Under the pieces are notes generated by a model. The model did no database searches. It was not told the origin of the DNA and saw only the letters and a list, made by a program, of their open reading frames with translations. Shown piece after piece: positions 1 to 64,000 of a stretch of DNA of 64,000 nt (its first letter is position 1; each line of letters begins with the position of its first letter). Made by a program: the position numbers and the translations under genes. The stretch comes from Legionellales bacterium. GTDB taxonomy: Bacteria; Pseudomonadota; Gammaproteobacteria; Comchoanobacterales; Comchoanobacteraceae. The DNA lies in assembly GCA_002690495.1 (NCBI GenBank), contig NZEV01000035.1, positions 10,310 to 74,309 of the forward strand, written 5' to 3'.

Positions 1-1
1 G

Positions 2-436
2 ACAGCAGAGTTATTTCGTCAAACCACACTTTTAGGTGCTTATGCTGCGGGTGCACATCAAAAACATCAACAATATGCTGAACAGTTTGGTAAACAAATT
101 GGTATTGCATTTCAACTTCAAGATGACCTACTTGACTATGTCGGCAGTGAAACAGGCAAATCAAAAGGACAAGACTGGTCGGAAAATAAAGTGACTTATC
201 CTCTGATCATGGCCTATGCACAAGCACCTGAGATCATTGAAATGTACTTTAAAGAAAAGCGTCCATTTGAAGACATTGAGCCTATCATTCAATCTACAAG
301 GGCATTCCAAAAAACACAGTCTAAGATCATTGAATATACCCAATCAGCCTCGGAAGCACTTAATCATTTACCTGATCATCCAATCAAGGTACACTTAAAT
401 GAACTGATCAATTGGATGCAATATCGTGAATTCTAA
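2..436 (+). CDS. polyprenyl diphosphate synthase family protein, C-terminal fragment (5' end outside window)
   Basis: Frame 2 is open from the window edge to TAA at 434-436. The translation has the second Asp-rich motif of trans-prenyl synthases (FQLQDDLLDY) followed by GK.KGQD....KVTYP. Chain-length class (FPP, GGPP or long-chain) cannot be decided from this fragment. Confidence 0.8.
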   Translation, partial: TAELFRQTTLLGAYAAGAHQKHQQYAEQFGKQIGIAFQLQDDLLDYVGSETGKSKGQDWSENKVTYPLIMAYAQAPEIIEMYFKEKRPFEDIEPIIQSTRAFQKTQSKIIEYTQSASEALNHLPDHPIKVHLNELINWMQYREF

Positions 437-1508
437 ACCACTCATCATTATCGGCACCGGCGCGGCAGGCACTATGTTAGCCTCAACATGGAGAAGATTA
501 GATCCAACAAGAACACTCATTATGTTGACTCAAAATAACGGTGATTACTACCATAAGCCAATGCTATCAACAATTTTTTCAAAAGAAAAAACCTTAGATG
601 ATTTAGTCACCAAGACTGCACAAGACTTGAGTGAAGAATTAAATGCAAAGGTGTATACCAAAACGTCTGTTGTAGCTATTGATACAGAATTAAAACAAAT
701 TAAAACGAATACGGATTGCTTTGAGTATGGGGATTGTGTATTAGCGATTGGCAGTGAAACAAGAACAATCCCTCATGAATGCGAAAGTCATTTTCAGATC
801 AATGATTTAGATGATTATCGTAAGTTATGGCCGTCTTTGGAAAAAGTAGACTCTGTTCAAATCGTTGGTGCTGGATTAATCGGGTGTGAGCTAACTCATG
901 ATCTCGCCTATCATGGTAAAAAAATCACACTGATTTCTAATACTCCCTATCCCTTAGCAGAATTCGCTCCAGAAGCAATCGGAATCGCTCTAAAAAAACA
1001 CTTTATAGATAGAGGTATTCAATATCAATATGATCCCAATCCTAAAATTGACCCAAATCAGCTTACAGTGTTTACAGTAGGTCTAAAACACAACACTCAA
1101 TTGTTTCCACAATTTGACCAATCAGAACAAGGCTTTAAAACCAATCGATTCGGACAAACTAATATCGATCATGTTTATGCAATTGGAGATTGCGCACAAA
1201 TGTCAGGCATAAACCTTCGTTATATTGGACCCATTCGAGCAACTGCAGCTGCAATGTCAAACACACTATGTCAGCAACCGACACCCATTCATTTCGATGC
1301 AATGCCAGTCGCAGTAAAAACACATGATTATCCTATTGTCGTCTGTAAACATCCCACAATATCTGGAAAATGGCAACTAGAAAAAAATGACGCTCAAGGT
1401 ATTATTTACAGTCAAATGAGTGAAGAGAATCAAAAAATCGGCTACGCACTGACCAGCCAATACTGCGAACTCAGAACAAAAATGACACTACCACCCTGGG
1501 TTGCATAA
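426..1508 (+). CDS. FAD/NAD(P)-dependent pyridine nucleotide-disulfide oxidoreductase (rubredoxin/ferredoxin reductase-like)
   Basis: GTG start overlaps the upstream stop by 11 nt. Motifs present: N-terminal dinucleotide fold IIIGTGAAGT, second Rossmann motif VQIVGAGLIGCELTHDL, and YAIGDCAQ. Confidence 0.7.
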   Translation: MNSKPLIIIGTGAAGTMLASTWRRLDPTRTLIMLTQNNGDYYHKPMLSTIFSKEKTLDDLVTKTAQDLSEELNAKVYTKTSVVAIDTELKQIKTNTDCFEYGDCVLAIGSETRTIPHECESHFQINDLDDYRKLWPSLEKVDSVQIVGAGLIGCELTHDLAYHGKKITLISNTPYPLAEFAPEAIGIALKKHFIDRGIQYQYDPNPKIDPNQLTVFTVGLKHNTQLFPQFDQSEQGFKTNRFGQTNIDHVYAIGDCAQMSGINLRYIGPIRATAAAMSNTLCQQPTPIHFDAMPVAVKTHDYPIVVCKHPTISGKWQLEKNDAQGIIYSQMSEENQKIGYALTSQYCELRTKMTLPPWVA

Positions 1509-1581
1509 AATAATTATTTGACAAAATGATTTTTAAGGTCTAAATCTTATTATGAATTGTGAATTTCATGGAGGAGATATA

Positions 1582-1851
1582 ATGAATTCTAAATTAAGAG
1601 AACGACTACCTAATAATGAGTTTGAAACTCAAATGCTACACTTAGAGAATATGGTCGAAGCAATGGGTAGAGGTAAATTATCATTCGGTCAGGCATTAGA
1701 TGCTTATGAAAAAGCTAAAGCCTTAGAAAAGACTTGTAAAAAGTTAATTGCTGAAGCAACTGATAAAATTAACCATATTAACAAAAGTGTCAACATGGAA
1801 GGCTATTTCAAAATTCCAGGTTGGAACAGAAATGAAAAAATGAAGTTTTAA
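1582..1851 (+). CDS. xseB: exodeoxyribonuclease VII small subunit
   Basis: Small helical product. FETQMLHLENMVEAMGRGKLSFGQALDAYEKAKALEKTCKKLIAEA fits the XseB pattern. Start placed at ATG 1582 behind GGAGGAG (1570-1577) rather than the track ATG at 1552. Confidence 0.65.
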   Translation: MNSKLRERLPNNEFETQMLHLENMVEAMGRGKLSFGQALDAYEKAKALEKTCKKLIAEATDKINHINKSVNMEGYFKIPGWNRNEKMKF

Positions 1852-1891
1852 GTTGATTCAAGGAATACTCCTTTTGTTTTAAACAACGAAT

Positions 1892-1900
1892 TGATATAAT
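1892..1900 (+). promoter_or_regulatory. candidate extended -10 promoter element (TGaTATAAT) for uvrA
   Basis: TGATATAAT lies about 28 nt upstream of the uvrA TTG start. No good -35 is present. AT-rich background makes chance matches common. Confidence 0.3.
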
Positions 1901-1927
1901 CGAATCATTATAACATGGTGATCTGAT

Positions 1928-4729
1928 TTGATTAAAATTCGTGGGGCTAAAACTCACAACTTAAAAGACATTGATCTTGATATACCGAGAAACCAATTTG
2001 TTGTGATTACCGGTTTATCAGGGTCAGGGAAATCTTCTCTTGCATTTGATACCCTTTACGCAGAAGGCCAACGACGCTACGTCGAGTCCCTCTCTGCTTA
2101 TGCTCGTCAGTTCCTTTCCATGATGGAAAAACCTGATGTTGAATTAATTGAAGGGTTATCTCCTGCAATTGCGATTGAACAGAAAGTCACTTCTCATAAT
2201 CCACGTTCTACCGTGGGCACAATCACAGAAATTTATGATTATCTAAGATTATTATTTGCAAGAGTCGGTCAAGCTTATTGTCCTGAACATCATAAGCCAT
2301 TATCCTCGCAGACTATTTCTCAAATCGTTGATAGTATCTTACAACTACCTGAAGATACAAAAATTAATATCCTAGCCCCAGCAATACGAGATCGTAAAGG
2401 GGAACATACAAAAACTTTACAACAGTGGCAAAAAACAGGTTTTGTACGTGCAAGAGTCAATGGTAAAACTGTGCTACTGTCAGATCCACTTTCCTTAGAT
2501 CCAAAACAAACACATCAAATTGATATTGTCGTAGATCGTCTCAAAGTGAGAAAAGAGCATCAACAACGTCTTTCTCAATCAGTTGAGACTGCGGCTGAAT
2601 TTGGTCAAGGACTGGTCATCATTGCCATGGATGACCAACCAGATCAATTATTTTCAACTGAGCGTGCATGTCCTGATTGTGGCTTTAGTATTGATCGTTT
2701 AGAGCCAAAACAATTTTCATTTAACAGTCCAGCAGGAGCTTGTAAAGCGTGTGATGGATTAGGGATGGAGAATCATTTTGATCCTGAGCGATTGATTATT
2801 GATCCATCTTTATCGTTAGATGAAGGTGTGATCATTGGTTGGGATAAACGTTATTACTTACAAATATTACAATCGCTAGCTCATCATGAAGACTTCAGTA
2901 TGCATACCCCATGGCAACGACTCTCCGAGTCTAATCAACAAAAGATATTATATGGCACAAAGTATGCAATTGAGCTTAGATATGATAGTTTAAACGGTCG
3001 CTCAATTTATAAAAGAAAAAAATTTGAGGGTGTAATACCAACATTAGAGCGTCGATATCGTGAAACAGACTCATCAGACATTCGCACAAATCTATCACGG
3101 TTAATGAGTGAACAAGCTTGTAGTGCTTGTAACGGGACTCGTTTGAACACTGTATCAAGTCATGTATTAGTTGGTGGATTGAGTTTACACCAAATGGTGA
3201 GCTGTTCGATCGATGAGCTTTTTGAACACCTATCACATCTTAAGTTGAATGAATTAGATCAACAAGTTGCTGTATCGATTTTGACTGAGATCAAATCACG
3301 TGTGAGTTTTCTTCAGGCCGTTGGATTAAATTATCTTAGTTTATCTCGCAAAGCAGACTCATTATCTGGAGGAGAGTCACAGAGAATTCGGTTAGCAAGC
3401 CAAATTGGGTCTGGTCTGGTTGGTGTCATGTACGTGCTGGATGAACCCTCAATCGGGTTGCATCAACGAGATAATGACCGATTACTTAGTACATTGATTA
3501 GACTAAGAGATTTAGGTAACACCGTTCTTGTGGTTGAACACGATGAAGATGCCATTATTAAATCTGACCATATTATTGATATTGGCCCAGGTGCAGGTGT
3601 CCATGGCGGACAAGTGGTTGCTACAGGCACATATCAAGATATTATGAATTCAAAAGATTCAGTGACTGGTCAATATTTATCAAAAAAACGTGTGATCTCT
3701 AACCCCTCAAAACGTCGATCTCCAAAACCTGATCGATTTATTCGTATTTTAGGTGCATGTGAGAATAACCTCAAACAGGTTGACGTTGAAATTCCAATTG
3801 GTGTGCTCACTGCAATCACTGGTGTTTCAGGCTCTGGAAAATCTACTTTAATTAATGGCACCTTGTATCCATTATGTGCTCAAAAACTAAATCGTACTCA
3901 TTCACAAAAACCTGGAGAATATGACAATATTGAAGGCTTAGAGTATCTCGATAAAGTCGTCCGAATTGATCAAAGTCCAATTGGTAGAACCCCAAGATCA
4001 AACCCTGCAACCTATACAGGCTTACTAGGTCCAATTCGTGATTTATTCTCAATGACACCAGAAGCGAGAGCAAGAGGATATCGACCAGGTAGGTTTAGTT
4101 TTAATGTTCGCGGTGGACGGTGTGAAGCATGTGAGGGTGATGGTATGATTCGAGTCGCCATGCATTTTTTACCTGATGTCTATGTCACATGTGACCAATG
4201 TAATGGTCAGCGGTATAACCGTGAAACTTTAGAGATTCAATTTAAAGAGAAAAATATTGCACAAGTCCTAGATATGACAGTTGAAGATGCGCTAATATTT
4301 TTTGAAAATATCCCCTTAATTGCAAGAAAATGCCAGCTTTTAAAGGATGTTGGATTAGGGTATATTCGTCTTGGTCAAAGTGCTACTACGTTATCCGGGG
4401 GTGAGGCCCAGCGAATTAAATTATCGAAAGAATTATCCAAACGCTCTACTGGCCAAACGATCTATATTCTGGACGAACCGACCACTGGACTTCATTTTCA
4501 TGACATTCAACAATTACTAAATATTCTTCATCGACTCACCGATCAGGGCAACACGATTGTCATTATTGAACATAACCTTGATGTCATCAAAACTGCAGAT
4601 TGGATTATTGATCTTGGACCTGAGGGAGGACATGGAGGAGGACAAATTATTGCTTGTGGTACACCTGAAACAGTTGCACAGTCTGAAGGTTCCTTCACAG
4701 GTCAGTATCTTAAAAAATACCTATCATGA
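1928..4729 (+). CDS. uvrA: excinuclease ABC subunit A
   Basis: 933 aa with a TTG start. N-terminus [61 protein letters not shown]. Two ABC modules are present (GLSGSGKS and GVSGSGKS Walker A, two LSGGE signatures), plus Cys-rich zinc modules (CPDCGFS...[16 protein letters not shown]...CDQCNG). Confidence 0.97.
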
Positions 4730-5854
4730 TATCGAATCAATTGTCTTAGACATCTTTTCTAATACTGCTTTAGTTTTCTCAGGGGCATGTGCACGAAATG
4801 TTAACAATGCCTGTGTTAAGTGCTCTAATGAAGGATCAAATTGAATCATTTGCTCTGCAGATTGCACAGCCAGATCAAACTGCTGTAAACGATGAGCAAC
4901 TCTATTCATTTCTTTTGAAATAATGGCTTCTTTTGGATATTTCCCATGCCAATATTTCAACTGTTTCAATAGCTCGTCATCTTTGATCGTGGGGATACTC
5001 ATGTATATCTTGACATACTCTTGATCAAACGAGTAATACAGCTTTCTCTCAATCATTTTTTTGGCAGCTTGATTATTTTGTGATGCAAGATACATCTGAC
5101 AGAGTAAGTCTTGATAGCGCTCATCACTGACTTGTTCTCTTGTTAATTGTCGATAGACCTTATTGAAATGCTCTGGCTCATTCACCAAACCAGCAAGAGT
5201 GTGGAATGTCGCATGATCAATATAATCATCATAAACAGAACGAGTCATATATTTTTTAGATGATTGTAAATGTTCGTAAAGTGTATCCCATTCTTTGAGC
5301 TTAGCATACACTTCTGCTAATGAATCATTTAACCATAGATGAGTTGAATCAATGACCATCGCGGATTTCAATTCATCGAGGGCACGTGAGTGTTGATTTT
5401 GATGCATAAAATAAAGGGCAGCAATCCACCTTAATGTCAGCTCATCTCGTGGATGACTGACAATGGCTTGACTGAGTAGTTGGTGATCAAATGTTTTTTG
5501 TGCACATCGAGTTAACATCACACAAATCACCTCTAATGGGGACTGTTTTGAATCTAGTTTCCACTGAAGGGATCTCAGACGTCCTGAAGCAATACTCGAT
5601 AGCTGGTAATCCAATTTTGTTACAATTTTTTTGAAACGATTGAGCCGATGACGCGAAGAGAATGTTTTAGGTAACCAAATCAGCCATAAAAGTAATCTGA
5701 TGACGATATAAAAAAGGATCAATGCTAAAAAACCAACCCATAATGAGGTGTTGATGACATAGGGGTTGACTTCGATCATTAATATACCAGGATGATAATA
5801 AAGCCATCCAGATATGAATGCGAGCGGAATGATGACTAAAAACATCCTAAGCAT
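4724..5854 (-). CDS. hemY: HemY-like inner-membrane TPR protein
   Basis: N-terminal double-TM segment typical of the HemY N-domain ([19 protein letters not shown]...[25 protein letters not shown]), then helical TPR-like repeats. It is the last gene of a hemD-hemX-hemY string, and its start overlaps the hemX stop by 1 nt. Confidence 0.7.
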
Positions 5855-6816
5855 TAGATATACACCATTTCTTGACGTTTAGCGGTATGGTTTTCCTGAC
5901 TAGATTGATCAGGCTTTGAATCCTTATCCTGAGACGTACTGCTTGGTTGTGAGGGTTGACTACTGACCGGTTCCTTATCCTTTGTTTCTTTAGGACTAGG
6001 TTTCTGAGACTGCACTTCAAAAGATTGTGTATGGTCATAGTTTTTTAAGACTTGGACTTGTTCTTCCAATGTTTTGATATCGACTACCGCTAATGGTTGG
6101 TTTAACTCTCCGAGCATCTTACTGGTGTTAGGATGACTTGCATATCCAGAATCATACAATCTTTTCAGTAGCATGTAATAATGTTCGTCATTGCCATTCA
6201 TCAAATCATACTTTAACTGTTCTAATATCCCATAAAAAACACGGTTTGATAGCGTATACCCCTGCTCTGTCTGATCAGAAGTCACTTTATCTACCTGAAT
6301 CCACTCACTTAATTGATTCAACCATCGTCCACCTTTTAGTTTCTTAGAATGAACAGGTTTCTTATGAGCACTTGTTTTTAACTCAATCGATTCAATCAGT
6401 GATAATCGATTAAATATACTCGTTTGTCTGGTTTTAGCTTGTCCAATTGCTAATTCTAAAGTTTTGACAAGATCACCACTTTTGGGGAACAAAGAGGGCG
6501 TTTGGTCAATCTGAAAGATGGCAATTAATGACTGGTTCATTCCAAGTTGAAGGTCACGATTATCGCGAAACGCGGCAACCACTAGATCTAATCGATCAAT
6601 TAAATTAGATCGGTTATCAAAAGAAAGTAATTTCACAACTTGTTTAGTGTCACTGAGTTTTGAAACCTTCATGGTCTGTATTTCAGCCTTCAAACCTTGT
6701 ACTTCTCGCTCAAGCGATTGCTTACTAGAGAGAATGATCACATATGTGATGGTAATCACGACTAAGCACAATATACTAGGCAACAATAAATATAACTTCT
6801 TAATTTTACCAGTCAA
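5854..6816 (-). CDS. hemX: HemX-like membrane protein (annotated in other genomes as putative uroporphyrinogen-III C-methyltransferase)
   Basis: Single N-terminal TM, then a coiled-coil segment (LEREVQGLKAEIQTMK). It sits between hemD and hemY and overlaps hemD by 11 nt. The C-terminal tail is low-complexity and S/Q/P/K-rich. Confidence 0.6.
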   Translation of the reverse strand: MTGKIKKLYLLLPSILCLVVITITYVIILSSKQSLEREVQGLKAEIQTMKVSKLSDTKQVVKLLSFDNRSNLIDRLDLVVAAFRDNRDLQLGMNQSLIAIFQIDQTPSLFPKSGDLVKTLELAIGQAKTRQTSIFNRLSLIESIELKTSAHKKPVHSKKLKGGRWLNQLSEWIQVDKVTSDQTEQGYTLSNRVFYGILEQLKYDLMNGNDEHYYMLLKRLYDSGYASHPNTSKMLGELNQPLAVVDIKTLEEQVQVLKNYDHTQSFEVQSQKPSPKETKDKEPVSSQPSQPSSTSQDKDSKPDQSSQENHTAKRQEMVYI

Positions 6817-7510
6817 TTCGATGTAACTCCTCTATCATCGTATCCTCACCAGGTTGATCAAGGGGATGGAAACCACCTTTAAAACCAAGTCGTTGAACCT
6901 GATTTTGATTCACACTTGACGACAGTATACCATAGTTTTTTAGGCATGTAATCTGAAACTTATCAATGTAGTAATCCTTGAACATGCTAAGTAATTCAAA
7001 GCTAGTTGCCCAAATCACGCCATTTTGAGGGACATCATACGTTGGTGTGATATTCGGTGGTATCAAACCATACACTGTTTTAATGACAACACGCGCACCT
7101 CTATCAGACAGTTTTTTTTCTAATCTATCCTGATGATGTTGACCACAATAAATAACAATTCGTTGGTCCAGTGGTGCCTTTAAATCTGGTAATTCTAGTA
7201 GACCTTGACTAGATTGCTGTTGTGGAGTAATTGCTGTATAGCCATACTTTTTCGTCGCAACTGCACCTGTTTTTTGTCCCACCGCAATTAACTTTTTAGT
7301 GTTCAAATGTTCAGGACCGAACATCACACCAGGCTGAGAAATAAAAATAGCAATATCACTTTCCATATCATCAAATTGGCACGATGTGAGCGACGCAGCT
7401 GGTAGATCTAAAGGATAAAACCCATTTTGTTTTAACTTATTTAATACAGAACCTTGTAAAATATGAGGTCTTATCACAATGACTGCTTTCATATCCCCTA
7501 TTCTATTCAA
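6806..7510 (-). CDS. hemD: uroporphyrinogen-III synthase
   Basis: About 230 aa, two-lobed HEM4-like pattern (KAVIVIRP...LNKLKQNGFYPLDLPA; LIAVGQKTGAVATKKYGY; RIVIYCGQ). It lies immediately upstream of hemX-hemY. The true start may be the internal Met (MKAVIV). Confidence 0.65.
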   Translation of the reverse strand: MNRIGDMKAVIVIRPHILQGSVLNKLKQNGFYPLDLPAASLTSCQFDDMESDIAIFISQPGVMFGPEHLNTKKLIAVGQKTGAVATKKYGYTAITPQQQSSQGLLELPDLKAPLDQRIVIYCGQHHQDRLEKKLSDRGARVVIKTVYGLIPPNITPTYDVPQNGVIWATSFELLSMFKDYYIDKFQITCLKNYGILSSSVNQNQVQRLGFKGGFHPLDQPGEDTMIEELHRIDW

Positions 7511-7587
7511 AATAAAATGGGATTACTACGCAATCTCACCAGATAAATCAACTATATTGGCCTATAATGAAAATAACAGGGTTTTCT

Positions 7588-8613
7588 ATGAAAAAAGTAC
7601 TATTAACAGGTGGAAACGGGTTTATTGCAAAACATATTTTAGTTGACTTAGTGAATGCAGGCTACTCGGTCAATGTCACGTTAAGAGACCCTTCTGTTGT
7701 TGATATCTTAAAACAAAACCTTAAATCGCATATTAAAACATTTGATCAAGTTCAGTTTTTTGAAGCTGATCTAGAACTTGACCAAGGCTGGTCTGAAGCA
7801 ATTAAGGGTTGTGAGGGCATTATTCATACCGCCTCACCGACGCCCATGTCTTCAGGTAATGACATTGAATCTTACCTATTAGCATCTAAGGACGGGACAC
7901 TCAGAATATTGAAGCTTGCACTCGAACAAAAGGTATCAAGAATAGTCATTACCTCATCAATCGCCGCACTCATTTATCAAGATAATAGAGAATCTGTGCA
8001 TACTTTCAATGAAGAGTCTAGAAGTGACCCTACGATGAGTAACATTGGTCTGTATGGTCAATCCAAAACAATCACAGACAATGCAGTATGGAGCTTCGCA
8101 AAAGAAAATAAAATGACCGGAGCAATCACTTGCATCTATCCTGGCTTGGTTTTGGGACCTTGTTTGGATGCACGTCTAAATATTTCTACATTATATCTTA
8201 ATCAATTATTAAATGGTGCTTTTCCACTTGCCCCAAACTTTTCATGGCCAATTGTTGATGTTAGAGATGTCAGCAAGATACATCTGATGGCTGTTCATAA
8301 ACCACGATTTGGTGGTGAAAAAGTGATTCTTGGAGAAGGGTCTTACTCATTGCTAGATATCAGTGATATCATTAAAGATAAGTTTCCTCAATTTAAAGAT
8401 CGACTACCTAAGGGAGAACTACCCGAATTTTTATCTAAGTTATTAGGTTATATCGACCCAAAAATTAAAAATGTTTTAGGTGACCTTGGTGTCCAACTGG
8501 AAGCAAACAATAAACTATCTAAATCGATAGTTGGTGACATAGAACTGATTGACCCTGAAGAAAGCATCATTGATACAGTGAACTCTTTAATCAAAATGAA
8601 ACTTGTCAATTAA
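7588..8613 (+). CDS. NAD(P)-dependent epimerase/dehydratase family SDR (aldehyde/flavonol reductase-like)
   Basis: Rossmann motif VLLTGGNGFIAKHILVDL at the N-terminus and the YGQSK catalytic YxxxK. Start moved to ATG 7588, because the track ATG 7567 overlaps a TATAAT hexamer (7563-7568). Confidence 0.75.
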   Translation: MKKVLLTGGNGFIAKHILVDLVNAGYSVNVTLRDPSVVDILKQNLKSHIKTFDQVQFFEADLELDQGWSEAIKGCEGIIHTASPTPMSSGNDIESYLLASKDGTLRILKLALEQKVSRIVITSSIAALIYQDNRESVHTFNEESRSDPTMSNIGLYGQSKTITDNAVWSFAKENKMTGAITCIYPGLVLGPCLDARLNISTLYLNQLLNGAFPLAPNFSWPIVDVRDVSKIHLMAVHKPRFGGEKVILGEGSYSLLDISDIIKDKFPQFKDRLPKGELPEFLSKLLGYIDPKIKNVLGDLGVQLEANNKLSKSIVGDIELIDPEESIIDTVNSLIKMKLVN

Positions 8614-10211
8614 GTCTCTGAATAATTTGGACCATCACCACCTTGTGGGGTTTTCCATTCAATATTTTGAGACATGTCTTTGATATCGCATGTTTTACAA
8701 TGGATACAATTTTGAGCATTAATTTGAAATCTTGGCTTTCCTTTTTCAATTACCACTTCGTAGACACCTGCAGGGCAATACCGTGTTTCTGGGGAGGCAA
8801 ATACTTTGTAATTATATGCAATTGCTTTTTTGGGATCTTTTAACACTAAATGAGCAGGCTGATTTTCTTGATGATATGTCGCTGTCAGTCGAACCGAAGT
8901 CAGTAAATCAAAGGAGTAAACGCCATCATGCTTTGGATACTTAATTGGTTGAAACTGATCTGCCTTTTTAGTTGCAAGATGATCAACATGGTGCCTCATT
9001 GTCCAAGGTGCATAACCAAAAGTTATTGTTTCAAATGCAGCATTCAATAGGCCGCCCCAAAGCCCGTATTTAAATCCAGGTCGAATATTTCTTACTCTTT
9101 TTAATTCCTGGCCAATAGCACTATTTCTAATCGCCTGATCATACCCTTTTAATTTTTTATTAGGATATTTTGCTATTAAATCCGCAGCGATCATACCACT
9201 TTTCATTGCATTGTGAATACCTTTGATTTTTGGGGTATTAACCATTCCACCAGCACACCCGACAATGAGTCCACCAGGCAATTCAAGCTGAGGTAAAGAC
9301 TGCCACCCTCCCTCTGTCAAAGCTCTTGCACCATATGCAATACGTTGACCTTTTTTCAGTAAGTGTTTGCATAATGGGTGTAATTTAAATTGTTGAAAAA
9401 TCTCATAAGGGTTCAAATAAGGGTTTTCATAATCCAGACCGATGACATAACCGATGGATACTTTTTGTGCACCATATTGGTATACAAATGATCCACCATA
9501 AGTTTTAGGGTCCAATGGCCAGCCAATTGAGTGCCATACTGCTCCAGGACGATGTTGCTTTTTAGGAATATCCCAAACCTCTTTTAAACCAATCGCATAG
9601 GTTTGAGGTTGTGCATGTTGATCTAATTTAAATGTTTGTATTAGAGATTTAGTCAATGATCCTCTTGCACCTTCTGCTAAAACAGTTGTCTTAGCATAGA
9701 GTGCCATTCCGGGTTGATAATTTTCGCCAGGCTCTCCGAGGGCATTTAATCCCATATCTCCGGTCATGACCCCTTTTAACTGACGCTTTTCGATAATGGG
9801 GCGATCTGCACTAAAACCTGGGAAGATCTGTACCCCCAATGATTCTGCATGAGTAGCTAAATATCGAGCAAATTGAGATAAACTAATGATATAATTACCA
9901 TCATTTCGCATTTGAGGTGGTGTCGGCAATCGAGTCTTGCCTTTTTCAGTGAAATAATAAAATAAATCTTGGGTCACAGGTTCCATCAATGGCTTTTGAT
10001 CATCTTGTTGCCATTGAGGAAGCAAGTCATTTAATGCACCTATCTCAAGCACTGCCCCAGAAACTAAATGTCCACCTATTTGGGCTGATTTTTCGATGAC
10101 ACAGACTTCTAAATTAGGCTGTAGTTGTTTCAACCGAATGGCTGTTGATAAACCCGCAGGTCCAGCTCCGATAATTAAAACATCAAAATGTATGGATTCC
10201 CTTTCTCCCAT
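8610..10211 (-). CDS. electron-transfer flavoprotein:ubiquinone oxidoreductase (ETF-QO)
   Basis: 533 aa. FAD fold DVLIIGAGPAGLSTAIRL, C-terminal 4Fe-4S ferredoxin-like motif (CPAGVY...CIHCKTCDIKD), and terminal PQGGDGPNY. It is divergent from etfBA. Confidence 0.92.
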   Translation of the reverse strand: MGERESIHFDVLIIGAGPAGLSTAIRLKQLQPNLEVCVIEKSAQIGGHLVSGAVLEIGALNDLLPQWQQDDQKPLMEPVTQDLFYYFTEKGKTRLPTPPQMRNDGNYIISLSQFARYLATHAESLGVQIFPGFSADRPIIEKRQLKGVMTGDMGLNALGEPGENYQPGMALYAKTTVLAEGARGSLTKSLIQTFKLDQHAQPQTYAIGLKEVWDIPKKQHRPGAVWHSIGWPLDPKTYGGSFVYQYGAQKVSIGYVIGLDYENPYLNPYEIFQQFKLHPLCKHLLKKGQRIAYGARALTEGGWQSLPQLELPGGLIVGCAGGMVNTPKIKGIHNAMKSGMIAADLIAKYPNKKLKGYDQAIRNSAIGQELKRVRNIRPGFKYGLWGGLLNAAFETITFGYAPWTMRHHVDHLATKKADQFQPIKYPKHDGVYSFDLLTSVRLTATYHQENQPAHLVLKDPKKAIAYNYKVFASPETRYCPAGVYEVVIEKGKPRFQINAQNCIHCKTCDIKDMSQNIEWKTPQGGDGPNYSET

Positions 10212-10271
10212 ATGATTATTATATCACATATTTTAAGACCTCATGCTATAATGGTGATATTGGGGGAAATC

Positions 10272-11009
10272 ATGAAAGTTCTTGTACCTGTCAAACACGT
10301 TATTGACTACAATGTGCAAATTCAAATTAAAGACGGCAAAGTGGTCAAAGACCATGTCAAACATGCAATGAATCCTTTTGATGAAATCGCTGTTGAAGCA
10401 GCAATACAATTAAAAGAGCAACAACATGTTGATGAAATTCACTGTATTAGTATTGGCTCAACAGACAGTACAGCCACTTTAAGACACGGATTAGCACTGG
10501 GTGCTGATACAGCAACTTTGATTGAAACAACGACAACATTAGCACCCCTACATATTGCTCAGGTTTTGAAAACCTACATCGAATTAAACCCAGTTGATTT
10601 AGTCATTATGGGTAAACAAGCTATTGATGATGATTCCAACCAAACACCCCAAATGCTTGCAGCCTTACTCAATTGGCCACAGGCCACGTTTGCCTCAAAC
10701 ATCAAAGTAAGCAAAAAGTGCTATGAAATCACCCGTGAAGTAGATGGTGGTTTAGAAACACTCCAAGTTCAACCACCTGCTATTATTTCAACTGATTTAA
10801 GACTCAACGAGCCAAGATTTGCAACACTACCGAATATTATGAAAGCAAAATCAAAGCCTTTTAAATCCATACCCATCGCAGATCTTAAATTAACTCTTGA
10901 CCCTTACTATCAAGATCAAGGTGATGAACATCCACCTCAAAAAAAGGCAGGTAAAGCATTAAAATCTATTGATGCGCTTGCTCAAGCCATTCAGGATTCA
11001 CTCTCATGA
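10272..11009 (+). CDS. etfB: electron transfer flavoprotein beta subunit
   Basis: MKVLVPVKHVIDYNV...NPFDEIAVEAA...LVIMGKQAIDDDSNQTPQMLAALL is typical of EtfB. Start taken at ATG 10272 behind GGGGGA; the track start at 10188 would overlap ETF-QO. Confidence 0.9.
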   Translation: MKVLVPVKHVIDYNVQIQIKDGKVVKDHVKHAMNPFDEIAVEAAIQLKEQQHVDEIHCISIGSTDSTATLRHGLALGADTATLIETTTTLAPLHIAQVLKTYIELNPVDLVIMGKQAIDDDSNQTPQMLAALLNWPQATFASNIKVSKKCYEITREVDGGLETLQVQPPAIISTDLRLNEPRFATLPNIMKAKSKPFKSIPIADLKLTLDPYYQDQGDEHPPQKKAGKALKSIDALAQAIQDSLS

Positions 11010-11950
11010 AAGTACTTGTCATTTGTCAACACCATCATGGACAGCTCAACCCATTAAATGCTGCTGTATTGCAAGCTAGTCTAAAATTTCATCAACGTTG
11101 TGATGCATTATTGATTGGTCATCAACTTGAACAAGCAATCAAAGATTTAATCCACTACCCGATGATTGAACAAATCATTACTTGTGATCAACCTATTTAT
11201 GAACATCAATTAGCTGAAAATGTCAGCCAAGTCATTGCTAAAATTGGTGAAGAATATGATGTTATTCTTGCCCTAGGCTCTACTTGGGCGAAAGATATTT
11301 TACCAAGAGCTAGTGCATTATTAGGTGTTGCGATGCACAGTGATGTCATTGAAATCAAGAGTAAAGAAATATTTAAACGCCCTGTTTATGCAGGCAACGC
11401 CATTAAAACCATTAAAGATCAGCAAAAAAAGAAAGTCATGTCTATTCGCGCGACCGCTTTTGAGAAGGCATCCATCGACACAAAACATACCGCTAAAATA
11501 GTCTCTAACTCAACTAACATTTCGTGTCAAAAAACAAAATTCATCCGTTCTGAAACACCAGAATCATCGAGACCAGAACTCACTGCAGCTGATGTTGTTG
11601 TTTCGGGTGGACGAGGATTTGGCAGCAAAGAAAACTTTCAAAGACTTGAAAAATTAGCTGATCAATTAGGTGCTGCTATTGGTGCATCACGTGCTGCAGT
11701 TGATGCAGGGTATGTCCCCAATGACTATCAAGTGGGTCAAACGGGTAAAATTATTGCTCCTCAATTATATCTTTGTTTTGGTATTTCTGGTGCCATCCAA
11801 CACTTAGCAGGGATGAAAGACAGTAAAATAATCATTGCAATTAACAAAGATCCTGAAGCGCCGATTTTCAAAGTCGCTGACTATCACTTTGTTGGTGACC
11901 TTTTTGAAGTGCTTGACGCGTTAGAGAAACAATTAGTGTTACCAAAATAA
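11006..11950 (+). CDS. etfA: electron transfer flavoprotein alpha subunit
   Basis: 4-nt overlap with etfB. C-terminal FAD-binding signature VVSGGRG...IGASRAAVDAGYVPNDYQVGQTGKIIAPQLYLCFGISGAIQHLAGM. Confidence 0.92.
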   Translation: MKVLVICQHHHGQLNPLNAAVLQASLKFHQRCDALLIGHQLEQAIKDLIHYPMIEQIITCDQPIYEHQLAENVSQVIAKIGEEYDVILALGSTWAKDILPRASALLGVAMHSDVIEIKSKEIFKRPVYAGNAIKTIKDQQKKKVMSIRATAFEKASIDTKHTAKIVSNSTNISCQKTKFIRSETPESSRPELTAADVVVSGGRGFGSKENFQRLEKLADQLGAAIGASRAAVDAGYVPNDYQVGQTGKIIAPQLYLCFGISGAIQHLAGMKDSKIIIAINKDPEAPIFKVADYHFVGDLFEVLDALEKQLVLPK

Positions 11951-12036
11951 TAACGCTTGCTTTTTTTCGAATCACTCTGATTTAATTTTAATTATTTAAT
12001 AAATCCTTAATGTAATTTGGCTAATATAAAATAAGA

Positions 12037-14181
12037 ATGATAAAAAAAATTAAACCATGTTTATACAAAATATCCGGTGACCATCAGGTGGAACGCGAAT
12101 TTTCTGATGTTGATGCCCCTTGGTATTTACGCATGTGGGTTCTTTTTTTGTTCGACTGGTTTGGGAGTACAAGATGGTTAAACCAACTCTCAAAAAAACA
12201 AGCTATTGATCATTGTGTTAAACTTTCCCTTTTACACATTGAGTCAATTGAACAAAACCAACAACTCAAGACCATTTATGATCTACTCATATCATTTGAA
12301 GATCATTTTTCCGAACATCCATTTTTAAAATCATTTTGCGCTGCTTTCTTAATGTCTGAGTGTGTCACTTCAGCCTGTTATGAATCATATCTCATATTAA
12401 CGAATCATGTTGACCAAATCACCCAGAGTACTTTCCATCAAAAAAACCCCCATTTTTGTGACATTAAAGCCAATAGAGCCAATTTTCCATTAGTAGCTCA
12501 TTTAATTAATCAAGGCCATATACCTCAAAATTTCAAATCTTCCTCACTATTACCAGGATACGATATAGACAGAGAATTGATCAGATTTAATTTTATTTGG
12601 TCTATTGAGGTATTCTCATCAAATATTCCGTACCATTTTGGCAGAGAATTAATTCTCCTATTTCTAAAAACCAATGAAGATGATTTGCTGCACCAGTTAT
12701 TCAAAATATACCCAATGAGTTATGCAGCGTTAAATCATACTTTTGATTGCAATATTAATGGAGAAATGCAGAAACACAATATTTTATCATTATGTATTAT
12801 TTTTGGAAAATGGGATCTTGTTGGGCAAATTATTTCACATTGTGACCAAAGCACCATGATCGAATTTCCACGTATCAAGATTCCAGTGTTTCTCTTGTAT
12901 GCTGGTCGATTTGAATCAAGTCGCTTTGATCAAACGACACAGTCTAAGATAAAAACATACATCTCCGAGAATAAATATAAGTTTTATGATCCTCCCAATC
13001 AGGGTGATACTTATGTGATACAGGTTAATAAGCATGGCAATGATATAAAAATAGTTAAAATGCCCAAGCTATTCGCTTTATGCTATGATGGCCTGTATGA
13101 TATTGCATTTCAGCATTTAAAATTAAATTCAAGCATACTTTTTGAACAAGGTTATGATTTATATAGAGGAATACTCCAAAGAACGACTGATCAGAGTACA
13201 TATACTTTATATCGCTTTAATTATAGACCCTCTAATTGGTTAACCTCAGCACTCAAAATTTTATTAGATTCTTTACTTCAGTTCACAAGTCCAAATTTAG
13301 AGCCGAGGATAAATAGCGCTGAACAATTAGCTATTGAGATAATCAAAAACAATACCAAACTAAATATTTATAATTTAAATTGGTTATTAAGTCAGTATGA
13401 AATTGAATATAGTTTTAAAAATGCTGCTGAATCTCGTATTTACAAAACCATATTCATGTTTATTGCAGACCAATTAGATACCATCATTTTTGGCAATGAT
13501 AGCAGCACTGACCCAATAGATTCTCAAGCGGCCTTGGTCGAAATACATAATTTCCTTAATAAGGTCCGTCAATCTCCAAAGGCGCAACAAATGTTAGCTC
13601 ATTGTGCTCCTATCTTTGCTGCTTTTTATGATCTTAATCCATACTTAGACCTTCCGTTTTGTGACATCACAGAGTACGAAAAACTATGTCGTCATTGGAC
13701 TGCAGAAACAAAAATTGAAGATGTACACACTTTCCCCCAATTATTTGCACGCATGATGTCATCTGAGCTCAACGATGATACCCATTCGCAATGTGTTTCA
13801 AAAACCCAATTAAACAACCAGTATAATCTGGTCTTGTATCAAGTGTTGCGTCATCATAAATGGCAAATTCACTCATCCATCAACCAAATCATTTTATCTA
13901 GTAATCATGGATTAAGTCAGACCATAATCACCCATCTACTTCGTTTACCAAAAGAAATAGATCTAACCGGACTGTACGTACACTACTATCACAATCTCTC
14001 TCTTTATTGTCAAAATGAGCAAATTGGAAGGCATATTCATGGTTTTCTGTTTAGTGAAGACGCACTAGATCACAAGATCATGAGCCTCTTTAATTATGCA
14101 AAAATAAGATCTCACTCAAAAAAATTAATCAGAGATACCGCCAACAATGAGCAAAAGGAATTAGGGTGCCGGTGTTTTTAA
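12037..14181 (+). CDS. large orphan protein (714 aa), function unknown; candidate secreted effector
   Basis: Long uninterrupted ORF in an otherwise dense region. I recognise no catalytic motif. It is a helical, Cys/His/Gln-rich sequence ending ...NNEQKELGCRCF. Confidence 0.55.
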   Translation: MIKKIKPCLYKISGDHQVEREFSDVDAPWYLRMWVLFLFDWFGSTRWLNQLSKKQAIDHCVKLSLLHIESIEQNQQLKTIYDLLISFEDHFSEHPFLKSFCAAFLMSECVTSACYESYLILTNHVDQITQSTFHQKNPHFCDIKANRANFPLVAHLINQGHIPQNFKSSSLLPGYDIDRELIRFNFIWSIEVFSSNIPYHFGRELILLFLKTNEDDLLHQLFKIYPMSYAALNHTFDCNINGEMQKHNILSLCIIFGKWDLVGQIISHCDQSTMIEFPRIKIPVFLLYAGRFESSRFDQTTQSKIKTYISENKYKFYDPPNQGDTYVIQVNKHGNDIKIVKMPKLFALCYDGLYDIAFQHLKLNSSILFEQGYDLYRGILQRTTDQSTYTLYRFNYRPSNWLTSALKILLDSLLQFTSPNLEPRINSAEQLAIEIIKNNTKLNIYNLNWLLSQYEIEYSFKNAAESRIYKTIFMFIADQLDTIIFGNDSSTDPIDSQAALVEIHNFLNKVRQSPKAQQMLAHCAPIFAAFYDLNPYLDLPFCDITEYEKLCRHWTAETKIEDVHTFPQLFARMMSSELNDDTHSQCVSKTQLNNQYNLVLYQVLRHHKWQIHSSINQIILSSNHGLSQTIITHLLRLPKEIDLTGLYVHYYHNLSLYCQNEQIGRHIHGFLFSEDALDHKIMSLFNYAKIRSHSKKLIRDTANNEQKELGCRCF

Positions 14182-14212
14182 CAGCGGTTCATACCCTCAT
14201 TTTAAAATTGTA

Positions 14213-14842
14213 CTAGACTCTTGATGCGAGGAATGCATTGACACCTTCTCCTAACATCATAAATGCCATTGCAACAAGAATGACACCCATCACCTTAGTG
14301 ACGATACGAACTCCTGAATCTTTCAATATAGACTTAATGTCAGGTGCAAAATATAAAAAAGTGTATATGATCAGCACCAAAATTAAATTTGCGACACTCA
14401 CCTTTAACTTATCAAACAATGATGGGGCTGCCCTGGAGACAAAGACCATAACCACTGTCATCGCACCAGGACCAGTGATCAGTGGTAATGACATTGGCAC
14501 CACAGCAATATCAGGTGTTTTATTTTGCTTTGGATCTTGATCAACTTGATGCATACTGGTTTGATTTGATTGCAACATATGAAGACCCATTAATGTAATG
14601 ATGAGACCTCCGGCTAATTGTAGTGCATAAATTTTAATACCAAATAAATTCAGTATAGAGGCTCCCAAAAAAGTCACCACTAGTAGGATGATAAAACAAG
14701 AGAAAGCAGTTTTTCGAGCTATCTGTCTCTGAGTGGTGATAGGTTGATCTCCAACGAGGCCAAGAAATATCCCCACCCCACCAAATGGGTTTGTCATTGC
14801 AAACATGGTGGTGAAATACATTACTAAATCTTGATAACCCAT
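14213..14842 (-). CDS. MarC family (UPF0056) integral membrane protein
   Basis: 209 aa with about 6 TM segments. The N-terminal TNPFGGVGIFLGL motif is characteristic of the MarC family. Confidence 0.8.
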   Translation of the reverse strand: MGYQDLVMYFTTMFAMTNPFGGVGIFLGLVGDQPITTQRQIARKTAFSCFIILLVVTFLGASILNLFGIKIYALQLAGGLIITLMGLHMLQSNQTSMHQVDQDPKQNKTPDIAVVPMSLPLITGPGAMTVVMVFVSRAAPSLFDKLKVSVANLILVLIIYTFLYFAPDIKSILKDSGVRIVTKVMGVILVAMAFMMLGEGVNAFLASRV

Positions 14843-14956
14843 AAAAAAATACCTCAGTCAAAAACATCATCATAACTCAAATCATTTGACATTCACAATG
14901 ATTTGATCTGAATAACACCTCAAGAAAATTTGCTTGACTCAGCGAATGTATGTTAA

Positions 14957-16258
14957 ATGTTATTTCAATTTGAGAAAATGATTAAACTACTCCATGTCTT
15001 CGTGTGGGGCCCACCAATGATGATGTTGCTTCTGGGCGTGGGTATTGTTCTAATGATTCGGTTGAGATGTGTGCCTCTCACCCAATTATTTTCATCGTTC
15101 AAAGCGTTATCCCGTTCGAATGATCATGGCGACATTACCCCTTTAGAGTCGTTAATGACCATATTGGCTTCAACTGTTGGTATCGGTAACATTGCAGGTA
15201 TTGCAACAGCAATTGCGATTGGTGGACCGGGCGCATTATTTTGGATGAACTGTGCAGCAATCATTGGTATGGCAACAGCCTATTCTGAGGCTTATTTAGC
15301 TGTTAAATACCGTGAAAAATCCCCTAATGGCGAATATATTGGTGGACCTATGTATTATATCCAAAATGGCTTAAAAAAGCCCCTACAAGCTACTTTATTT
15401 GCTATTTTTGGTACCATTGCAGGGCTTGGCATAGTCATGGTGCAATCAAATACTGTGGCACAAATTGCGTTTGAGCACTTTTCAATCAATGAACTGCAAA
15501 GTGGGCTAATCATGGCAGTCTGTATTGCGATTACAATTATTGGTGGTATTAAGCAAATTGCAAAGGCATCGGCTTACTTAGTCCCATTGATGTCCGCGAT
15601 CTATATCATCGCGTGTATGATCGGTATTCTCCTGCATGTTCGTGATATTCCAGGTATCATTGCACTCGTCATTCATCATGCCTTTGAACCCACCGCTGCA
15701 TCAGGAGGTTTTTTGGGTGCATCAATTTTCTTAACCATGCAAATGGGTATTGGGCGAGGCATTTTCTCTAATGAAGCAGGACTGGGCTCAACGCCCATAC
15801 TACATGCCTGTGCGAAAACAAATAGCCCTCACCAGCAGAGATTAATTGGTGCCTTAGGGCCATGCATTGATACACTCTTGATTTGTAATCTAACAGGGTT
15901 GGTCATCTTGTTATCTGGCTTTTGGAATAGTGGTATTAATGGTGCTGAATTAACGGCAAGAAGCATGAGCCAATTACTCCCACTCACCCAACATTGGATT
16001 GTGAGCATTTCTGTCATATTATTTGCATTCACATCCATTCTGGGATGGTATGTCTACAGTGAGCGTTGTTTGAGGTTTTTAGCCGGTGAGATGATCATTC
16101 GCCCTTACCAATTTTTTTGGATCATTGTCATTCCCATTGGCGCATCGATGGCACTCAATCTTGTTTGGCTGATGGCAGATATTGCTAACGCGTTGATGGC
16201 CATTCCAAATTTAATTGCATTATATGCGCTTAGACATCAAATCAATACCTCAGATTAA
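14957..16258 (+). CDS. alanine/glycine:cation symporter (AGCS family)
   Basis: Polytopic protein. TILASTVGIGNIAGIATAIAIGGPGALFWM and NEAGLGSTP are signature segments of the sodium:alanine symporter family. Confidence 0.88.
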   Translation: MLFQFEKMIKLLHVFVWGPPMMMLLLGVGIVLMIRLRCVPLTQLFSSFKALSRSNDHGDITPLESLMTILASTVGIGNIAGIATAIAIGGPGALFWMNCAAIIGMATAYSEAYLAVKYREKSPNGEYIGGPMYYIQNGLKKPLQATLFAIFGTIAGLGIVMVQSNTVAQIAFEHFSINELQSGLIMAVCIAITIIGGIKQIAKASAYLVPLMSAIYIIACMIGILLHVRDIPGIIALVIHHAFEPTAASGGFLGASIFLTMQMGIGRGIFSNEAGLGSTPILHACAKTNSPHQQRLIGALGPCIDTLLICNLTGLVILLSGFWNSGINGAELTARSMSQLLPLTQHWIVSISVILFAFTSILGWYVYSERCLRFLAGEMIIRPYQFFWIIVIPIGASMALNLVWLMADIANALMAIPNLIALYALRHQINTSD

Positions 16259-16389
16259 TAACCGCCATCATTTCATGCTAAACACCAGGGTGATCGGCTA
16301 TTCAAATCAGACCTTCCACTCATTTCACTCTAATGATTCTAATGGCAATACTAGCAAATAATGATCAATTGCGTTAAAATTGTATTTAT

Positions 16390-16758
16390 GGGGGCGCTTG
16401 GCTTCGACGTGAATTACAAAACTCGAGGTGCATGTCGAGCTTGCAAAGTAGCTCGTAAAACCAATTGCTCAACATATAGTTGCAAACAAAAAAGCATCTA
16501 ACGATGCCTTCTTCGCTGAAGACGCAATAGCGGCCTAAGTGAACCACAACAAGTTTGTGCTTGTGCGAATTTAGCGTGGTCATATTACACAAGATCGCAT
16601 ACTTAGAAGCCTAGTCTAAGTGTGTTAAATAAATAGGATCGGTATTTTGCCTTTTGCACATTAAAGGCTCAATATTTAAATCAATCAATGATGCTAAGCA
16701 TGTAGTACCAACAGCGGCGGATTTGCGGACGCGGGTTCGATTCCCGCCGCCTCCACCA
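16390..16758 (+). ncRNA. ssrA: transfer-messenger RNA (tmRNA, SsrA)
   Basis: The 5' GGGGGCG pairs with the 3' CGCCUCC, including the G3:U wobble, followed by ACCA. The T-arm GGACGCGGGTTCGATTCCCGCCGCCTCCACCA is canonical. An internal tag ORF follows AUAGUU. A T-run (TTTTTATT) follows the 3' end. Confidence 0.93.
16482..16538 (+). other. tmRNA tag-peptide reading frame: ANKKASNDAFFAEDAIAA-stop
   Basis: The resume codon GCA is preceded by AUAUAGUU (compare E. coli AUAGUC-GCA). There are 18 sense codons, then TAA. The hydrophobic AIAA terminus is as expected for a ClpXP/SspB degron. Confidence 0.8.
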
Positions 16759-16761
16759 TTT

Positions 16762-17991
16762 TTATTCCTTTGGTTTCCATTGAAGTGACATCTCCCCTTT
16801 CATATTGATTAGCTCAAACTGTGATGGTAAATCGACCACATTCAACAATGCACCAAGAGATTCAATTGTTTTAAGGGGCGTGTTGGTTAAAAATCCATCT
16901 ATTGATAAATCATGGTTGTTATAATCATAGCCTGTGAAAGTTGGTGTTTGGGGTAAGCCCCAATGAAATGACTGTGGAATATTGGCGTGGGTTGTGAGCC
17001 AAGACTCAGTATGATTGAAATCACCTGCAAAAATACAAGGCTGATATAAATGCTTTGCTTGAGGTGCAGTCAACCATTGGTCTACTAAGCTATGTCCAAC
17101 CCCAGGGTGATGCACGGAACCAACCTGAAGATCATAACCCAATAGATGTTTAAAGCGTGCGAATATCCATGGTTTGATGCTGTGATTTTCAAATTCAAGA
17201 TTACCACACACTGGATCTTCTAAAAGACCAAAATATGATGTGTGATAGCCAATAACAACATAATCTGCTTTATTTTCTTTTTGATGATAAATAAAACGAT
17301 GATCTGGAAATAACGAAAGTAATCGTTGAGGATCTGTACACTCTTGAAAACACAGAAATGACATTTGACGCATTCGTTTTAACAATTCAGGATGAGCTGA
17401 TGCTAAATGTTTCATTCGGTTTGAAAACTTCAGGACGCCCTGATCACTCAATATATGATAAGCTAATTCAATACTATGAAATAAGATCATTTTAAAGGTC
17501 TTTTGCAACCCATGCTCTTTATTTTTCATTAAATTAAATATGTTTTGTCTATCCTGAATCAGTGCTTTTTTATTATTGCTTAGACAACTTGAAGATTGGT
17601 GTACAAAAGCCTTAATCAGCTTTTGATCGATGATCATCGATGTAGGCTCATTCTGACGAATGTAATGTTCAAAGACAAACACACCGAAATCATATAAAAA
17701 AGCATATAATCTCAGATCCTGATGAGATGATTGATAAACAGAAAAACAAAACTCTGACCCTAATAGCTGTGCTTTAATTTCTTGATATTCTGGCAATAAG
17801 CACATTAAATAATGTAAATATTGATCAGATAATAAATTCCATGTGATGATATTGATCTCAACTCCTTTGGCTAAGCTGATTGAGCACATAACAGGGATAT
17901 GATCAGAGACACCTCGAATCATCCGAATGAGTTCCGGAGAAAATACTAATTGATCTTTAAAAGACTTAGACATGTAATCAGACCATTCCAA
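16762..17991 (-). CDS. orphan protein with endonuclease/exonuclease/phosphatase (EEP, DNase I-fold)-like motifs; candidate effector
   Basis: Ordered motifs: IITWNLL (aa ~50), LCFQECT (aa ~215), GSVHHPG, FAGDFNH (GDFN), SIDGF. The N-to-E spacing is about 160 aa, far longer than in canonical EEP enzymes, and a terminal SDH motif is not evident. Confidence 0.4.
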   Translation of the reverse strand: MEWSDYMSKSFKDQLVFSPELIRMIRGVSDHIPVMCSISLAKGVEINIITWNLLSDQYLHYLMCLLPEYQEIKAQLLGSEFCFSVYQSSHQDLRLYAFLYDFGVFVFEHYIRQNEPTSMIIDQKLIKAFVHQSSSCLSNNKKALIQDRQNIFNLMKNKEHGLQKTFKMILFHSIELAYHILSDQGVLKFSNRMKHLASAHPELLKRMRQMSFLCFQECTDPQRLLSLFPDHRFIYHQKENKADYVVIGYHTSYFGLLEDPVCGNLEFENHSIKPWIFARFKHLLGYDLQVGSVHHPGVGHSLVDQWLTAPQAKHLYQPCIFAGDFNHTESWLTTHANIPQSFHWGLPQTPTFTGYDYNNHDLSIDGFLTNTPLKTIESLGALLNVVDLPSQFELINMKGEMSLQWKPKE

Positions 17992-18082
17992 ACTTGATGA
18001 CTTATTCAGTAAATCACTAATTTATATAGTATAGCACATTGAATTTATTGCTTTTTTTAGGCAAAAATGATATCCTTAGTCT

Positions 18083-19132
18083 ATGACTAAGTCTTTAAGT
18101 AACGATGAGTATAAGATCCGCACTCATTTATCTGAGTTTCTTCCATTATGCGGTGTTACTTACTCTCCAACACTCGATCATCACGATGGAAAATTATACA
18201 CATACATCCACGATATCAGTGGATATATCTTAGATCAAAGTACAATGCTTGAGTTTCCAGCATTCTCACCAAATGTACAACGTTTTCGACATTTTCAATT
18301 ATTAGTCTTAACTCCGATTATTCATGGCTTACTCACGATTCCTGTTTCTTTATTTCGTATTTTTAAATTAATCCCCATATATTATGCCTTAACGAGTGAT
18401 GATTTCTCTACATTTAGTTACAGATATTTAAGAAATTTAATCAGACTGGTTGTCCGTCCATTGAACATTTTAATGATGTGCCTATCTAACCTTATTGGTT
18501 TAGTCATGCCAATGTATGGCGCAAGAATGTATGGTGCATGGGAAGCACTCGAAGTGGGGGCGCCTATCAATCCTAATGATTATAAGAAAAAACCTTTACA
18601 TTATCTTTTATTTAACCTTTCTGATATTGGCAGCCCGCATTATTTCCTAGGCATGTGTATGCAACCATGTAAAAAAATAGAAACGAATTTGCTAGCTCAA
18701 TTGCCTCGTTATACTAAACAATACCCACTTGGCACAAATCCTACAGGATGGTTATTTACTCAGCTTTTAATCCTGAATCTTATTGAACATAATTTGATTG
18801 AATTTAATGACAATGATAAAGAAGTTGTAATTTCTCGGCTCGGAAAAACAATACAATATTTAAAAGACATTCATAAATCTGTCTATACCGAGACCGATAA
18901 TCGTGATGAGCCCTGGCCATGTCAATTAGACAACTCTAGCCCTTTTTTATGGCTTATTCAACAAATTTGTATTGCTTATGTTTTTCCTATCACTTCATTG
19001 TCATGTAGAGATTTAAACTATGAACGTTCTTTAAAAGCATCTGAGCAGCCTAACAAAACACTCATCAAGACGCTCTATACACAACTAGAAGACTTAGAAC
19101 AAAAATCAAATACAAGAACCTGCAGTTTCTAA
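18083..19132 (+). CDS. orphan membrane-associated protein (349 aa), function unknown
   Basis: Two or three hydrophobic helices in the N-terminal half (FQLLVLTPIIHGLLTIPVSLF; ILMMCLSNLIGLVMPMY). No recognisable catalytic motif. The acidic stretch EDLEQ lies near the C-terminus. Confidence 0.5.
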   Translation: MTKSLSNDEYKIRTHLSEFLPLCGVTYSPTLDHHDGKLYTYIHDISGYILDQSTMLEFPAFSPNVQRFRHFQLLVLTPIIHGLLTIPVSLFRIFKLIPIYYALTSDDFSTFSYRYLRNLIRLVVRPLNILMMCLSNLIGLVMPMYGARMYGAWEALEVGAPINPNDYKKKPLHYLLFNLSDIGSPHYFLGMCMQPCKKIETNLLAQLPRYTKQYPLGTNPTGWLFTQLLILNLIEHNLIEFNDNDKEVVISRLGKTIQYLKDIHKSVYTETDNRDEPWPCQLDNSSPFLWLIQQICIAYVFPITSLSCRDLNYERSLKASEQPNKTLIKTLYTQLEDLEQKSNTRTCSF

Positions 19133-19174
19133 AAGGATTTCCTCACACGATCTATTAATTGGTGCTATAACTAT

Positions 19175-19903
19175 GTGATGGAGATTTTCACACTAAACCA
19201 TTTATGGGCTTATCTGACATTAACCATTATGGAAATTATACTTGGTATAGATAATATCGTCTTTATCAGTATCGCCGTCTCAAAAATAAAAAATCCTTCT
19301 CTAAAAGAAAGACTAAGAAAAATTGGCTTGTTTCTCGCACTTATTCTACGTCTACTACTCTTATTCTCCATTACATGGGTCATTGGGCTTAAAGCGCCAT
19401 TATTCTCATTATTTGATTATCAAATTACTGGAAAAGACATTATATTAATCGGTGGCGGTTTGTTTTTACTTGTAAAAGGGACTTTTGAAATCCATGATAC
19501 CGTCTCTTGTGAGACACACCATACAACCACGGTTATGAGTCAATCTCCGTTTTGGATTGTGCTACAAATTGGCATCATGGATCTGATTTTTTCTCTTGAT
19601 TCAATTATTACTGCTATCGGTATGTCAAGAAATCTATGGATCATGTCATCAGCAATCATCACTGCCATTATCGTGATGCTTTTATGTGCAAAAAAAATAG
19701 GTCAATTTATTGAGCAACATCCATCGATCAAAATACTTGCACTCTCTTTCCTGATCTTAATAGGCGTCATGTTAATTGCAGAAGGATTTGAGGCTAAAAT
19801 TGACAAGTCCTATATCTATTTTGCAATTGCTTTTTCACTCTGCGTCGAATCGATTAATTTAAAGTATAAAGCCAATGAACAACATCATCATCAAAAAAAA
19901 TGA
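19175..19903 (+). CDS. TerC family integral membrane protein
   Basis: LTIMEIILGIDNIVFISI and the later IMDLIFSLDSIITAIGM are the duplicated TerC-family motifs. GTG at 19175 or ATG at 19178 could be the start. Confidence 0.85.
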   Translation: MMEIFTLNHLWAYLTLTIMEIILGIDNIVFISIAVSKIKNPSLKERLRKIGLFLALILRLLLLFSITWVIGLKAPLFSLFDYQITGKDIILIGGGLFLLVKGTFEIHDTVSCETHHTTTVMSQSPFWIVLQIGIMDLIFSLDSIITAIGMSRNLWIMSSAIITAIIVMLLCAKKIGQFIEQHPSIKILALSFLILIGVMLIAEGFEAKIDKSYIYFAIAFSLCVESINLKYKANEQHHHQKK

Positions 19904-19906
19904 AGC

Positions 19907-21346
19907 CTAACTCTTTTTAATCACTGGCATATCTTTTTGGCTTTCAATCTCAATACACTCTTGCACAATTTGATCTAATCGATTAGAAAAAAATCCACCT
20001 GAAGACGTTTTATTTAATTCTGTCAATTTTTCTACTTTGTTGTCATCATGACTGTCAATAATCTTGATTAATTCATTTATTTTATCCTGCTTTAATTCAA
20101 AGTTGCGCCACCCTTTCCAATTATCTTTTATAAGATTAGTAATCTTTTCACGCCATGGCTCTTGAGGATTGTCTTTTCTTAATCTACTGGACACATAGAG
20201 ACTTAAAATTTCTTTTTGCCTGCCTTGAGGACTCATTGAAGCGATGTCGATCGCATCATTAATGCTTTTTGCTAATGCTTCACTAGACATATCCGATTCA
20301 TGTGCGTAGGTAAACAACCATTTCTGAAATGCAGAAATCCACGTAGGGTTCTCGAAATCTGATTGTAATAGCTGTTTATTTGCGACTAGATTATCAATCT
20401 CTACCAATACACGCGCAATTTTATATGCATCTGTCCGATTAAAGAGATTAATATAATCCTCATTTGTATTGTAATCTTTACGCAGTAGACTCCCTCCTCC
20501 CCGTGAAATTGATGAGCGCTCAAAAGTCTCTTCTAAATCGAGAATATAAGTTTCTCCATTTTTGTCGACCATCACGTTAGACATATTTGCATCCATTAAA
20601 ACCCGCCCTGTTTTTGCATACAACTTAAAACATGCTGAGACCATCATATTGATAATCTCATTCTCTTCACGAACCCCGATAAGATCACTCACCTCCTGAC
20701 ACTGGACAAAAGGTAGTTTGAGATATTGACAACCACCTTGGACTTCGGCCTTTCCAAGCGCTCCGTTGATGCTATTCCATAATCTAGCTGATCTTTCTAA
20801 TCCCGAGCTGATCTTATCCTTAGAAAGTGCCTTCGGAATTCTTATCACATGTTGATCACCCTGAACCCAAGCAAATACACAATTATTTGTTCCTTGACCA
20901 AGATAATCATATTGACTAGCATCTAAATCCAATACCTCTGTTCCGTTTTCATTCAGCTTTTTGATCCTTCCGCTCTGCCTAAAAATTAAAGACGTCGAAT
21001 CTAAAGCAAATACTTCATCAAATGAACCCGATTCAAGGATGCTAAAAATTTTTGGATTCGTTACTTTGAAGACTAAATCTTTAAAAGTTGAAATCATATC
21101 CACATTATGAGATACAATCATTTTTTCCTTATCAAATTTTAGCACTTTCGCGCCTCGTTTAAACTTTTGATTGTTAAATACGACTCTACCCTGATTGACT
21201 GAAATCTTAATCCCATTGAGCTCCAATGGATTAGTAAAGGATGTAGGGCATGTAAGTGGACCAAATACACTCTGATGAATCGAAAGTAAAGGTTTGTTTG
21301 CTGTTTCTATTGTATAAAAAGGTGATTTGAATTGAATTGTATACAT
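19907..21346 (-). CDS. orphan protein with protein-kinase-like fold motifs; candidate effector kinase
   Basis: Motifs occur in kinase order: glycine loop LGQGTNNCVF (aa 149-158), VIRIPK (Lys172), ERSARLWN, catalytic-loop DANMSN (D252..N257, DxxxxN), and metal-binding YILDLEE (D270). The ~140-aa N-terminal and ~190-aa C-terminal regions have no recognisable domain. Confidence 0.45.
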   Translation of the reverse strand: MYTIQFKSPFYTIETANKPLLSIHQSVFGPLTCPTSFTNPLELNGIKISVNQGRVVFNNQKFKRGAKVLKFDKEKMIVSHNVDMISTFKDLVFKVTNPKIFSILESGSFDEVFALDSTSLIFRQSGRIKKLNENGTEVLDLDASQYDYLGQGTNNCVFAWVQGDQHVIRIPKALSKDKISSGLERSARLWNSINGALGKAEVQGGCQYLKLPFVQCQEVSDLIGVREENEIINMMVSACFKLYAKTGRVLMDANMSNVMVDKNGETYILDLEETFERSSISRGGGSLLRKDYNTNEDYINLFNRTDAYKIARVLVEIDNLVANKQLLQSDFENPTWISAFQKWLFTYAHESDMSSEALAKSINDAIDIASMSPQGRQKEILSLYVSSRLRKDNPQEPWREKITNLIKDNWKGWRNFELKQDKINELIKIIDSHDDNKVEKLTELNKTSSGGFFSNRLDQIVQECIEIESQKDMPVIKKS

Positions 21347-21394
21347 TGTTTATTATTACCTCATGATGGTTTTAGATTAATATAGAGAATCACA

Positions 21395-22339
21395 TTATTG
21401 TCGTAAATTGCTTCTCCTCTCTTCTCTAGACATGGATGAAAGTGTATCTGCAAGACCGTTGATATTATCTTTAATTTTAACTAACCTTGATGGTTTTAAT
21501 TGAGATAATCCGAAAATTGACTTTGGAATAGCTTCCAATGCTTGATTCATTGCTGTTTTTTCATATGTTGGACTGTTGACAATAGTCCACATTGATTGCA
21601 TCACTTTAAATTTTTTTTCCTTTACTCCCTTAGGGCATGACCCTTTCATAATACATTCCACATCTAACACTGTACACTGCACTTTTTTTGATTGCAGATA
21701 CTCTGTGAATTCATTTGTTAACAATGTTTTTAACTGATCTTGAGGTGAATCGGATTTGAAAGAATAAACCTCATTACCACTCACTGAAGTTGTGCCTATT
21801 TTTGTTAATTCGCGTAGAGCGGCTACTTTTTGGTTTCTCATACATGCCCTGATAAAACCGAGTGTTGGCATCTTCCCTGTCTTCGCTGATAATTCATACA
21901 TAAACCTTGTGATGACTTGGAATCGCTTAGTATTCTGTTGATTTTGTGGAAATAGAGCGATCCATGGCTGATATACTGTTATAGTGTTGGCTAGGTTTTT
22001 ATTTGGGCAATTTTTCCAATTAAGATCACACTTTACCTCTTGTAAAAATCTTGCCCGATTTTCTGGATTAGCTTCAGATATCTGCTTACCTAAACTGAGC
22101 AACTTCCCTAATACATATTCTACATCCTCAGCTTTCATCTTGTCTTCGGATACCTCCCTATAAGCCAACTTAATCGCTTTCTTATACGCATCGGGTCTCT
22201 TTATACACTGCTCGTCAACAAACTGATTCACTACTGTCTGTTGGTCCTTATCATTGTAGAAGTCTAAATAATGTTTGGGGCTAATGACTTCTCCATTTGA
22301 TTGGAGATCACCTAAATACTTTTCAAAACTTTGTGCCAT
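21395..22339 (-). CDS. orphan protein (314 aa), function unknown; upstream partner of the kinase-like ORF
   Basis: Long ORF on the same strand, ending 48 nt upstream of the kinase-like ORF. No recognisable motif. Confidence 0.5.
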   Translation of the reverse strand: MAQSFEKYLGDLQSNGEVISPKHYLDFYNDKDQQTVVNQFVDEQCIKRPDAYKKAIKLAYREVSEDKMKAEDVEYVLGKLLSLGKQISEANPENRARFLQEVKCDLNWKNCPNKNLANTITVYQPWIALFPQNQQNTKRFQVITRFMYELSAKTGKMPTLGFIRACMRNQKVAALRELTKIGTTSVSGNEVYSFKSDSPQDQLKTLLTNEFTEYLQSKKVQCTVLDVECIMKGSCPKGVKEKKFKVMQSMWTIVNSPTYEKTAMNQALEAIPKSIFGLSQLKPSRLVKIKDNINGLADTLSSMSREERRSNLRQ

Positions 22340-22538
22340 ATTTTTTCTATTTATTGTCGCTTTAATTACTGAAGATCATCTTCAAGTAACTCTAATATCA
22401 TTATAGCTCATCTCACTATGACTGGTGTACTTTAGAGCCTTCGAATATTTCTTGACTATTTACATCTATGGTCCTTTTAATTAAGGACATCACCATATTT
22501 CATAGCATGAATAAAGAATTAGTTATAGGAGGAGAATT

Positions 22539-22574
22539 TTGTTAATATCTATAGGTAATGGACTGTTGATATGA
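22539..22574 (+). promoter_or_regulatory. candidate 11-codon leader ORF (TTG start) behind a strong Shine-Dalgarno, stop overlapping the start of the downstream gene
   Basis: AGGAGGAG (22527-22534) is followed 4 nt later by TTG. The frame reads LLISIGNGLLI, then TGA at 22572-22574 overlaps ATG 22571-22573 (ATGA). The main ORF has no SD of its own and cannot be extended upstream, because of an in-frame TAA at 22556-22558. Confidence 0.25.
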
Positions 22575-23890
22575 AACTTAAAATGACTGTTTTTCTTCAA
22601 TCCCTCATTGTAATCGTGTTTGGCTTGGTCTCAGCTTTTTGTCAGATTAGTTATACTCATATCCTGACACGATTTCTCTCTTTGGATCTCTATGGTGATT
22701 TTACTGTGGCATGGAACAGTATACTATTGATTTCCTCCGTCGTTGTGTTTGGATCAGACCTTACGACTCAACGCTTTTTATCTTTTTATCAAATACATCA
22801 TAATCATCAAAAAAAACACGATCTGATCTATTGGGTATTAACCACTCTACTTCAATCAAGTATGATACTTGCCTGCACTTACATGCTCTTTTGGCTCATC
22901 GCCTCTATTTTCCATATCTCATTAATATACCAATTTGATAGCTGGCACCTTGCAATGTTTACGGTCATTTTAGCACCTTTTTATGCCGTTTTTTTGATTG
23001 CCAATAGTCTGATTATGGGATATGGATATATACTTTTGGCTACATTTTTAAAAACAGTATTTCTAAACGGCATACAACTGATTGTGATTTACAGCTTTTT
23101 CAATCTGGTAGATCTCCATGGTGTCACAGGGTTGTCCTCTTTGATCATGTGTATCCTTGTCACAATCATGCTCATCAATACTCTAATTACCTTGCTCATT
23201 CCTAATAATGAAATTTTCCGATCGCTCTTTACTCAACAAGCTCACGATCACCAAGACAAACAATGGCCTTCCCTATCGCGAGGATTTTTTATCAACACCG
23301 TCAATTATATGCTTGTTACAACGATGGATCTTTACATTATAGAAGTATTTTGCCCAAAAGAAGGATTAGTAGGACTGTATTCTATTTGTCTCAGCATGAT
23401 CTCCATTTTATTCATTCTCAATGCTTCTCTTAGCAACCAATTAAGAAACGATATCATGAATATTAAAGACATGAACCAAAAACAATTAAAGCAACTGCAA
23501 AAATCATTAGACATATATAATCTCATGAAACTCATCTTATTAATCCTTGCTGTAGGGATTTCATGGTCTTTCAGAGCAGCTATATTTTCATTTTTTCATG
23601 TTCAAACCACCTACGCATATCTATTATTGCCGCTGATGTTCTTCAGCTGCTATCTACAAGATGATGCTTATCCATTTGCTTATCTAATGGCCAACGGACA
23701 ATCTTATTTTGTCGAAAAAACCAGATTCATTGCAACGATAATCATGAGTCTTACTGGCACTATACTTGTTTTTCCATTGAATATTTATGGTGTTGCTCTG
23801 GCAACTATGATTGCCCGAATATTCACACGGGTCAAATTCATTAGACGTTACCAATCAATGTGTAAAATACGCTTTTATAGCGTTATATAA
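22571..23890 (+). CDS. polytopic membrane protein, Wzx/MOP-superfamily (polysaccharide-biosynthesis/flippase-like)
   Basis: 439 aa with about 12-14 TM segments. The N-terminal pattern ILTRFLSLDLYGDFTVAWNSILLIS...FGSDL..QRF resembles oligosaccharide flippases. It is a clear paralogue of 62045-63364. Confidence 0.55.
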   Translation: MKLKMTVFLQSLIVIVFGLVSAFCQISYTHILTRFLSLDLYGDFTVAWNSILLISSVVVFGSDLTTQRFLSFYQIHHNHQKKHDLIYWVLTTLLQSSMILACTYMLFWLIASIFHISLIYQFDSWHLAMFTVILAPFYAVFLIANSLIMGYGYILLATFLKTVFLNGIQLIVIYSFFNLVDLHGVTGLSSLIMCILVTIMLINTLITLLIPNNEIFRSLFTQQAHDHQDKQWPSLSRGFFINTVNYMLVTTMDLYIIEVFCPKEGLVGLYSICLSMISILFILNASLSNQLRNDIMNIKDMNQKQLKQLQKSLDIYNLMKLILLILAVGISWSFRAAIFSFFHVQTTYAYLLLPLMFFSCYLQDDAYPFAYLMANGQSYFVEKTRFIATIIMSLTGTILVFPLNIYGVALATMIARIFTRVKFIRRYQSMCKIRFYSVI

Positions 23891-23934
23891 ACTCTTTTAT
23901 TATCTAAAGCTATTGTGATATATTATAAAAAAAT

Positions 23935-24495
23935 ATGAATGAAACACATCCAAACACCTCACATTTTCCTTGGGAAATCACCACAATACATTTTTTTCAT
24001 AAAGGAAAAGCACATCATGCTTTAATTGATCTACAGACCTATTACAGCTATACCTATTTAGACGATCAAATGCGACAACATAAATTCATTTGGCTAATAT
24101 TCACATTACCTCTTCTAGAATTAATACTCATCGTGCCATCTGTGATGACCCTCTTGAAAAAACGACATCAAGTCCATTTAACTTTTCATACTATGATATA
24201 TCCAATCATGATATTTGGGATGTGGTTTTCTGCATTCTATGGCCTCTTTGATCCTCAACGTGCTATGATTTTATTCAGTCGGTTTGAAGCATCAGCACGC
24301 AATGTCCCTCAAAAGCTAGAAGATAGACCTCATCCACATGAACACTTTTTTGGTCGAATTTTAATGAATGAGCCTTTAAAACCATTTTATTTTATTGCCC
24401 CATGTTTACAGCCAAGAAAAGTCATTAATCAAGACTGGTTGTATCATTATTCATCTGGGAATCCAACTAACTGCCCAATTTTTAAACACAAATGA
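23935..24495 (+). CDS. orphan small membrane protein (186 aa)
   Basis: Two hydrophobic helices (FIWLIFTLPLLELILIVPSVM; IYPIMIFGMWFSAFYGLF). No recognisable motif. Confidence 0.45.
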   Translation: MNETHPNTSHFPWEITTIHFFHKGKAHHALIDLQTYYSYTYLDDQMRQHKFIWLIFTLPLLELILIVPSVMTLLKKRHQVHLTFHTMIYPIMIFGMWFSAFYGLFDPQRAMILFSRFEASARNVPQKLEDRPHPHEHFFGRILMNEPLKPFYFIAPCLQPRKVINQDWLYHYSSGNPTNCPIFKHK

Positions 24496-24502
24496 TCACA
24501 CT

Positions 24503-26995
24503 CTATATCAGAGCATTCATGAGCCGATTCGGCACGTAGATCATCTTTTTAATCTGTGATCCATCTAAACGTTGCTGAATCTTCTCATCGGCCATAAAAA
24601 GAACCTCTACCTCTGCCTGAGAAAGATGACTGTCTATCTCAATGGTTTTTACTTTTTTGCCATTGATACATAAATTAATACTGACTTGGTGTTCTTTAAG
24701 ATATTGCTCATCTGCTTTAGGCCATTGAGATAATGCAATACTGTCTGGATGACCTAATGCACTCCAAATCTCTTCCGCCAAATGAGGTGCAAAAGGAGAT
24801 AGCACCTGGATAAACATAGACCATTCCTTATAAGGCAAGGTAGGCTCTACTTTACATAAATTTAGAAATTGCATCATTTGTGCAACTGCAGTATTAAACT
24901 TTAACGCCTCAATATCCTGAGTGACTTTTTGAATCGTCTGATGTAATCCCTTCAACCACGCATCTGATACGGGCGCATCTTTTTGAATACGATCAGCTAA
25001 TTGGTTGGAAGTTTCATCAATTGATAAACGCCAAACCCGTTGTAAAAAATGATATACACCACGTACACCATTCATTTGCCATGGTTTTGTCATATCTAAT
25101 GGCCCCATGAACATTTCGTAAAGACGAAGGGCATCCGCACCATATTCATCAACAACTGAATCAGGGTTCACCACATTTAATTTAGATTTTGACATCTTCT
25201 CAATCATTGTGTTGACTGGCCGATGATCTAGGCGCGTAAAAAACTGCCCTTGTTCCTCTACCACATCAGATTCATGATAATATTTACCCGCTTGATCTCG
25301 GTAACTTTGCGCTAAAATCATGCCTTGATTAAATAACTTTTTAAATGGCTCATCATGAGAAACTAATCCACAGTCAAAAAGAACTTTGTGCCAAAAACGG
25401 GCATACAATAAATGTGATACCGCATGCTCTAACCCCCCAATATACAAATCCACCTGTCCCCAGTATGCCTGTGCTTCAAATGAAAATGGCGCTTGGGTGT
25501 TTTTAGGATCCATATACCGTAGGTAATACCAACAAGAGCCAGCCCATTGGGGCATCGTATTAGTTTCTCGATGCATGGTCTGACCTGCTTCAGAAAATGT
25601 CACCCAATCACTCACATTTGCAAGCGGGGGTTCTCCAGATGCTGTTGGTTTAAACATCGCGACTTTAGGTAAATGTACTGGTAGAGAATCTGCTTTGACT
25701 GTATGCATGACACCTTGTTCATCATAATAAATAGGGAACGGCTCACCCCAATATCGCTGCCTTGAAAACAACCAATCTCGTAACTTATAAGTGGTGACCT
25801 GACGAGCCACTCCCTGTTGAAGCAAACTATTCTTAATTCGTTCTTTCGCAATGGATACATCCAAACCATCATATACACCAGAGTGAATCATTTGGTCCTG
25901 ATCGTTGATCACAATCTGTATTGGAAGATCAAATTTTTCAGCAAAATCACGATCACGCTCATCATGTCCAGGAACAGACATCACTGCACCCGTACCATAA
26001 TCTAGCTTAACATAATCTGCAACATAGACTGGTAAAGGCTGATCCAACAGCGGATGGTTCACTTGAAGACCGGTGTATACCCCTGTTTTCTCCTTGCCTG
26101 CTAGTGTCTCACGAGCTCTATCAGATAACTGACTCACCTGCTGACAATAGGCCTCTACCGTTTTTTTCACCTCACCTGTACAGTAAGATAAACATGGATG
26201 ATTTGGAGCAACTACTATAAAAGTTGCACCCATTAATGTCTCAGGTCGAGTAGTAAATACGGTCAAGCTGAATTGGTGTTCAAGTACTTGAAAGTCAATT
26301 TCAAGGCCCTGCGATTGCCCAATCCAATGTCGTTGCATTTCTTTCACATTCTCTGGCCAATCTAAGTCGTCTAACCCACTTAATAGACGTTCAGCATATT
26401 CAGTGATTTTCAACATCCATTGTCGCATCACCTTTTGCTCAACTGGATCCCCTGTCTCAACATAACGCCCATCCTGGACCTCCTCATTAGCGAGCACAGT
26501 TTGTTGTGCAGGACACCAATTGACAGGGACATCAGCTAAATAGGCGAGTCCTCGTTCAAATAGTTTTAAAAAGATCCACTGTGTCCAACGATAATAATCT
26601 GGATCACTCGTTGAGATTTCTCGATCCCAATCATATGCTAACCCTAGACGTTGAATCTGACGCTTAAAATTAGCAGTATTCTCTTTAGTTAATGATGCCG
26701 GGTGTTGATTTGTTCTCATTGCTGCACGCTCTGCAGGCAACCCAAAAGAGTCCCATCCCATTGGGTGTAATACATTGAACCCGTTCATTGTTTTATAACG
26801 AGCAATAATATCCGTTGCCGTATATCCCTCAGGATGACCCACATGTAAACCAGCTCCAGAAGGATAAGGAAACATGCCCAACACATAATATTTTGGGAGG
26901 CTAGTATCTAACTCTCGTTTAAAGGTGTGGTGCTGAGCCCAGTAAGCTTGCCATTTTTGTTCAATTACATCTGGCTGGTATTCATATAATTTCAT
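24503..26995 (-). CDS. leuS: leucine--tRNA ligase
   Basis: 830 aa. PYPSGAGLHVGHPEGY (HIGH region), KMSKSKLNVV (KMSKS), and an intact CP1 editing region. Confidence 0.97.
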   Translation of the reverse strand: MKLYEYQPDVIEQKWQAYWAQHHTFKRELDTSLPKYYVLGMFPYPSGAGLHVGHPEGYTATDIIARYKTMNGFNVLHPMGWDSFGLPAERAAMRTNQHPASLTKENTANFKRQIQRLGLAYDWDREISTSDPDYYRWTQWIFLKLFERGLAYLADVPVNWCPAQQTVLANEEVQDGRYVETGDPVEQKVMRQWMLKITEYAERLLSGLDDLDWPENVKEMQRHWIGQSQGLEIDFQVLEHQFSLTVFTTRPETLMGATFIVVAPNHPCLSYCTGEVKKTVEAYCQQVSQLSDRARETLAGKEKTGVYTGLQVNHPLLDQPLPVYVADYVKLDYGTGAVMSVPGHDERDRDFAEKFDLPIQIVINDQDQMIHSGVYDGLDVSIAKERIKNSLLQQGVARQVTTYKLRDWLFSRQRYWGEPFPIYYDEQGVMHTVKADSLPVHLPKVAMFKPTASGEPPLANVSDWVTFSEAGQTMHRETNTMPQWAGSCWYYLRYMDPKNTQAPFSFEAQAYWGQVDLYIGGLEHAVSHLLYARFWHKVLFDCGLVSHDEPFKKLFNQGMILAQSYRDQAGKYYHESDVVEEQGQFFTRLDHRPVNTMIEKMSKSKLNVVNPDSVVDEYGADALRLYEMFMGPLDMTKPWQMNGVRGVYHFLQRVWRLSIDETSNQLADRIQKDAPVSDAWLKGLHQTIQKVTQDIEALKFNTAVAQMMQFLNLCKVEPTLPYKEWSMFIQVLSPFAPHLAEEIWSALGHPDSIALSQWPKADEQYLKEHQVSINLCINGKKVKTIEIDSHLSQAEVEVLFMADEKIQQRLDGSQIKKMIYVPNRLMNALI

Positions 26996-27073
26996 CTGTG
27001 TTCACAACATGTCATGACTATGATATTCACATAAAAGAACATCAAAAATCAATACATCTTACAATACAGCAAC

Positions 27074-28753
27074 TTACTTATTTTTTTTCGTATTTGGCAA
27101 ATTGGAGTCATTTTCATTATCATTATCATAGCTTCTTTTGCTACTAACTTTTTGTGGTGAAACAAAGACAGAGATTTTTCCTGTAATTGATGCAGGATCT
27201 TTTAATCTTGTCTCTATTTTAGTGTACCAATCGAATTCCCCGATAATGACCGCAGTGTCTTGTTGATCTGGGTGATATGAATGTGAATGACCAGGCTTTA
27301 TCTGAGCATTTGCAGATTCAATGCACACAACATGCTCCCCGACAAAGAGTGCCGGATTATGTCCATGCAAATTTTTAAATGAACCAGGGAAAGGACGCTG
27401 TTGATCATTTCGATTACCAACAAATAATGACAGTATATTATGATTTGCTGTGTCTAGACTGAGTAAGTAAAGTAATCTTTGTGGATCTGAGATCACACAA
27501 TTAATCTTTTCTACATTAGTCTGAACAGAATCTTTAAGATTCAGTTCCGGTGTATCTTTAAAGAGTAAGTATTTCTCAGGTTTTCCTTTCATATAAGTTA
27601 AGTACTGATTATAACGCTGACAAAATTTTTCAAAACTAATACCCGTTTGATCAAAATAATCCTTGTTGATTGGAATATCTGACTCTGACATGACCATTGG
27701 TGCATGTGATATGAGCATCGGTTGGTGATCAACCATCACCACTTCAGCTAATGAAACTCGCTTTAAATAGGTCTTTACACATTGTGTAATAGTTTGATGA
27801 TACGTCTCAAAATCTTCAGGTGAATATGCTAGGAGTATTTCCATTTTCAAACACAATTCATGAAAAGATTTACTCGTCTGAAAATAGGGTAACGTTTGAA
27901 CACCGAGGTCCTCTCGATCAGTATCCCAATAGACCCCTGGTTGAATGTCACTTTTAGATTGGATTTTGAAAAAACACTCAATAAATGCAAGCGTATGGTT
28001 CGAAAGAATACTTTTAAATTGAGGATCGATTTCTATTAATCGGTTAAGGAAAATAAGTACCATTAAATCATCACCCATTCGATCATGTAATTCATCACCA
28101 ATGGATAAGACATGCTGAGTGGGGCACTCTGTTTTCAATTCAATATTGGAAATGATTCGATACATCTGCCCAACATTCTCAATAATCTGATCTGCATCAC
28201 TTTCACTGAAATGACCTATAATATCCTCAATTTTTTTCAATTGATACTCTTCATTTGAGGCACCCGCAGGTCGCTCGTAAAAATCATTAAGATCCTGATT
28301 GGTATCAAGCTGATAAACACCATTTCGTTGCTGTATATCAAGCAACATTAAAAACTGAAAGTGTTCAGATGAACAAGTCCGTTCATAGATAGCCTTAAAT
28401 TGATCATTTTCCTCATCAAATAACCGCTCTAGTTCAGTTCGATCTATTGTTCCTAGAAGCAAGGCTTCATCAATCATTTGAGACCTTATCTCACTTTTTC
28501 TTGCTGAATCATTGCTTTTATCATTATATTCACTATACATTGATGCGACAGTAGCACGACCAAATTCTAAATCTTCTTTAATCTGAATCACATTGTATCG
28601 TAACAATTGATGAATTGCATGGCACACATTTGCATTCATGTCAGCTAATATAATTGTACTGTTTGGTAACATGGTTTGTTGACTACGATCTGCTTGGATT
28701 GGATAATTCATCCATGATCCAGGGTCCTGAATTTTTCTAAACACGTTTGGCAT
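27074..28753 (-). CDS. orphan protein with calcineurin-like metallophosphoesterase (PPP/ApaH/lambda-phosphatase-type) motifs; candidate effector phosphatase (paralogue 1)
   Basis: Ordered motifs: ILADMNAN (aa 35-42, where D-x-H is expected), IGDELHDRMGDD (aa 218-229, GDxxDRG-like), LSNHT (aa 250-254, GNHE-like), LISHAP (His350), NLHGHN (aa 461-466, GH motif). About 175 aa are inserted between motifs I and II. Paralogue of 28912-30372. Confidence 0.45.
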   Translation of the reverse strand: MPNVFRKIQDPGSWMNYPIQADRSQQTMLPNSTIILADMNANVCHAIHQLLRYNVIQIKEDLEFGRATVASMYSEYNDKSNDSARKSEIRSQMIDEALLLGTIDRTELERLFDEENDQFKAIYERTCSSEHFQFLMLLDIQQRNGVYQLDTNQDLNDFYERPAGASNEEYQLKKIEDIIGHFSESDADQIIENVGQMYRIISNIELKTECPTQHVLSIGDELHDRMGDDLMVLIFLNRLIEIDPQFKSILSNHTLAFIECFFKIQSKSDIQPGVYWDTDREDLGVQTLPYFQTSKSFHELCLKMEILLAYSPEDFETYHQTITQCVKTYLKRVSLAEVVMVDHQPMLISHAPMVMSESDIPINKDYFDQTGISFEKFCQRYNQYLTYMKGKPEKYLLFKDTPELNLKDSVQTNVEKINCVISDPQRLLYLLSLDTANHNILSLFVGNRNDQQRPFPGSFKNLHGHNPALFVGEHVVCIESANAQIKPGHSHSYHPDQQDTAVIIGEFDWYTKIETRLKDPASITGKISVFVSPQKVSSKRSYDNDNENDSNLPNTKKNK

Positions 28754-28911
28754 GATGATACACTCTTTTTTTTGTTATATTGTAATTATAGTCAAGTTTA
28801 CGTAAATAATTACCTATATAATCAATATATTTCATTTATTCATCGTAGTTAATTTTAGAAGTAGAGTATAATTTATTTGATATATGATATCTATGAGATC
28901 AATAATTAATA

Positions 28912-37978: not shown

Positions 37979-38794
37979 CTATTTTCTTTCCCTTACTCCT
38001 AAATGAGAGGATCCAATAAGATCGACTAAAACGATATGGGGTACTGTTAAAGCAAATAAACCGACAAAAATCAAAGGGACTAATGCATGGTATTGCATTA
38101 AATGATGGTTTAAAAACCAATAACCTGTCATCCCAGACAGCCACACTACACCACATGTTACAATCAATAAATATTTATTTTCTCTTAATAGGCCAGGATT
38201 TTTTCTCAATAATGTATGTATATGCCTAGGCGCATGATAACCGCAAAAATAGATTAAAAACGACCATATTGGGGGGAGTACAACAACGACTAATAAAGTC
38301 AGAAGAAAAATACAATGTTCATTATCTAAATGTTCTTTCCACGCACACTTAAAATATCGACACAAACACAAAATCCATACACAAGCTGCTAATCTGAGTA
38401 TCATTTCAAATGTGACTATATGGTTAAAAACCAATTGTTGAACAATAGGGCTTACTGCTTTCCAATGAATTAATGGTAACACAATTGTAATTAATCCCCC
38501 TGTTGCCACAATTTGAGACCATTCACGAAAGTGTTTTAATCGTCCATAATCTCCAAAATGTAAGGTAGAAATCAAAAAAAACAACACCATCATGATAAAC
38601 GGAAATATCCACCATAAATACACCACAGCACCGACCAAGAGCAGATAGGAGACCACTAGCGTCACCCATAACCCAAATGACTGTTTTGGATACAAACGAG
38701 TGGCAATTTGTTTTAAAAACACAATATCAAAGACACCATGAGGTACTCCGAAAATTAAAATCACCCAAAATGCAATAATCATTTCAATCTGCAT
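37979..38794 (-). CDS. blh: Brp/Blh family beta-carotene 15,15'-dioxygenase (retinal-forming)
   Basis: 271 aa polytopic protein with the four His-containing Blh blocks: FGVPHGVFD, LISTLHFGD, YFCGYHAPRH, FALTVPHIVLVD. Confidence 0.88.
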   Translation of the reverse strand: MQIEMIIAFWVILIFGVPHGVFDIVFLKQIATRLYPKQSFGLWVTLVVSYLLLVGAVVYLWWIFPFIMMVLFFLISTLHFGDYGRLKHFREWSQIVATGGLITIVLPLIHWKAVSPIVQQLVFNHIVTFEMILRLAACVWILCLCRYFKCAWKEHLDNEHCIFLLTLLVVVVLPPIWSFLIYFCGYHAPRHIHTLLRKNPGLLRENKYLLIVTCGVVWLSGMTGYWFLNHHLMQYHALVPLIFVGLFALTVPHIVLVDLIGSSHLGVRERK

Positions 38795-38798
38795 TAGC

Positions 38799-39893
38799 TC
38801 ACCATAACCAAGTTTTTATAAATAACCCCTTCGGCATTGACAAAATCGCCTTGATGATTGAACGAACATGATGACCAATCATAAAGCGGACGAAATAAGG
38901 ATGCCCTAGTTGTTTCATCAACCCCATCAAAATTGCTGGCATTTGCCTTGGGTATCGAGACAACACCTTCAAAAACAACCGATCTAACCAGTTTAACCAA
39001 AATGGGATCACTTTGACAGATCGAATCCGTTTTCCAGATAGTAGATTCAAGAGCAACTGTTCGATTTGGGCTTGTAATCCAAGAAATGCGTAGCCTGTGG
39101 ATAAGCGCATACATTGCCCCGATAAGCCGATCTTTGGAATAGATTGATCGACTGGTTGTGAGTACATTGGGATGATCCCTTCTTCTTCATATTCAATGCG
39201 ACAATCACTTAATGCTAAGTGTAAATGTTTTTTTAACCATTGACAGATCATCTCAAGATAATGTTCTTTGTGTTTACGATAATGCGAAAAATAGGTCGCC
39301 TCTACAAGCAATGTTCGTGGACTCAATGGCAAGACATAGATAAAACAAAATGCATCATCTAAAGGTAGTGTAAAATCCATTAGCCGAACAGTATCATGCG
39401 AAGGATAATCGCTGGGGAGCTCTAGACATAATCCCATAAAATGTTGTTGCATGAGGCCATCTTGAATGGGTTTAGAACGGGTATCGATCACCTGTTTAGC
39501 CAAAAAGACGCCTGAAGCAGTGTCTATTTGATAATGTGATTCACACGCTTCAATATGTAATACTTTTAATATATGACGATGAACTTGAGAGGCTTGTTGG
39601 ATTTGGTGCTCAATATGCTGTTTAAGTGCGAGTCCATTCATTGATCGGTAGACCCAGTCCTGAGACTCATGTACCACTGCATGTGAACTACATTGCATTG
39701 ACCACTTATGCCAAGTTTGATGTACATACTGATGATACCAATGTGTTTGTCCTTTTGGCTCCCAAAATGAAATGGTTTGTGGGCGTTGATCCTCTGGCCC
39801 AATCACTAAAATATGCCGTGTTTCGTGATCTAATAAACGCTTTGCTAGACTCAATCCAGAGATGCCTGCACCTACAATCGCGATATCAAACAT
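38799..39893 (-). CDS. crtY: lycopene beta-cyclase (CrtY type)
   Basis: N-terminal FAD fold DIAIVGAGISGLSLA, a CrtY-type FCFIYVLPLSP segment, and position between crtB and blh. Confidence 0.8.
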   Translation of the reverse strand: MFDIAIVGAGISGLSLAKRLLDHETRHILVIGPEDQRPQTISFWEPKGQTHWYHQYVHQTWHKWSMQCSSHAVVHESQDWVYRSMNGLALKQHIEHQIQQASQVHRHILKVLHIEACESHYQIDTASGVFLAKQVIDTRSKPIQDGLMQQHFMGLCLELPSDYPSHDTVRLMDFTLPLDDAFCFIYVLPLSPRTLLVEATYFSHYRKHKEHYLEMICQWLKKHLHLALSDCRIEYEEEGIIPMYSQPVDQSIPKIGLSGQCMRLSTGYAFLGLQAQIEQLLLNLLSGKRIRSVKVIPFWLNWLDRLFLKVLSRYPRQMPAILMGLMKQLGHPYFVRFMIGHHVRSIIKAILSMPKGLFIKTWLW

Positions 39894-40773
39894 AAGGTAA
39901 GTGTGCTAGTGGACGATGTAAATCAGCATCATGTGGACGAACCTTTAGCTTAACATACTGAATAGGTAAATCGATGATGGTCATTTTTAATTTCTCGAGG
40001 GATGAAATCATCACCCGACCTTGTTGCCAAGCGCACTGTTTTGACAACAAACGATGTCCAATCTTTTGATATAATAGACCTGCCAAAAGCATAGTACGTC
40101 TACTTTTAGGAGGTAAATAACCAAGCCCATTAAACCCTGATTGATAATATTGATCAGCTAATGCCAACAAGCGCCTTATATTTTGGCGCACTTTGAGGTC
40201 AATACAAGAAATGGGGTGTTTTTTCACTGCTCTAATATTCCCTGCAGATACATGGGGGATTGGTAAATAGCGTCGATCTTGATCGGCATCCTCTAAGACA
40301 TCGCGACAAATATTCGTGATTTGCATAGCGATCCCAAGATCAATGGCATGTTTATATGCTTTCTTTGATTTTGCACCTAATATTGGGCACATCATGATCC
40401 CTACCGTACCAGCAACGTGATAGGCATATCTGAGCAAGGCCTCTTGGCTTTCTATGACGACCTTTTTTGTATCCTGGATCACACCCTCAACGAGTGTTTT
40501 TGTCACTTCTGGAGACCAATGATATTCTTGGGATAATCGTTTAAAATCTCTGACCAAAGGTGACATAGATACAGTTTCCTGATGGCTTAACGAATTTTTA
40601 ATTGCTGCCAACTGATCCTCATAATCTGGTGGTTTTTGATCTGCTAAATCATCAATATGTCGACAAAATTGATACAATCTTGCAGCATCTAAGCTTGATT
40701 TTCGATCAAGAAAGGGCCGAGCCCAGTTAAAACTTTTTCCAAATTGAGCTAATACTTTAAAACATTCAAGCAT
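39886..40773 (-). CDS. crtB: phytoene synthase
   Basis: SFNWARPFL...LYQFCRHIDDLAD (first Asp-rich box) and ITNICRDVLEDADQDRRYLP (second box) are squalene/phytoene synthase signatures. Confidence 0.9.
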   Translation of the reverse strand: MLECFKVLAQFGKSFNWARPFLDRKSSLDAARLYQFCRHIDDLADQKPPDYEDQLAAIKNSLSHQETVSMSPLVRDFKRLSQEYHWSPEVTKTLVEGVIQDTKKVVIESQEALLRYAYHVAGTVGIMMCPILGAKSKKAYKHAIDLGIAMQITNICRDVLEDADQDRRYLPIPHVSAGNIRAVKKHPISCIDLKVRQNIRRLLALADQYYQSGFNGLGYLPPKSRRTMLLAGLLYQKIGHRLLSKQCAWQQGRVMISSLEKLKMTIIDLPIQYVKLKVRPHDADLHRPLAHLPYV

Positions 40774-42262
40774 GGGCGAGTGCTCCTTGGGTGGTTTGAT
40801 ACTGTCTGACTAATTTTTCAACTACTTTTGCAGAAGAAACCACACCTGGTAGTCCTGCACCAGGGTGTGTTCCAGCACCTGCAAAGAATAAATTCTTGAT
40901 TGAAGGATCCTGATTATGAAATCTGAAATATGCAGATTGTGTCAAAATTGGTGCAATAGAAAATCCAGCCCCATAAGTACTTAAATAATCTGTTTGAAAA
41001 TCCTCCGGGGTCATCCAAAAAGACGCCTCAATATGTGATTTTAATTGTGGTAGTATTGTTTGATCTAAAGCGTCGATGATCTTTGTTTTAAGTCGTGGTG
41101 CTTCATGTTCCCAATCTACCTTCCCCAAAAGGTTTGGAACTGGACATAACACATAAAACGAGTCACAACCTTGAGGTGCAAATGAGGGATCAGTGGCTGT
41201 TGGACGATGAATATACAATGAGAAATCATCTGCTAAAATCTTTTTATGGAAAATGTCATGCAGTAACGTCTTGTACCGGTGCCCCATCCATATGGTATGA
41301 TGTGCCACCTCTGGCCACTGTTTTGTCGCTCCAAAAAATAATACATACAAACCCATAGAAAACTGAGTGAATTGATCCGGTCGACGAAAAAATTGCCTAG
41401 GTAATTTAGGAAGTAAATGTTGATAAGCAAACGCAGGATCCCCATTAAAGACCATTAAATCACAACTATGAACATGTCCATTTTGATCAATCCATCCAAC
41501 CACTTTATTTTGTTTGACTTGAATCTGTTTCACTTCTTGTTGAAGTTGAATCGTCACCCCCACTTTCAACATCAATTTTTTGAATGCTGCGACTAAGGCT
41601 CCAGTACCTCCCATACAAAAATGAATACCCCATTTTCTTTCTAGAAAGTGAATTAGTGTGTATATTGATGTGGTATCAAATGGATTACCACCCACTAATA
41701 GTGAATGAATACTTAAAGCTTGGCGTAATGAAGGATGTTGAATATAAGTGGCAATTAACTGATACACTGTTTTATAGCTTTGTAACCGAATCAGGCTAGG
41801 TACTTGCTTGACCATGGTACTCAGGGTATTGAAAGGGACATCTGCCAGTTGGGTAAATCCTACATTAAAGATCTTCTCAGACATTGCAACAAGCTTGGCA
41901 TACCCTGCAACATCGTCTTTACAAAACTGACCAATCTCCTCTTCAAATGCCTTTAAATCTGCTTGATACCTAAATGTTCGACCATCTGAAAAATAAAAGT
42001 CATACCATGTTTGCAAGGGTACAATTTGGGCATAATCTTCAATACGTTCATCAAACAAAGCGAATAGTTCTTCGAATAAAAAAGGCGCCGTTAATACTGT
42101 GGGACCTGCATCATGTTTGTACCCACCTCGATGAAAAACACGCGCTCGTCCTCCTAATTGATCTAACCGATCAATGAGCGTCACGTGATATCCAAGTCCT
42201 TTAAGACGCAATGCACTGGCAATACCACCAAAACCCGCACCCACTACTACTGCATGTTTCAA
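40766..42262 (-). CDS. crtI: phytoene desaturase (CrtI type)
   Basis: AVVVGAGFGGIASALRL dinucleotide fold and the C-terminal bacterial-type desaturase signature NLFFAGAGTHPGAGLPGV. Confidence 0.9.
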   Translation of the reverse strand: MKHAVVVGAGFGGIASALRLKGLGYHVTLIDRLDQLGGRARVFHRGGYKHDAGPTVLTAPFLFEELFALFDERIEDYAQIVPLQTWYDFYFSDGRTFRYQADLKAFEEEIGQFCKDDVAGYAKLVAMSEKIFNVGFTQLADVPFNTLSTMVKQVPSLIRLQSYKTVYQLIATYIQHPSLRQALSIHSLLVGGNPFDTTSIYTLIHFLERKWGIHFCMGGTGALVAAFKKLMLKVGVTIQLQQEVKQIQVKQNKVVGWIDQNGHVHSCDLMVFNGDPAFAYQHLLPKLPRQFFRRPDQFTQFSMGLYVLFFGATKQWPEVAHHTIWMGHRYKTLLHDIFHKKILADDFSLYIHRPTATDPSFAPQGCDSFYVLCPVPNLLGKVDWEHEAPRLKTKIIDALDQTILPQLKSHIEASFWMTPEDFQTDYLSTYGAGFSIAPILTQSAYFRFHNQDPSIKNLFFAGAGTHPGAGLPGVVSSAKVVEKLVRQYQTTQGALAHA

Positions 42263-42421
42263 TATTTGATTTAACTCCTAACCCATCTACTTTATCAAGG
42301 TACCAAAATTTTCAAAGATTTACATTGTTTTCGTCTAAGTGATCAATAAATGCATACAAGCAGTACAGAATAACTTGATTTGAGATCAATGACCTAATCA
42401 ATCAATATTCAATGAAGTGAC

Positions 42422-45019
42422 TTATAACTTACCACAACATCGTTTATATTTTTTTCCAGAACCACATGGACAAGTAGCATTTCTAGCTATTTTTTCTTTT
42501 TTTTTTGGCTCTTGAACCGCCGGAATATCAAAGACAGGCTTTGGTATTTCATCGACTATCGTAATGGTGCATAATTTTGAAATTACTTCGTATTTAATAT
42601 TTTTGAGTAATTGTTTGAATAACTCAAATGCTTCTATCTTAAATTCATGAATTGGGTTTTTCTGAGCATACCCTCTAAAGTGAATACCCTGTCTTAAATG
42701 ATCAATTCTTGCCAAATGATCCTTCCATTGCTCATCAAGAACACGCAATAACACCGAACGCTCTAGCTCTTTCACTAAATCTTCGTTTGACTGATTAATT
42801 TTCATTTGATGAATCAACATGAAGCGATCGACTAAAGATGAGATGATAGTTTCATTAGATACTTGTTGATCAACCCATACTTGAGCGTCTTCACTCAATT
42901 GAAAATCTTTTTTCAAACGCGACTCCAAACCTTGGATGTCCCATTGCTCTACTGGCAGATCTTTTACAAAAGACTCGTTCACTAAGTCTGTAAATACAGT
43001 CTTAGCTTGCGATTGAATTACATCTGAAACATCATCTAATCGCATTAGCTCATCTCTTTGTTCGTAAATCAATAGCCTTTGTTCATTCGCGATATTATCA
43101 AACTGCAAAAGCTGTTTTCGAATATCATAATGATGTCCCTCTACTTTACGTTGTGCTTTCTCAATGATGCGATTAAACCAAGGATGTTCTAGTGGTTCAT
43201 CCTCTTTCATACCTGCTTTTTGCATCACGCTCGCAGTCATATCTGTTGCAAAAATGCGCATTAACGAATCATCTAAACTTAAATAAAACCTAGAAGCACC
43301 AGGATCACCTTGTCGACCTGATCGCCCACGTAACTGATTATCAATTCGCCTTGATTCATGCCGCTCTGTTCCCAAAACATACAAGCCACCTACAGCTTTT
43401 ACATCTGCCTGCTGTTTAGCAAAGGTCTCTTTGAGTTGCTTGATTTTTTCAGGATCTGTCAGTTTCATTTTATTCACTGCAAAATTCGCATTACCACCTA
43501 AAATGATATCTGTTCCACGACCCGCCATGTTCGTTGCAATTGTGACTGCATTTGGACACCCTGCTTGAGCAATGATTTCTGCTTCTTCGGCATGATATTT
43601 AGCATTTAAAACTTGGTGTTTAATCTTTTTGTCTTTTAATAACTTCGATAATAACTCTGAATTTTCAATGGAGGTGGTCCCGACTAAAACGGGTTGTCCA
43701 GTTTTTTGCTTTTCAATGATGTCCTCAACAATTTTTTGATATTTCATATTTTTAGTCAAATACAACATGTCCGTACCATCTTTTCGAATCACGGGTTTAT
43801 TTGTTGGGATGACAACAACCTCTAAATTATAAATTTGATGGAGTTCAACCGCTTCAGTATCTGCTGTTCCAGTCATCCCTGAGAGTTTCTTATACATTAA
43901 GAAATAGTTTTGGAAAGTAATTGAGGCCAACGTTTGATTTTCATTTTGAATTTTAACACCCTCTTTTGCCTCAATCGCCTGATGTAATCCATCTGACCAA
44001 CGTCTTCCAGGCATGGCTCGACCAGTATGCTCATCAATAATCACGACTTGATTATCATAAACAATATAATCAACATCTCGACGATACATAAACTGTGCTC
44101 TCAGTGATGCTTGTACGTAATGGAGTAAATTAATATTCTCTTGAGAAAATAATGAATCTTCGGACTTCAGAATCCCTTGTTTTCTCAAACGGGCTTCCAT
44201 TTTGGTATGTCCATCATCAGTTAAAAAGACCTGTTTCTCTTTCTCACTTAATGTGTAGTGACCTGGTTGATGCTCTTTTTCCTCTTTTAAATCCTTCACT
44301 AATGGAAAAATTTGACGATATAATGTTGAGCTGTCTGTAATCTCACCAGAAATAATTAAAGGTGTTCTTGCTTCATCAATGAGGATAGAATCAACCTCAT
44401 CAATAATGGCATAACTATGTCCACGCTGTACCTTCGCCTCAAGTGTTGGAGACATATTATCTCTTAAATAGTCAAAACCAAATTCATTATTTGTCCCATA
44501 GGTGATATCTGCTTGATAGGCTTTTTGACGCTCTTCCTGTGGCATATCGGTATAGATCACACCAGTAGATAATCCTAAGAACCGATAAATCTGCCCCATC
44601 CACTCATTGTCTCTTTGAGCAAGATAACTATTGACTGTCACTACGTGCACACCCTGGCCAGATAATGCATTTAAATAACATGGTAAAGTGGAAGTCAGTG
44701 TTTTACCTTCACCTGTAGACATCTCCGCAATTTTACCATGATGTAAGGCCAAGCCACCCAAAATCTGAACATCATAATGTCGCTCTTTGAGTACTCGTTT
44801 CGCTGTCTCTCTCACTACCGCAAATGCTTCTGGTAATATCTCATCGAGTGTTTGCCCTGATTGTACTCGTTCTTTGAATTCTACAGTCTTTTGTTGAAGC
44901 GCGTCATCACTTAAAGCAGACACTTTTTCTTCAAATGAATTGACCTGAGCCAATATTTGACGGTATTGTTTAATTAGGCGGTCATTTCTTGATCCAAGTA
45001 ATTTTTGAAGTAATCGCAT
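42422..45019 (-). CDS. secA: preprotein translocase ATPase SecA
   Basis: 865 aa. MSTGEGKTL (Walker A), DEVDSILIDEARTPLIISG (DEAD-like), TNMAGRGTDI, and the C-terminal zinc motif CPCGSGKKYKRCCG. Confidence 0.97.
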   Translation of the reverse strand: MRLLQKLLGSRNDRLIKQYRQILAQVNSFEEKVSALSDDALQQKTVEFKERVQSGQTLDEILPEAFAVVRETAKRVLKERHYDVQILGGLALHHGKIAEMSTGEGKTLTSTLPCYLNALSGQGVHVVTVNSYLAQRDNEWMGQIYRFLGLSTGVIYTDMPQEERQKAYQADITYGTNNEFGFDYLRDNMSPTLEAKVQRGHSYAIIDEVDSILIDEARTPLIISGEITDSSTLYRQIFPLVKDLKEEKEHQPGHYTLSEKEKQVFLTDDGHTKMEARLRKQGILKSEDSLFSQENINLLHYVQASLRAQFMYRRDVDYIVYDNQVVIIDEHTGRAMPGRRWSDGLHQAIEAKEGVKIQNENQTLASITFQNYFLMYKKLSGMTGTADTEAVELHQIYNLEVVVIPTNKPVIRKDGTDMLYLTKNMKYQKIVEDIIEKQKTGQPVLVGTTSIENSELLSKLLKDKKIKHQVLNAKYHAEEAEIIAQAGCPNAVTIATNMAGRGTDIILGGNANFAVNKMKLTDPEKIKQLKETFAKQQADVKAVGGLYVLGTERHESRRIDNQLRGRSGRQGDPGASRFYLSLDDSLMRIFATDMTASVMQKAGMKEDEPLEHPWFNRIIEKAQRKVEGHHYDIRKQLLQFDNIANEQRLLIYEQRDELMRLDDVSDVIQSQAKTVFTDLVNESFVKDLPVEQWDIQGLESRLKKDFQLSEDAQVWVDQQVSNETIISSLVDRFMLIHQMKINQSNEDLVKELERSVLLRVLDEQWKDHLARIDHLRQGIHFRGYAQKNPIHEFKIEAFELFKQLLKNIKYEVISKLCTITIVDEIPKPVFDIPAVQEPKKKEKIARNATCPCGSGKKYKRCCGKL

Positions 45020-45062
45020 TTAATCTCTCTGTATAAAAGGATATTTTAACATTTTTTTTTAG

Positions 45063-45467
45063 ATGACAACAGTACCTCCTAAGATAAATCATCTCACAAA
45101 ACACCTCAATGAGAAATTTGGCCTTCGTGATAGTCGTCAAATTCATCATAAAGTCAAACAAATCTTACCAGAAAACGCCAAAAATCAATTTCAAATTATT
45201 CAGCGAGCTGATCACATTACACTCATTATTCACCCTGCATGGCTGACCTGGGCACGATTATCCAAAGAACAAATTAAGTGTTGTCTTCCAAAAGAGACTC
45301 AATTTTCTATTCAGCCATTAATTGAATACACAGCCTTAGAAAGGGAGCCACCACCAGCAACAAAACCAACCATTAATCAAAATGCAAGAGAATGTTTAAG
45401 CCACGCAGCAAAACAATGTAAACATGCTAAATTAAAATCTATCTTAGAACGTCTTTCAAAATACTAG
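45063..45467 (+). CDS. small DUF721/DciA-like protein (tentative)
   Basis: 134 aa basic protein in the secA-lpxC gap, where many non-enteric Proteobacteria carry a DUF721 gene. The pattern ...FQIIQRADHITLIIHPAWLTWARLSKEQI resembles the DUF721 core (strand-strand-helix with conserved W/L). Confidence 0.45.
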   Translation: MTTVPPKINHLTKHLNEKFGLRDSRQIHHKVKQILPENAKNQFQIIQRADHITLIIHPAWLTWARLSKEQIKCCLPKETQFSIQPLIEYTALEREPPPATKPTINQNARECLSHAAKQCKHAKLKSILERLSKY

Positions 45468-46366
45468 GCGGCTTCACAAGTTGGCTCTTCATATAAAGCC
45501 AAGTCTAGATCATAAGCAATATGATAGTTCTTAGGATCAGAAATAATAGCCCTAAGCAGTTGATTATTCAATGTATGTCCAGATTTATGTCCAATAAAAT
45601 GACCAATAATCGGATACTTGAGTAAATACAAATCACCAATTGCATCTAAAATTTTATGTCTAACAAACTCGTCGTGATATCGAAGCCCTCGTTCATTTAA
45701 AATCCCATCATCACCGAGCCAAATTGCATTTTCCATACTTGAACCTAAAGCAAGATTTTGTGCTTTATAAATTTCACGATCTTTTATAAAACCAAATGTT
45801 CTAGCACGGCATAATGCAGTTAAATAAGTGGCTGTTGAAAAATCAAATACTGCTTGTTGATTTTCTTCATTAAAATTTGGATGATCATAATCGATGGAAA
45901 AACTGACCCTAAAGCCATTATGTGGGGAGATAGAACAATATCGCTTACTATCGCCAACAACCACTTCACGATCGATGACCATGAATGGTTTTTTTGCTTG
46001 AGTTTGGTTCACAATACCAGATGATTGAAGTAAAAAGATATATGGAGAGGAACTACCATCCATGATAGGCAACTCGTCATCCGCAACTTCTATATATAAA
46101 TTATCAATGCCCAACCCTGCAACAGCAGATAGCAAATGCTCAACCATACCAATTCGAACATTGCCCTGACCAATACAAGTAGATAGACGCGTATCAACGA
46201 CAGAATCTACAGAAGCAGGAATGTCTATAACTGGATTTTGATCCACCCTCCTAAAAACAACACCAGTATTAACTGGGGCTGGAGCAAGGTTAATCTTGAC
46301 TTTTTTACCAGAATGCACTCCAATGCCAGCAGCAGAAATACTACTTCTTATCGTCCTTTGAAACAT
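45464..46366 (-). CDS. lpxC: UDP-3-O-acyl-N-acetylglucosamine deacetylase
   Basis: MFQRTIRSSISAAGIGVHSGKKV...VEHLLSA...HKSGHTLNN are typical LpxC zinc-ligand and active-site segments. Confidence 0.95.
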   Translation of the reverse strand: MFQRTIRSSISAAGIGVHSGKKVKINLAPAPVNTGVVFRRVDQNPVIDIPASVDSVVDTRLSTCIGQGNVRIGMVEHLLSAVAGLGIDNLYIEVADDELPIMDGSSSPYIFLLQSSGIVNQTQAKKPFMVIDREVVVGDSKRYCSISPHNGFRVSFSIDYDHPNFNEENQQAVFDFSTATYLTALCRARTFGFIKDREIYKAQNLALGSSMENAIWLGDDGILNERGLRYHDEFVRHKILDAIGDLYLLKYPIIGHFIGHKSGHTLNNQLLRAIISDPKNYHIAYDLDLALYEEPTCEAA

Positions 46367-46367
46367 G

Positions 46368-47477
46368 TTAAGACTCTTCTTCTTGCCTTAAAAAAGCGGG
46401 CACATCTAACACATCTGTCTCAATTTGCTCTTCTGAATCTAGAATCGGTTGAGGCACTGTGCGGTTAAATGATGGTCGATCAGCTCGACCTAAAGCACTT
46501 CTTTGTGAAAATAGTCGTCTTGAACCGGTTTGTGATTCAAGACCAGTCACCACAACAGTGACCTTTAACTCGTCATTTAATTCTGGGTCAACCACTGTTC
46601 CAACTACGACTGTCGCACTATCTGTTGTGAAATGTCTGATCGTATCACCGACCGACTCAAACTCACCAATCGTCATATCAAGACCACCACTAATATTGAC
46701 CAATACGCCTTTAGCTCCTGATAAATCAATATCCTCTAGGAGTGGACTTGATAAAGCTGCTTCAGCGGCCTCTCGAGCACGCATATCACCTTTAGCAGAA
46801 CCACTACCCATCATAGCCATTCCCATTTCAGTCATAACAGTTTTTACATCAGCAAAGTCAACATTAATCAGACCAGGACGAGTAATCAGATCAGAAATAC
46901 CTTGAACTGCGCCTTTTAGCACCATATTTGCTGAACGAAATGCACTGACCAAAGAAACACTTTTACCCAGTACAGATAACAACTTGTTATTAGGCACAAT
47001 AATTAATGAATCGACGTTTTTGCTGAGTAACTCTATACCTGTTGCCGCATGCTGCATTCGCTTTGATCCCTCAAACGAAAATGGTTTAGTGACCACAGCC
47101 ACTGTCAGAATACCTAATTCTTTGGCAACTTCAGCAAACACTGGCGTCGCACCAGTACCAGTGCCGCCACCCATACCAGCAGCAAGAAAGAGTAAATCCG
47201 TACCCTTAACAATATCATAGATTTGATCCTTACTTTCTTCCGTTGCTTGTCGTCCAATTTCTGGATCAGCACCAGCACCCAGTCCTTTTGTTAACTCATC
47301 ACCCAGTTGCAACTTGTTTTTTATTGTTGATTTTGCAAGTGCCATAGCATCTGTATTTGCAACCCAAAAATCGACGTCCTGAATTTCAGCTGCCATATCT
47401 ACGATCGCATTACCACCGCCACCGCCAACACCAATAACTTTAATTACTGCTTTATGTTCATTTATTAATTCGCTCAT
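46368..47477 (-). CDS. ftsZ: cell division protein FtsZ
   Basis: IKVIGVGGGGGNA and the tubulin signature GMGGGTGTGATP. The C-terminal DVPAFLRQ peptide is the FtsA/ZipA-binding tail. Confidence 0.97.
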   Translation of the reverse strand: MSELINEHKAVIKVIGVGGGGGNAIVDMAAEIQDVDFWVANTDAMALAKSTIKNKLQLGDELTKGLGAGADPEIGRQATEESKDQIYDIVKGTDLLFLAAGMGGGTGTGATPVFAEVAKELGILTVAVVTKPFSFEGSKRMQHAATGIELLSKNVDSLIIVPNNKLLSVLGKSVSLVSAFRSANMVLKGAVQGISDLITRPGLINVDFADVKTVMTEMGMAMMGSGSAKGDMRAREAAEAALSSPLLEDIDLSGAKGVLVNISGGLDMTIGEFESVGDTIRHFTTDSATVVVGTVVDPELNDELKVTVVVTGLESQTGSRRLFSQRSALGRADRPSFNRTVPQPILDSEEQIETDVLDVPAFLRQEEES

Positions 47478-47485
47478 TGTAACTC

Positions 47486-48700
47486 CTAAAAATTCTCTTC
47501 GAACATCTGTTTGATGCGACCGAACAATCCTGTATTAATTTGTTGATCTTGACATAGATTCATTGTGTTATCAACAGTATGCGTCTGTTGGAAGATCCCT
47601 GCAAGCGCTGAAAATCTTGGGGAGGCTAACCCTTCGCCCCATTTTTCAGAACTTGGCTCACCAATCATAACAGGGACACCGCAGATCAACTCAGCCATCT
47701 CTGTACAGCCTGGCAGCATCGAACCACCACCAGTAAGTACAATTCCCGCAGACAACTGGTCTTTTAAATCATATTTAATCATTTGTGCTTTAATAGATGA
47801 AAATATATCTTGGTATCTTGCCTCGATGATTTCATTTAGCCACTTAGATCCGACAGATCGATTGACTCTGGATGCATTAATCATGAGTGACTCGTCTGCT
47901 GCATTATCACCTAGCATCACCCCATGACCTCTTTTTAATCTCTCAGCTTCCTGTACTGGAATTCTTAATGCAATAGCAATATCTGAGGTGACATGCTCAC
48001 TCCCAATCGGAATGACATGAGTATACTGGACACCTCCACCGATGTAACAGACCATGGAACTCATACCAGCACCAATATCAATCATTGCTACACCCAAGTC
48101 TTTATCCTCAGCAGTTAATACACTGTTGGCACTTGCAAGCCCAGTAAACGTAGCCGTTTGAGGAATGACACCACATCGACTGATCGCTTTTTGTATATTT
48201 TGCGAAATCGTTTGTGATCCCATAATCAGATGGACATTTGCCTCAAGTCGAACACCGGACATTCCCATTGGACGGCGTATCTCTTTTTGATCATCAATAA
48301 TATATTCTTGTGGAATCACATGAAGCACATTTAAATCAGCAGGTGTCTTAACTGCTTGAGCAGCATCTAATACTCGATTTAAATCACCCTGATCCACTTC
48401 GCCATCTTTAATCGCAACGACACCGTGTGAATTGACACCCTGAATATTCATGCCAGAAATACCATAATGCGCTCTTCTAGTCTTAGAGTTAGTTTGCGCA
48501 TCGAGCTCGGAGATGACCTCATAGATACACTCTGAAGCAGCTTCTAAATTTACAATCCCGCTTTTTTTAACACCGTAGGAACACTTCTCAGCAACTCCTT
48601 TAAGCACCATTTCACCATTCACAATAGAGACGCTTGCGGCACGAACAGTCGCATTACCAACATCAATGGCTGTAATTAATTGTTTTGAACTAAATCTCAT
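47486..48700 (-). CDS. ftsA: cell division protein FtsA
   Basis: Actin-like ATPase motifs (AIDVGNATVR; MIDIGAGMSS; VLTGGGSMLPG). Located between ftsQ and ftsZ. Confidence 0.93.
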   Translation of the reverse strand: MRFSSKQLITAIDVGNATVRAASVSIVNGEMVLKGVAEKCSYGVKKSGIVNLEAASECIYEVISELDAQTNSKTRRAHYGISGMNIQGVNSHGVVAIKDGEVDQGDLNRVLDAAQAVKTPADLNVLHVIPQEYIIDDQKEIRRPMGMSGVRLEANVHLIMGSQTISQNIQKAISRCGVIPQTATFTGLASANSVLTAEDKDLGVAMIDIGAGMSSMVCYIGGGVQYTHVIPIGSEHVTSDIAIALRIPVQEAERLKRGHGVMLGDNAADESLMINASRVNRSVGSKWLNEIIEARYQDIFSSIKAQMIKYDLKDQLSAGIVLTGGGSMLPGCTEMAELICGVPVMIGEPSSEKWGEGLASPRFSALAGIFQQTHTVDNTMNLCQDQQINTGLFGRIKQMFEENF

Positions 48701-48754
48701 GATCTTTACCTCTATAGCAGTGATATTAACCGATTAAAAAATTATGTAAAGATG

Positions 48755-49402
48755 TTAAAGAGGATTTTTACTGATCGCAAACGCTTTCGGATATCTAAAA
48801 TCAACTCGCCCCCACCGCTTATTTGACAATGTTAACTTGGTCAGAATTTTTTTGCAAACTTTCACGCGATTATCTAAGTCATTGGTACCAAATATGAATG
48901 AACGATGATTTGGCAGCTCAACAATCCAGTCAGCTGATCTTTGTTGATAGATGCGTATAGGCCATAGCTGAACTCTTTTTAAGTCCTCTTCGAGCTCATC
49001 TAAAAACCAAGTACTTTGTTCTAGCTGAGACACTGGGGCATCGATGACAGGCAAGTCTTTAGGGATATCACTTGCATTTGGGAAAAATAAGGCCCCCTCA
49101 TCACTAATCACCCCTCCAAAACGCCAGATTGCTCTTGGACGATGCTCTTTCACCTCGATGAATACATTATTAAAATCCTGGCGCATTAAAGTTAAATGGT
49201 TTGTCCAGGGTGAATTTTTAATCCAGCGTGCCACGGTTAATGAATCTTTTGTGCGATTTAGCTCCTGATTCATCTTTGTAATATCAAGATGTTGGGCACC
49301 GGAAATAAAATAATCAGTTCTAGAAGTATCTTCGATTGCATGATACAAAAAAATTAAAAGTCCAATTAAAAGTGGGAAAACACGTAACATCAAAATTACC
49401 AT
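48755..49402 (-). CDS. ftsQ: cell division protein FtsQ (short form)
   Basis: Single N-terminal TM, then POTRA-like and FtsQ-type regions. It lies immediately upstream of ftsA. At 215 aa it is shorter than the E. coli protein. Confidence 0.7.
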   Translation of the reverse strand: MVILMLRVFPLLIGLLIFLYHAIEDTSRTDYFISGAQHLDITKMNQELNRTKDSLTVARWIKNSPWTNHLTLMRQDFNNVFIEVKEHRPRAIWRFGGVISDEGALFFPNASDIPKDLPVIDAPVSQLEQSTWFLDELEEDLKRVQLWPIRIYQQRSADWIVELPNHRSFIFGTNDLDNRVKVCKKILTKLTLSNKRWGRVDFRYPKAFAISKNPL

Positions 49403-49502
49403 AGCATGGTTGAAAATGTTTTTAAAATTTTACGCGAATTTATTGACAATTTGCTCCTAACCATTCTATCTTCAGTAGAGTGTGTTCATAGGAGTATTCA
49501 AG

Positions 49503-50237
49503 GTGTTTAAGAAAATTCTTTTTGTTTGTATTAGTGTGTTATTTACTCAGTCTTACGCTGTAGAATATAATTTAGAAGATCAACAAACGACATCCTCATA
49601 CTCGAACTTTGTCAGAGTTGGGATCGCCGAATACTATCCATCCATCAACGGGCAAACGGATAAGACAACGCCCCTTATTGATGCGGTGATCAAAAGTTTC
49701 AATCAAAGTCATCTTAACGTCATACTCTCCCACTACGATAATCAATGGGGACATGTCTTAAATGATTTAAGAAGTGGTAAAATCGATGCCTCCCTGTGGT
49801 GGTTTAAAACAGCAGCGCGAGAAAAAGAATTTTTATTTTCAGACAAACCTGTAGTCACCATTCAAACCTATATGATTGGTCTAAAATCTAACTCTAAACT
49901 CCGTACTTTATCAAGCCAAGTTACTCCGACGGCAAAAGAGCTAAGCCCTTTTTCATTGGGCATGGTCACTAACTTTTATGAACCAAGCATTACAGACCCA
50001 ATGCAAAAAGTTCAAGTTCAAAATGAACAAGAACTCTTTTCTGGATTGCAAAAAGGACAGTACGATCTTATTTTCAGTAATCAAGACACAGCTCTAAAAT
50101 ACATCAATTTATCCGATCTTATGCTCATTCCTGTTGAAAAAAAATCAGGCTATATGATGTTTTCAAAAAACTCAGAGAGAGATCGTGATGGAATGCTTCA
50201 ACAAATTTTTGACTACAACTTTAAAATGCCATCATAA
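49503..50237 (+). CDS. secreted periplasmic-binding-protein-like protein (family 3 solute-binding fold, tentative)
   Basis: GTG 49503 lies behind AGGAG (49490-49494) and gives a signal peptide (FKKILFVCISVLFTQSYA). The pattern GKIDASLWWFKTAAREKEFLFSDKPV resembles type 2 solute-binding proteins. No transporter genes are adjacent. Confidence 0.45.
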   Translation: MFKKILFVCISVLFTQSYAVEYNLEDQQTTSSYSNFVRVGIAEYYPSINGQTDKTTPLIDAVIKSFNQSHLNVILSHYDNQWGHVLNDLRSGKIDASLWWFKTAAREKEFLFSDKPVVTIQTYMIGLKSNSKLRTLSSQVTPTAKELSPFSLGMVTNFYEPSITDPMQKVQVQNEQELFSGLQKGQYDLIFSNQDTALKYINLSDLMLIPVEKKSGYMMFSKNSERDRDGMLQQIFDYNFKMPS

Positions 50238-52409
50238 CATTTCTAAGTTGGCATATTGAAGCAGCAACCACTTGACTCCAGCCTGCTTAAATTTGACCTG
50301 AACACGGCCTTCCTCTAAATCACCTTCGCAGTTCAATACCACTCCTTCTCCAAATTTAGGATGCCTTACTCGTCTTCCCAATCCATATTGAGACTGATTT
50401 GGTGCAGGTATTGAGGATCTTTGTGAGGATTTTGAATATCCTTGAGTCATTGTAGAATCATTACTTCGACCAAGACGAATCTCTTCTAAATATTCTTTAG
50501 GGATTTCCTCTAAAAACCGAGATGGTCTTTGGTAAGCTTCATGACCAAATACACGCCGTACTTCTGCGTAAGTGATACAGAGCTTTTTCATCGCTCGGGT
50601 CATCCCCACATAACACAGACGCCTTTCTTCCTCAAGACGATCTGGGTCAGACGCTGACATTTTATGAGGGAACAACCCCTCTTCAAGTCCTAATAAAAAG
50701 ACCATAGGAAACTCTAAACCTTTTGCAGCATGCAAGGTCATTAGCTGTACTCCATGAGTCGCACCCTTATGCTCACTTTCTCCTGTATCTAAAGCAATTT
50801 GACCAAGAAAATCGACCATGCTAGGCGAATCCTGATGATCTTCAAACTGTTTTGCCGCATTCACTAATTCAAATAAGTTTTCTATTTTCGCTAAATTTTT
50901 ATCTGTTTTCTCTGACTCTAACATTGCCATCAATCCACTCTGACGAATCGTGATTTCTGCGGCTTGATCAATAGATAATCCCTCTACTTTTTCAACTAAC
51001 TCTGAGCGTAAATCAACAAATGAGGTCACAGCTGACAGTGCTCTAGACGGAAAACGCTGATCTTTGATTAAAGCTTGCAACGATGACCACATAGACACTT
51101 GCTCTAATCGTGCATGATCTCTAATGATTTCTAGTGTTTGATGTCCAATACCTCGGGTCGGTGTATTGATGACTCTTTCAAATGCGGCATCATCATGAGG
51201 GTTTACAATTAAACGCATATAAGCAATGGCATCTTTAATTTCGGCACGATCAAAAAACCTTAACCCTCCGTAAATTCTATATGGAATTTGATTTTGAACC
51301 AATTGATCCTCAATAACCCTTGATTGGGCATTGGATCTATAGAGAATGGCTACATCTTCTAATTTTCGATCCTGATTGACCCATGAGGATAACTGATGCG
51401 CAACAAACTTAGCTTCATCATATTCATTAAAAGCACGGTAAATTGTAATCTTGTCACCCTGTTGTGATTCAGTCCAAAGTTTTTTACCCATACGATTACT
51501 ATTAAAGTGGATGACTTCATTCGCTGCTGCAAGAATATTCCCGGTGGAACGATAATTTTGCTCTAAGCGACTAATCATCGCACCTTTAAAGTCCTGTTCA
51601 AAAATGAAAATATTCTCGACCTTGGCACCTCTCCAACTATAAATGGACTGATCATCATCACCAACTGCCATTAAATGGGCTCCACCTTGCGTCAAGAGCT
51701 TCAGCCATTCATACTGCAATGCATTCGTGTCTTGGAACTCGTCCACTAAGATATGCTGAAATCTTTGTTGATAATGATGTTGCAACTCTAAATTATCCCT
51801 TAACAGTTCAAATGTTCTTAATAACAACTCCGTAAAATCAACTAATCCGCTCGTCTTACATAAAGACTCGTATCGCTCATATACTTTCAGCATTTGTTTA
51901 TTGTACGGATTTTGATCCACCTTCACAGATGCTGCTCTTTGACCTTGTTCTTTATGGTGATTGATAAAGCTTTGTGTTTTCTTCGCCGGCCATTTTTCCT
52001 CATCCATATTAAATTCTTTATGGAGCTTTTTGATTAATCTTTGTTGATCATCACTATCCATGATTTGGAAAGTCGATGGTAACCCAGCAGCCTCAGTATG
52101 ATAACGTAACAACCGATGACATAAACTATGGAACGTACCAATCCAAATATCCTGTAACCGTGTTCCAAGCGCACTTTCTACTCGTGAACGCAATTCATTT
52201 GCAGCTTTATTGGTAAATGTCACAGCAAGAATATTGAATGGAGAAACCTGTTTTTGACTCACTAAATAGGCAATCCTGCTCACTAAAACTCGGGTCTTGC
52301 CACTGCCAGCACCAGCTAATACTAAATGGTGTGAAAATGGGGAACAAACAACATCCTTTTGTTGTGGATTTAACTGATCAATTTGGTCTGAGCTGGATTC
52401 TGCAATCAT
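50232..52409 (-). CDS. uvrD: DNA helicase II (UvrD/PcrA type)
   Basis: LNPQQKDVV...LVLAGAGSGKTRVL (motif I), ILVDEFQDTN (motif II), and the C-terminal HPKFGEGVVL Tudor-like tail typical of UvrD/PcrA rather than Rep. Confidence 0.9.
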   Translation of the reverse strand: MIAESSSDQIDQLNPQQKDVVCSPFSHHLVLAGAGSGKTRVLVSRIAYLVSQKQVSPFNILAVTFTNKAANELRSRVESALGTRLQDIWIGTFHSLCHRLLRYHTEAAGLPSTFQIMDSDDQQRLIKKLHKEFNMDEEKWPAKKTQSFINHHKEQGQRAASVKVDQNPYNKQMLKVYERYESLCKTSGLVDFTELLLRTFELLRDNLELQHHYQQRFQHILVDEFQDTNALQYEWLKLLTQGGAHLMAVGDDDQSIYSWRGAKVENIFIFEQDFKGAMISRLEQNYRSTGNILAAANEVIHFNSNRMGKKLWTESQQGDKITIYRAFNEYDEAKFVAHQLSSWVNQDRKLEDVAILYRSNAQSRVIEDQLVQNQIPYRIYGGLRFFDRAEIKDAIAYMRLIVNPHDDAAFERVINTPTRGIGHQTLEIIRDHARLEQVSMWSSLQALIKDQRFPSRALSAVTSFVDLRSELVEKVEGLSIDQAAEITIRQSGLMAMLESEKTDKNLAKIENLFELVNAAKQFEDHQDSPSMVDFLGQIALDTGESEHKGATHGVQLMTLHAAKGLEFPMVFLLGLEEGLFPHKMSASDPDRLEEERRLCYVGMTRAMKKLCITYAEVRRVFGHEAYQRPSRFLEEIPKEYLEEIRLGRSNDSTMTQGYSKSSQRSSIPAPNQSQYGLGRRVRHPKFGEGVVLNCEGDLEEGRVQVKFKQAGVKWLLLQYANLEML

Positions 52410-52482
52410 TTCTTATCCTTAAATTACTATCATAAAATGATTCTAATGATAGCGCAATGATTTCTCTCTGACAGAGGTGAAT

Positions 52483-53835
52483 CTACTGCCAATACCAAAG
52501 TGTTTGAGTGGTAGTGTCCTCGATCACTATCCCTTTTTCTAGAAGTGAGGCTCTAATTTCATCTGCCTTTTGATAATTTTTTGCTGCTTTCGCATCTGCT
52601 CTTAAAGCAATTTGTGCTTCAATATCATCCACTGTCACTTTTGGATTTTTTGGACGCCATTGTCTCAGATCTTGATCTCCAAACCCAAGTAAATGACAGG
52701 CACTGACAAGCCGATGATGATATTGAGAGTCTCCATTTAAGATGGATTTAACCCACCCTTGAATGAGACTAAATGCTTTAGGCGTATTCAAATCATCAGC
52801 CAAAGCATCCAATAATGCTTCATCCATCATTAATTTAGAGTCCTGAACTGGAAACGCATTGAGCGCAAGATGCAGCTTTCTACACGCCTGTTTAGCTAAA
52901 GATAGCGTTTCATCGCTCCAATCTAAAGGACGTCGATAATGAGTCGACAGCACCGCATATCGAATTGCTTCACCTGGTGCATCATCAAGAAGATCAGCAA
53001 CATACAAGACATTACCAATTGACTTTGACATTTTCTCTTTGGCAACATGAATCAGCCCATTATGCATCCAAAAATTACAATAATCATGACAACCAGTTGC
53101 TGCACATCCTTGAGCAACCTCATTTTCGTGATGTGGAAACAGTAAATCAATGCCACCACCATGAATATCAAACGGTAACCCCACATGCTTTTTTATCATG
53201 GCGGTACATTCAATATGCCAGCCTGGTCGACCTTGACCCCAAGGGCTATCCCAATATGGATCAGGAGACTGAGACGGTTTCCAAAGTACAAAATCTTGCG
53301 CAGAATGTTTATAATCTTCTACTTCTACTCTAGCCCCCTCAATCTGCTCAGTTAATGTTCGATGAGATAAACGACCATACTCTGGGAAGCTTGGGACAGA
53401 AAAAAGCACATGGCCTTTTGCAACGTAAGCATGACCTTTATCGATCAGTTGCTGGATCATATGTATCATTTCTGGGATATGATCAGTTGCTTTTACTTCC
53501 AGATCTAAAGGTAAGCAATTTAAAGCTGACATGTCTTCATGGAAATATTTCAACATGGTTGAAGTGAGGGTTTTGATATCGATATTCTGCTCTTGACTTG
53601 CCTTATTAATTTTATCATCGACATCGGTCACATTACCAACATAAGTCAACTTAGGATAGACATGTCGAAGAAAACGAGACAAAACATCAAACACAATCCG
53701 AGGTCTTGCGTTTCCAATATGTGGCCTTGCATAGACGGTTGGACCACACACATACATTTTCACATGCTCAGGATCAATAGGATTAAAACGTTCTTTTTGC
53801 TTTGTTTTAGAATGATAAAGATGAATGTCTTGCAT
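52483..53835 (-). CDS. cysS: cysteine--tRNA ligase
   Basis: MYVCGPTVYARPHIGNAR (HIGH), WHIECTAM zinc/cysteine-binding region, and KMSKSIGN (KMSKS). Confidence 0.95.
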   Translation of the reverse strand: MQDIHLYHSKTKQKERFNPIDPEHVKMYVCGPTVYARPHIGNARPRIVFDVLSRFLRHVYPKLTYVGNVTDVDDKINKASQEQNIDIKTLTSTMLKYFHEDMSALNCLPLDLEVKATDHIPEMIHMIQQLIDKGHAYVAKGHVLFSVPSFPEYGRLSHRTLTEQIEGARVEVEDYKHSAQDFVLWKPSQSPDPYWDSPWGQGRPGWHIECTAMIKKHVGLPFDIHGGGIDLLFPHHENEVAQGCAATGCHDYCNFWMHNGLIHVAKEKMSKSIGNVLYVADLLDDAPGEAIRYAVLSTHYRRPLDWSDETLSLAKQACRKLHLALNAFPVQDSKLMMDEALLDALADDLNTPKAFSLIQGWVKSILNGDSQYHHRLVSACHLLGFGDQDLRQWRPKNPKVTVDDIEAQIALRADAKAAKNYQKADEIRASLLEKGIVIEDTTTQTLWYWQ

Positions 53836-53846
53836 AGACCTTAAAA

Positions 53847-55133
53847 CTATTTATCACCACGCATTGCATCAAAGAAATCTTTATTGCTGTTGGTCGCTCT
53901 CAAACGTTCAATTAAAAACTCCACAGCAGAATGGTCTTCAAGGGTTTGGAGGTATTTACGTAATACCCACATTTTCTTAAGCTCATCTTCACTAGTGATT
54001 TTCTCCTCTCTTCGAGTACCACAAGCTTTCACATTCAAGGCTGGCCAGAGGTGTTTTTGAGCAACAGCACGACTTAAGTGTATTTCTGAGTTACCTGTAC
54101 CCTTAAATTCCTCGTAAATGATCTCATCCATCTTAGAACCTGTTTCAACAAGCACAGTCGCAATGATTGTCAAACTGCCTCCTTCTTCAAGATTCCTTGC
54201 AGCACTCAGGAAGCGTCTTGGACGTTGTAACGCATTCGCATCAACCCCACCTGTTAGCACTTTACCAGAGGTTGGCGTCACTGTATTATATGCTCTTGCT
54301 AATCGTGTTAAGGAATCTAATAGAATCACTACATCCTTTTTTTGTTCGACTAAGCGCTTTGCTTTATTTAGGACCATTTCAGCAACTTGAACATGCCTTG
54401 CAGCAGGCTCATCAAAAGTACTTGCGATGACTTCAGCATCAACAGAGCGACGCATTTCAGTCACTTCTTCAGGCCGTTCATCAATACCTAACGCAATCAA
54501 ATGACACTCAGGATGTTGCGCTAAAATAGAGTGTGCAATTGTTTGCAGTAGCATGGTTTTACCAGCCTTAGGTGGTGCAACAATCAGTGCACGTTGACCT
54601 TTACCAATAGGTGCTAATAAATCTACCGCACGATTAGTAATATCTTCTCGACTGTTATTATTGCGTGGCAACTTGATGCGTTCACATGGAAAAATTGGTG
54701 TTAGACTTTCAAAGTCAACCGTATGCTTATTGTTTTCTGGCGCAAATCCACCACATTGCTCAACCTGAGCAAGTGCAAAATAACGCTCTCCCTCTTTAGG
54801 AGGTCTCACTTTCCCTAACACTAAATCACCATTTCTCAAAGAAAATCGTTTAATTTGATTGGGAGAAACATAGATATCATCTGGTTCACTACGATATGAA
54901 TTACAAGCGGATCTTAAAAAACCATACCCGCCATCTTGAATAATATCCAATACACCCTCACCTTGGAATTCAATATCATCTTTATTACGATTTAACCTTT
55001 TAAGATAATTAAAAACCATGTCTGATTTTTTGTTTCTAAAATTTTCAATCCCTATCTCAGCCATCATCTCACGAAGGACATGGATCGGTTTATTTTTGAT
55101 TTCATTAATGTTAACAATTGTTTTTGCGTTCAT
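53847..55133 (-). CDS. rho: transcription termination factor Rho
   Basis: N-terminal RNA-binding domain (GEGVLDIIQDGGYGFLR), Walker A APPKAGKT, and RLARAYN. 428 aa. Confidence 0.96.
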   Translation of the reverse strand: MNAKTIVNINEIKNKPIHVLREMMAEIGIENFRNKKSDMVFNYLKRLNRNKDDIEFQGEGVLDIIQDGGYGFLRSACNSYRSEPDDIYVSPNQIKRFSLRNGDLVLGKVRPPKEGERYFALAQVEQCGGFAPENNKHTVDFESLTPIFPCERIKLPRNNNSREDITNRAVDLLAPIGKGQRALIVAPPKAGKTMLLQTIAHSILAQHPECHLIALGIDERPEEVTEMRRSVDAEVIASTFDEPAARHVQVAEMVLNKAKRLVEQKKDVVILLDSLTRLARAYNTVTPTSGKVLTGGVDANALQRPRRFLSAARNLEEGGSLTIIATVLVETGSKMDEIIYEEFKGTGNSEIHLSRAVAQKHLWPALNVKACGTRREEKITSEDELKKMWVLRKYLQTLEDHSAVEFLIERLRATNSNKDFFDAMRGDK

Positions 55134-55141
55134 TTTTGTTC

Positions 55142-55459
55142 CTATGTTAAATATGTTTCGATAAACTCAACTAATTGTGCTTTAGACATCGCACCAATTT
55201 TACTTCCAACTAATTCTCCTTGATTAAAAATCATCAGTGCAGGTATCCCTCTCACCCCAAACTTTGCAGGGGATTCCTTATTTTCGTCAACATTACATTT
55301 CACAATCTTGAGCTTATCACCAAAATCTTTTGCCACTTCTTCGAGTATGGGAGCAATCATTTTACATGGCCCACACCATGGTGCCCAAAAATCGACTAAA
55401 ACCAGCTTATCATCATCAAGCACAACAGATTTAAATTCAGAATCATTTACAGAAATCAT
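55142..55459 (-). CDS. trxA: thioredoxin
   Basis: 105 aa. VDFWAPWCGPCKMIAP active site. AAGGTGAT SD lies upstream. Confidence 0.95.
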   Translation of the reverse strand: MISVNDSEFKSVVLDDDKLVLVDFWAPWCGPCKMIAPILEEVAKDFGDKLKIVKCNVDENKESPAKFGVRGIPALMIFNQGELVGSKIGAMSKAQLVEFIETYLT

Positions 55460-55717
55460 TTATCACCTTAAGGAATTGTTTATAAATATACGGCTTATTG
55501 CCTCATTGAAAGTATTTTAATTATATGAACCAATTTTTTCGTTGTCAAGCATACCCACAGATAGATGCACACCTTAAACATAAATTAGTCCGTACAATAA
55601 TATGATGAATGACACACAAGATCGTAAGATAATACTAGCTTTTCTATAGATTAAATATCACCATAGCAACCAACAGCTCAGGATTTACTTTGATTACAGC
55701 CTCTATCGACATGATTT

Positions 55718-55742
55718 TGATCTGATCTCTTACATCAGATCA
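55718..55742 (-). terminator. perfect 9-bp inverted repeat (TGATCTGAT-N7-ATCAGATCA) about 50 nt downstream of proC; weak candidate terminator or protein-binding palindrome
   Basis: The arms at 55718-55726 and 55734-55742 are exact reverse complements. The stem is AT-rich and no U-run follows on the minus strand, so intrinsic-terminator function is doubtful. Confidence 0.2.
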
Positions 55743-55791
55743 GGACACTTATTTGCTATAAAATATTACAATGTCCAAACATCAAACAAAA

Positions 55792-56550
55792 TCACTCAAT
55801 AGCACGACTACGTTCGAGTGCGGCAGTAATCGTTTGATCAAGCAGCTTATCGAGCTCAGAGTTCAGATGCACCAGCCCCTCTTGAGTAATCCCTCCTTTT
55901 GATGCAACACGCTGCATTGCCTCTTCTGGAGCATATTGGCCTAGTAAATCTAAAGCTGCTATCAATGCATTTTTGAGCATAGATTCACATATTGAATGAG
56001 AGAGAGCTTGCTCTCCTTGACTCAATAAACCTTGATAAAATCTGATAAAAAAAGCCGGTGCACTTCCAAGAAACACTGTCGCAGCATGCATTGAAGACTC
56101 TGCTTCTAACCAACATGTTTGACCTAGCCCCTGAAAGAGTTCATTAATGTAATCAAGATGAATTTTTGTTTCAGCTTCACTGTAAAGCGCAGTCAACCCA
56201 GCTTGTTGGGCCACTGCCAAATTTGGCATGGCTCGAACGATCGTCTGATTCGAGAAATATTGCTTTAAAGTAGCGACACTGATGCCTGCTAACACTGACA
56301 CAATCAGAGACGATGCTAAATATGGCATTAATGGGGCTATAGCGTCTTGTACCTGATGAGGTTTCACTGCAATGATGAGTATATCGATCTGACACTGGGC
56401 ATGAAATGGCGTTACATCATACTGCTGAGCAACATTTAGTGTCCGTGCTTTTGTTCGTCCTTGAATACATAATCCATGTTTAAGTCCTGATGCAATTAAA
56501 CCTTGTATTAAAGACTGGCCCATATTGCCAAGTCCCAGTATACAGATCAA
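55792..56550 (-). CDS. proC: pyrroline-5-carboxylate reductase
   Basis: ICILGLGNMGQSLIQGL NADP fold, and C-terminal VASKGGITQEGL matching the P5CR signature (SPGGTT-like). 4-nt overlap with pckA. Confidence 0.85.
   Translation of the reverse strand: MICILGLGNMGQSLIQGLIASGLKHGLCIQGRTKARTLNVAQQYDVTPFHAQCQIDILIIAVKPHQVQDAIAPLMPYLASSLIVSVLAGISVATLKQYFSNQTIVRAMPNLAVAQQAGLTALYSEAETKIHLDYINELFQGLGQTCWLEAESSMHAATVFLGSAPAFFIRFYQGLLSQGEQALSHSICESMLKNALIAALDLLGQYAPEEAMQRVASKGGITQEGLVHLNSELDKLLDQTITAALERSRAIE

Positions 56551-64000: not shown

Follow-up and report, generated by a model that had tools for sequence, protein, structure and literature searches.

The closest described counterparts of the locus reported here are the marine proteorhodopsin (PR) clusters, in which the genes follow the order opsin-crtE-crtI-crtB-crtY-blh, often with idi, the opsin adjoining the carotenoid genes and crtE forming part of the cluster. 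Among Blh proteins, 66A03 (Q4PNI0) of an uncultured marine bacterium is a biochemically characterised multi-helix membrane protein, for which His21, His78, His188 and His192, plus His256, have been proposed as iron-site residues (bioRxiv 10.64898/2026.08.06.743266). Comchoano-1 and Comchoano-2 (Ca. Comchoanobacter/Synchoanobacter), choanoflagellate-associated bacteria of the GTDB order UBA7916, combine a low GC content (about 38-42%), blue-tuned DTE-motif proteorhodopsins and Legionellales-type signatures of host association, and lack the whole retinal pathway (PMC9418006). ChoanoVirus (PMC6789865), found in association with heterotrophic protists of the sea, bears four adjacent genes for beta-carotene synthesis and Blh together with rhodopsins; it is viral, its rhodopsins are of other types, and the likeness to the present locus is drawn at the level of gene content.

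The stretch of DNA analysed here (the window, 64 kb in full) encodes a SecA that is 100% identical to the SecA beside crtI on the single-cell genome (SAG) contig CACFQT010000001.1 (L105). SecA, Blh and CrtI are all ~100% identical between the two, and the last kilobase of the window (63000-64000) agrees at 1000 of 1001 nt both with this contig and with Tara Oceans scaffold_214 (L104). SAG CACFQT01 was classed as UBA7916; GCA-002691585 sp002690495 (PMC9418006 supplement), and we infer that the window comes from the same GTDB species, in the order UBA7916 / Ca. Comchoanobacterales (Legionellales/Coxiellaceae at NCBI). The organism is known from marine metagenomes, those of Tara Oceans included, and two window ORFs carry WipA-like Dot/Icm effector domains. 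It is a marine gammaproteobacterium, probably associated with protists, which bears out the host-associated, Legionellales-type organism of the initial annotation and gives it the order, the low GC and the host-association signatures of Comchoano-1 and -2. The accompanying expectation that light-driven physiology would be out of place in this group does not hold, given the marine origin and the presence of rhodopsins with the DTE motif and Q105 in 17 of 20 UBA7916 genomes (PMC9418006).

In the ORF list of the window, crtI, crtB, crtY and blh are four intact, tightly packed minus-strand genes (Table 1). Reading frames overlap by 8 nt at crtI/crtB (40766-40773) and at crtB/crtY (39886-39893), and 4 nt (38795-38798) separate crtY from blh; these coordinates agree exactly with the packing first reported, and profile matches agree with the four gene identities then assigned. 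The operon opens with crtI, 159 nt downstream of secA, and repeats the gene order and the overlapping or abutting frames of the marine PR clusters. In GC and GC3 the four genes fall inside the range of the other genes in the window. The operon was absent from all metatranscriptome runs searched.

Table 1. Features of the retinal locus and its surroundings, in window coordinates
Feature	Position	Strand	Remarks
idi, type-1 isopentenyl-diphosphate isomerase	32104-32649	-	181 aa
Mevalonate-pathway operon	32813-36668	+	convergent with crt-blh operon
HMG-CoA reductase (HMGR)	32813-34060	+	TIGR00532, 274.9 bits
Putative phosphomevalonate kinase (PMK)	34053-34904	+	283 aa; no family match; conserved position
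Diphosphomevalonate decarboxylase (MVD)	34858-35793	+	TIGR01240, 153.6 bits
Mevalonate kinase (MK)	35790-36668	+	TIGR00549, 140.1 bits
432-aa lineage-specific ORF	36665-37963	-	15 nt downstream of blh; weak ABC1 kinase-like match
blh, Brp/Blh beta-carotene 15,15'-dioxygenase	37979-38794	-	271 aa; TIGR03753, PF15461
crtY, lycopene beta-cyclase	38799-39893	-	364 aa; PF05834
crtB, phytoene synthase	39886-40773	-	295 aa; PF00494
crtI, phytoene desaturase	40766-42262	-	498 aa, TTG start; TIGR02734, PF01593
Proteorhodopsin	66892-67587 (window-equivalent)	same as operon	231 aa; identical in L104 and L105

CrtI gives a full-length match to TIGR02734 (544.6 bits, cut-off 238.1) in addition to PF01593, and its residues 6-72 match NAD_binding_8, i.e. 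the N-terminal FAD-binding fold is present. CrtB exceeds the Pfam family cut-off (PF00494, 170.9 bits); its top NCBIfam matches are CrtB models (137 bits, below the equivalog cut-offs of 480-500), with HpnD close behind at 132 bits, and its assignment as phytoene synthase draws on family membership and on its position between crtI and crtY. The divergent CrtY likewise exceeds the Pfam cut-off (PF05834, 119.1 bits) and scores 54-76 bits against NCBIfam CrtY equivalogs with cut-offs of 209-215, so that its predicted function rests on family membership and operon context. We regard crtIBY-blh as a real, intact lycopene/beta-carotene-to-retinal operon, with activities and product predicted from sequence.

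Blh scores 127.6 bits against TIGR03753 (cut-off 95.25), covering profile positions 1-260 of 260, and 99.7 bits against PF15461 (cut-off 28), the same families as 66A03. All four histidine blocks initially noted (GVPHGVFD, TLHFGD, YFCGYHAPRH and LTVPHIVLVD) are present in the translation. In an alignment of 16 Blh sequences H19, H79, H187 and H253 are invariant, and H191 does not vary in the close clade; by motif and position these five residues correspond to His21, His78, His188, His192 and His256 of 66A03. A hydropathy scan reveals eight hydrophobic stretches, some overlapping, and the AlphaFold2 model (mean pLDDT 80.7) contains 11 helical elements, short ones included, and no strands. The protein is thus predicted to be a polytopic, all-helical membrane protein, as expected of the family (about nine helices). 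Its sequence is divergent, with at most 41% identity to any protein outside its own species and ~30% to the Blh proteins that accompany PR genes in other marine Gammaproteobacteria (66A03 stems from that group but is not among the proteins compared).

No opsin ORF occurs anywhere in the 64-kb window, as first noted. With proteorhodopsin and bacteriorhodopsin as queries, tblastn found nothing in the window at a threshold as lax as E<=10; run in the same way on other genomes, it detected an opsin within 10 kb at 65 of 80 blh loci. Six window ORFs have at least four hydrophobic segments in the hydropathy scan; five of these match MarC, a Na/Ala symporter, TerC, a Polysacc_synt-like protein and Blh, and the sixth (22571-23890; 439 aa, 11 segments), which has no Pfam match, is too long for an opsin. 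However, absence from a window is weak evidence of absence from a genome. Both L104 and L105 extend beyond the right end of the window, and there, ~2.9 kb past its edge and 24.6 kb from crtI, they carry a proteorhodopsin gene. Its product matches PF01036 (151.7 bits) and shows 54% identity with green proteorhodopsin. In the alignment D79, T83 and E90 correspond to D97, T101 and E108 of PR (the DTE proton-pump motif), Q87 to tuning position 105 (Gln = blue), D209 to D227, and K213 to the Schiff-base lysine K231. Since the gene was read in two other, independent assemblies of the same species and not in the window's own record, its location on the window's own contig is a strong inference. The initial annotation had offered an opsin encoded elsewhere as one of two alternatives, and this one proves right; an ordinary proteorhodopsin just outside the window is moreover what it had named as refuting the unusual reading. 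About 20 genes on both strands, many of them unrelated, lie between opsin and operon, and the two are therefore not co-transcribed. The marine PR clusters differ in this respect, and the cassette described here instead abuts a mevalonate-pathway operon.

This mevalonate operon, together with the nearby idi, would supply IPP and DMAPP. Idi scores 151.1 bits against NF002995 (cut-off 127) and 119.8 bits against TIGR02150 (cut-off 105.8), and the 283-aa ORF probably acts as phosphomevalonate kinase, judging from its conserved position. The operon had initially been called complete, which is true of its four intact genes but not of the pathway as a cluster: crtE (GGPP synthase) was found neither in the cluster nor elsewhere in the window, nor in the sequence close to its ends, and no window ORF has a polyprenyl_synt domain. 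The nearest polyprenyl synthase, which lies immediately beyond the left end of the window (in L007), has the FARM context ATLLHDDVID, a feature typical of long-chain IspB enzymes, and looks IspB-like. GGPP would thus come from a synthase encoded elsewhere. CrtB would condense GGPP to phytoene, CrtI desaturate phytoene to lycopene and CrtY cyclise lycopene to beta-carotene, which the membrane dioxygenase Blh would cut at the 15,15' bond into two molecules of all-trans-retinal; retinal would then bind Lys213 of a blue-absorbing, DTE-motif proteorhodopsin predicted to pump protons.

The crtIBY-blh operon therefore very probably supplies the chromophore for an ordinary proteorhodopsin photosystem, i.e. 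a normal light-harvesting system whose parts happen to lie ~25 kb apart, because the proteorhodopsin gene sits only ~2.9 kb past the window. Had this Legionella-like bacterium possessed a retinal pathway and no opsin, a non-photic role of retinal might have been suspected, but this reading fails, as the opsin merely falls outside the 64-kb frame. The data are explained without the more exotic roles initially considered, such as a host-directed retinoid or a membrane modifier.

Between blh and MK lies the 432-aa ORF, which carries a kinase-like motif (HDENFLYD...LIDFG); its sole family match is the ABC1 kinase-like one (E 0.001), and its only homologue in 5.8 billion proteins belongs to the same species. 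The ORF is missing between blh and MK in L008, L090 and L094, and its listed population variation comprises five non-synonymous and two synonymous SNPs and one in-frame 9-nt deletion. It may be co-transcribed with the operon and is outside the conserved cassette.

It could be argued that the product of Blh, retinal or another apocarotenoid, is mainly exported to a eukaryotic host or to co-resident entities, e.g. to a host rhodopsin or to the rhodopsins of symbionts or viruses lacking retinal synthesis, the bacterium's own proteorhodopsin being a secondary user. The host-associated order and the Dot/Icm-effector-like ORFs would fit such a role, as would the proposal that Comchoano-1 and -2 scavenge their chromophore (PMC9418006) and the lack of carotenoid synthesis in choanoflagellates (PMC6789865). 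However, the cognate proteorhodopsin on the same contig, with all its functional residues, fully accounts for the pathway, the operon has no linked exporter or binding protein, and the family GCA-002691585 has no known host, which makes export very unlikely.

We give equally little credence to the possibility that the operon serves chiefly carotenoid pigmentation or photoprotection, with the Blh-like protein having a non-retinal function, e.g. in stress or salt tolerance. A brp/blh-family homologue from a gut metagenome is reported to have a salt-tolerance phenotype (PMC4110020), and both the divergence of Blh and the lack of an adjacent opsin point the same way. Nevertheless, Blh lies above the TIGR03753 trusted cut-off and retains each of the five candidate iron-site histidines, blh is translationally packed after crtY as in the classical clusters of L089, L096 and L100, and the genome holds a proteorhodopsin that needs retinal.

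The arrangement of a crt(I)BY-blh operon facing MK-MVD-PMK-HMGR recurs in L008, L090 and L094, with a Blh identity of just 34-41%, which, like the population data below, speaks for functional constraint. CrtI is 66% identical to its orthologue in SAG CACKTD01, and divergence of the cassette tracks that of the backbone (CrtI 66% and Blh 34% versus MK 58% and HMGR 56%). More distant relatives (L091-L093) lack the cassette at the exact junction, and in them MK follows secA after 87 nt. The cassette is thus a clean indel of four genes, placed between secA and the mevalonate operon and seen across at least three lineages. The CrtI proteins of the window and of L008 nest among those of classical PR-crtEIBY-blh clusters of marine Gammaproteobacteria. 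Both junctions (secA-crtI and blh-mevalonate operon) are present in the single-cell contig, the Tara scaffold and further assemblies, as well as in contigs of four metagenome runs, in which neither frameshifts nor joints skipping the cassette were found. Among the population differences listed, crtI has three SNPs and crtB two, all synonymous, and crtY has five synonymous and six non-synonymous ones, five of the latter in residues 105-115; 18 further differences fall outside this listing, and the synonymous-only pattern holds for the five listed crtI/crtB SNPs.

That the cassette was gained horizontally in recent times, or is foreign to the genome as a chimera of binning or assembly, which the empty junction in L091-L093 and the grouping of CrtI with other marine Gammaproteobacteria might suggest, is the least probable explanation and is essentially refuted by the recurrence of both junctions in independent material, the unremarkable GC and GC3 and the divergence in step with the backbone in at least three lineages. 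The last observation implies that any transfer of the cassette was ancient, and its loss in the relatives without it is as plausible as an ancient gain.

Returning to the proteorhodopsin photosystem, the presence of rhodopsins in UBA7916 is already known, and it is mildly new that the family GCA-002691585 is predicted to produce retinal itself, which the choanoflagellate symbionts described from the order do not. Given GGPP synthesis, this family should be autonomous for retinal. That the retinal also serves the rhodopsins of a protist host, co-resident symbionts or viruses, the cassette between secA and the mevalonate operon being a tradeable, lifestyle-linked module of chromophore supply, is a speculation to which we attach little weight. 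Since Ca. Comchoanobacterales includes both rhodopsin-only members and at least one family with crtIBY-blh, chromophore autonomy differs between members of a host-associated order. One indel with clear boundaries, lying between secA and mevalonate kinase, suffices to score it, and this makes the locus useful for marine microbiology at the level of annotation.

The ORF list for 35-46 kb, read together with Pfam and NCBIfam family assignments, contains four consecutive minus-strand ORFs exactly where the initial annotation had placed a crtI-crtB-crtY-blh operon. Their coordinates also bear out the dense packing described for it, with 8-nt overlaps at crtI/crtB and at crtB/crtY and a 4-nt gap between crtY and blh. 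The best equivalog matches of CrtB were CrtB models, with HpnD a close second and every one below cut-off, and the CrtY score likewise lay under the NCBIfam equivalog cut-offs. Scans around the operon found promoter-like sites (23 seen versus 22.3 expected) and terminator-like sites (2 versus 4.0) at chance level, and none of the RNA runs contained the operon.

Features of the window and of overlapping loci (window positions unless a locus is named)
Feature	Coordinates	Strand	Remarks
Polyprenyl diphosphate synthase	L007:7052-8008		318 aa; just left of window position 1, last codons reach into window start
ORFs without any Pfam family	12037-14181, 18083-19132, 19907-21346, 21395-22339, 23935-24495		186-714 aa
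409-aa ORF	16762-17991		At most a weak endonuclease/exonuclease/phosphatase match
439-aa protein	22571-23890		11 hydrophobic segments; no Pfam match
WipA-like ORFs	27074-28753, 28912-30372	minus	559 and 486 aa, adjacent; short WipA-like phosphatase domain (PF21663) each
Type-1 IPP isomerase (idi)	32104-32649	minus	Adjoins mevalonate operon
HMG-CoA reductase (HMGR)	32813-34060	plus	Mevalonate operon, facing crt-blh
Putative phosphomevalonate kinase (PMK)	34053-34904	plus	283 aa; between HMGR and MVD; no Pfam/NCBIfam match
Diphosphomevalonate decarboxylase (MVD)	34858-35793	plus	Mevalonate operon
Mevalonate kinase (MK)	35790-36668	plus	Mevalonate operon
432-aa ORF	36665-37963	minus	15 nt 3' of blh; kinase-like motif 'HDENFLYD...LIDFG'
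blh	37979-38794	minus	271 aa; TIGR03753, 127.6 bits (cut-off 95.25)
crtY	38799-39893	minus	364 aa; lycopene cyclase family, PF05834, 119.1 bits
crtB	39886-40773	minus	295 aa; squalene/phytoene synthase family, PF00494, 170.9 bits
crtI	40766-42262	minus	498 aa, TTG start; phytoene desaturase, TIGR02734, 544.6 bits
439-aa protein	62045-63364		13 hydrophobic segments; weak Polysacc_synt (flippase-like) match
Proteorhodopsin	L104:18147-18842 and L105:18147-18842 (window-equivalent 66892-67587)	minus	231 aa; PF01036, 151.7 bits

All four His motifs quoted for Blh, a predicted beta-carotene 15,15'-dioxygenase of the Brp/Blh type, were found in its sequence. H19, H79, H187 and H253 are invariant when the protein is aligned with 15 homologues, and H191 is invariant inside the close clade. 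Counterparts of the five residues proposed for the characterised 66A03 Blh, i.e. His21, 78, 188 and 192, plus His256 (2026 preprint 10.64898/2026.08.06.743266), are all present in the window protein. An AlphaFold2 model computed from a 16-sequence alignment is all-helical (mean pLDDT 80.7), in keeping with the Blh fold as described, which is polytopic and helical. Among solved structures no relative was found for Blh, nor for the 432-aa ORF that follows it.

The initial annotation further stated that the window holds no opsin gene. Proteorhodopsin and bacteriorhodopsin queries gave no tblastn match in the 64 kb at E<=10, and the identical queries found an opsin at 65 of 80 blh loci taken from other genomes, so the literal observation is confirmed. 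A contig scan of genomes with Blh gave the locus of the single-cell genome CACKTD01 and 79 further blh loci. A hydropathy scan detected six window ORFs with at least four hydrophobic segments, i.e. MarC, a Na/Ala symporter, TerC, Blh and two 439-aa proteins; the N-termini of the latter two are alike and they may be paralogues.

The opsin lies beyond the right edge. The 107-aa rhodanese of the window (58746-59069) is shared with a Tara scaffold (L104) and a single-cell contig (L105), both of the window's species, which gave a 10-kb flank on each side. Over the window's final kilobase, both loci match it at 1000/1001 positions, which fixes the offset (window = locus + 48745). The two loci encode an identical proteorhodopsin, read in these other assemblies of the species and not in the window's own record. 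About 2.9 kb separate the gene from the window end and 24.6 kb separate it from the start codon of crtI; its strand is that of the crt operon. Its product is 54% identical to green proteorhodopsin (PR) and bears the DTE proton-pump motif (D79, T83 and E90, equal to PR D97, T101 and E108), a glutamine typical of the blue-absorbing variant (Q87, PR position 105), the counter-ion D209 (PR D227) and the Schiff-base lysine K213 (PR K231). None of the adjoining genes has a link to carotenoids; the opsin gene is flanked on one side by a T2SSE-type ATPase gene and small ORFs of unknown function, and on the other by putA.

The opsin is of the same type as the DTE, Q105 rhodopsins present in 17 of 20 genomes of the order UBA7916 (Needham et al. 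2022, PMC9418006), a study whose supplementary tables give no per-genome listing of rhodopsin or retinal genes. The initial annotation had treated a retinal operon without an opsin as a puzzle, which by its own account would dissolve if an ordinary proteorhodopsin gene lay immediately beyond the window. Such a gene is present in both assemblies, and the puzzle therefore fails. In short, the annotation is correct and the puzzle incorrect: the organism is predicted to carry the genes for retinal synthesis and, about 25 kb away, one for a matching blue proteorhodopsin.

An identical Blh is encoded on TARA_SAMEA2619531_METAG-scaffold_214 (97.7 kb; locus L104) and in several more marine assemblies, and marine metagenome runs contain as many as 98% of the 31-mers of the operon. 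Runs X4, X12 and X17, labelled as cold-seep metagenomes, contain 40-78% of the operon words; the window species or its close relatives are not limited to samples labelled simply marine metagenome. SecA (P0037) is 100% identical, at the reported precision, on the 130.6-kb single-cell contig CACFQT010000001.1 (locus L105), where crtI then follows as in the window. CACFQT01 is classified as o__UBA7916; f__GCA-002691585; g__GCA-002691585; s__sp002690495 (Needham et al. 2022 supplement, PMC9418006), and the order was named Candidatus Comchoanobacterales in the same work. NCBI places UBA7916 genomes in Legionellales/Coxiellaceae. The nearest SecA neighbours are 66-68% identical, followed by generic Gammaproteobacteria at ~57%.

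The impression of a host-associated, Legionellales-type genome agrees with the two WipA-like ORFs and with several ORFs lacking any family. The former also match NF043030 ('Dot/Icm T4SS effector Wip'), with scores under its cut-off; as candidates for secreted effectors they would support a Legionellales-like, host-associated lifestyle. The density of orphan ORFs, near which the 409-aa ORF is located, is typical for effector-rich regions of Legionellales-like genomes.

Opposite the retinal genes lies the mevalonate operon. Its 283-aa ORF, whose position is kept in three other loci (L008, L091 and L094), presumably encodes a highly diverged phosphomevalonate kinase. Neither the window nor the sequence close to its ends contains a GGPP synthase gene (crtE). 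The polyprenyl diphosphate synthase at the left edge, on locus L007, was rejected as the missing CrtE because it resembles long-chain IspB: its best scores are to long-chain synthases, and the context of its first aspartate-rich motif (FARM) is ATLLHDDVID, as is typical of IspB-type enzymes. Its gene adjoins a rubredoxin-reductase-like gene and xseB, and the enzyme probably makes the ubiquinone side chain.

The arrangement of crt(I)BY-blh convergent with MK-MVD-PMK-HMGR recurs at three other loci. These are L008, from the single-cell genome CACKTD01 of the same GTDB family (identity to the window: Blh 34%, CrtI 66%, MK 58%, HMGR 56%), L090, a Tara scaffold (Blh 39%, MK 68%), and L094, contig MDTB01075983 (Blh 41%, MK 71%), the one informative locus among 10 from a JGI metagenome scan. 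More distant relatives (L091-L093; SecA 66-67%, FtsZ 75%, MK 38-40% and HMGR 45% identical) all keep the backbone trx-rho-cysS-uvrD-ftsQAZ-lpxC-orf-secA, MK-MVD-PMK-HMGR and idi-ECH-DnaJ. They lack the crtIBY-blh cassette, and secA is followed directly by MK, in L091 after just 87 nt (L091:12614-12700). The four genes thus form a clean indel between secA and MK, which reflects either a gain in the ancestor of those lineages that carry the cassette or a loss in the others.

The cassette is not recent, since its genes do not stand out in GC or GC3 from the distribution of the window's genes and the divergence of its proteins keeps pace with the backbone. In a neighbour-joining tree without bootstrap, the window CrtI pairs with that of L008, nested among L009, L014, L026, L072, L077 and L089. 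The latter are classical clusters, with an opsin transcribed divergently from crtEIBY-blh. This nesting suggests that the cassette descended from such a cluster minus the opsin and crtE.

Contigs of four metagenome runs cover the operon and show no frameshift and no joint skipping the cassette; run X1 behaves as a metagenome identical to X2. Among the SNPs listed, all three in crtI and both in crtB are synonymous, and crtY has five synonymous and six non-synonymous ones. The 432-aa ORF, which shows rapid evolution in populations, carries, among those listed, five non-synonymous and two synonymous SNPs; 9 nt are also deleted in frame at 37917. A search of 5.8 billion proteins found no homologue of it beyond its own species, and it is missing at the same position in related lineages; its product may be an effector peculiar to this lineage, with the gene inserted in the operon's tail. 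Inside secA (44236-44672), contig depth in three metagenome runs climbs to 240-600x, and loose ends and short skips are numerous. The most likely cause is that sequences of other organisms map, at 90% likeness, to the highly conserved SecA motor segment, rather than a feature of the genome.

The order UBA7916 had previously been reported as rhodopsin-rich. The novelty is modest and twofold. The retinal pathway is a discrete cassette beside a mevalonate operon. Moreover, whereas the described Comchoano symbionts are without a retinal pathway (PMC9418006), the window's family GCA-002691585 encodes one and, judging from its gene content, should be autonomous for retinal, provided that GGPP is made.
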